Shown here in pieces: positions 1 to 64,000 of a stretch of DNA of 64,000 nt; within the stretch, counting starts at the first letter, position 1; each line of letters starts with the position of its first letter. Under the pieces are notes generated by a model. It worked only from the letters and a program-made list of their open reading frames with translations. It made no database searches and was not told the origin of the DNA. The position numbers and the translations under genes are program-made. The stretch comes from Eledone cirrhosa (taxonomy: Eukaryota), in the NCBI GenBank assembly GCA_964016885.1, contig OZ024743.1, positions 120,838,001-120,902,000 on the forward strand, read 5' to 3'.

Positions 1-1332
1 TACTACTAATTTATTTCAGTCGGTTCCAGCTGAAAATATCTTGCAAAGTTGTTCGGAACGTTTGTTATTCTTCACCTTTAATGTAGATATTGAGCGAGCG
101 ACGTTCTCAGAAATATCACGAAATATAATTATCTAAATACAAGGAAAGTCTAAATTGACTACATGGCAACCTAAATGCCTCAAAATAAAGTAAATGACTG
201 AAATATATATATCATATTTAGGGGAGATTTTATAATACAAAGAGCAATCAATTTCCTTGGAAAATTATTTGCAGCCAAATGCAAAACGCTGGTCTTTTGG
301 AAAATTAAATTGATAAATCATAAATTATATTATTAAACATCTAACCTTCTAGTAAATACTATCAAATAATGAACTTAGTATAGATAATAGAATATATATT
401 TCTTTATTTAATATTTAAATAATTATTTAATGTATTCTGCTGAAATTGTTTAATGGTGGATATGAAAGAGTACATACGTGTGTGAGTATGTGTATGTATG
501 TATGTGTATATAAAATAATTTGCGAGGCAATTAAAACAGCAGTCGTAAAGTCTGATTATATACCTATTACAGTTTTAAAACATAATCTTCAGTGATATGG
601 CTTATATATTCGATAAATCTATGAATATCATGAATAAAATCGGTACATAAATACACACTTACTCATGCATATACATGTACGTAGAGAAGTATGTACGTAC
701 ATACACATATATTAAGTATTAAAATTGAATGTTATAAAACTAACCCGCTTTATATAATATCGTATTTACAAGCACATGAATGTTTTCCGAACAAATTATT
801 TTAGAAACGTTATTTTGTATTCATATGAATTTAGTTTGACTTAAAAATCTATTAACTGATTTTATAAACATGTTTCATATCGTAAGTAATAATTATCGTT
901 ATCTATATCGGGTGGTAGAATTAATAGAGCGTCTTATAGAATACCTTGCTGTATTTTACATGCGTACCATCATATTATGAGTCTACTTTCTCTGTCATCG
1001 TTTATGTATCAAAGGAATAGTCCCAGAAGGTTATAGTATTCGTTTAAATATACGACAAATGTGTGGTATGTGCCAATGCACGGTAATTAACTCTTTCTGA
1101 ATCGATAAACTAAATACCAGTCTCTTGTTATTCTGTATGATAGATACATTATTATTATTTCATTGATAAGGAACGAGGAGAATTCTTCCGACAAGAACCT
1201 CGCAATTTATAATTTCAGGTGTGACAAAATAAAACACCAGTCAAGTACTAGGAGTTGATTCATGAACATCTTCCATCCCCGCAAGTGTCTGTGTGCTTAT
1301 AAAAATCTATTATTATATTCATCTGCACGATG

Positions 1333-1516
1333 GATTGGCATTATCGGTAGAGGGTCGGATGCCATGCTTTGCAGTGAAGAGTCACGGCCCTTTATGGTCT
1401 GAGTTCAAATCCCGCCGAGGTTAAATTTGCCTTTCATCCTTACGGGGTCGATAAAATAAAGTACCAGTAATACACTGGGATAATTGCTGGCCTTGTGCCA
1501 AAAGTAGAAACAATTA
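1333..1516 (+). mobile_element. tRNA-derived SINE (family S1, Nin/Deu-like core)
   Basis: A-box-like TGGCATTATCGGTAG, B-box GAGTTCAAATCCC, core GCCTTTCATCCTTACGGGGTCGATAAAATAAAGTACCAG, tail GGCCTTGTGCCAAAAGTAGAAAC; more than 15 copies in the window. Confidence 0.85.
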
Positions 1517-1559
1517 TATGCATCTGCACAGTGAGGATTTTAGCAACAATGGATCATTT

Positions 1560-3190
1560 AATTATCTCTCTATAAAGTTATGTGACCTGAGGTAGAGAGT
1601 ACTTTCCGCAGGATATTTACTGTTCCCAAAAGTGTTATTTTCCAATCATTTTACGATTTTCTCGTCTTCTTTATTATTGATGTAATGGTCTTCCGGACAA
1701 GCTAAATCGCTCAACAAATACCTCCTTTAAGTACCTTTCTTCATCAAAGTTAGTTATGTCTTACCTTGGATTTTCAAGAACTCTACCTGTCTGAATTGTG
1801 AAGTCCCACAAGTATTTCACAGTCTGATTTTCTAGGAATTTCTCTGGTTTGTGCTGATAGCATTTTTATTTCACAATGGTTGCAAGCTTTTTGTATAAAT
1901 ACCAATGGAGGTGTAAGCAGATTTTATCGTGGCGCCTTGTATACTCCCTCTGTGCAAGCATATCACAGGCACTCACGATATGTGTCACACTTTTCATCTT
2001 CTTCCCACATAACCTACACTTATATGTTTCATCAGGGTTATACATGTTCCTTATCTCATCTGTGTTTAGTGCTTGATAGTAAGCAGCTAATAATACACTT
2101 TCTGTCTCTGTCTCAAGATAATAATTCCATGAAGATGCTATTTTTATTTTGTTACTTTCTCTTTCAAAGTTACCGTGTGTTCAGTTTCTCAGCCAGTAGC
2201 CTCTGTTTGTGATTCTCTTTACTTTCAATAGTTTCAATGCATAGTCTTTGACAACATACATAAAAGGTTCCCCTTTACTAACGGCCAAATACGAGTCTAA
2301 GGATCTGCATTCGTTAGCCACGAATTGTTTCACACTTAACCTCCTACGTTCCGTGGTGTACATAGCTGGATGACATTTCCCACTAGGTGCAATGCACCAG
2401 TGTCAACCATTGTCTTACACTTTAGACTATCAACTTTTTCTATTTCTTTTTTGGTCCAATTCAAAATACCCCCACTATATCTAATAACTGGCGCAACCCA
2501 GACATTGATAGCGATAATTAAATTCTTCCCATTCAATTTGGTTTTCAGTAGCTTTTGTAACCTGTTTAGATAGTCCTCTTTCATATTTCCTTTCATTTTC
2601 TCATTTAGAACTTTGTCAACCTCCAAAATGTTGAGATATGTGTACCCACTATCCTTGGGTCACCAGTCGACTCCCCATCAAGTAACTCAATCCCACCCTT
2701 ATGTACATGCCAGCATATGTATCCTGTAAAACCATTGATAGTAGAATCATAGCAATCACAAAGAGCAATGGTAAGAAGGATTCTCCTTGAAATATTCCTC
2801 TTCGTATATTGATGAAACTTAGGTGTTTCTTGCCTTCATACAAATTCGTTTTCTACATTAATAACTAAGTCTGCTATCCCAAACATTATCAAACATTTCA
2901 GTACCCATGAATTCGGGACCATATCAAAGGATTTCTTAAAGTGTGTCCAAGCCATGCATAAATTAATTAGATGTCTTTTGCAGTTATTCCTAATTACCTT
3001 GTCAACAGCAAGATGGTCCTTGGTTCGAAGGGTATTTTCCCACACCCCTTTTACGCGACAGGTAGCATCTCATTCTGAATCAAACGATCATATATTTTGT
3101 TTAGAAAAGATGCCATTCACCAGTTTCCAAAGTAAAGTAAAGCAAGCAATAAGCTTGTAATTTCCAACTTACCGACCTTTCCTTTTGTCC
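1560..3190 (-). mobile_element. Degenerate R4/Dong-like LINE (older subfamily)
   Basis: Broken minus-strand frames with RGIFQGESFLPLLF, AWTHFKKSFDMVPNSW, LNGKNLIIAINVWVAPVIRYSGG. Confidence 0.8.
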
Positions 3191-3191
3191 A

Positions 3192-3278
<87 letters not shown>

Positions 3279-3279
<1 letters not shown>

Positions 3280-6200
3280 ACTGGAAAGTTTGTTGAAATG
3301 TATATCAGGCCACTACCTGCAGCCTCAGATATTCAGGACGTATCGGAGGGTTCTTGCTGTTCCCAGCAAGCATGCCTTTTGAAGTGTTCCAAAAAGCGGG
3401 GCGAGGCCAATTTTCTTTAACCAACCCTGGAAACTCCTTGAGATAGTACCTAGTGCACCTATGACAATCGGGACCACTTTGACCTCATGGCAGTTCCAAA
3501 TCCTTTTTACCTCCCACTTTACGTCCTGGTATCGGTTAATTTTCTCCCTCTCCTTCTCTTGCACTCTCATGTCGAATGTGCAGGCCACATCCACAATCAG
3601 GCACGATCTTTTTTCCTTGTCCAAAACCACCAGGTCAGGTCTATTGTGTTCCAGTTTCTTGTCCGTCTGTATCCTAAAATCCCACAGCACCTTCACCTGA
3701 TCGTTTTCTATCACCGACTCTGGCTTATGATCATACCACTTCTCAGAATGTGGTAAATTGTTTACTTTGCATAAGTGCCAGTGGATCACCCTGCCCATCA
3801 AATCATGTCTCCAGCCTTTATAGTGAGTCTGGACTAGGTGTTTACACTCGGATACAATGTGAGCCACAGTCTCCTCTCTCTCTCCACAGATCCTACACAG
3901 TGGGCTAGCCTCCTCCTTGTAAATATGGTGTTTCAGCCACTTCGTTTTGAGGGCCTGCTCTTGCGCAGCCATTAGCATTCCTTCTGTAGCCTTTTTAAGG
4001 TCTCCTCTTTTCAACCAGTTCCATGTCTGAATTCCGTTTTCTCAAAGAAGGCACTATGAAGGGATTTTTCATGAAGGCTGCTCTTTCTCCTTGTTATTTC
4101 CTCCTTGGACATCCTCTGGTCTATTGTCCTCCCCTTCAGTACAATTCTGAGCATTGGCTCCTTACTATCGGTCACGTATTTGTGTAGGTTGTTTTTCTCC
4201 ATCTGAACACAGTCCTCTATGCTGATAAGACCTCTTCCACCTTCAGATCTCCTTAAGTAGAGTCTATCGACATCACTCCTCTTGTGGAACATGTTGTAGA
4301 TAGTCAATATCTTCCTATTCTTCCTATCCATTTCTTTTTGTTCAGCAACATTCCTATTCAGAATTCCCGCACTGTATCTAATAATAGACACAGCTAGGGA
4401 ATTGACTGCACTTATGACATTCCTACTATTTAGATGTGATTTTAATACGCTCCTTACTCTCCTAATGTTCTCAGATATTATCGATTCCTTCATTTTTTGG
4501 TTCTTGATGTCATCTGCCCCCAGAACACCATAATATTTGTATCCTTCTTCAGTGTCAATTTCCTTTATCATCTCACCTGTTGGTACCTGGATTCCGTTGC
4601 TTCTGCTCAATTTACCCCTCTTCATCACTAGGACTCCGTACTTATTAATACCAAATTGCATACATATATCATTGCTGAAAATACGGACAGTGTCAAGAAG
4701 TACATCCAACTCCTTCTCACACTTTTCAAAGAATTTAAGATCGTCCATGAAGAGGAGGTGACTGATGGTAAGCTCTACTTTTCCCAAATTGTATCCTACT
4801 CTCACTTTTCGCAGTATAATGGTCAGTATAATGAGCAGGGACAAACAGTAGAGGGGACAAACTATCTCCCTGGAAGATAGCTCTCTTGATCTTCACGCCT
4901 CCCAAGGATTCTCCACCCGATGTTCACTCTGTCTCCCAGGACTTCATACTTTTGCTCAACAACTGTCTGATGTTATCTGCCACTTTGAAGATCTCTAGGC
5001 TTTTGGTTATCCAAGAATGAGGTACCATGTCGAACGCTTTTTTGTAGTCTATCCATCCCATGGCAAGACCAGTGTGTCTCCTCTTGCAATTCCTCATTAC
5101 CATCTTATCAATAAGTAACTTTCGGCATCCTTTCTGTTCGTCCGGTTATAAGTTGTTTATGTGGAGGTGATGATAGATTTCCTCAGACACAATGCTTGTT
5201 AACAGTTTCCACATTACGGACAGACATGTGATAGGTCTATAGTTGGTAACATCATTACCCTTGATTCGGTCTTTCATTGCCAGAACTGTGGCACCTTTTG
5301 TCAACCACTCTGGTACCTCACCCGACATCAAGCAGTCATTGAACATGGTTGTCAGTTTCGAGTGGAGAGATTTTACATTTTTGATCCAATACCCCTGCAC
5401 ACCATCTGGGCCTGATGATTTCCAATTGGTTAGTTTTTTGGCCTGCCCTTTAAGAGTTTCAACTGTGATAATCAAATCAGTTTGTTGGTGTGCTTGTTCA
5501 CTAATCTCCTTTTGTACTGCCTCAATCCACACTGCCTTATCATTATGTTCAACATCATTCTACCCATGTTCCTCTCCAGAATGACTTAGTCTGTTCCGCC
5601 TCAGGGATCAAGTCGTTCCCTCTTTCTTCCACCAAGGTTCTGATCTTTCTTGTTTGTTATTTCCTCTCGTTTTTATGCCAAATAATTTCTCAACGCATTT
5701 GCTGTTGCTTTGAGGATATTGTTGCATTGGTAAATGTTCCTCGCCTCAAGGTATGGGATGACTTTGTTTACCTTAGCTGTGGTTTCTTTTAACTTTTTCC
5801 TGTCTACAAATCTTAGATTCATAGGTTTCCTACTATCTTTGTTCATTTCATCTACCCCTAAGTTTAGGATATCAACCAAATCTTGTCCTAGCCCGTCAGC
5901 ATTAATTTCCTCAATGGCCGTATTTTTGTTCCAGGTATTATTTATTTCAGCATTCAGATCATTGTCTGCTACGGATGCTTCCTCCGTTCTCTCAACATCT
6001 TCACCTTCATTTCCCACTTGCTCGTTTGCCTGGCATACTCCACTCTCCATTTCTAACCTAATCTCTCTGCCCAGTTCCTCCAGTTCCAACTCGCTTATCC
6101 ACCCATTAGTTCTTATTACTCGAGCCTGCCCGGCCAATTTTTGTTCATCTAATTTAAATAGACCAATCTCGTTCCAGATGTTATGCATCCGTTTCCTATA

Positions 6201-6536
6201 GCCTTTTTCCTTGGGGTTACTCTTCAGGTAACATTCCATGACAGTTCTATTCAATTCTCTCGTCCAGTTGATTCTTGTCTCTTTCCTTCTTCTTCTTCCT
6301 CCAACACCAACAGTATTTGGATGACAGCCAGGTTCCTGCTGCTAGGCCAGGAGGTACTTGCTGGGTGAGAGTCTGTCACATGACGTTCCAGTCTCCTCTT
6401 CACCGTTATTCGAACTGTTTAGGTTCGACATTTAAACACTCATATCGAGGATTGGTGAATGTATGGTTACATAACCACCGGTGATTTCATCACCCCCGGT
6501 GATTTTAGCGTGGCACCATCACGCTGTAGACGAACA
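3279..6536 (-). mobile_element. Near full-length R4/Dong-clade LINE, frameshifted (Myb-like N-term, RT, CCHC, RLE)
   Basis: ATG about 6431; N-term WTRELNRTVMECY..GYRKRMHNIW; RT SGPDGVQGYW, NYRPITCL, HLLFMDDLK; CRICGEREETVAHIVSEC; RHD; RPDLVVLD..IVDVAC..EKINRY; 3' end abuts (TAA)n at 3193-3278. Confidence 0.93.
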
Positions 6537-7466
6537 TAAATAAATAAACAAATAAATAGATAAAAACTTAAAAAAATAAACATAAGTTTCATTGTAATGT
6601 TTGAATGTCTGACTTAGTTTTTTTATTTTTATTTCCTTTACGTTTTTCGTTTTTCAAAGCCAATAACATTGGTTACTAGTGTTGTTGCTGCTGCTGCTGT
6701 TTTTTATTTCGATTTTAGCTTCGTGGGAAGTAGGGTTTGTTGCGTTCAAAACTTTTGAAATTTGTTTTTGTTGTTGGATTGTTTTCGTCTGTGTTCTGTT
6801 CTATAATCTTTCGACTTGCTGCGTATTATTATTATTATATTATAGTTTAAATTTGACATCGTTTAAACTAAACATTTTGAGAGAGTTTAGAGATACAACA
6901 ACAATAATTATTTTGGTATTGTTGTTGTTGTTAGCTGTTTGACCGGGTCACTAAATCAGTCTATTTATATCTTTTGATGCCTTCCTCACTTCTATTCATG
7001 TGTAGTGGCACTACTGCCATCCCTCTCTGAACAGGAGGTAGTGAGGGAATAGTGGTGGTAGCGATGATGCAGTGGTGGCGGTGGTGATGGGATAGTAGTA
7101 CTATAGTGATGGTTTTGCCGCAGCTGTTGGTTTGTATTTTGTTTGTGATAGTGGTGATGGTGCCGGCAGAGGTTGTGGTGTTGGTGGTGAAATTATTTGG
7201 CTGTTGTTTGTAACCATCTTCTTTTTTGACTATAACATTTCTGATACAAAATTAAATATTGAATATTGGAGCCCTATGCCATAATGTGATGCGTTGTCAC
7301 TTCCTGAGAGTTAAAACTGGTATCTTATGTTCCATTTGTAATAAGAATTATTCTATCACAATTGTTTTTAATATGTAAAAAATCAAAACCTTACAGGAGC
7401 GATTCCATAACACTTTATCCACCATGTGCGTACCTTCTTTCTATTATTATTATTCCCTTATTATTA

Positions 7467-7554
<88 letters not shown>

Positions 7555-7925
7555 AGTTGCATTTATCTTGCTTTATGTTCATACGAGTTATCACCAAGTC
7601 ACAACCAGTGACCTCAAGAGACAACAAGGTCCGCATGTTCAAAAAAGAACATACATACTCACACATGCATCTTTAGTGTTTAGACTTGTGATGTACTTAT
7701 ATTGACAGAATCTTCCTTAGAATATGGGGAGTTCCCATTAGTACTATCTTTTGTATTTCTCCTATACGCGGGTTTCATGGGATTTGCGATAAGTAATCAT
7801 TAGACCCCTTAGGTATCATTCCCAGAGCGCCTACAACCACTGGTACTGTTTTAGTTCTCAATTTCCACATTTCTCCAATTTCTATCACCAGGTCCTTATA
7901 CTTGCTCAATTTTTCAAATGTTTTT
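7555..7925 (-). mobile_element. R4/Dong-like LINE 3' fragment between (TTA)n tracts
   Basis: EKLSKYKDLVIEIGEMWKLRTKTVPVVVGALG, the C-terminal part of the RLE domain. Confidence 0.75.
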
Positions 7926-7931
7926 TTTTTG

Positions 7932-8024
<93 letters not shown>

Positions 8025-9639
8025 GACACCCAGAATCCTGTACGATATATTGAGCCTCTCAGATTAGGGGCTTATCTGAGGCCAAATAACACGCTTCAAC
8101 TGGCAACCGATTGCTAGAAGAATCTTACAAAAGAAACAAATTATTTGCATATCTGATGCGTCCGGCTTGCAGTTGGCATTTCTTTACAATTTAACACGTT
8201 TCATTTAATGGAATGGGTTTGTATTTAAAAAGTCTGATCCATTATCTTAGAGTAGAAGAAAATGTTTTTTTATTAAACAAACATTTATTTCCTGCAACTA
8301 GTTAGCATACGCATAGAATGATGATGTCTTCTTCAACAATTAGAAACTGGTGCTTACTCCTAAACTAGAAATGAAAATAAGAAATGAATAGTAAAATAGC
8401 CTCAGCAAAGTGAATACGGGAAAAAGATATTGCAATATAAACGCTGAATGTGGACGATAGAATTAGTAGTAACAATGATAATATTTTCACAGACACGCCC
8501 AGTTGAAACATCATCCAGAATTGTTTATGAAGCAATAGTTTGCTTCTCGTAGTAGTTAGAAGAGCAGAGTAGACTTAACACAATTTACGTGAAAAAACTA
8601 TATTGAACAAGAACAATTTATTCATCTCCTTAAGGGATGAATAAATTTAAGCTACCCCCTAAACAGTAGGTGAAAGAGGTTTTCTCTGACATATGGGATA
8701 ACATTCTTGCCATGCAACAAGGAAAAGCCTAGGAGAGCGTCTGGCTAATATTTAGAAATGGTGAGGCAGCTAAATGACGAACTAAATTCTAATGAACGAG
8801 CTCGCTCTTATTTTTCTAATCCAATATTTGAACCAGTGAAACACAACACAAAGGTGACAGTAAAAGTAACAGCTACGTGGCACCTGGCCCATTGTCATTT
8901 GTATCACAGTATGCATAGGTGATCAGCGGGGAAATCACAACCGAAAATATGTGATTCGTGTCAAGATAGACATAGATGTTCTATTAACACCCAAGTACCA
9001 TAGTCATATCAGAACAGTTTCCCATCGATGGTGTAAGGCATAAAACTGATGGAGCAGAGCAAAAGCTCCAGTCTTTATAGTCGTGGTAGCAAGCCCATTT
9101 CAAATCATTTTTCCCTAAAGAGGTGGAAAGAAGAAGCAGACAAGAAAATAACAGATAATCACAGCTTCAAGTCTTCAGAGAAACATCGGTCACATCTCAG
9201 ATGGATATGATTCCAATAACCTCAACACTCACAATAGATAGAAATCCATCCTGTTGTCGGTTACAGAGCAGAACGATTCTGCAGCCTTCCACATAGCAGC
9301 CCTACCCCATCGCTATTTGATGAGAAAGAGATGAAAGGTACCAGAAAAAATACCGAATGAATAAAAAGGCAACATTTCCAAAAGATCAACAGAAACCAAA
9401 GAGCTATGCAACCTAAAACACTGATGTGAGCCTGCACCTTCCTCTTGTCAAGGTCTTAGGTACCACATGGGTGATGCAAGCATTGAGGAGGTGATGTCAG
9501 TTGGAGTAGTCTAAAAAGTTATTTTCAGACATTATCATAAGTATATGGAAAATGCACACCGACTTACTAAATAATATATGTCTTTGTTGTTGTATTAATA
9601 ATTATATGTTTATGTAAAGGTATATCTTTCCTTAAGAAA

Positions 9640-12600
9640 TACCCAGCCGGCCTTAGTGACTTTTCAATTCCCATCATTATAAGATCCCAGTTTTGTATCT
9701 AGATTTCAATCTCTTGCAATTTCCATATCTAACCTCTCGGTTATTCGTTTACCCTTTTACTGGTCTCCCTAATTAAATTGTAGCCAGACTATGGCAATCC
9801 ATGAAGGGGCTTATGTTGGTATCACGTAGAATTTGCATAACTTTCAGTGTATGTAAATCCTAACTCTATTATGTCTGTTGATTCATTTCGTTTTGGCCAT
9901 GCTTCGTAGCATAGAGTTACGGACCTTTATGTTCTGAGTTCAAATCCCCCCGAGGTTAGCTTTGTCTTTCATCCTTATGGAGTCGATAAAATAAAGCACC
10001 AGTCATGAACTGAGGTCGATTTAATCGACTTTCCTCTCTCCTCAAATTGTTGGCATTGTGCCTAAATCAGAAATCATTATTATTATCATTGTTATTATTA
10101 TTACTTTGTCATACATTGTAGATGGATAATGCACCAGAGTATTTAGTCATCTGTCAAGATGAAATAACAGATAGGTGTCACTTTCACTTTACTCCTTTAT
10201 ATTCTAAACAGTCATGACATCTTTACTTTCGATTCGGAATACTTGGTGATTTTTTTCAACCTCATTACTCGCAATATTCTTGTCCTTTGGAATGGCTACG
10301 TGTATCACCTAACAGTATTTGACTTTCTTGTTCAATGCGACAATGTCCGGTCGACTGCCAAAGGCTTTATCATAGCGTCGCTTGTACTCTTTTTGCGCAA
10401 AGCTCTCACATCCACTTACCAAGTGGGTTAAAATTTCCACATTCCTTTTAAAGAGCCTGCATTTCTGGATTTCAGAAGTTTTATAGATGTTATACTTCGC
10501 CGAATGGTCTTGTGCGGCAATTTCACTGGCACTCTAGAAAATTGTCTCACTTAAGCCAGGTCCATGATGTTGCTTTATCCTTCATATCCTATGTATTTCT
10601 GTTAAACTACCCCTGCTTTCATATTTCCAGAAGATTCTTTTTCTACTCTTCAATTCTTTTGTTAAACTATTTCTTACCAACAATTTTATCTGCATTTATA
10701 CGCATATCTTCTGTTGCATATTGCATATCTTCGTCATTGTTTACCTAAGCGTTCCCCTTTCACTCCTTATACAATAATCCCCATTGATGAGACCTCTATC
10801 ACCCTTCTTTCTCTTCCTGTACAATCTATTTATATGTGCTTTAGCAGGTAAAGCTCCGTATAATGTCAATAACGTGCTTGTCTTTTTATCCAGCTTATTT
10901 CTTCTTCAGTTCACATGAGAATGGACGCACTATATCTAATCTCTGTAACTGCCCAGATATTCATTGCAGTGACTAGATTTCTCGCATTCAGGTTCGATTT
11001 GAAAATTACTTTTACTATTTTATAAATTTGTCTCCCTAAACTTTGTTTTCTTCTTTTAAAATGTTATCCAGTTCTAAAATCCACAAATAATTATATCTAC
11101 AATATTCCGGTTCCTCCATGCAGAGGGTAGCCGTAATCTACTACATGCTGCCTTCATATTCAACACAAAGCATTAGAAAATCACAAATTCCATACTGATG
11201 TTACTGCTACGTATTTGGCCAGTTTTAATCAAATGATCAACCTGGTTTGCTGATTTCCCAAACAGTTTCAGGTCATCCATTAACAGAAGATGGTTTACGA
11301 TTTTTTTTTCGTTCCACATTGGTAACCCATTTTAACTTTTCTAAGTGTCAGTGTTATAGATATAATTGCTATAGCAAATGAGTCATCTTGGAAGATATCA
11401 CTTTTAATTTCTACTTCATCAAGGAATCCATTACTGAATCCATTATAGCATGCTATTCAGAAGAAAATTTGTGATCCAGTCAGCAATAACAAACATCTGT
11501 AATCATTCAACAATGAAGGAATGAGGTATCATATTATATGATTTCTTAAAGTCAATCCAGATGATAGACATATTGATATGATCATTGGTACCCTGAGATC
11601 ACCTCCTACACCCGTTTTACCCCTTTGGTAATATTTCTTCCTGTAAAAGAAACGTATATTACTTCTCGACAAATATGCCAATAGATACCTTCCATATTAT
11701 GTTGAGGCATGCTAGAAGTGGCTAGTTTCCCATAACGTTCCGCTTACATCTATCGTTTATATAAGCGTTACCATCCAAGAGGCAACATCACCTGTTTGGA
11801 CACATTTATTCAGTTGAGTTGCCAATCTTTCTTGAACTGCATTGCATCTCTTCAATCAATCGCGATGGATTACATCTGGACCGGCAGCTTTCTCTGGCCA
11901 CTTGCTCCTTCATATCAACTGTCCTTATGGTAATGTCTCTCTGTCTTGAGAATTTCTATCCACTCGGTATCCCTTCTATGCATCAGAGTGTTTCCCCATT
12001 CCCGAACCTTTTGGCCTGGTCAGCATTAAGAACAGCATCTTTCACACTCTCCTTTTCCAAAATACATAAGAAATATTCTGGATTATTTTGGAACAATCTT
12101 TTCTCCCCTAACTACTTATTTCTGTTCACATAATTTCTCTTATGGCTTCTCAACAACATCCTATGTTTTCAGTCTACAATTACTGTATGGAAACCATTCT
12201 TCCATTTATATATTTCTTGTCTAATTCTCTCGAGCAGTCTTTTTTCCGTTTTCCATTTTCCTCTAAACAATTGCTCAATTTTACTTCAATCTTGCTTTGT
12301 CCGCGTTATGTCATTTTCAATGCGTCGTTTCCCTCATGGTTCTTTTGCTTTACTTTGTTTTTGTCAATTGTAATTTCTCCTCGACAAGTAGTGCAATAGT
12401 TCGGATAATATTTTTTGTTTACGTTATGTCCTCTGTCTGGATATGAGGTATGACAACATTTTTCTATTTTGTAATTTCATTTATCATACGCCTATCTACA
12501 CTTCTCATATTCATCAGAGTCTTTTCTTCAGAGGCAGTCATCGAATCTATAAGCCATCATTGTAATGCAAGCGATTCATCATTCAATAGGCTCCCCCTTC

Positions 12601-13140
12601 TTGTATAACCATCCTTAACTGTATTAGGGTTCAATATATAACCTTACTCTTTCGCAGCCATAACAGTCCAATCATAATTTCACTGTTTCTGTTGTATATT
12701 TTACTCTCTGAGAAACGGTTTCAGTTTCCCCTGTAACCTCCCTTTGTTTTTTTCATCTGCAGGACCCCTTAAACATTCACTAATCCGATATATTTCTAAT
12801 TCAGTCAACCAACCCTTTCTCATAACCACGCCGACCTAGTCCATGACCTCCTTCTAGTTAGGCTATTTGGTGATATTCAATGTGTGTAGCATACACTTCC
12901 TTCGTCTACATGTATCTGTTGGTTGGTAACGACCTACCAAACCCATATCATTGCCCTAGTTAAGGTTGGCTCTAAAATATGCCGGCTAGATATCTTCACC
13001 GTAATTGGTCCCAGCTTCATTCACGTTGTTTTGCATCATATTGTTTTGCATCATACTTCATTGACAGTGGTTTGTGCGGTTTTCCTTCCCGCGAGTATTT
13101 TGTATTGAGATACCATCTCTACATAATCTGCCTTACCAGG
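9640..13140 (-). mobile_element. Old, heavily decayed near full-length R4/Dong-like LINE
   Basis: Remnants of HLLLMDDLKLFG (about 11190-11240), IWIDFKKSYNMIPHS (about 11520-11570), TAMNIWAVTEIRYSASIL (about 10920-10970); interrupted by a SINE at 9895-10078. Confidence 0.7.
9895..10078 (+). mobile_element. SINE S1 (5'-truncated) nested in old LINE
   Basis: B-box plus core match to the other S1 copies. Confidence 0.8.
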
Positions 13141-13203
13141 TTAAACATTGTTTTTATAATTAATATCATTATTATCATTAAAGAAATTATCATCATTATC
13201 ATT

Positions 13204-13392
13204 CGGTGAATTGGCAGTATTGGTAGAGGGTCAGACATGCTTTCCAGCGTAGTTACATCCCTTTACGATCTGAGTTCAAATCCCGCCGAGGTTAACTTTG
13301 CCTCCTTTCATCTGTACGGGGTCGATAAAATAAAGTACCAGTAATACACTGGTGGATTTGCTGGCCTTGTGCCAAACGTAGAAACAATTATC
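13204..13392 (+). mobile_element. SINE S1
   Basis: A/B boxes, core and tail. Confidence 0.85.
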
Positions 13393-14109
13393 ATTATTAA
13401 TGGTCGTTCTTGTTTACATGTTTCGCGTGATGTGTAAATGATGTTGTTACTCTTGCTGCTGCTGTTGCTCCTGTCGATGCGGTTGCCTGTTGTTACTATT
13501 GGCATTGTCATAGACCTTGTTGCTACTGTCTTGGTCATTACTGTTGTTTTTGTTGATGTTTTCTCTTGTGTAGTAGTGTTGGTGGCTGTAGAGATTTTGC
13601 TGTAATTGTTGCTACTCGACTAATCATCGCTAGCGTGTTTAGTAGTAGTAACGACATTTCTTTCAGTGCTGGTAGTGTTACTGATTCAAATGCTTCCGTG
13701 GGAGTGATGGAGTAGTGGTGGTGGTGGTGGTGGTGTTGACGAGTTAGTAGGTATTGTTTTTGTTGCTGTTTGTCTCGGTTAAATTTTGTAGCTATAACAT
13801 GTTTGTTCACGTCTGTGCAGTGTTCTTTTGTGATACGGCTACGTTCAGCCTGTGTTATTGCTACTAGCATCTGGTAGACAAGTTAACATATGACTTCCGC
13901 TTTCTCCTCAAAGTTTAAAGTAGACATTTTGATTTTCTTTTTAGAAATGTTAGGTGCAGTTAAACTTTGTAACGGCCCCAAAGTAGTTGTTCCGTGAGGT
14001 GGCGGGGTGTAACTGACCTTTATAGCACTTGCCTGATCATTTACGGAAACCATTAATGTTACTTTTGGCCGATTGCAGTCGGTGTAAATATTCAAAATGA
14101 GACAAAAAT

Positions 14110-14460
14110 TACGTCCAAATGAAACTGCTCCGATCTCGAATGGAATTTCTAAACCTTCTTCCCTCACAACTTTCTAACCTCCTCCTTCAGTGACTCATAC
14201 TTCTCCATCTTTTCATGCTGTTTATCCTTCGCTCTATTATCTCCTGGGATAAAGATATCGATAATTTCGGACCTATTTTTTCTTCTTGTTCATAACTAAA
14301 ATGTTTCGCCTCTTTCCCTCAATCGTTCCATCGCACCAAATAGTGAAGCCTCACAAAAGTTTAAATTCGTAATTCACCCAGACCCCTTCTGGTCTCTGCT
14401 GATGCCATTTACCTGCTCTGACAAACCCACATTTCTCAGATATCATCTAATTAACATATC
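14110..14460 (-). mobile_element. Decayed R4/Dong RLE-domain fragment
   Basis: Minus strand reads IIDIFIPGDNRAKDKQHEKMEKYESLKEEVRKL. Confidence 0.65.
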
Positions 14461-14475
14461 TGGTAACATTATTAT

Positions 14476-15265
14476 GTGGTGGTGGATTGGCAGTATCGGT
14501 AGAGGGTCGGACGCCATGCCTTCGAGCATAGTTATGTCACTTTATGGTCTGAGTGCAAATCCCGCCGAGGTTAACTTTGCCTTTCATCCTTACGGGGTCG
14601 ATAAAATAAAGTACCAGTAATACAATGGATAATTGCTGGCCTTGTGCTGAAAGTAGAAACAGTTATTATATGGTGGTGGATTGGCAGTATCGGTAGAGAG
14701 TCGGAAACAATGCTTTGCAGCAGAGTTACGGCCCTTTATGATCTGAGTTCAAATCCCGCCGAGGTTAACTTTGCCTTTCATCCTTACGGGGTCGATGAAA
14801 TAAAATTCCAGTTACCCATGGCGTCGATTTAATCGACTTTCCCCCTCTCCAAACATTGCTGGTCTTGTGCCTATATAAGAAACCATTATTATGTGGTGGT
14901 GGATTGGCAGTATCGGTAGAGGGTCGGACGCCATGCCTTCGAGCATAGTTATGTCCCTTTATGGTCTGAGTTCAAATCCCGCCGAGGTTAAATTTGCCTT
15001 TCATCTTTACGGGGGTCGATAAAATAAAGTACCAGTAATGCACTGGGTATTTGCTGGCCTTGTGCCAAAAGTAGAAACAATTATTATGTCGTCTTGTGTA
15101 CTATCGCACTCTCGGAAAACATGCTTTCTGGCATGAATTTAAGGCCCTTTACGTTCTGAGTTCAAATCCCGCCGAGGTTAGCGTTGCCTTTCATCTTTAC
15201 GGAGTCCATAAAATAAAGTACCAATAATGTACTGGGGTTGATTTAACTCACTTTCCCCTCCCCCA
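14476..15265 (+). mobile_element. Four head-to-tail SINE S1 copies
   Basis: Units at about 14476, 14671, 14893 and 15100, each with B-box and core. Confidence 0.85.
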
Positions 15266-16182
15266 ACGGTAATGTTCCGGTGACTGCTTTAATGATGCTT
15301 CTTATTGGACCACAGCCGGTGGTCCTGGATGAGAAGCATTCATATCGCTTCTAATAATATCCTTCCATACTGTTAATTGAAGTTCTTACTTTGTATCGAG
15401 AACTTTCCGGATGATACTTGCTGATTCAATTAATTACATTTTCCATATTTCACCCCTTCACAGGTTAAGATTTTTTATTTTGGAGGCTTCTTTCAAATTC
15501 TTCGTCACATTTCACAATCCAGATTACTTATTTCATTGAATGTTCCGAAGAGTTATTCATAGGAGACTATGGTAATTAGAATTGGTCTCCCCTATTACAA
15601 GTATGTTGACCAATAATATGACAATGTATCTCACATCAAATTATTCTATAAATCGCATTAATTCTTGAATATATTTGTCCTACGTTACGTTGAATTTGCT
15701 TTCCTTGACATATATAGTAGTAAAACTAGTATCTACTAGAGGTAAATTGCAGTCACTTTAAGTACAGTAGATATATCGATGGCATGACCTGAATCAAAAA
15801 TGACCCCTAAGTATACAAATCATAAATATTTAAAACATTAAAAATGTTTGGAATTATTAAAAAAATATATAAAAACGCATCACAAAAGAAGGACTAGACG
15901 GAGTACAAGTTTAAGACCGGAAAAAACAGGAGACACAAAACAGTTGAACATTGAGGAGGTCACATAATGTGTGAAGAAAGGACTTTCACAAACGAATGAA
16001 CAATAAACAATAAAGATAAAGATCAAGTGAAAATTATATGATGCATGTATTTCATTCTATTGGCAATATTTTCAACATGACCACTGACAAATATGATAGT
16101 ATAAAAAATTATGAATGCCCTTATATATGTGTGTATATATATATGTATGTATATATATATTTATATATATATATATATATAT

Positions 16183-17119
<937 letters not shown>

Positions 17120-17169
17120 ATAATAATAATATTATTTATACTTATATAAAAAATATATATAATTATAAA

Positions 17170-18282
17170 CAGGAAAGGTCAGTAGGTTTTAATTTTTTAC
17201 CACCTTATCACCAGTATGAGAAATAGCTCAATGTAAATACGTCAGATGTATTATAGAGCAAAATATAAAGTACAGAACAATCAAATCAATGTTTAATACA
17301 TTTTATTTCTCACAATCGTTTCTTCCAAACATTTGTTTGGCCTCATCGGGGCATTGGCAATGTTTAAACACATAAATAAATCCGTATTCTACAGAACATT
17401 CATAAAGATACGTTGATACTATTGTTGCTATCAATAGTGACATATTCAAAGTGAGTGAACATGTTGTGGTCTGCAAGAAAGGGTATAATAAAGATTATAA
17501 GAGAAGGTTACACGCAAAGGAGGAAATTAGTGGTACATAAGCATATAGGCAGTAAGAGTGCAGTAGTATTAAGTATATACAGCATAATATGGCAAAGAAT
17601 GCAGAGGTATTAAGCATATACAGCATAATATGGCAAAGATATCACGAAAAATAGGTGTAATAGCATGAACATATTAAGCAGTCAAGAATGCATGGGTAGG
17701 ATATAAGGTGAAAATTGAGAAGCAAATTGTGTAATATAGATAAACAAAGTTTCGTTGATACATGCGTTGAGAGTGGATTAGATACATAATTAAACAAACA
17801 ATCCAAGCAGAAATAAAGCTGTTGTGTAGTACAAGAAATGTTATGTAGTATTAAGATATGTATATGTGGTAAGATAATTATAGTTAAAACAGTTTCTATG
17901 TGAGTTTATGGTAGATGTGATGTGATACTTGTTCTGGTAATGTTTAAATGAAGATTGTTGTGAGTATAGACATTCTTTTTCCATTTTATTGATTATATTT
18001 AAGAAATATTTTAAAATAATATTTAAATAGATACAATTATGGATTGTATAATTCCCTTATTATAAAAGTGATTAAGGGTTAGAGTTGTTCTGAAGTGATC
18101 TCTTTTATATATTGATAACATCAATAGTATCAACGTATCTTTATGAATGTTCTGTAGAATAAAAATGTATTTATGTGTTTAAACTTTGCCAATGCTCTGA
18201 TGAAATCAAACAACTATTTGGATGAAACGATTGTCAACAATAAAATGTATTAAACACAGATCTGATTGTTCTGTACTTTATA
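17170..18282. mobile_element. Penelope-type fold-back element (about 170-bp diverged inverted arms)
   Basis: Arms 17265-17436 and 18111-18282; degenerate hammerhead CTGATGA...GAAACGATTGTC at 18197-18235; one-sided tail 17170-17265. Confidence 0.65.
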
Positions 18283-18299
18283 TATATATATATATATAT

Positions 18300-18419
<120 letters not shown>

Positions 18420-18475
18420 ATTAAAATAACAGATTAAAGTTTAAGCATATAATTGCTGCTTTCACCCTTAACGGT

Positions 18476-18870
18476 GTGGATTGGCAGTATCAGTAGAGAG
18501 TCGGACGCCATGCTTTCCAGCATAGTTACGTCCCTTTACGGTCTGAGTTCAAATCCCGCCGAGGTTAACTTTGCCTTTCATCCTTACGGGGTCGATAAAA
18601 TAAAGTACCAGTAATGTACTGGGTAATTGCTGGCCTTGTGCCAAAAGTAGAACCAATTATTATTATTATTATTATTATTATTATCGGTGGATTGGCAGTA
18701 TCGGTAGAGGGTCGGACGCCATGCACTGCAGGAAAGAGTTACATTCCTTTAGGCCTGAGTTCAAATCCCGCTGTGGCTAACTTAGCCTTTCATCCTTACG
18801 GGGTCGATAAAATAAAGTACCAGTAATACACTGGATTATAATTACTGGCCTTGTGCCAAAAGTAGAACAA

Positions 18871-18872
<2 letters not shown>
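18476..18872 (+). mobile_element. Two SINE S1 copies separated by (TTA)n
   Basis: A/B boxes, core and tail in both copies. Confidence 0.88.
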
Positions 18873-18906
<34 letters not shown>

Positions 18907-18909
18907 GTT

Positions 18910-20500
18910 TTTGAGTCTCAGTCATTGATGTTATTTAACTGGAAAGTTTGTTAAAATGAATATCAAGCCACTACCTGCAGCCTCAGATATTCAGGACGTA
19001 TTGGAGGGTTCTTGCTGTTCCCAGCAAGCATGCCTTTTGAAGAGTTCCAAAAAGCGGGACGGGACCAATTTTCTTTAACCATCCTTGGAAACTCTTTGAG
19101 ATAGTACCTAGTGCGCCTATGACAATCGGTACCGCTTTGACCTCATGGCAGTTCCAAATCCTTTTTACCGCCCCCTTTAAGTCCTGGTATCGGTTAATTT
19201 TCTCCCTCTCCTTCTCTTGCACTCTCGTGTCGAATGGGCAGGCTGCATCCACAATCATGCACGATCTTTTTCCCTTGTCCAAAACCACCACATCACGTTT
19301 ATTGTGTTCCAGTTTCTTGTCCGTCTGTATCCTAAAATCCCACAGCACCTTCACCTGATCGTTTTCCATCACCGACTCTGGCTTATGCTCATACCACTTC
19401 TCAGAATGTGGTAAATTGTTTACTTTGCTTAAGTGCCAGTGGTTCACCCTGCCCATCACATCATGTCTCCAGCCTTTATAGTGAGTCTGGACTAGGTGTT
19501 TACACTCGTATACAATGTGAGCCACAGTCTCCTCTCTCTCCACAGATCCTACACAGTGGGCTAGCCTCCTCCTTGTAAATATGGTGTTTTAGCCACTTCG
19601 CTTTGAGAGCTTGCTCTTGCGCAGCTATTAGCATTCCTTCTGTAGCCTTTTTAAGGTCTCCCCTTTTCAACCTGTTCCATGTCTGTGGATCTCTAAATTC
19701 CGTTTTCTCAAAGAAGGCACTATGAAGGGATTTTTCATGAAGGTTGCTCTTTCTCCTTGTTGATATTTCCTCCTTGGACATCCCCTGACATCTCTCCTTC
19801 AGTACAATTCTGAGCATGGGCTCCCTACTATCAGTCACGTATTTGTGTAGGTTGTTTTTCTCCATCTGAACACAGTCCTCTATGCTGATAAGACCTCTTC
19901 CACCTTCAGATCTCCTTAAGTAGAGTCTATCGACATCACACCTTTTGTGGAACATGTTGTAGATAGTCAATAGCTTCCTAGTCTTCCTATCCATTTCTTT
20001 TTGTTCAGCAATATTCCATCTCAGAATTCCCGCACTGTACCTAATAATAGACACAGCTCGGGAATTTACTGCACTTATGGCATTCCTACTGTTCAGATGT
20101 GACTTTAATACGCTCCTTATTCTCCGAATGTATTCAGCTCTTATCAATTCCTTCATTTTTTGGTTCTTGATGTCATCAGCCTCCAGAACACCTAAATATT
20201 TGTATCCTTCTTCAGCATCAATTTCCTTTATCATCTCACCTGTTGGTACCTGGATTCCGTTGCTTCTGCTCAATTTACCCCTCTTCATCACAAGGACTCC
20301 ACACTTACTAATACCAAATTGCATACATATATCATTGCTGAAAATACGGACAGTGTCAACAAGCACATCCAACTTCTTCTCATCTTCTCGAAGAGCTTAA
20401 GATCGTCCATGAAGAGGAGGTGATGGATAGTAAGCTCTCCCTTTCCCAACTTGTATCCCGCTCTCACTTTTCGCTCTCACTGGAAGATACCTCTCTTGAT
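18910..20500 (-). mobile_element. 5'-truncated R4/Dong LINE
   Basis: ORFs 19500-20372 and 18983-19543 are highly similar to the 3279-6536 copy; flanked by (TTA)n. Confidence 0.92.
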
Positions 20501-20521
20501 TATTATTATTATTATTATTAA

Positions 20522-20554
<33 letters not shown>

Positions 20555-20579
20555 TCTTCTTCTTATTATTATTATTATT

Positions 20580-20730
20580 TGACGCATAGAGTTACGGCCC
20601 TTGCCATTCTGAGTTCAAATCCCGCCGCGGTTAACTTTGCCTTTCATCCTTACGGGGTCGTTAAAATAAAGTACCAGTAATACACTGGGTGATTGGTGGC
20701 CTTGTGCCTAACGTAGAAACAATTATTATT
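20580..20730 (+). mobile_element. SINE S1 (5'-truncated)
   Basis: B-box, core and tail. Confidence 0.8.
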
Positions 20731-20732
20731 GT

Positions 20733-21700
20733 TGCCAGGCACTCACTGCCCTCTACCAAGCGGGAAATGCGATCAGTGGAACTTCCACTGTCGAGTTCTA
20801 TAGAGGATTAGTGGTGGGCAAGTGCGATAACGCACTCGGAGAAGCTTTGGGCCTCGACGAAGTCGAACTGACCAGTCTGTGCCGGAGGACTTTTGAGCCG
20901 GGGACGATGGACAATTTCCAGAAATCCCTCGCTTGGCAGTGCTACCGGGGGGCACTGCCGGTTCGGGATAAACTCTACAGGCACGGAAGTGCTGTCAGAC
21001 GGACCTGCCCAAAATGTGCACAGAACGACGAAACCGTTCTGCACGCACTTGTCCAATGTCCGTGCATTACTGACTTGTGGAGTTATGTCGAACAGCTACT
21101 GTCGCGTGTGGAACGAATCCGGCTATCGGTCGAGTCCATAGTGAAGATCGAGCCGCCACCTTCCTTAGGTCAGGAAGAGCAGGACATTTTCCTCTGTCTG
21201 GTGGCAGTTGCGAAAGAGATTATATGGTGGACCAGGTTGAAAGGACTAAAGACAGACTCTTTTCTCTTCGGCCAATCCCTCATCAACTTCTTCAAGTTTC
21301 ACCTGGAAAGGAGGGTGAGGGTGGAGAGAGAAGTGCTGCCCTCCAGTACATTTGCTAAAAGGTGGGTGAATGTGGCGAGAATGGCTCGTGTGAATGGACC
21401 TACTCTGTCCATGCGCCTATAGACTGGCTAACTTGAGGAGAGGGGTGCTCTCCTGGGTGCCCTAGAAGCGCACGGTGGTTCAGGATTTGTGGGGTACCCG
21501 AATCACCCCAGTGTCGTCCACCCCCAATCGGGGAATTTATTTTGTTATATTTATGCATAGTGTATTTTATATTTTTATATTTTCATTGTTAAATTAGTCT
21601 TGCCATTGTGAACTTTTACTCGACCTTATTGTAAACCCCCACTGTTCCTGTCTTTGCATTGTCCCCTACATGTCGGCCTTGTGGCTAATAAATGAAATCA
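20733..21700 (+). mobile_element. L1/Tx1-clade LINE 3' fragment (zf-RVT domain plus 3' UTR)
   Basis: ORF 20811-21422 has WQCYRGALPVRDKL..CPKCAQNDETVLHALVQCP..W and AKEIIWWTR; ends AATAAA followed by (TTA)n. Confidence 0.8.
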
Positions 21701-21724
21701 TTATTATTATTATTATTATTATTA

Positions 21725-22290
21725 TCTCAGTCATTGATGTTATTTAACTGGAAAGTTTGTTGAAATGAATGTCAAGCCGTTACATGCAGCCTCAGATATT
21801 CAGGACGTATCGGAAGGTCCTTGCTGTTCCCAGCAAACATGCCTTTTGACTCAGACTCAGACTCAGAAGCTCGCGCGTCTTGCGACGCATGAGGCAATCA
21901 TAGTGTTCCATCGCGTTCGGTCAGCAGCCAGTTGCACAGCGTCCCGCCATTGTCTGTTTGTCGCTCGCAGGTCCCTCTCAACTGTCTGGCGCCAGTTCAT
22001 TCTGGGTCGCCCTCTCCATCTTATTCCCTGCGGGCTCCATTTAAATACTTGGTTCGTCAGTCTCTCCGGAGGAAGTCTCAAAGCGCGTCCAAACCAGCCC
22101 AAGCGTCGCGTGCAGATGGTAGAATAGACTAGCCTTTTGAAGTGTTCCAAAAAGGGGGGGGGGGGGCTGGACTAACTTTCTTTAACCATCCTTGGAAACT
22201 CTAGTGCGCCTATTACAATCGGGACGACTCTGACTTCATGGCAGTTCCAAATTCTTTTTACCTCCCACTTTAAGTCCTGGTATCGGTTAA
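21725..22290 (-). mobile_element. R4/Dong 3' fragment interrupted by an RTE insertion
   Basis: Same 3' UTR and C-terminal sequence as the other Dong copies on both sides of 21850-22131. Confidence 0.85.
21850..22131 (-). mobile_element. RTE-clade LINE 3' fragment with (TCTGAG)n tail and 9-bp TSD
   Basis: RRLGWFGRALR..KWSPQGIRWRGRPRMNWRQTVERDL..AADRTRW; TSD GCCTTTTGA at 21841-21849 and 22132-22140. Confidence 0.85.
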
Positions 22291-22329
22291 TTATTATTAT
22301 TATTATTATTATTATTATTGTTATTACTC

Positions 22330-23490
22330 TTTGAGTCTCAGTCATTGATGTTAGTTAACTGGAAAGTTTGTTGAGATGAATATCAAGCCACTACCTGCAG
22401 CCTCAGATATTCAGGACGTATCGGAGGGTTCTTGCTGTTCCAAGCAAGCATGCCTTTTGAAGCGTTCCCAAAAGCGTGAAGGGGCCGATTTTCTTTAACC
22501 ATCCCTGGAAACCTTTGGAGATAGTCCCCAGTGCGCCTATGACAATCGGGATCACTTTGACTTCATGGCAGTTCCAAATCCTTTTCACCTCCCACTTTAG
22601 GTCCTGGTATCGGTTAATTTTCTCCCTCTCCTTCTCTTGCACTCTCGTGTCGAACGGACAGGCCACATCCACAATCAGGCACGATCTTTTTTCTTTGTCC
22701 ACAACCACCAGGTCAGGTCTATTGTGTTCCAGTTTTTTGTCCGTCTGTATCCTAAAATCCCACAGCACCTTCACCTGACTGTTCTCCATCACCGCCTCTG
22801 GCCTATGCTCATACCATTTCTCAGAATGTGGTAGATTGTTTACTTTGCACAGGTGCCAGCGGATCACCCTGCCCATCACATCGTGTCTCCAGCCCTTATA
22901 GTGGGTCTGGGCTAGGTGTTTACACTCGGACACAATGTGAGCCACAGTCTCCTCTCTCTCTCCACAGATCCTGCACAGTGGGCTAGCCTCCTCCTTGTAG
23001 ATATGGTGCTTCAACCACTTCGTTTTGAGGGCCTGCTCCTGCGCAGCCATTAGCATTCCTTCTGTAGCCTTTTTGAGGTCTCCTCTTCTAAACCAGTTCC
23101 ATGTCTGTGGATCTCTAAATTCAGTTTTCTCAAAGAAGGTACTATGAAGGGATTTTCCCTTAAGGCTGCTCTTCCTCCTTGATGTTATTTCCTCCTTGGA
23201 TATCCCCTGGCCTACTGTCCCCTCCTTCAGTACAGCTCTGAGCATTGGCTCCTTACTATAGGTCACGTATTTGTATAGGTTGTTTTTCTCCATCTGAACA
23301 CAGTCCTCTATGCTGATAAGACCTCTTCCACCCTCAGATCTCCTTAGGTAGAGTCTATCGACATCACTCCTCTTGTGGAACATGTTGTAGATAGTCAATA
23401 GCTTCCTAGTCTTCCTATCCATTTCTTTTTGTTCAGCAACATTCCATCTCAGAATTCCCGCACTGTACCTAATAATAGACACATTATTAT
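22330..23490 (-). mobile_element. 5'-truncated R4/Dong LINE (open frame)
   Basis: Uninterrupted RT-thumb/CCHC/RLE frame SIIRYSAG...LRYVLNI; flanked by (TTA)n. Confidence 0.92.
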
Positions 23491-23508
23491 TATTATTATT
23501 AATAGACA

Positions 23509-23545
<37 letters not shown>

Positions 23546-23639
23546 ATAAGCGGTGGATAGGCAGTATTGGTAGAGGGTCGGACGCCATGCTTTGATGTAT
23601 TGTGTCAAAAGTAGAAACAATTATTATTATTATTGTTGT

Positions 23640-23911
23640 TCTTTGAGTCTCAGTCATTGATGTTATTTAACTGGAAAGTTTGTTGAAATGAATATCAAGC
23701 CGCTACCTGCAGCCTCAGATATCCAGGACGTATCGGAGGGTTCTTGCTGTTCCCAGCAGGCATGCCTTTTGAGTTGTTCCAAAAAGCGGGGCTGGACTAA
23801 TCTTCTTTAACCGTCGTTGGAAACTCTTTGAGATAGTACCTAGTGCGCCTATGTCAATCGGGACGACATTGATTTCATGGCAGTTCCAAATCCTTTTTAA
23901 CTCCCACTGGT
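23640..23911 (-). mobile_element. Short R4/Dong 3' fragment
   Basis: 3' UTR plus last about 65 codons match the other copies. Confidence 0.85.
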
Positions 23912-23922
23912 ATTATTATTAT

Positions 23923-24054
<132 letters not shown>

Positions 24055-24358
24055 AAAAGTCCTATTTAAATTGTTGGGATACAACAAGCAAATATTTTTA
24101 TAACTGATATGAAAGCACTTAACAAATAATTGGAGCAAAAATACGATATTAACAAATGGAAACTATATTTATAAAACTAAAATTTATAAAAGTAATGGTT
24201 GCATTCTTTAAGGGTATGTCAATATTTATTTATAAAACTGCTCTATATTATATTTTATCTGATGAAAGCACACCATAATTTAACTTGGTATCCTTGAAAT
24301 ATGTATAATGAAATAAATATGGTTTTATAAATATAGTTTCCATTTGTTAATATCGTAT
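24055..24358. mobile_element. Penelope-type fold-back mini-element, family E
   Basis: Inverted arms 24140-24177 / 24322-24358, hammerhead between them, tail 24055-24140; homologous to 39086-39435. Confidence 0.75.
24251..24315 (+). ncRNA. Minimal type I hammerhead ribozyme motif
   Basis: TATTTTAT-CTGATGA-AAG..ACCA..TGGT..CTT-GAAA-TATGTA-TA-ATGAAATA. Confidence 0.75.
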
Positions 24359-24375
24359 ATATATATATATATATA

Positions 24376-24636
24376 ACGAAGGAAATGTGGTAAGGAACCA
24401 GATGGACCAACCATAACGCACGAAAGTACTCAATACTTAGGGTAGTAGAGTGGGTAATAGGAACGAGTAGGTCCCCGACGGCTGAGCTCAAGCCGTTTCG
24501 ACGGCTAATTCTGGATTAAATAAACATTTTTATCCTGGTAAAAACATTGTTTTACCAGGATAAAAAACTTTCATTTAGTCCAGAATTAGCCGTCGAAACG
24601 GCTTGAGCTCAGCCGTCGGGGTCCTACTCGTTCCTA
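24376..24636. mobile_element. Fold-back mini-element family A, copy 1
   Basis: About 90-bp inverted arms centred near 24546, one-sided tail 24376-24456, (TA)n on both flanks; arms contain GAAAC-GGCTTGAGCTCAGCC-GTC. Confidence 0.8.
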
Positions 24637-24710
24637 TATATATATATATATATATATATATAGATATATAGATAGATATATATACATACATATATATATA
24701 TATACATATA

Positions 24711-24836
<126 letters not shown>

Positions 24837-24845
24837 TATATATAT

Positions 24846-24884
<39 letters not shown>

Positions 24885-24888
<4 letters not shown>

Positions 24889-25066
24889 AACCAGTAAGAC
24901 CCCGACAGCTGAGCTCAAGCCGTTTCGACGGCTAATTCTGGACTCGAAACGGCTTGAGCTCAGCTGTCGGGGTCTTACTGGTTCCTATTACCCACTCTAC
25001 TACCTCAAGTATTGAGTACTTTGGTGCGTTATGGTCCACCTGGTTCCTTACCACATTTCCTTCGTT
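24885..25066. mobile_element. Fold-back mini-element family A, copy 2
   Basis: Same arms, tail on the right, TA flanks. Confidence 0.8.
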
Positions 25067-25517
25067 ATATATATAATGTTATAGAATGACCTAAAAATAG
25101 AAATCATAGGATCGAATGATAGTTCAATACCAAATCAATAAACATACCATTAACATTGGGGGAAAATGAAATTTAATGTCAAATCAAAAATGAATGTTTG
25201 TGTTGTTGTAAGTTCTAGGTTAGGATGTTGGATCCAGGTCACTGCACATGGGAATTATCCCTTTAGACAGGATACTCTGCTTCCCTTCAATACTAATAAT
25301 ATTGCTGTAAGCAAGCACTCAGTGACCCCAAAGCATCTCAGAATGGATTGAATACTTAATTGATTAGTTGTTTTCCTGGTTTAGTAACCATGAATATCCG
25401 TTCTTCATCTATTTCTTTTTCGAGCTACAGGCAATCAAAGTTCATATACATTATTTTGAGACACCCTGTATATATATATATATGTAGATATATATATGTA
25501 TATATACATATATATAT

Positions 25518-25606
<89 letters not shown>

Positions 25607-25611
25607 TACAT

Positions 25612-25676
<65 letters not shown>

Positions 25677-25870
25677 CATATATAATTATATATATAAATA
25701 TGTGTTTAGATATATATTATAAGAAATAAAAAGGGAAAAAAAATATATATATTTTTCTTCCTAATAATCGTCTTTTTCTCCCTGTTTTCATATATATATA
25801 TGTATATATATATATATATGTATATACATGTGTATATATACAGGATGTCTAAAAAATGTATGTGTGCATA

Positions 25871-25930
<60 letters not shown>

Positions 25931-26352
25931 AGTGCAAAAATCACAATATAAAGAAAAAACAAATACTCACACTACATGTTTTTCAACAAACACATGATGT
26001 TTTAAACAATAAAAGTTTTTATATATAAATGCAAAATACAATATATAACAGAAGTAGTGTAAGAGTAAATATAGTCACATATCTTTACTTTACCCTTAAA
26101 TGTTTTTACATCATTTTTCATAAATCCACGATACATTATAAACGAAAATAACATAAAATAGAAATAGTCACATTCGTTACGGAGCTTTTTTCATATATAA
26201 ACTCTCACTTACGTTTTCTCGATAATTATGTATACATATAGTGAATTGATTTTTTTAATGTACGATGTAGCTATTTAGTCAATTGTCTTCTTGATTTTGT
26301 TGAGTTGGTTGATTTGTTGTCGTTGTTGTTATTCTTGTTGTTTTTATAGTTG

Positions 26353-26457
26353 CGCTTCTTCTTCTTCTTCTTCTTCTTCTTCTTCTTCTTCTTCTTCTTC
26401 TTCTTCTTCTTCTTCTTCTTCTTCTTTTTCTTCTTGCCACTGCTGCTGCTGCTGCTG

Positions 26458-26491
<34 letters not shown>

Positions 26492-26495
26492 AACA

Positions 26496-26569
<74 letters not shown>
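26353..26569. repeat. Compound microsatellite (CTT)n(CTG)n(CTA)n
   Basis: Direct reading of the sequence. Confidence 0.97.
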
Positions 26570-26879
26570 CAGTTCCTCTTCTACATGCATAACTGCACAC
26601 AAAAACACAAACATATTTCCATTTAGACCTAAAAAAACATTGGCACACGAATCAATTCTCACATATGCATATAAATAAATGAATAAACAGAATGTGTAAA
26701 ATATCAAGATCTAGAATCATTAGGGTAGATCTAGGTGTGAGTGTATGATTGATAGAACGTGTGTACATAGTAAACGCAAAACATTCCACTAAAAGAAAAT
26801 GTTCGATGCAAAGACATTATCAAATACTGTAGGTTGAGTGGTAGGGTAGCCGTGAGATTCTGAGACAGATAGAGAATAC

Positions 26880-26913
<34 letters not shown>

Positions 26914-27155
26914 ATGGCTGTAAATTCTGCTAAGAGTATTACTATCTCCTTGTCAGATTATAGAGTTTGGTACACCTATAGGCTACGGTGAGACAAAAGA
27001 ACCTGTAACATAACCAGAACAAGCAATAGCTGTCCTTTGAAGGTTTTTTTAAGTGGGGAAAGGTCCCTACACTCAAACCAATCCCACTATCTTAGCATCA
27101 AAGACACTATCCGAAAAGGAGAACTGGTCAACATCATCATATACATATACATACA

Positions 27156-27207
<52 letters not shown>

Positions 27208-27211
27208 CATA

Positions 27212-27252
<41 letters not shown>

Positions 27253-27254
<2 letters not shown>

Positions 27255-27409
27255 CAATGGAATTGTGGTAAGGAACCAGATGGACATAACGCACCAGAGC
27301 ACGCAATACTTAGGGTAGTAGAGTGGGAAATAGGAAAAAGTATGACCCCGATGGCAGAGCTCAAGCCGTTTCGAAACGGCTTGAGCTCTGCCATCGGGGT
27401 CATACTTTT

Positions 27410-27414
<5 letters not shown>
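27253..27414. mobile_element. Fold-back mini-element family A, copy 3 (spacerless palindrome)
   Basis: Palindrome centred on TTTCGAAA 27369-27376; tail on the left; TA flanks. Confidence 0.8.
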
Positions 27415-27470
<56 letters not shown>

Positions 27471-27474
<4 letters not shown>

Positions 27475-27917
27475 GATTGGTGCTCCCTTCTTTCGCCGAA
27501 AAGAAGTAAGTGACATAGTCACTACTTTAAAACCGATAGCGTGTGGTTTTCAAAATGTTTTTAATTAAACATAAGGTATATTGCCAAATATACTATACAT
27601 ACATTCATACATCATCGCTATTTCAGAACACCAATCCTAATACCTAATTTTTGCTGGACCGGCAATCGGTCTGTATAATCACCTCCTGATTATTACTGGA
27701 ATTCTATAAGAATCCAGCTTCTATAATTTTCGGCGAAAGCAGGGAGTGCGTGACTCTGATGATCAAGAACAGCGTGAAACAGACTGTTAGCTTCTCTCCC
27801 TGCTTTCGCCGAAAAGAAGTAAGTGACATTCACTACTTTAAAACCGATAGCGTTTGGTCTTCATAATGTTTTTAATTAAACATACGGTATATTGCCAAAT
27901 ATACTATTCATACATTT
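27471..27917 (+). mobile_element. pLTR/retrozyme-like cassette with about 120-bp direct repeats
   Basis: Direct repeats about 27483-27605 and 27796-27916; short inverted repeat TTAGGATTGGTG/CACCAATCCTAA; hammerhead between the repeats. Confidence 0.7.
27727..27815 (+). ncRNA. Hammerhead-like motif inside a long hairpin
   Basis: CTGATGA 27756-27762, GAAA-CAGACTG-TT 27776-27788, enclosed by a 20-bp TTTTCGGCGAAAGCAGGGAG/CTCCCTGCTTTCGCCGAAAA stem; stems I and II are weak. Confidence 0.55.
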
Positions 27918-28129
27918 ATATATATATATATATATACATAGTATTAAGTATACTATTTATGGTTATGCAAATACAAAAACCTTTTGTAGTTATATATATT
28001 TTTATAAACCCTAAATAGTGGTAGGCAGTATATATTACTACCTTATTACCAGTAAGTTAAATAGCTCAATGTAATAACATCAGATGATTTACAGAGCAGT
28101 TATATATATATATATACACATATATATAC

Positions 28130-28175
<46 letters not shown>

Positions 28176-28396
28176 GCAGGATGAATTCAGTTTGAAACTG
28201 GTTAGAACATTACTCAGCACAGTACACGATACTTGAGGTGGTAGAGTATGGCTATATTATAAAAGAGTCGGCGTCTGACGGCTGAGCTCGCGCCGTTTCA
28301 ATAACTAGTACCAGAATGATTGACGATGGGTGTCGCGGTTTAATAGCTGAATTACCAGGGGTATAGTTTGTCCAAATAAGGGCATACATTATTTAT

Positions 28397-28700
28397 CAAA
28401 TCCCGCCGAGGTTAACTTTGCTTTTCATCCTTACGGGGTCGATAAAGTAAAGTACCAGTAATGCACTGGGTAATTGCTGGCCTTGTGCCTATATAAGAAA
28501 CCATTACTTATCCAATTGGCAGTATCGGTAGAGGGTCGGACGCTATGCTTTGACGTATAGAGTTACGGCCCTTGCCATTCTGAGTTCAAATCCTGCCGAG
28601 GTTAACTTTGCCTTTCATCCTTATGGGGTTGATAAAATAAAGTACCAGTAATACACTGGGTAATTGCTGGCTTTGTGCTAAAAGTAGAAACAATTATTTA
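28397..28700 (+). mobile_element. Two tandem SINE S1 copies
   Basis: Core and tail present twice; possible TSD TTATTTATC. Confidence 0.82.
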
Positions 28701-29231
28701 TCCAATTGTAAATTCTCTTCATATAAGTGTTAATTTTTTTATGGTTAGGCAGTGCTTATGTGTGTAGATATATAGCTTAGTGAGTGTGTATATGTGCGCG
28801 TCCGAGTGTTTCTGCCTGATCAACTTGAGATAAAATAATCGTGGAGAGGAGATGGATATATATTTATCGAAAAATGTATTAGGGTATGTGTATGTGTGTT
28901 TATGTCTACCCCCCAGGCATGGTTACCGCGACCTTCAGACAACAGGTCCATTGAATTGACGTCAGAGCTAACAGTATATAGCCCTAATCAAATAATTGTT
29001 CGAAATCATCGAGTAACAGATTAAATGTATCTGTCAACGAAGTGACGATTTATTTGTTAGTTATCTGAAAAAACAAATAAAAGCCAGCCAAGTAGATATT
29101 TTGGTTCCGGTTCATTTATTAGTAACTAAGCTAGCATTTAAATTACCTTAAATTACAATCAGGAGTATAGATTTCATTAACGTAAAATATTCACATTTCT
29201 TGGTAACACGGAGTTTGTGGTGGGGATTATA

Positions 29232-30141
29232 CGAGGTGTGTCAGAAAAGTTCCAGGACTGATGTCACAAAAGATTTATTTCAAACTTCACACTAAGAGGT
29301 TTCTCCTTCAAAGTAATCCCCCTGGAGTCTAATGCACTTTTCCATCCTTTTCTGCCACGCTTGCATGCACTCTTTGAAGGATTCTTCCGGGATCCTCTGC
29401 TGTTCCGTCGTCACGGCCTTTTTGATGTCGTCCACGTCTTCAAAACAGGTCCCCTCCGGATCGTACTCAAAGATCCATGACTCATCACCGGTGATGACTG
29501 TCCCTAACAAGTCTGGCTCGGTTTCAAGACGCTCCAGAATGTCCTAGCACACTTGCATGCGTCGACCCTTCTGGTCATCGTTCAGCAGTTTTGGCACCAT
29601 ATTCGCCCAGTCTTTCCGCATGTCCAAATCTTCAGTGAGAATCTTCCAGACGTTGTCCCGATTCATATCCAGCTCATTTGCCATCAGTCGTACAGTCAGC
29701 CGACGATAGCTACGCACCATCTGCCTGACGCGCTCATCGTTGATCTCAGTCCTGGTTGTTGAGGGCCTTCTGCTCCTGGGGTCATCTGTTGAGGGCCTTC
29801 TGCTTCTGGGGTCCACGCGTCCTTCTTTAAATCTCTTGCACCACTAAAACACACGTGAGCGTGACATCGTCTCATCTCCATACACTTGCTGCAGCAATCC
29901 CAGTGCTTCTGACGGAGTTTTCCCCGACCGTACCAGAAACTTCAAGTTTGTTCGCTGCTCTGTGCTCATTGCTTGACGACCTGAAACAGAGGACAAGTAT
30001 ATAAAATTATGAAGAAAAAAGTTTGATTACAGTTACATACTCCAGGGGGATTACTTTGAAGGAGAAAACTCTTAGTGTGAAGTTTGGGTGTGAAATAAAT
30101 CTCTTGTGACATCAGTCCTGGAACTTTTCTGACACACCTCG
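29232..30141 (-). mobile_element. Non-autonomous mariner element (internally deleted transposase)
   Basis: TA-flanked TIRs CGAGGTGTGTCAGAAAAGTTCCAGGACTG; HTH region EQRTNLKFLVR..VYGDETMSR, VPKLL, ITGDESWIFEYDPE fused directly to C-term ..KCIRLQGDYFEG. Confidence 0.92.
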
Positions 30142-31242
30142 TATTTATAGTGAATAGGTGGTTTGGGTGATTTCTATTTATTATGCAATGTAATGAGTCT
30201 ATGTTTATATTGGGTACGTATATGTGTTCCAGCGCGGATCGTAGGGGCTGTCCACGTACAATTAGGTATTGATATTTCTGTAATGGAATGCTAGGATGAG
30301 TGTTGTCGTTTTAATGCCGCTATCGGGAAAATGTTGTAGTACGTACCTATTTAGGAGTAAATGAATGCAGCTGAAGTGTTGGATGTGCAGCTTGGGTAGA
30401 TGCGAGATGAGCTGCTTATGTACTGGTTGCATGTGCTATTATTTTTCTTTTGATAAACGATGGTATGGGTGTTTTGGTGTGACACTGTCAGTTCAAGTGC
30501 TTCATTAAGAGCTAGTTCTTTGTGTATTTCTGGGTGCTAGTGAGGGGTGCTGATGAATTTAGTGTAGAAGTGTTCTCATTTGTGCGTAAGCGCTAGTTCT
30601 GTGTTAATTTCTGGGTGCTATTAGGGTCTGCTATCGAACTCCGCGTGGAATTGTGCTTGTTAGTGCATATGTGCTATGTAGACCTGGATATGTATTTTTC
30701 AGTGTGGATACATAATATTGTGTGCACATGTACTATGATGACATTTGGATAGAGTCTTCAGAACATAAATTGTACGGGCGGCGTCCTCCTGTATAAGGTT
30801 TCGCCTTGGACAAGGTACTCCAATTCAGTTCATAAGGTATGTTGTTGTCGTGGAGATCCCAAATATGGCTAGATAGTGCTGTAACATTTCTCCGCGCCGG
30901 GTTTCGAAAGGTATATTGGTGTTAGTAAAATCTTCTCCTGAATTCACAGGTGGTTAATCCGATATAGGCTTTGTTGGTATGTTCCATCATGACGTTGCAC
31001 TTGTATATGATGTTCCGTTGCCGGCATTTATTGTTTAAAAGACAATGTGTTTGGTTCATGCCTAGATTCTACCTTACCGAGGTCAGAATAGGGTCTATTA
31101 GAGTTGTGTTTGGCAGTGTTTGAGGACGCGATAATTTGTATATAATATGTAGATTCCCCAGTTGTGTCAGGAGCTAGCACAGATTAAAAAGGTGCTCAAT
31201 ACATTGGTAGCATATAGGCACCTATATTATATATAGAAATAA

Positions 31243-31308
31243 CTTCTACAGGACTAGAACGGTTTCTTACGTTCTTACAAATGAAACAGCTCTAGTCCTT
31301 TAGAAGAT
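31243..31308. repeat. Short fold-back, family D
   Basis: CTTCTACAGGACTAGAACGGTTTC..GAAACAGCTCTAGTCCTTTAGAAG; related to 31684-31715, 37050-37090 and 61089-61180. Confidence 0.65.
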
Positions 31309-31324
31309 ATACATATATATCTAT

Positions 31325-31662
31325 AATTATTAGAAATGTAAGCTATCGCCGTATTTTGACTAAAGAAATTAAAGAAATTATTTAGCCTGTATTTTGACTA
31401 AAGAAATTAAAGAAATTATTTAGCCTGTATTTTGACTAGAGAAATTAAAGAAATTATTTAGCCTGATAGTGGGGTTAAGAACCCTCGGAAAATGGAAAAA
31501 GATGAGTATTAACGTCAATACTCATCTTTTTCCATTTCTCCGAGGGTTCTTAACCCCACTATCAGGCTAAATAATTTCTTTAATTTCTTTAGTCAAAATA
31601 CGGCGATAGCTTACATTTCTAATAATTTCAAACCCACTCGCTGTTTCGAAAATATTCTTACA
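31325..31662. mobile_element. Fold-back mini-element with a 38-bp triplication in one arm
   Basis: Inverted arms centred near 31513; 38-nt unit x3 at 31351-31464; tail 31628-31662. Confidence 0.7.
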
Positions 31663-32714
31663 TATATATCTATATATTACTTGTACAGGACTAGAGCTGT
31701 TTCATTCGTATGAAACAATAAAGAAGCGGGTGGACTCGATTTCAAAGAAAAATGTTACTTTTCTCAATTTTCCTCTCAATATATCACAGAGTTACCAATA
31801 CGTTTGATAATGTCAGACCGTGATCTTTCAAGATTTGTTAATCTTCCATCAGAGATACTCACTCAACCCATACTAGCATGGAAATAGCCTAGAATCTATA
31901 TAGAATTTTGCATGATGAACATTTGCTGGAGATGCAGATAATGCAAATGTGGCTGTTTATAATTAATTGGCAGTACCACAAAGACAAAATTTAAGCATAA
32001 TAGTGATGTATACGAGCGTATATAAACGTATACTTTACGTCATTTATATACAATAAACATATGGGTAGCCTCGATATCAAAGAAAGTATTTTATATTGAA
32101 AACCTGATTATGTTCCATTTTCTAATTAGGATTGTTCGTATGTCTTTATTACTTTTTATGTTAAATTTGGAACAGTATCATTCCTAAACCCATGCGTGTA
32201 TGTGCTTAGAAGCCTACACGGTTCCATCTTCAGAATCAAAATCGTCATACTAGTGGCATATTGGCTATTCAGTGGTCATAAAATATCACGGGGATAATAG
32301 GAAATGATAGATGCCCAATTACATTTTCGTATGCTGTATGCCGTCATAATTTTCTAAAATTGCTTTGTGTGAACTTAATATAAAAGTGTAGTGTTATCGA
32401 CTAATATAATCATATCTAATATTTTCGGCTGCAGTGTATGGAAATATGTTGCGATGTTTCATCACACACATATACAGCGTAGTATATTATAGTGTACTAC
32501 GTTACTCTTTGTTGTTACTCTGAGTTTCACAGGCACCAGCTGATTGCGCAAATGGAAATAATCTTTTATATGGTACAGTATATATGACAAATATTATGGG
32601 AATGTCTAACATAATAAACTAGTTAGAATTGACGGTTATGTATAGGAATGTTTAGTTGTTATGAAACACTATGTCAATATTGCTTATAAAATATATGTAT
32701 GTATACACACATAT

Positions 32715-32762
<48 letters not shown>

Positions 32763-32769
<7 letters not shown>

Positions 32770-33012
32770 ATGTAATAAACAACATAAGGCAATTATTCCA
32801 TTTACCAGTGGTTTCTTAAAAGCAAAAGGTTTTGCTTTCAATCCTCAGACCAGTTTCTGAGGATTGAAAGCAAAACCTTTTGCTTTTAAGAAACCACTGG
32901 TAAATGGAATAATTGCCTTATGTTGTTTATTACATAATAATAATAATTAAGCTCTGTTGCATACATAGAGCACTCTTTTTTCCTGGACTTTTCCGATGGA
33001 ATTACTTCATTT

Positions 33013-33013
<1 letters not shown>
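32763..33013. mobile_element. Fold-back mini-element (about 87-bp perfect arms)
   Basis: Arms 32763-32849 / 32856-32942 with a 6-nt loop; contains GAAA-GCAAAACCTTTTGC-TT; tail on the right; TA flanks. Confidence 0.8.
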
Positions 33014-33079
<66 letters not shown>

Positions 33080-33207
33080 GAAATAAACACAGTAAATTCT
33101 GTGTCTAAAATTACGAGGGTAGAGAATACCACAATTGTTTTATATATTTAACCTGAAACATACAGTAAGATATATAATTTTATATACAGACCGTATCAAT
33201 AACCATT

Positions 33208-33308
33208 TTATCTCTCGGACAGATTAGAGATTTAATCTGTTTCGCCCTGGAAACTGAAAATTGTGTTTGTAACAGATAATCCGTAGGCTTTTCGTCAGCG
33301 AGAGATAA
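33208..33308 (-). ncRNA. Type I hammerhead ribozyme motif
   Basis: Minus strand: TTATCTCTCG-CTGACGA-(aaaGCCT..AGGGC)-GAAA-CAGATTA aatctc TAATCTG-TC-CGAGAGATAA; 10-bp stem I, 8-bp stem III. Confidence 0.78.
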
Positions 33309-33373
33309 GATTAAATGAAACAATACACATCTAACAACAACTCACCAGGGTATCAATATGAGTTAATAGCTGT

Positions 33374-33931
33374 GTACCATTGAACCACAAATATTATAAA
33401 CAACTTGCATATTTCTACAAGTACATAGCACCTGTTGAAGTATTCATCCACTTTTATAATTTTTCTCCTTATGTAGAGAACAAAACGTTGAATAATGCTG
33501 CTAATTTTAGTGGCAATATCAACATGTTTATAATAAACAGCTATTATCTGCGACCTGATTTTGCGTGTGTGTCATTTTAACGGCTTGACCGCATGCGTTG
33601 GGCAGGAAGAGAAATATTTACTTACTGTAGGGCTTGCAACCTTATAGTGTGGAAATAGGCTGTCTGAAGATTCATTTCTTTCCATTGGAAATTCTCTGGA
33701 TTTCCAATCTTTTGGAATGATGAAATCGTCGGTAACAGCAATAGAACAGGTGATTATTTAAATCGTTTTTTAATTTATTTAGAGAATTGTTTGATAACCG
33801 CTTGCTCCGCTACTTTTTATATTGTTCTGGTATCTCGAATTAGTACCATTGAACCACACATATTATAAACAACTTGCATATTTCTACAAGTACATACATA
33901 GTACCTGTTGAAGTATTCATCTACTTTTATA
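33374..33931 (+). mobile_element. pLTR/retrozyme-like cassette with about 85-bp direct repeats
   Basis: GTACCATTGAACCACA..CACTTTTATA at about 33374-33458 and 33843-33931; hammerhead between them. Confidence 0.7.
33659..33739 (+). ncRNA. Type I hammerhead ribozyme motif
   Basis: GCTGT-CTGAAGA-tTCATTTC..ATTGGAAAT..ATTTCCAAT..GGAATGAt-GAAA-TCGTCGG-TA-ACAGC. Confidence 0.78.
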
Positions 33932-33949
33932 TATATATATATATATATA

Positions 33950-34692
33950 CGAGGTGGGTCAGAAAAGTTCCAGGACTGATGTCACAAAAGATTTATTTCA
34001 AACCCGAACTTCAGACTAAGAGTGTTCTCCTTCAAAGTAATCCTCGTGGAGTCTAATGCACTTTTCCATCCTTTTCTGCCATGATTCTTCCGGGATCCTC
34101 CGCAGTTCCGTCGTCACGGCTTTTTTGATGTCGTCCACGTCTCCAAAGCGGGTCTCCTCCGGGTCGTACTCGAAGATCCATGACTCAACACCGGTGATGA
34201 CTATCCCTAGCAAGTTTGGTTCGGTTTCAAGACGCTCGAGGATGTCTTGGCACACTTGCATGCGTTGACCGTTCTAGTCATCGTTCAGCAGTTTTGGCAC
34301 CACCTTCGTGCAGACTCTCTCATGTCCAAATCTTCAGTGATAATCTTCCAGACGCTGTCCCGATTCATGCCCAGCGTCCTTCTTTAAACCCCTTGCACCA
34401 CTCAAAAACACCTGAGCGTGATATCGTCTCATCTCCATACACTTGCTGCAGCAATCCCAGTGCTTCTGACGGAGTTTTCAAGTTTGTTCGTTGCTCTGTG
34501 CTCATTGCTTGACGACCTGAAACAAAGGACATGTATATAAAATTATGAAGAAAAAAGTTTGATCGCTGCAGAGAGTTAAGACTACAGTTACAGACTTCAG
34601 GGGTCTTTGAAGGAGAAAACTGTTAGTGTGAAGTTTGGGTTTGAAATAACTCTTTTGTGACATCAGTCCTGGAACTTTTCTGACACACCTCG
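33950..34692 (-). mobile_element. Non-autonomous mariner element, second copy
   Basis: Same TIRs and same YDPE|xTRF deletion junction as 29232-30141; inserted in (TA)n. Confidence 0.9.
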
Positions 34693-34701
34693 TGTATATA
34701 A

Positions 34702-34783
<82 letters not shown>

Positions 34784-34784
34784 T

Positions 34785-35039
34785 GCAGAAAATAAGTTGC
34801 TTATAAGTGGTACCTTCTTGAGGTCCGAGCGATCCTAAGAGATGGTGATTACGAGTGACGGAGTATTCATTTATTTATCAAATAAGAGTAGTTAAGACGG
34901 GGTTATTTCACCATAATTGCTTTATGCAATCATAGGCATCTGATGAAGTCACATGCATAACCATGTAATAGAAATATATATTATGCAATAAAGCAATTAT
35001 GGTGAAATAACCCCAACTTAGCTACTCTTATTTGATAAA
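34785..35039. mobile_element. Fold-back mini-element with central hammerhead
   Basis: Arms 34874-34928 / 34983-35039; tail 34785-34873. Confidence 0.72.
34936..34986 (+). ncRNA. Minimal hammerhead ribozyme motif
   Basis: GCAT-CTGATGA-(..ACATG cataac CATGT..)-GAAA-TATATA-TT-ATGC; palindromic stem III; base of stem II imperfect. Confidence 0.6.
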
Positions 35040-36459
35040 CACACACATACACCCCCTACACATATATATATATATATATATATATAACTGATCTCAGGCG
35101 GTTGCAATGAAACTGTACAGTTCGGAGACACTTTTGTATTCCCACACAAATCCGTTTATCCAGTATGTAACGTATTGTGTCCATTCTGATGTGCATATTA
35201 ATATTTACATCATACGATTGTTCAAGGAGTGAGTGGGAAACCGCTACCCTAGACGATTTTTGATTGTCTGCCTCATTATAATAGTAATTATTATTATATA
35301 TATATATATATGTGTGTGGGGTGGGTGGGTGAGTGTATACTTATATATGTATATATGTATATGAATATATATGTGCGTGCGAGTGTATGTGTCTCCTGAT
35401 TTATCAACCTTTGGTATTTCGCCTGAATTTGGCGTCTATTTTCTCAAGCTATCGTCTCGGTTTTAGTGGTATCGTATCCAAAGCTCACATAACAACTGGG
35501 ATTACTTGATGGTATCAGGTGGTATTAATCACATACAGGCAATTTCGAGTTTCAAATCAGTATATTTCTTTATTTTGTTTAATTTCTTTCAAGGTTATGC
35601 ATTAGTCTCTCAGTCTGATAACATCAACAGTCCGGTATTCAGACAGTTCTTTGCCTATATAGCATCTGTTGCTTTTAACCTCATGGTAGGTTTTGATGCT
35701 GAAATCCCATGATATTTTGGGTTGTCTCTGTCATCGAGGACACATTGTCGGACACATTCAACTACTATGGGACACCTGATATCCATTTTCTTTGTACATT
35801 GACCAGAGTACAAACAGACCCAGTCTTCCTTTCTTTTAGATATATTTTGAGCTAGTACTTTTCTCGATCTGACTATGTTGGGGACACCTTCAGTGTTAAT
35901 TCCCCACTGACGGCATTTCTCCCTTTCACCAAGATAATTACCATCACTGATATCAGCAGAGTTTCCGTATTCCCTTTATAGATCACTACAGGAGAGTTAA
36001 TCCCAAGATTTTTTAGTCTTTAACTCGGATGTTTGTCGCTCAATTTGGTCATGCAATGACTTTCCAACTACTTCTCTTTCTCTACAGAGACTTACATCTT
36101 AAACATTTCTTTACTTTCAATCTTTTACTTTTTTAGGCCCATTACTGTATTTGTATAATTAATTCCGATTTATATTCTATATTTATTTTGTATTCATTTT
36201 AAAATTTTATTGTTGTTAATGATTTTCTATACTACATATTTATTCCACGTTTTCCACACTGCTAGTTTTTATAACCTAAAACATGTGGGCGCAGGTTGGA
36301 TATATATTTGTTCATATCCAAATTTTCTCTCATTTTGAATTCGATACTGCACCTTCATCTATTTCAACCTTGGCCTAGGAAAAACTGAAGTGACCCCTAT
36401 TCGGTCATATAGTGGCCACACGTTTGTCGGGTCTTCTATATCTCCTGCTCACTTAATCT

Positions 36460-36528
<69 letters not shown>

Positions 36529-37116
36529 TATTTTATATTCGGCTTTCTTTCCTTTTCTTTCTTTTATTCTAGCTTTCACCCCATTTCCCACTTTCTTTCT
36601 TTCTCCCGTATTTCTTTTCCTCTCTGTTCCCCTATTTTCCACTCACTGCCAGCTGGTGCCCAACCCACCCAAATGATTACGTGTGTGTACATGCCAACAT
36701 TATTTTGCTCCAGCTGTTTTCTCTTTCCAGTCCTTACTATGTGTTTCACTTCTAACCCTTCTAAAGGGAGTCTCGGTGATCGTCTACATCCCGTCAATTT
36801 GGCATTAAGTGTATACGCATACGGGCGCGCACGCGCACACACACGCGTATATATACATATAAGAGAAACTTAAAATTAAGGAGTGGCACTCCAATTTGAA
36901 CTTGTTTATAGAATTCTTTCTGCCTTTGTCACTCTAAATATAAATTATAGCTTTTAATGAATTCCCTTTTTTTCTGTCAATGACCTCCACCCATCCCACT
37001 CCCCCCTCTCCTACCGCCAGAAAAGATATAAATACCAGCACATTTATTGAGACTTCAAGAATGAAACAGTTCTAGTCATGTAGAATCTCATATATATATA
37101 TATACATATATATATA

Positions 37117-37270
37117 GTGGTGGAACACTGGAAGGTAATATCCGTAGTGGTAGAGCACTCAGTCCAAGGGACGAGTTAGGTAGAAGTGGTTACACAACAG
37201 TTAGTTCACCATACCGAGAACAAATGTTTGTCCTCGGTATGGTGAACTAACTGTTGTGTAACCACTTCTA
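37117..37270. mobile_element. Fold-back mini-element family C
   Basis: Arms 37181-37222 / 37229-37270, tail on the left; homologous to 60147-60343. Confidence 0.78.
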
Positions 37271-37835
37271 TATATATATATATGTGTGTGTGTGAATATA
37301 TATATATATATATTTATATATATACATATATATATAGTGTTCATGTTTGAGGGTTCTATATTGCCATTTCCGCAGTCAAATGATTGGCCATATAATATAA
37401 ATACCAGAAAAGGATGGTTTGTCATAGAAAGTTTTGTGCTAAACAACAGATAACACACGCAGACATAACACCCTTCTCCATTTCTACCAATGGAATCATT
37501 TTTATTTCTATACTGAAGACGATAAACAGCTTTGTTGCACACACACACACACACACGCACACGCATATAACAAAAATATATTTCTCTTTTCTACCCTGCC
37601 ACCACCATCGCCGCCACCACCACTATCGATACAAACACTCAATTTATTTCAATAGAAAGTCTGAATTTTGACACGTCAGCACGACATCAGCCATATTCAC
37701 AGAACCAGAACTATTTCTTCCCCTTTATTTCTAGGAAATAAATAGATATTCTTAAAAAGACTCCAGTTGCATTTTCGATTTCTTATACTTTCACCCGTGT
37801 AGGACCTCTCGTTTTTTAGTAAAAAAAACACATTT

Positions 37836-37883
<48 letters not shown>

Positions 37884-38926
37884 ATGTGTGTGTGCGCGTG
37901 TGTGTGTATGTGTGCGTTTGTTTGTGTGTTTGTGTCCACGTATGTATGAACACAGAAAAATATCTAAATATATTCAAATACATAGTCGTACATATCTGTG
38001 CACAGTGTCCGCATATGTACACAAACTGGCGCGATTGCACAAACAGACCTGTGTATGTGTATGTTCAAACTTCCAACCACAAATACGCACGCGCTGAAAA
38101 ATAGATAAATGAGTTCATACAAGTGTATTCATATGTGTAAATATATATTTAAATATATTCTATCTCCACGGGAATCAACTTAAAGATTAAATTGGTAGAT
38201 ATTCTAAGGCAAATAATAAGATTAGTGACCAGAGGCAAGCTTGTAGTTTACAAATAACATTGAAAATAACATAAATAAGCAAGGAAAGTGTAGTAAATAA
38301 ATAAAAGATTATACATTTAGTAAAGTGGGGTTATTGTTATTTATGATGTATAAACTAAATAAAAGCTAAACATGAAAAGAGCAATATAGAAACATAGATA
38401 ACGCCAACATATATGTAGGGAAAAAAAACAAATGCTAAAAGTAAAAATAAGAATAAACAAATGTAAATAGTAAAGATTAATAAAATGTACGATATCAAAG
38501 ACTAATTTCAATGGACGTGCTGTTATGATACACAAATCCGTGGGTCATGAAGAGATGCATAATAGTTATGAAAATATAAGAAAATCAAAATTAAATACAA
38601 TAAAATTTAATTGAATTTCAATTCAATTACAGTAAAGGGTCTATACATAGTGAAGTGAACGATAAGGCAAGGTGAATATGAAATAAACGCCACGGATAGT
38701 ACATAAATTATATGAAATAACTAAATAAATCATTAAATCTAAATATAAAAATGGAGATAGAATAGGATGGGTGGGGAAGACGTCATATATGAATGATGGA
38801 AATATCACAATGGGGTGAGGATATATGTATGGGAAAGGAGGTGAATTCTTTCTTATCTCCTAAGGAAAATAATACTCTAAAAAAATGAATCACGCACGCG
38901 TACACATATTCAGACTCATACATGCG

Positions 38927-38993
<67 letters not shown>

Positions 38994-39085
38994 AACAGAT
39001 ATATATAAATATATATCAATATATCTGTATTTCTGTCTAACTGTTTAACTATCTATATTTTTCTCTCTCTTCATATATATATATA

Positions 39086-39432
39086 TTAATAAATGGAAAC
39101 TATATTTATAAAACCATAATTATTTTATTATATACATTTCAAGGACAACCAAGGCATACTTGGTGCGCTTTCATCAGATAAAATACAAGATTTGTTTTAT
39201 AAATATTGACATAACCGTGGAAAAACAACCTTGACGCTTGAAAGTTCACCGGATAGTGAACTACCAAGAATGCCTTGGTTGTCCTTGAAATATATATAAT
39301 AAAATAATTATGGTTTTATAAATATAGTTTCCATTTATTAAAATATTGAATATTTACTCGAAACTGTTGAGTGCTTTATGTCAGTTATAAACTTTTAAGC
39401 TTGTTGGAATCGCAAAAATTAAATATAACTTC

Positions 39433-39435
<3 letters not shown>
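39086..39435. mobile_element. Fold-back mini-element family E, copy 2
   Basis: Arms about 39086-39165 / 39263-39341; tail 39345-39435. Confidence 0.78.
39121..39185 (-). ncRNA. Minimal type I hammerhead ribozyme motif
   Basis: Minus strand: TATTTTAT-CTGATGA-AAG..ACCAAG tatgc CTTGGT..CTT-GAAA-TGTATA-TA-ATAAAATA; 8-bp stem I. Confidence 0.8.
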
Positions 39436-39505
<70 letters not shown>

Positions 39506-39507
<2 letters not shown>

Positions 39508-39700
39508 CGAAGGAAATGTGGTAAGGAACCAGGTGGACCATAACGCACCAAAGTACTCAATACTTGGGGTAGTAGAGTGGGTAATAGGAACCAGTAAGAC
39601 CCCGACGGCTGAGCTCAAGCCGTTTCGACGGCTAATTCTGGACGCGTCCAGATTTAGCCGTCGAAACGGCTTGAGCTCAGCCGTCGGGGTTTTACTGGTT

Positions 39701-39704
<4 letters not shown>
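39506..39704. mobile_element. Fold-back mini-element family A, copy 4
   Basis: Palindrome centred on TGGACGCGTCCA 39639-39650; tail on the left; TA flanks. Confidence 0.8.
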
Positions 39705-39785
<81 letters not shown>

Positions 39786-40137
39786 ATATATGTATATATA
39801 TATATATTTAATGATCAGAAAACGATGGAATTTATTTCAAAGCTACATGTGTTCAGTGATCCTTACAGATGATTCAATATACCAAACCTGTATTTGTTGT
39901 TTAAGCAAGAGGGGGGGGGGGTGTCCACGAAGCTCTTCATGGCTTCCAACGCTTATGGCAGGGGTCCGGAAAGTTATCCTCAAACTAGAAAAAGAATTTG
40001 AATATGTAAATCAGAGTCGACTCCATTAAAGACACCAAAGTGGTAGGTGGGGATATTATAGCAACTGACGGATTAAGCCAACCTCAACTAAGCATCCACT
40101 TAATCCTCTAACACGCCCCAGCAACGCTGCCCAATCC

Positions 40138-43826
<3,689 letters not shown>

Positions 43827-44149
43827 GTGTGCAGTATATGTGTATTAGGTTCCCGCTCGAAAGTGAGGGTGGGGTGTGTATATATATATACATATATATT
43901 TAATGGCTGCCCCCTCGTTATCGAGTATGGCCATTGCACGATATAACATTATTAATAATTATTAATTAATTCTATCATGCAATGCCTTTGCGCGAAGATA
44001 TTCTTTAAAGTGAGGAAAGACTGTGCACTGAGCCAATCCCACTCTCTGTACGATAGTAGCTATAACGCGAAAAGAAGCAAAGATCAACATCATCGCTAAC
44101 TACTGAGCCGCAGGTTTTATATCGGAGTTATCCCAGTATATATATATAT

Positions 44150-44190
<41 letters not shown>

Positions 44191-44198
44191 TGAGAGAG

Positions 44199-44276
<78 letters not shown>

Positions 44277-44277
44277 C

Positions 44278-44319
<42 letters not shown>

Positions 44320-44367
44320 AGATAGAGAGATAGATAGATAGTCACTGAAAGAGAGAGGGGAGAGAGT

Positions 44368-44436
<69 letters not shown>

Positions 44437-44894
44437 TGAGGAAGAGAAAAAGAGATTGAGAAGAGTGTTTTACTTTGCTTCAAGCAGTATAGAACATGTA
44501 GATAGGAAAGATGTTTTAGAGTAGGTTATACCAATAAGATAAATATTAAATTTAATAACCCTTAAAATGATACTTAAGTTTTAGTTCTAAAATATTCAAT
44601 CTTCCTTATATGTTTCGGCTAAAATAACAGGTATCAAAAGTGTTAAGAGTACAGCGGATATATAGGATCATTATATATCCATTAAAGCGCATTCCCGAAT
44701 TACTAAAAGGAAATAATAGACCAAGTTGCATGAAAGAAATGGTAGCTTCACATGACCATGGTGTGGAGATATTGGTGGGAGGAAATCGGTTCAAGTGATA
44801 TAATGGGATTCATTGCGACTATAAGGAGATAAGATAAAAGAAAGAGGGAAAGAAAAATATAGAGGGAAAGGAAAAGATAGAGGAAAAAAGAGAA

Positions 44895-45212
44895 ATAATT
44901 ATTTCTACTTTTGGCAAAAGGCCAGCAATTAAACCAGTGCATTACTGGTACTTTATTTCATCGACCCCGTAAGGATGAAAGGCAAAGTTAACCTCGGCGG
45001 GATTTGAACTCAGAGCATAAAGGGCCGTAACTCTTTACTGCAAAGCATGGCGTCCGACACTACCGATACTGCCAATCCTCCGCCGTTGAGAAATAATTGT
45101 TTCTACTTTTGGCACAAGGCCAGCAATTACCCAGTGCATTACTGGTACTTTATTTTATCGACCCCGTAAGGATGAAAGGCAAAGTAAACCTCGGCGGGAT
45201 TTGAACTCAGAG
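44895..45212 (-). mobile_element. Two SINE S1 copies
   Basis: Reverse complement of core, B-box and tail. Confidence 0.85.
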
Positions 45213-46748
45213 AAATAATGCTCTGTAGTCTGTTGTTAATCTTAGGCTAACAAATGTTAGATTTGATTAAGAGTGTAACGAACATATTCGTTCTGCATTT
45301 TGTCAGTGTGTTTCCTAGGAGATAGTGCATCTATGCAGAAATGTTTCTTGATAGCGATGTTTAACGGCTAGATCCTGCGACTGTTGGGCTGGGGTGTTCG
45401 CCAGAGCGTAATAGTTTCTGTCATATTGGAGTCATTTTCTTCTATACGTATTTCCGTAGGAGGCTCCTGAATGGGCCAGCTATACATCTAGCCTTTTTAT
45501 AATGATGGCCCAGTCACTATCCATGGTTATACATTCAATCAAATGTGATAACATTAGGAAATATGTGTTTAAAGTGTTTTTTTTATGGTGCCAGGAACCA
45601 TTAAGACTGCTTGTGGCGATTGCTTGGACCCAAGATGTCTTCCAACACAATTTCGAATTGTTTGTTATAGCTAGCCCCTACTTCTGCTTCACTGCAACTT
45701 TCCTGAATAAAAAAGAGACCGTTCTGTATATACTCGATCATAGAACTGATAAGGAGGGTTAATCAGTCGATGATAAACTGATATCTTCAGGCGTTTTCCC
45801 TGTACGTGACGGTGTTAATGTCGGAGTGGTAGGTAATAATCTGCTTCGAGTAGACGCGTTAGTCTCAAGATTAATATTATTAGAAGTGTTAAAAGTAGAT
45901 AGACATTTGAGAGAGTATGTAGTAAGGGAAACTTGTTGAGTGCTAGTTATGGACTGTCCACTCCTGTCGGTAGGAATGGCGGTAATATCTTTGGTAGTGT
46001 TATTGTGTTCTTTGGAGTAGATGCAGTAAAAGAACATGACCCCGCGAACTTACGTTGTAAAACATATCCAGCGCAACGAAGTTTACAGCAGGAGCACGAT
46101 CGGGTCATTACACATCCGTATATAGGAAGTTCTCACACGTACATCATATTTCTAGGAGCGCATTAAAATTGCAGAAACACATATTATAGTAGTCAAAACC
46201 ACCGAAAGTAATGTCTTGCGTAAAAAAAGAAATGATTTTATTTTAAAATGCCACAAGTGAGCCATTAGAATTAAATAAGGCCCAGCGGCTATAATAGACA
46301 GATAATTAGTCACTATCTCTCCCTCTATCATCTCTATTTCCTCTTATTTGATTCACTCAATTGACTTTACTTCTCTCCTTCTCTCTTCCCTTTCTGTCTT
46401 GTATTCTTATCTCCTTATATTAGCCATTTATCGCATCACTACACGTGAACTTTTTCTGTGAAATAGATGTTACCACTCTATGATGATAATGGTCAGTAGA
46501 CAAAAAGCCCAAATTTCTTTCGCGCCCCTTGACTTTTAATTCTTACTTATAAATCGAGATACCAATTAAATGAATATGCAATAATCACATCTTCGTCTTC
46601 TTTTAACAACTTTCAAACTAGACATTTAACTGATATATACTAAAACCAATTAATTGTATGATATTTCAAACTTTGTTAGTTATATTTATTTTTAACATTC
46701 GATCTGTACTGGTATAGCCTTCTATAATATATATACATACCCCCCCCC

Positions 46749-46779
<31 letters not shown>

Positions 46780-46784
<5 letters not shown>

Positions 46785-47090
46785 ATTGTTTCTACTTTTG
46801 GCACAAGGCCAGCAATTACCCAATACATTACTGGTACTTTATTTTATCGACCCCGTAAGGATGAAAGGCAAAGTTAATCTTGTTATATAGGCACAAGGAC
46901 AGCAATTTTTGGGGAGATGGAAGTCCATTAAACCGATCCCAGTGCGTGACTGGTACTTTATTTTATCGACCCCGTAAGGATGTAAGGCAGAGTTAACCTC
47001 AGCGGGATTTGAACGCAGATCATAAAGGGCCGTAACTCTATGCTGCAAAGTATGGCGTCCGACCCTCTACCGATACTGCCAAATCACCAA
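46780..47090 (-). mobile_element. Two SINE S1 copies (one partial)
   Basis: Reverse complement of core and tail. Confidence 0.85.
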
Positions 47091-47106
47091 TGATAATAAC
47101 AATAAT

Positions 47107-47445
47107 AGTCTTATAGATATTTCCGTACCAGCTGACAAGAATACATCTATAAAAACAATAGAAAAACAGTCAAAATACAAAGATCAGTAAGTAGAGATCA
47201 GGCGCATGTGGAGGATCACCACAAACATTATCCCTGTGGTGAAAGGAGCATTAGGATTAATACCCAAATCATCAGACCTGCACCATAGCATCCTTCCCTG
47301 CAAATATGAGCTACAGAAGATCAGGCTACTAGGAACAGCACACATTCTCAGACGAGTTCTCTCTACAATGAAAACATCTATTGCCCTAGGTTCAAGGCCT
47401 GAACATAGCAATAGAGAAACAGAACTGAGCTAAACGAAATAGCAC
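47107..47445 (+). mobile_element. R4/Dong-like RLE 3' fragment
   Basis: LIDISVPAD..EKQSKYKD..EIRRMWRITTNIIPVVKGALG..LQKIRLLGTAHILRRVL; ends in (TAA)n. Confidence 0.8.
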
Positions 47446-47869
47446 AATAATAATAATACGGGTTTAGATCGACATCCAGTAATTTCGATCTTATTGTTTG
47501 CAATTTGCTCAACAAATTCATTGGGAACACATGATTGGTTTTAATACATTCCCAGCCAGAAGCTTAAGCTGTGAAAACTGTGTAATTATTGTATAGACAG
47601 ATTAACATATGAAAACGTTAAAGTACTCACAATTTCATCAAATGGAACAGCCAATATCCTCCTAATTTACCACACAAAATTCTGCTGGTGTAAAAAATCC
47701 ACCGGAGTACAAAAATCCACGTCTAAGCTCATACAGTCCTGTTTCAACTTCCATGGAAATTTTGCTGATCATTGATTAATAATAGATATATAACCTATGA
47801 GGGATTTCCCAAAAAAGAAACAAAATATATACATACATATGAATTTAGTTTTCATGGATCCTTTTTGAA

Positions 47870-48300
47870 AGACGTAACATGAAATAATAATAATAAACAT
47901 TTCTAAAATTCCTAGTATATAAAAATAAGATTACAAAGAACAAACGAGAGATTATTAAAATCAATGAAATATCTCTGGATCGGAAAACTGGAGAGTTAAC
48001 AAAAAAGACAGATGGAAAATTGATACATTCGAAATGTGTTGCTTAAGAATATTATATATAAAATAATTCAATACCGTAACAAGTGAGACCTGACAGTAAT
48101 TTGGAAGTAGTCATTATGAAACAAATACTAAAATGTTTCGCTCACATTATGTATATGGATCATGTTATGTTAGGAAAAACTGATTGTTCAAAAGGTAAAA
48201 GGAAAACTACGCATAAAGTTGGGAGGTGGGATGAAGGACGTGAGTGAGATGCAATTTCTGAAAACATCGTGACCTCGGGAGAATCAGAAAACTAGATGTG
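47870..48300 (+). mobile_element. Decayed RTE-like LINE fragment
   Basis: GSENWRVNKKDRWKIDTFEMC resembles the RTE RT C-terminal region. Confidence 0.5.
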
Positions 48301-48713
48301 CAGTGGGATTTTCTGTTATAGGTTTTAATAGCTCTAAGAGGTGCAGATGTAAATGTTTCGAGAAAGGAACACCAATATATTATAACCAACGGTTTAGATT
48401 CACTCAATCGTGAATAGTCAGTCAACATTCTTAATTCCATTTCAAGAAAACACAGCTTTGAAAGTTGACACCTCAAAATGTAACGAATATGTATAGATGC
48501 CAATAATTTTAAAACAGATTGGTGACACTATTGCATAAGATCCCTAAGGACTCATATTGTTACAGCAGACAAGGGATAGGATTGACTGCACCGAACTCCC
48601 TTAATCATGACAAAATAAGTACAAAGGTGAAATTGACGGAATTTCTTTCCCTCACATCACATTGGTCTGATGGTTGAAACTTTTAAAAGAATAAAAAAAT
48701 ATTGAATACAAAT

Positions 48714-48776
<63 letters not shown>

Positions 48777-48864
48777 GGAAAAGAGTCAGACCCCACTCTA
48801 TTACCCTAAGTATTGAGTACTCTGCTGCGTTATGGTCCACATGGTATCTTACCACACCCTCTTT
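48777..48864. mobile_element. Family A tail only
   Basis: CCCACTCTATTACCCTAAGTATTGAGTACT..TTATGGTCCAC matches the family A tail; TA flanks. Confidence 0.65.
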
Positions 48865-48933
48865 GTATATATATACACACATATATATATGTATATATAT
48901 ATATAATATAATATATATATATATATATATATA

Positions 48934-49003
<70 letters not shown>

Positions 49004-49894
49004 TATATATATATATATATATGTATGTATATATTTATATGTATGTATATGTGTGTGTCTATACAAATTTATATATATATATATATGCATATAGATATAA
49101 ATACACGATCGCGCGCGCACACACACACACACACAGACACACAAACCATGAGTTTGGTGATTCGACGGTGAATATGCAACTAAAGTCTATATTAAAAAGT
49201 ATGGTATATATTAGGAATATTCTGAATAAAGACATGGTAGGTAACTGGGCAAAGCGACAAGATTTTATGAAAAAGATGTTCAGAAAAAAAGAAGTGAAAT
49301 TGAAAAGAAAGTAAAGAAATATATGATTAAAATATATGCGATAAAGCACATTTCCATTTAACGTGAAGTTAACTAAAATTTTTATTTTATCTTGTCTTTC
49401 GTGGTACTATTTTCATCGGGTAAATATCATTGAATCTTCCTCTCCCCCTCTCTCTGCCTCCCCCGCTCTCTCTCTCTCTTTCTCTCTCTCTCAGTCTCTA
49501 TCTATCTCTCACAAACTTTGTCTCCCGCCTCCCCTATGCATGTGCGTGTGTGTGTGTGTTTTAGTGCGTGTGTGTACCTGCGCGTCTTATGTACATATGT
49601 AATATGCATACATAGTATAAATATATATGTATATTTTTCTACACTATATTTTTTACACTGAGAGAAATTCCTTTTATCATATATCGACTGGAGGTAGCAC
49701 TGATTTCGCCATCTCCCGAGAGAATCAATGTGCTGAGCATTGCAACGAGCATTGATGCTCCCTGAAAAACTCCGTGTTCTTTGGCCCGGACGATATCACA
49801 CATTTTTCTACTCTTATCCATGCAACCGCCACAACTTGGATACAGCTATAACTGCTGCAACTCTGTAGCAACCATTTTATTTTGTTTCTCGTTG

Positions 49895-50895
49895 AAAATT
49901 TGATTTTTCTATCTCAGCTTATTCTGTTACTCAAATTCTTCTACATCCACAATGAAGCATTTTCTGTCAAGCCCAATACAATGCAGATCGGATATAGGGG
50001 ATCTAGCTACAAACTTGCAACATCAAACCTTAATTGGAAGTCTCTTACACTGTAATATTCATTCCTCAACGATTAAGTATTTCATACCTTACGCTCTTTC
50101 TGTCATACCCACATTCCTTGTAGTCTTCCAAAGACACAGTCAGCTCAACAGTCTCGGTATTTTTGTTAAGTCAAATCATGCAGTACAGTGACAGCTTTGT
50201 GTCGTTATATCTACACACATTCTCAATATGAGCGCTTTCCTGAAATCCACCTGTTTAACAATTAACACCATGCTGAAAACTGGTTACTGGCTCATGAGTT
50301 GTCCGTTCTCACATTCCATGTGGTATATAACGGGATGCAGAATTGTGTCAATGTTCTTTGTATAATCTGTGCTGCATATTTGTTTTAGTGCGTTAGCAAT
50401 GTCACTCAGTACATGATCATGTATAAAAGACGACTTACATCACTTACAGATGACAACCAGCGGCATCAATCCATCTACACCAACTTCTATTGACATGGGT
50501 GGGAAGTACATAATAAAGACAACCCAGAAAGTATTTCAAACTGTGTAGCTTACTTTATTTCCATTTCCTCCAAGCTATCCACGTGCATTGTCTTTTTAAA
50601 GCTAATTACTGCCATAGTTTTATGATGATTTCTTTGTTTAAGATTTCCCGCTTATTTGTGTAATTCTGGTGGAAATTTGATTTTTCGATCTCAGCTTATT
50701 CTGTTACTCAAATTCTTCTACATCCACAATGAAGCATTTTCTGTCAAGCCCAATTAAATGCAGATCTGATATAGGGGATCTAGCTACAAACCTGCAACAT
50801 CAAACCTTAATTGGAAGCTTCTTACACTGCAATATACATTCCTCAACGATTAAGTCTTTCATACCTTACGCTCTTTCTGTCATACCCACATTCCA
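49895..50895. repeat. About 220-bp direct repeat pair
   Basis: About 49895-50117 and 50672-50894 are nearly identical. Confidence 0.85.
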
Positions 50896-51169
50896 TAATA
50901 TAAACGGGAGTACAATGACAGTGCCCCTCTATACTCGAAGAGATCTATCTATTCGAAAGTAAGGTTTATTTCATTATATCCCACATAGTTATAAATATCC
51001 GAAGTTGAAAATGCAATTGGAATCTTTAAAAACGTTTATTATTCGTAAAAATCATGAGTTGCACGATGGCGTAGCCACACAATGTTTGGAAATCGTGAAA
51101 TTGTGAAACCGGTAAAGTTATATTATTGTGAATAAACCTTCTTAATGATTTCAATTGCATTTTCAAATT

Positions 51170-51232
<63 letters not shown>

Positions 51233-51772
51233 TGTGTGTGTGAATGTGTGTGTATGTATGTGTGTGTGTGTGCGTGTATGTATGCGTGTGTATGTATGTG
51301 TGTGTTGCGTGTGTACTATATGTATTATTCATATATATTTTAGAGCTTACATATCGGGTTGTATGATAGCATTACCGTTAAGCTATCATGTCATATTCGC
51401 TCCAGTGTAAGTAGTAAATGATTAATATGTATATTCTCTGTAAATGGATGTAACTACCACATCTCTTTTCTCATGAGAAGTGTTTGTAAATTCGAAATAT
51501 TGATATACAAGGTGATGATATGAACAATTGTTCTGGTTCTGTTTACTCCTATACCTACATACTTGTATTGTAGTGTTTTTCGTAAACACACCAAATCGAA
51601 ATGCTTCATATGACCTATAATATCCTGATATAAACACACATAACCACACACACATACATACACACTCACATACAAATACAATATATATATATATATGTAT
51701 ATATATGTATGTATGTATATATATAAATATACATATGTGCGTGTATGTTCGCGTCATTGAGTATGTGCGTCC

Positions 51773-51849
<77 letters not shown>

Positions 51850-51883
51850 CATACATACATATGTATGTATATTCACATATATG

Positions 51884-51968
<85 letters not shown>

Positions 51969-52033
51969 GTATATATATATTTATATATATATATATATAT
52001 ATATATAAATATATGCATATATATATATATATT

Positions 52034-52089
<56 letters not shown>

Positions 52090-52437
52090 CACACACATGC
52101 ACATATGTATATAATGACAGTGCTAAACACATATTTTGATATACGTTTGATGTGATTTTTCTGAGTTTAACTCTGTTCAATATTTATTATCTAGACTAAT
52201 GTCGCAGCTCTATATAACGTAACTTATAGTTAATTACTAATTAAGTACATTGTGTATTATGTTCTACATTAAATCGCTTGAAATGATTTGCATTCAAGTT
52301 ATTATATTATGTTCAATTTTAATAAGCACTCCTGTGTTAGTTTATTTTTTCACAATTGAGTCTTCTCGAGTTCTTATATACATAAAATTCTTCATGTACA
52401 TATATATATAAATATAAATATAAATATAAATATATCT

Positions 52438-52469
<32 letters not shown>

Positions 52470-52558
52470 TAAAGAGTTAAACAAAATTCAATGAGTATAT
52501 CAAAGAATATTATAACATTTTATTGATCAAAAGAACATCTATTTTATTAATATTTGTA

Positions 52559-52631
<73 letters not shown>

Positions 52632-52666
52632 ATATATGTATATATATGTACATATATACATATGTA

Positions 52667-52745
<79 letters not shown>

Positions 52746-52804
52746 ATATATATATATATGTATGTGTGTGTATATATATATATGTATATATATACACACA
52801 TACA

Positions 52805-52849
<45 letters not shown>

Positions 52850-52877
52850 AAATATGTATATATGTATATATGTACAG

Positions 52878-52932
<55 letters not shown>

Positions 52933-53480
52933 GGATTATATGTATACTGTATTACATACAATTAAATGAAACGTAAATTCCACTCATTTTATGTATTGAG
53001 TACCTTGCCTTAATTGTGAAATTAACTGTGGTCATTATGAATCACTTTGACCAGTGTTGCTACACTTTACATAACCTTCATTATCCGGTGGCGTTTTGAT
53101 GAATTAAAGAATTTGGAACTGTGTTTCTGCCTGTGATTTAGTGTCTTAGATAGTAAAATGTTCAGGTGCTGTGTTACGATATGTATATTAAATCCATGTA
53201 GATCTCAATATTTTCGACATAATTTTGAAGCTTTGGTTATTGCTATATTTACTCGTTACTTTGGTACTATGCAATGGCAGCTAGTTAGGGGATTTGTGTA
53301 ACTTCCAGTTGATGCAAGCCCCTCCAGAAGTTTTCCTATATATATATATATATATCTGTGTGTGTACACAGACACACACTGATACATACGCATACATACG
53401 CATATACCACATACACAATCTAAAACACACACACACGCACACATACATACACACACACACAAACACACACACGCACACAC

Positions 53481-53539
<59 letters not shown>

Positions 53540-53749
53540 TATATACATATATATACTTCCTATTGTTGCTTCCAAGGAGTAGATGTTTTGTGCCTTCACC
53601 CGCTTTCTTTACCTCGTCATTTTTACTGCGGTTATCTTTTTGGTGTGGTAGTGCTAGAAAGCTCGTATTTCTGCAGTTAACACTGACTATAATTTCAAAT
53701 CTTCCTAGCCGTGTGCAGCTTGGTTGCAGTATATTAGTGTTTGTGGGCT

Positions 53750-55800
53750 AATATCGGAAGGCTTGACATTTTCCACCATTAATTTGCATGTTTCTATTTT
53801 CACACTCTTGTATATTTCATTTATGTATTGCTGTAGAAATGTAGAATCTTAAATGCTTTTGACACCAGTGTAACTGGTGACAGTCGTCTTTTGTACAATT
53901 GATGCCATGTCTCAGAGAGCCACTATAACCAACTGTGGTCCCAACACTGTGGAACTCCGCTCACTAACTCAACTTTCACCAAAAGCACTCCGTTTTGTGT
54001 AAATGTTATACTTCTGTTTGAAGTAGTCTTACACCCCAATCATAATGCTATAGGAGCTATCCGACATTAGTTCTCGAATGAAATCCAAGCTAAGTGTTAT
54101 GTAGAAAGTAATTTTCATCCAGGTATTTGATCACGTTTTTTCTGATTATTCGTTCCATTGAGATCAGAAAGATAGGCGTGTAACCTTTAGCATCCACTAT
54201 TCTTCCCTTTTACTTGACAGGAAATATCGTATATATCTTTAAATATTTAGCGACATAACAGAAAGCATTGGAAGGGGGTCCGCAATGACTTTTCTGGTCA
54301 CATTTACATGCTTTTAGAAGAATCGCGGTGACCTCATCCGGCTACGAAGCTGAACAAATATAACACCTTATGGAGGGATTCGATGTTTGCTGAATGCCTA
54401 TGTAGTACTAATATGGTTTGTTTATCAGCATGTCTTCCACCAGGCAGACGAAAAACTTATGAATTACTTATACAATACTTGATTTATCAATTTGGGCTCC
54501 GCAATAAGCGACGTAATTTCTAGGAACAATGGCTCTATCAACGTAATGTTCTGCAACTCTATAGATCAATTTAGACTTCAGTGTATCTTCTATAACCCGA
54601 GTTCTATGTTCTTCTTTCTCCTATCCATAGGATTGAGTATATGTTCAATTCCTAGCACTACCTCTTTTAGATTGGATGTGTTACTGCCTTTTTATTGTTT
54701 AATGAAGCGATTTAAATTGTTTGTTTTTGTCTTATCAGATCGTGTTTCTATTTTGGGGAATTATATTTTGTATGTTGATATTTCTCTATACCAAGTGTAA
54801 TGGCTTCCATTATGTTCATGAATTGCACAAGCTTCATATCACTATCTTGTATAGAGAAACATTTATACCAGCTTTGTTTCAATATCTCTTTCGAAATCAC
54901 GTTCCAGTGATGTATAATGTCTTCATATAGTATCGAATGAATAGAAGTAAACGTACACACACGCACACCAGGTCATAACGCAGAGGAACCAAACTTTCAC
55001 TGTCATCGTCTCCGTCTCTCTCGCCCTCTCCCATCTCTCACTACTATAAGCAAATGGGGTCCCACGCGCTGACCGCCACATGGCCCCGGTAGCTTTGTTA
55101 ACGTTCAAACTTTGTAGAGTTGAAGTGCTTTCTGAAAGTATTATAATGCATTGTGTGCTTGTCTTCATTGCTGATTCGATGCAAGTGAGGATTGCTTACA
55201 CTATTAGATACAATATTAACAGGCTTGGAGTGAATAAATTGCCTCTTTCTCCAATTTCCCCTCGTCGAGAGATACCGCTTAGGTAGAAACTTTCTTACTA
55301 GTGGTGTTGTTTGTTTTATTATTTTGTGTTCACTTTTTAGTTTTCATCAATGTATCTTTCTTGGTTTGTACCTGTTTCGTGTGGCCCTTTTTGTCATCAG
55401 CAACAGCCTTATTTTCACTATGTTTAGCTGCTTTACCTCCACAGCTATCTTCAGTGGCGCCATTGGAGTCAATTGCGCTTGTGTGTTTTGTTTTGTCAGT
55501 TTTCGCACTCACAAAATCCACTTGCCTCTTTCTGGCCTCTGGTGAACCTATGTCACCTTCATTACTCTCTTATCTGTCTGCGGCCTTTTCATCGTTAATG
55601 ATGCTATCTAATAATTTTAGATGCCGCTTGGTAAAGGCATAATAATGAATGAATTCGTTATTTTTCCTGTCTATTCAAGCTATTGATCTGAAGAAATCAT
55701 TGCTATCTTCTTGCCCACCGCAATTAGGCTGCTTGGCATTAAAATGTTTGGTCATACTCCACTGCCATTAAGAGCGTACGTAAATCCTCAATTTGCAAGT
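53750..55800 (-). mobile_element. Highly decayed CR1/L2-type LINE
   Basis: Minus strand has a VSGVPQ..VLGP-like remnant at about 53938-53968 followed by a YADD-like remnant at about 53880-53900; limits uncertain. Confidence 0.45.
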
Positions 55801-56238
55801 TTCTTTGTATCTTGTAAGCGTTGTTTTTAATTATATAACCTTCAATTCAGTTCATTTTGTTGGAATCCATCTGTGTATTTATCGTGAAAATAGAAACATG
55901 TAGAGAGTGAAATAGGTGAATAAAGAGTCAAGTAGAGGGGGACGAGTAAAGAGAGATAGAGAAAGAGAAGTAAAGAGTAAAAAAGAAAGTAAAATGAAAC
56001 AGTGAAAAACACACATAGGAATGTAAAAAGAGAGAGAAGAGGGAAAGGAGGAGAAAGATTGTGAGAGAGCGACAGAGAAAGAACGGGGAGAAAATATATT
56101 TTATAATTTATTTATTTAAACAATCATTGTTTGAATGTGTGTTTATTATCTATATATACACTCATACATGCCTACATATATACAAGCATATATTCATATA
56201 TACATGTTTATGTATACTTACACACACACACACATATG

Positions 56239-56305
<67 letters not shown>

Positions 56306-56313
56306 ATACATAT

Positions 56314-56362
<49 letters not shown>

Positions 56363-57144
56363 CACACCCACACATAGGTTGTATGTTGTGTACGTATTGA
56401 AAATTCAATATGTTTCACAAAGCAGTATGCACTTGCTGAACATTTGCAATAATATTTTGTAAATATCTCTTCAACGAAGCTATGAATGTCAAATTTAACA
56501 CCAGTGCTTGGAAGTACCTTACATTGATTAGAATTTGACACTGGCTAAGGAACACTAGGAACGCCACTTGAGGAATGATCAGTTTAACAATAACAATGTT
56601 GAGTAGATAGATCTCACTATTCAGAAAAATCAATGAGATCAAGCTATCCTCATTTCCATTAATTTCCTTTTGTAAAGTTTCCGGTTCTTTCTGGCTTTCG
56701 ATTCACCTTTTGTTGCTTCAATAAGCTTCAAATAAAATTGATTTTATGTTGGCAATCTATTGTACACTAATCAAAATGAAATGTTATTACAACATCTACT
56801 ATTTTAAAATATGTAATTTATTGAAACATCACAAACCTGACTCATTCGAATCGTTTTATTTCATTCTAGTATTATCAAATCCTTTATAGCATGTAGTAAA
56901 ACTAATTTAGAGAAACATCTATAAAATTTAGCATGCATAATTCCATTTTGAAGGATTGAATTTATCAGCCTGGTATTGTTTATGCTTTGTAAGAATTCTA
57001 TGAGCTTATTACAAATCTTGGTAGTGACTGCTAGAAATATTCACTCACACATGAACCGTATATATGTATTTAAGTTCCTCTCTTTGTCTCGCTACACACA
57101 CACACAGATATCTATATTTGAATTAAAAGCATATGTGAATATGT

Positions 57145-57190
<46 letters not shown>

Positions 57191-58257
57191 GTGTATGTGT
57201 GGGTAAGTATGTGTATGGAAGACAACATATGCGTTCAAGTACATTTCCATTAATGATTTTGCATATTTTAGTTTGAAACAATAACATTTTTAGAGAGACC
57301 AGTGTAATGAAACATCTTTGCCAAATCTAGAAATTGTAATTTGTATGGTGTAATCGTACATTCGTAAATCATCACACCATCACACAGGAGATTTCTTTCT
57401 GTGAACGGATTTTTAATATTAATAAAATCTCCACACACACACACACACTTATAAATATGTATATATATCTGTGTGTGTGTGTGGTGTGTGTTCGTGTTTG
57501 TGTGTGCTTGAATGTGAATCCGTGTGTATATGTGAAGGTGTGAGTGTATATATAATAAATAAATAAATATATATATATATAGTAAATGAGAGAAGAATAA
57601 CGTGATCGGCTGTACAATAGGGTTTATTACCTTAAACGATATCTCGTTAACTTATATATATATATATTTATAATTTTATTCTTTTACTGACTCCAGTCAT
57701 ATTACCGCGACCATTTTGGGGTACCTCTTTCAAGGGACTTAATCGAGCATACAGAGAGCAGTACTTAATTTTACGATATCTATTTTCGAATTGCTATTAA
57801 ACCGCATACTCATAAACACGCACGCGCGCACACACACACACATACCCCCCCCCCCCCACGTCACTGATGAAAATCACTAGTGAAGTTAATACTAATATAT
57901 TTAATGTAGCACCATTCATCTCTTTAGAAGTATTTGAGCAACGAGGATATAAAATTACCCCAATAGCTATTAACGTCTGCTTGTGTACAGCATTATACAT
58001 ATACTTAGTAATTCCCTTTATTAGTAATTTGGTAAATACGCTGAAGTATATATTTCGCAGAGAAATTCTAATATGTACAAAATGTCCGACATTTTACCCG
58101 AATAGATAAGAATATCATTTTGATATTGTTCTATTTTCCTCACGACGAAACTTTACCAGTTTCACAACTTACATTCTTGACTTTCAAAAGTTAGAGAGAG
58201 ATGGAGAAATGTGTGGCTATGCCGATATATAGCTCGGATCTCTCATCTATCTATCTA

Positions 58258-58348
<91 letters not shown>

Positions 58349-58458
58349 GAGTTATAAACTCAAGAGCTATTATATATAGTTATAAACTCAATCTAGCTAA
58401 CTTGGTCATTTGCAATGCAAACACATGTATACTTGTATCAGTGTTTATCCCTATCATA

Positions 58459-58583
<125 letters not shown>

Positions 58584-59249
58584 GCATATATATATATATA
58601 TACAATATATATATGTATATATATGTAGAGAGAGAGAGAGAGAGGGGGATGTGTGTGTGTGAGAAAGAGAGATGGAGAGAGGGGGGAGAGAGATGTACGT
58701 ATACATGTATCCATTTTTAAAAACAGAAATACAAATTTTACAAGATATTTACAATACAATTTAGTGGCAAATTGCACTAAGCCTGTGGCATACGAGCATG
58801 TACGTATGTGATTCAATACTTCTCATAAACGCAGATATGCTTATTCATGCATGCGCTGGAAATAGCATCTATATAAGTGTATGCATGCATCTCTGTGTGA
58901 GAGTATGTGTTTAGATATACACGTTGATTTGTGTGGTTATTTTGTAAAATGACGGAGGCTATTTTACTAATGTCCGTGTGTATTCTATCATTATAGTATT
59001 CTCTCGGTTTTCTCAAAATTTTCGTTTGAAACCACTTAAATCTTTCTCACTACAGCAATCAAATTCTGTCTCTAGTTCGAGGTATAGTCCTATGTGCACA
59101 TCTGATGAATGCAGTGTGCGTGCACTACATATACCCCTCTATTGTAAACAAAATTTACTGTAAACAACGGGTAAAATTTGCCTTACATTCCATATTTCTA
59201 ACATATCGCGTGTTGGTGATTATCTACATAGCATGATACATTCATACAA

Positions 59250-59393
<144 letters not shown>

Positions 59394-59553
59394 GTATAAT
59401 CTAATGTGTAGATAAAAAACTGTAGGATAGATTTTTTAAATCAACATTTCTATTTTCGGTTACTATTTTTGTTATCTGTATTTGAATGTTTAATCAAATA
59501 AGGTTTATCATGGGATTCTAGGAATAGAATGGAAACATACACATTCGTATATA

Positions 59554-59613
<60 letters not shown>

Positions 59614-59728
59614 TCTCTCTCTCTCTCTCGTACACACACATATATATATATGTGTGTGTGTGTATTGTGTCCGCGCGTGTGTTTCTGTGAGTACATGTGT
59701 GTATGCGTATGTGTATGTGTGTCTATTC

Positions 59729-59775
<47 letters not shown>

Positions 59776-60146
59776 GCATATATGCATTATATAAATTACG
59801 TGTATATAGTATATTTATCAGACACACACTGACAGAACTCCACTTACAAGCAAACACAGATACAACGGAATACATAAAACCGCATTTCCTGACCGTCGCT
59901 CTCTCAGATTGAATAAATACATCACCTTTCACAGTACACAGCGTAACTCTGCCATAACTATCTACAGAGACCCACTGGATAGGAAGTATGCCACGTTCAT
60001 CGCATTGTGCGAATATTTCGTAGAACACAACCGCTATATAGTTATTAATCGTCTGTCGTATTACATCTCCGTATAAGCCATAGAACCCGCATTTTAATAT
60101 CCTTAGCTTCAATCGATAGGATGCACGCATATATATATATATATAT

Positions 60147-60340
60147 AAGTGGTTACACAACAGTTAGTTCACCATACCGAGAACAATTGTTTCACCTTAG
60201 CGGATCCTCAGCTCGTAATGGACATAAGTGAAACAATTGTTCTCGGTATGGTGAACTAACTGTTGTGTAACCACTTCTACCTAACTCGTCGCATGGACTG
60301 AGTGCTCTACCACTACGGATATTACCTTCCAGTGTTCTAC

Positions 60341-60343
<3 letters not shown>
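60147..60343. mobile_element. Fold-back mini-element family C with hammerhead
   Basis: Arms 60147-60195 / 60228-60277; tail 60278-60343; TA flanks. Confidence 0.8.
60178..60215 (-). ncRNA. Minimal (38-nt) type I hammerhead ribozyme motif
   Basis: Minus strand: CGAG-CTGAGGA-tCC gctaa GGt-GAAA-CAATTG-TT-CTCG; palindromic stem III ACAATTGT. Confidence 0.75.
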
Positions 60344-60381
<38 letters not shown>

Positions 60382-60427
60382 TATATACACTTATATATAT
60401 ATATATATATACATATATATATACACT

Positions 60428-60476
<49 letters not shown>

Positions 60477-60489
60477 ATAAGTGTATATA

Positions 60490-60539
<50 letters not shown>

Positions 60540-60546
60540 TATATAC

Positions 60547-60619
<73 letters not shown>

Positions 60620-61007
60620 AACATATGTGTGTGGGTGGATGTGTATGCATGTGTGTGTGCGTGTGTATGTGGCGAACCTAAGTTGGTTTGCCGGTGAAAT
60701 GCAAACCGATACCTAACAGTGCCTTCTGTTGAAATACCTGAAAAGTCCGATAACTCCATATCATTTCACTGATGATGTGTCCAAAATTATCCATCAGATA
60801 TATATATATATATATATATTAGTTTTTTCGTTGTTTTGGGATTGTATGGTTGGGTTTAGCCTGCCGCAGTTTTCAATTTGTCAAGCTATCTAAACGTAAT
60901 GTTATTACTCTGAGGACCTACCCTTATTGAGTGCTTTGCTACTCATTCCTAATTGTAGGTCGACTCTGCTTGGCAGCAGCCAAAGCTTCGATTTTACTAA
61001 GCATCCA

Positions 61008-61086
<79 letters not shown>

Positions 61087-61088
61087 AC

Positions 61089-61252
61089 TTTTAATATAGA
61101 TGAGATTCTACAGGACTATGACTGTTTCATTTTTTAGAATAAAACAGTTCTAGTCCTGTAGAATCTCATCTATATTAAAACTTTTATACTCTGCTATGTA
61201 TTGAGTACCTTAATTACTGTGGTTACCTCCGATTCAACCCGGAATAACTTAC

Positions 61253-61253
<1 letters not shown>
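61089..61253. mobile_element. Fold-back mini-element family D
   Basis: Arms 61089-61127 / 61142-61180; tail on the right; TA flanks. Confidence 0.75.
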
Positions 61254-61288
<35 letters not shown>

Positions 61289-61318
61289 ATATCTTATGGA
61301 TAATTTAGGATTCAACTG

Positions 61319-61454
<136 letters not shown>

Positions 61455-61685
61455 TGGAATAGAATAATGTATTTGACAATAGAATTACTACTAGAACTAC
61501 TATGAAAATTACATTGCTTTTCATTTTACTGAATATACTGAAAGAAATACACGACAAGTAATAACAAAAGTAATTGCGGTTAAGTTTACAATTTTAGAAT
61601 TAGTCTGCTTCACACAAAATAAAAAACAAGCCGGAAGGTAATAATAAATGCTAATCTGCAACATACAAATTCACTAGGAGTAGAA

Positions 61686-62023
61686 GGTGCATAGCTTAGT
61701 AGTTAGAGCGTCTGACTTACAATCGTGAAGATGTGAGTTCGATTGCCGGACCGGGCTGTGTTTTGTGTTCTTGAGCCAGACACTTTATTTCACATTGCTT
61801 CAGTTTACTCAGCTGTAGAAATGTGTTGTTACGTCACCAGCGTCACGATGTATCGGCCTTAGCCTTTCCTTTGGACAATATCGGTGACGTGGAAAGGGGA
61901 GACTATCATGCATGGGCAACTACTTGACTTCCACAAAAACCTTGCCCGGACTTGTTCCTCGGAGGGCAACTTTCAAGGTGTAAATCCCATGGTCACTCAT
62001 GATCGAAGGGTGCCTTTTCCCTT
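61686..62023 (+). mobile_element. tRNA-derived SINE family S2 with RTE-like 3' part
   Basis: A-box TAGCTTAGTAGTTAGAGCG, B-box GAGTTCGATTGCC, core TGTGTTCTTGAGCCAGACACTTTA; 3' part GCATGGGCAACT..ACCTTGCCCGG..CCCATGGTC recalled as RTE-related. Confidence 0.75.
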
Positions 62024-62361
62024 TAATGTTCTAAATAATTCTGCTAAATTAATACGTAATAAATCTATATTTAAAATTAACTAATTTATAAACGTAGAAA
62101 TAAATCTTTAAAATTCCAAAATTATCTTTATATAAAATGTAAAAATAGATTCATGTTTCTTAAATTGAACAGTGACCGTCAGATCAACGAAAACGAAATT
62201 GCGTGAATCTCAGAGAAATTTACTCAGAAATTTGAAACCAAATGATTGAAATGGGGCAAAAACGGAAATATAAGTTAGCCAAACAGCACCTACGAATAAC
62301 TTTAAACTGATCCTCGCTCACTCAATTTCCATGTTTTATGCATATCTGGTTTATTTTACAG

Positions 62362-62448
62362 GAATGAACATTTTCGTCGCCTTTTTCGTCTTGTTGCTAT
62401 TGCTGGCAGAATCCACTCCTCGGGCGGCCTCGTCCATTCCTTTAATAG
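62362..62448 (+). CDS. Candidate host exon encoding a signal peptide (copy 1)
   Basis: TTATTTTACAG acceptor, ATG at 62364, MNIFVAFFVLLLLLAESTPRAASSIPLI, AG|GTGAGT donor (phase 1). Confidence 0.7.
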
Positions 62449-62488
62449 GTGAGTCAATCTCATTTTCCACCACTTATTTATGTTACAG

Positions 62489-62572
62489 GAATGAACATTT
62501 TCGTCGCCTTTTTCCTCTTGTTGCTATTGCTGGCCGAGTCAGTCCCTCATGCCGCAACAGTTCCATTGATAG
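62489..62572 (+). CDS. Candidate host exon encoding a signal peptide (copy 2)
   Basis: TTATGTTACAG acceptor, ATG at 62491, MNIFVAFFLLLLLLAESVPHAATVPLI, AG|GTGAGT donor (phase 1). Confidence 0.7.
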
Positions 62573-63399
62573 GTGAGTTTTTCTCCATTCTCTACCACTG
62601 ATTAGAAAAACGATGTTTGTTTCACCAATGACGTCATCGTTTTCACGATCCCATACCCATAAAACGTTTGACCTTAGTAATGCATTCTTTCGTTAATCTC
62701 ACAAGAAAGCACTACTACCGGTCAAACCTCTCACCCAAGAGTGTAATACCCTCTTTGTGCAATGCTTAGGTAATCTAATCATATCTTCATCACTCATGCA
62801 CGAGAGCACCATAGGTAACATAAGATTGATATTTAAAAGCATTTCACTTAACTTGGGACGAACGTTTGGATTAAATTTAAAATGTAATGATTTCTGGAAA
62901 GAATTAATATTTACACAGCAAATTTACCTACCATCAAATGAAAAACATTTTATCTAAATAGCACATAATAATGCCCGGAAAGCATTGCAAAAATCATCGA
63001 TTGGGTTTTTAAATATTTACATTTAATATATTATACTGTTTCAGTGAAAGTATAAAGATAGTTATGTACAGCACGTCTTAATTATAAGGATCATTATACT
63101 TTCGAATACATAGATTAATATATAAGTTGTGTAGACTGCTAATTTTATTCAGAGCCTTTCAATATCTAGCTAGATGGAAGTATTTATATTTCTATCTTAG
63201 GAATGAAATAGGATGAACATTTACGTTTTACAACACGGTATAAGATATACGTCAATTTCTGTTTAATTAACGAGGAACATAATTATTTCTAACATAATTT
63301 ATAGGAATTTAAACACACCCAGTGATGGGTCGGCTAGAATAAGTATATCTTTCTAAATATCATACAGTTCTAAATCTTGGCAGATAGCAAAATAGATTA

Positions 63400-63545
63400 A
63401 TTTCACAATAGATGTGTTTGGCAGAGACATTAGGGCGTTGGCTATCTGTTCAGGGTCTTTGGGTTCTGAGTTCAAATCATGCAGATGACCACTTTGCTTT
63501 TCATCATTTTCGGTGTCGGTAACGGAAGTAACAACATATTGCTGG
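63400..63545 (+). mobile_element. Decayed SINE S1-like copy
   Basis: GTTCTGAGTTCAAATC..ACTTTGCTTTTCATC. Confidence 0.55.
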
Positions 63546-64000
63546 TAGACCCTTCTTTTATTCCAGCTATTATTTTACGCTTCACCAAAGGAAGGATAAT
63601 TGAAAGAGAGTCTGTGTCTGAGCGTAACTTCACGGGCAGCTAAATCTCTTAGTCAAAGAATGGTTCATATTATCATGTCATACTCAATTGTGAGTGACGA
63701 AATTATTACTAGATGTGTGCATGTTTTAGCAATCTCAGTGCCATGAAATCGAACTTAATTAAAAACTATAAATTATTTTCTCCGGCTCCTTACTGATATT
63801 CCGGTCCATAGATATATTTACATAATTAATATTAGAAATGTAAACATGCTCAAACCTGAAATTTCAATTTTAATTCAATTGAGTTTGCTGGAGATGACCG
63901 CTAATTCCGCTAATTATGTCAGTAGGTAGATTTTAATAATTTCACGGTTTTATGGTGGAATTATAGTACTAGATCTAAACGTCTGGCAATTTACATCCAT

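What the first reader, a model, noticed from the sequence alone, without database searches (positions are those of the whole stretch)
62362..62572. Tandem duplicated signal-peptide exons 40 nt apart: candidate sterically mutually exclusive exons
Seen: two paralogous exons (87 and 84 nt), each with TACAG|GA-ATG, a hydrophobic signal-peptide-like ORF and an AG|GTGAGT donor. Many differences are synonymous (GCA/GCC, GAA/GAG, TCC/TCA, GCG/GCC, CCT/CCA, TTA/TTG), and both splice-site pairs are retained, which suggests selection on both. The intervening intron (62449-62488) is only 40 nt, probably too short to splice. Inference: an unidentified secreted protein with alternative signal or propeptide N-termini. 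Joining both exons would also be in frame.
Basis: partly seen in the sequence, partly recalled or inferred. Interest (0 to 1): 0.75.

Follow-up and report, generated by a model that had tools for sequence, protein, structure and literature searches.

The report
Either-or pore exons, octopus chloride receptor
These two side-by-side exons are not signal peptides but alternative versions of the pore-lining helix of an octopus acetylcholine receptor that is likely inhibitory (chloride-passing); transcripts carry one, the other or neither, likely because the 40-base gap between them is too short to splice, a switch already known from the matching exon of an insect receptor.

Summary
The two exons and the 40-nt intron are real, but they are not signal peptides. 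They encode alternative M2 pore helices plus M2-M3 loop of a nicotinic receptor subunit with the anion-type PAK motif (AChRB clade) in an octopod; the ligand-binding/M1 exon lies 162 kb upstream, the M3 exon 57 kb downstream. Among 12 named full-length isoforms listed, 7 use A, 3 use B, 2 use neither, none both. Contigs of six probable RNA runs show B joined to M3 in 6 and A in 5, with no A-B joint. A 307-nt block including the intron is identical in an organism whose flanks differ by about 17%. Every branch-point candidate lies within 32 nt of A's donor, so steric exclusion is likely; both-exon and no-exon forms stay in frame. B differs by V13'L and a shorter loop; Aplysia and Lingula relatives show the same V/L exon pairs. 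Closest known: insect alpha6 exons 8a/b/c, the homologous exon. Not found in print in 10 searches, but present in RefSeq models; this scan noted it twice before in other genomes.

The parts
62362..62448 (+). Exon A: M2 pore helix (4'-20') and M2-M3 loop, ancestral-type form (V13', T22', R24', 30-residue span)
   Evidence: joined to the M3 exon in contigs of X1, X6, X8, X10, X14
62449..62488 (+). 40-nt intron between the alternatives; branch-point-like YTNAY adenines at 62462, 62476, 62480 (14, 28, 32 nt after A's donor) and one at 62445 inside exon A; three YCAY motifs
   Evidence: no difference in organism H; no A-B joint in 6 of 6 contig runs guessed to be RNA
62489..62572 (+). Exon B: alternative M2 helix and loop (L13', V22', H24', one residue shorter, V29')
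   Evidence: joined to the M3 exon in contigs of X1, X4, X6, X8, X10, X14
62304..62610 (+). 307-nt block with no difference in organism H: 58 nt before A, both exons, the intron, 38 nt after B
   Evidence: records 9-12; flanks 32 substitutions in 183 nt, P about 4e-12 for 136 unchanged intron bases at that rate, edges chosen after looking
1..62361 (+). 3' part of the 162,387-nt intron from the ligand-binding/M1 exon (ends G000:C4:120737974) to exon A; filled with retroelement fragments and microsatellites
   Evidence: no third M2 copy in 334 kb of C4
62573..64000 (+). Start of the 57,486-nt intron to the M3 exon (starts G000:C4:120958059; last coding exon near C4:120970750-120971184)

Best explanation
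Exons A and B are tandem duplicates of the exon for the M2 pore helix and M2-M3 loop of an octopod nicotinic receptor subunit that is likely anion-selective, and transcripts carry A, B or neither, likely because the 40-nt intron is too short to be spliced. Shown: gene identity and exon order (M1, then A or B, then M3); both exons are spliced to M3; nucleotide-level conservation of the whole block. Inferred: (1) any branch point for B lies within about 32 nt of A's donor, or inside A's last bases, so U1 at A's donor and U2 at B's branch point cannot be used together; because A+B would stay in frame, nonsense-mediated decay cannot do the job (about 75%). (2) The conserved intron flanks hold regulator sites that set the A:B ratio by cell type; a YCAY cluster points to a Nova-type protein (about 30%, a lead only). 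(3) B changes the pore-facing 13' residue from Val to Leu and shortens the M2-M3 coupling loop while the PAK selectivity motif, in the shared upstream exon, stays the same; so the two forms would both pass chloride and differ in gating, desensitisation or conductance (about 60%). (4) The no-M2 form would be non-conducting and possibly dominant negative (about 35%).
For: Identity: PDB hits for the exon peptide 9 of 9 AChR; Pfam LBD exons upstream on the same strand; upstream exon 100% identical to Octopus bimaculoides XP_014776336 over 150 aa; all exons from ligand-binding domain to C-terminus map in order on C4; full isoforms pass both Pfam cut-offs; alignment to human alpha4 puts Pro/Ala at -2'/-1' where alpha4 has Gly/Glu, and the A/B change at 13'. 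Exclusivity: of 26 cluster members 15 were listed; 12 are full length: 7 A, 3 B, 2 neither, 0 both; O. bimaculoides and O. sinensis each have all three forms; a second, unnamed cluster (95% identical overall) has B unchanged in 4 of 4. Contigs: B to M3 in 6 of 6 and A to M3 in 5 of 6 contig runs guessed to be RNA (six studies, five organisms), A-B joint in 0 of 6. Selection: no exonic substitution listed in any of 7 contig runs while intron pieces differ by about 6-17%. Steric rule: donor to branch point under 50 nt counts as steric interference (PMC5740500, passages); here at most 32 nt. Anion type: PAK motif defines the AChRB family, AChRB1 is a chloride channel in oocytes (bioRxiv 10.1101/2025.04.02.646353, passages); the gene groups with Lymnaea subunit I (support 98).
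Against: Contigs drop rare variants, so rare A+B molecules are not excluded; the runs are RNA only by the tool's guess; the one raw-read RNA run (X21, 2% read) gave 0 reads and is no test. RefSeq isoforms are computed models and would tend to drop a two-M2 form. The shortest spliceable intron in octopods is unknown to me (search 70: 0 papers) and branch points were only pattern-matched. X4 shows no listed A-to-M3 loose end. No current has been recorded from either form; two of the three octopus AChRB genes gave no current as homomers, and this gene is probably one of them, so anion selectivity rests on motif and tree. YCAY motifs outside the conserved block are kept in organism H no better than chance (3 of 5, read). 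L13' is common in single-exon relatives (25 of 118 peptides).
Confidence: 0.8

Rival explanations
1. Same exons, but exclusivity comes from competing RNA base pairing (docking site and selectors, as in Dscam1) or an editing-type duplex, which would also explain the frozen nucleotide sequence and the identical 5' halves.
For: 307 nt unchanged in organism H including synonymous and intron sites; 5' halves of A and B identical at 12 of 12 comparable codons; coleoid editing sites have conserved flanks (recalled, no call).
Against: Local fold z = -0.8; no long perfect complement in 334 kb (best 13 nt, E 1.2); duplex scan of 399 windows near the pair and next to the M1 and M3 exons: shuffles did as well in 23 of 24, 11 of 30, 1 of 30 and 4 of 30 for four queries; no A>G difference in exons in the contigs. 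Most of the two long introns was not scanned with G-U pairing (timed out).
Confidence: 0.12
2. Exon B is a recent, nearly neutral duplicate; A is the working exon and B-containing or skipped forms are tolerated noise.
For: A is the commonest annotated form (7 of 12) and matches the family consensus; 5' halves and some intron flank are still alike; an M2-skipped form also turns up for the single-exon paralogue type (P0240), so skipping alone proves little.
Against: 3' halves differ at 7 of 9 comparable codons with frame and splice sites intact; B peptide unchanged in transcripts 95% identical overall; B joined to M3 in 6 of 6 contig runs; no substitution in B in organism H.
Confidence: 0.05
3. 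One reading: alternative signal or propeptide exons of an unknown secreted protein.
For: Each exon has an early ATG followed by a hydrophobic run; a weak Pfam match to the DIM peptide family (E 0.24-0.35, below cut-off).
Against: Exact identity with the M2 segment of named receptors and splicing into the M3 exon; the exon boundary recurs in many relatives.
Confidence: 0.01

Closest known systems
Insect nAChR alpha6 mutually exclusive exons 8a/8b/8c (PMC8505678, PMC1919356, PMC5111602; passages read)
   Same: Tandem, mutually exclusive copies of the exon for TM2 and the TM2-TM3 loop of a nicotinic subunit; conserved even at nucleotide level within a genus. The octopod cation-type (alpha7-like) gene on C2 has the same phase 1-1 exon, single in the part scanned, so it is the homologous exon.
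   Different: Different subunit clade (PAK, anion type, versus cation type), two copies not three, a 40-nt spacer; forms A and B both turn up in all runs and genomes checked. Separate origin inferred from the tree, not formally tested.
AChRB family of lophotrochozoan ACh-gated anion channels: Octopus AChRB1-3 (bioRxiv 10.1101/2025.04.02.646353; abstract, passages, section 20), Lymnaea LnAChR B and I (named records; PMC4193815 passages)
   Same: PAK motif, vicinal Cys in loop C, 61% identity to LnAChR I and 52% to LnAChR B; three PAK genes in this genome (C4, C19, C3) against three AChRB genes in the preprint.
   Different: The preprint text has no occurrence of 'splic' or 'exon' and used the longest isoform per gene. 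This gene is probably AChRB2 or AChRB3, both silent as homomers: AChRB1's transcript number matches the C19-type protein by an accession offset that I recall and could not check.
Sterically exclusive exon pairs (alpha-tropomyosin exons 2/3, recalled; 57 of 629 human clusters in PMC5740500, passages)
   Same: Donor to branch point under 50 nt; frame-neutral exons.
   Different: Here the whole intron is 40 nt, not only the donor to branch-point distance; not tested experimentally.
RefSeq isoform models of this gene (O. bimaculoides XP_052824820/821/822; O. sinensis XP_036360176, XP_029637701, XP_036360178)
   Same: Exactly the A, B and neither forms.
   Different: Automatic models under unhelpful names; no description of the switch, its conservation or mechanism.

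Membership tests
Nicotinic Cys-loop receptor, alpha-type subunit | Ligand-binding domain with Cys-loop and four-helix membrane domain | tested here: met
   PF02931 216.8 bits and PF02932 122.3 (A) / 114.8 (B) bits, over cut-off; exons map in order on C4
Nicotinic Cys-loop receptor, alpha-type subunit | Vicinal cysteines in loop C | tested here: met
   Present in the genomic exon translation and aligned with those of alpha4
AChRB (lophotrochozoan ACh-gated anion channels) | Pro-Ala-Lys at -2' to 0' before M2 | tested here: met
   definition
AChRB (lophotrochozoan ACh-gated anion channels) | Groups with Lymnaea B/I-type subunits, apart from cation-type alpha7-like subunits | tested here: met
   Quick tree of 54 rows, M2 exon removed: 24-row molluscan clade with LnAChR I, SH-aLRT 98 (careful search unfinished; rows chosen by similarity to this gene)
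AChRB (lophotrochozoan ACh-gated anion channels) | Chloride-selective current on ACh | not testable with these tools
   Shown for AChRB1 only; AChRB2 and AChRB3 gave no homomeric current
Mutually exclusive tandem exons | Homologous, similar length, same phase, same structural element | tested here: met
   87 and 84 nt, phase 1-1, 23 identical residues
Mutually exclusive tandem exons | Each exon is spliced to the flanking exons | tested here: met
   A-M3 and B-M3 joins in contigs; M1-A-M3 and M1-B-M3 proteins
Mutually exclusive tandem exons | Never both in one transcript | tested here: inconclusive
   0 of 16 full-length proteins and 0 of 6 contig runs show both, but contigs drop rare forms and the raw-read run gave no reads
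Steric-interference class | Donor to branch point under about 50 nt | tested here: met
   Whole intron is 40 nt; YTNAY candidates at +14, +28, +32 and -3; true branch point not mapped
Steric-interference class | Lengthening the intron releases joint inclusion | not testable with these tools
   needs a minigene
Docking-site/selector class (Dscam1-like) | Conserved complementary intron element pairing near each exon | tested here: inconclusive
   None found above shuffles; about 14 kb of 220 kb scanned with G-U pairs
Signal peptide | At the N-terminus of the protein | tested here: not met
   Segment starts at residue 324 of 544-545

The most novel reading that the evidence does not exclude
A Val/Leu switch at the 13' gate of inhibitory acetylcholine receptors, made by either-or M2 exons, is a recurring device across Spiralia (octopods, Aplysia, Lingula, perhaps the annelid Dimorphilus), separate from the insect alpha6 case. 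It would let one gene make fast- and slow-desensitising chloride channels, could account in part for the two ACh chloride currents long known in Aplysia neurons, and in octopods is locked by an unspliceable, frozen 40-nt intron. The boldest form: the A/B pair is ancestral to the clade, and octopus paralogues kept one form each (C19 gene A-like; C3 gene L13' with the same short loop as B).
Probability: 0.3. Interest if true: 0.72.

Novelty: new variant of a known kind. Interest (0 to 1): 0.5.

Why it matters
Acetylcholine was recently shown to be inhibitory in the octopus visual system through AChRB channels, and two of the three genes were silent when expressed alone. A splice switch that swaps the pore helix, plus an in-frame form without it, means that isoform identity must be known before such tests are read, and gives two natural variants differing at a gate residue and the coupling loop for a direct gating experiment. 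It is also a clean case of repeated evolution of the same splice switch on the same exon in insects and spiralians, and a natural test of the minimum intron size in cephalopods. It does not open a new class of mechanism.

Tried and rejected
Signal peptide or DIM-like peptide: rejected. Third M2 copy: none in 334 kb of C4; single copies in the scanned parts of the paralogues (40 kb of C19, 30 kb of C3, 30 kb of C2; the C2 intron upstream was only partly scanned). Local RNA structure: z -0.8. Rfam: 0 matches in the window. Raw RNA reads: X21 gave 0 reads from 2% of the run, no test; no holder is on record as RNA. Missing cover of the 40-nt intron in the contig runs proves nothing and is not used. 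Read-through ORF search for the intron in other genomes: 47 hits, all matching only the exon, none continuing into this intron. Search for further B-like proteins: none beyond those already seen among 100 hits. Alternative M2 forms in other clusters: of 25 clusters looked up, two different M2 peptides were seen in 3 (Octopus, Aplysia, Lingula) and two in tandem in 1 (Dimorphilus model); none among the listed members of the other 21, including bivalve and Haliotis relatives; only up to 15 members per cluster are listed. Telling homology from convergence with the 29-residue peptides: L13' forms share only 19-21 identities with each other, no more than with V13' forms, so undecided. van Nierop 2005 was not held. 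No structure or complex was predicted: it would not separate the hypotheses. Literature searches listed no paper describing this splice switch; subscription journals are not covered, and the closed supplements of the AChRB preprint may show which isoform was cloned.

Full report
Observation. The window is G000:C4:120838001-120902000 of a 3.0-Gb genome. Exon A (62362-62448, 87 nt), the 40-nt intron and exon B (62489-62572, 84 nt) are as described, with TACAG|GA acceptors and AG|GTGAGT donors. The repeat unit is 127 nt. Both exons are phase 1-1 and multiples of three.

What the exons encode. Read in the phase of the splice sites, the peptide of A matches only acetylcholine receptor chains in the PDB (9 of 9 weak hits) and positions 31-59 of Pfam Neur_chan_memb (E 0.09). 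Ligand-binding-domain exons lie on the same strand 100-107 kb before the window; the last of them runs through M1 and ends in the PAK motif and a phase-1 donor. That exon is 100% identical over 150 aa to an Octopus bimaculoides receptor. Mapping the named isoforms on 334 kb of C4 places ligand-binding exons, A, B, the M3 exon and the last exon in order; the introns are 162,387 and 57,486 nt. So the whole window up to 62361 is intron, the ATG is M5' of the pore helix, and the signal-peptide reading fails. The organism is an octopod by protein identity to named records. There is no third M2 copy in the gene, and the paralogues on C19, C3 and C2 have one copy each in the parts scanned.

Either-or use. 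Of 26 members of the protein cluster, 15 were listed and 12 are full length: 7 carry A, 3 carry B, 2 carry neither, none both; O. bimaculoides and O. sinensis each have all three forms, Argonauta's one model has A. Four unnamed assembled transcripts, two of them measured at 95% identity overall, carry B unchanged. In contigs of six runs guessed to be RNA (six studies, five organisms), B continues into the M3 exon in 6 of 6 and A in 5 of 6 (no such loose end listed for X4); no A-B joint is listed in any. Several of these contigs also have two unlaid letters before the acceptor AG, as expected of a join to the M1 exon; the letters were not shown, so that is inferred. Limits: contigs drop rare forms and give no expression level; the only raw-read RNA run gave no reads; RefSeq isoforms are computed.

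Selection on the DNA. In run X20 (organism H, probably DNA) overlapping contigs tile the pair, and 62304-62610 has no difference, including the whole 40-nt intron, while the flanks carry 32 substitutions in 183 nt plus indels and soon stop aligning. At that rate 136 unchanged intron bases have P about 4e-12, and the intron alone without its splice signals about 0.01 (edges chosen after looking, one organism). In organisms A and C the nearest listed differences are at 62311 and 62613. The intron's length and sequence are therefore constrained.

Mechanism. A+B would be in frame, so decay cannot enforce exclusivity. PMC5740500 (passages) counts donor to branch-point distances under 50 nt as steric interference, in 57 of 629 human clusters. 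Here the whole intron is 40 nt and the YTNAY candidates lie at +14, +28, +32, or at -3 inside exon A. I rate steric exclusion at about 75%; the minimum intron size in octopods was not found. RNA pairing was looked for and not found: fold z -0.8, no long complement, duplex scan no better than shuffles after four queries (about 14 kb scanned). A YCAY cluster is a lead for Nova-type choice of exon, nothing more. The no-M2 form is also in frame; a bovine alpha7 transcript lacking exon 8 is reported to inhibit full-length channels (PMC5111602, passage; that this exon holds M2 is recalled), which suggests but does not show a similar role.

What the switch changes. Against human alpha4 the subunit has Pro-Ala at -2'/-1' in place of Gly-Glu, in the shared upstream exon, so selectivity should be the same in both forms. 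B differs at 13' (Val to Leu), 22', 24', 29' and by one residue less in the M2-M3 loop. That 13' faces the pore as part of the hydrophobic gate and that the M2-M3 loop couples binding to opening is established knowledge of Cys-loop receptors, recalled. The likely effect is on gating, desensitisation or conductance; untested.

Relatives. In a quick tree with the M2 exon removed (54 rows, careful search unfinished) the gene sits in a molluscan clade (support 98) with Lymnaea subunit I, apart from the C19 gene, which groups with Lymnaea subunit B. Aplysia's gene in the same clade has three RefSeq isoforms with V13', L13' or no M2 exon. A Lingula gene outside that clade has a V13' form in 3 isoforms and an L13', one-residue-shorter form in 1. 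A Dimorphilus model holds two M2 segments in tandem. The other 21 of 25 clusters looked up showed one M2 form among listed members. L13' occurs in 25 of 118 peptides, so three V/L pairs are suggestive, not overwhelming. Each pair shares its own gene's residue type at 24' (Arg/His, Lys/Lys, Pro/Pro), which leans to separate duplications, but the homogenised 5' halves in octopus show that conversion can erase history; the genomic layout in those species was not seen.

What is known. Insect alpha6 has mutually exclusive exons 8a/8b/8c for TM2 and the TM2-TM3 loop (PMC8505678, passages), older than 300 million years and in one case identical at nucleotide level across Drosophila (PMC1919356, passages). 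The AChRB family, defined by the PAK motif, was described for octopus in bioRxiv 10.1101/2025.04.02.646353 (abstract, passages and section 20 read): AChRB1 is an ACh-gated chloride channel of the visual system, AChRB2 and AChRB3 gave no homomeric current, and the text never mentions splicing or exons. This gene is probably AChRB2 or 3 (accession offset recalled; tree consistent); the closed supplements may say which isoform was cloned. PMC4193815 (passages) recounts two chloride-dependent ACh responses in Aplysia, one fast- and one slow-desensitising. Bioarxiv 10.1101/2025.06.15.659772 (passages) only led me to the AChRB preprint. Ten searches listed no paper on this switch. This scan noted the same pair twice in other genomes (e1-8669970, e1-8830959); I had reached the reading before that look-up, and those notes are not counted as support.

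Verdict. Real, selected, either-or pore exons in a probably inhibitory octopod nicotinic receptor. It works like the insect alpha6 exon 8 cluster and meets the tests for mutually exclusive tandem exons as far as contigs allow; it is not a signal-peptide cassette. New variant of a known kind; interest 0.5.

Noticed in passing
window 62350-62407 versus 62477-62534: The 5' halves of A and B (with the acceptor) are identical at 56 of 58 nt while the 3' halves are near saturation: gene conversion between the copies or a shared nucleotide-level constraint; unexplained.
   Followed up: partly
window 62449-62488 and 62573-62672: 10 YCAY motifs in these 140 nt (0.14% of windows in the gene reach this; shuffle p 2e-4, chosen after looking); possible Nova-type control, conservation outside the block unremarkable.
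   Followed up: partly
window 62422, run X4: Contigs lacking one base in exon A (depth 51 of 1129); error, allele or other; would break the frame.
   Followed up: no
G000:C3:216841629-216841715 (L026 1501-1587): The C3 paralogue's single M2 exon is 84 nt with L13' and the same short loop as exon B; all 4 short-loop peptides among 118 (three genes) have L13'. Its gastropod and bivalve relatives have the full-length loop.
   Followed up: partly
P0101 and P0237 (Ruditapes isoforms X1, X2): Same M2 but only 90.5% identical overall and different at the end of M1: probably alternative copies of the large ligand-binding/M1 exon in a bivalve relative.
   Followed up: no
P0077 (Dimorphilus DgyrCDS7085): Gene model with two M2 segments in tandem (F13' and L13'), probably mis-joined alternative exons.
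   Followed up: partly
gastropod relatives: Gastropods have three gene copies in this clade with different M2 sequences (several on one contig in Patella, Lottia, Gigantopelta), where octopods have one gene with two M2 exons.
   Followed up: partly
window 3325-6341, 18983-20396, 22403-23620 (-); 20712-21422, 41107-43029 (+): Broken ORFs that look like non-LTR and Penelope-type retroelement pieces (judged by eye) inside the long intron.
   Followed up: no
window about 60148-60277 and 61090-61180: Short, near-perfect palindromes (arms of roughly 45 and 30 nt, seen by eye), probably MITE-like repeats; a tRNA-like SINE head near 61690-61760.
   Followed up: no
G000:C11:23.62-23.93 Mb: Cluster of more than 20 single-exon-like Cys-loop ligand-binding genes, probably the cephalopod chemotactile receptor array (label recalled).
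   Followed up: no
G000:C4:120955255-120955454: 200 N in the intron between exon B and the M3 exon, so that intron's length is approximate.
   Followed up: no
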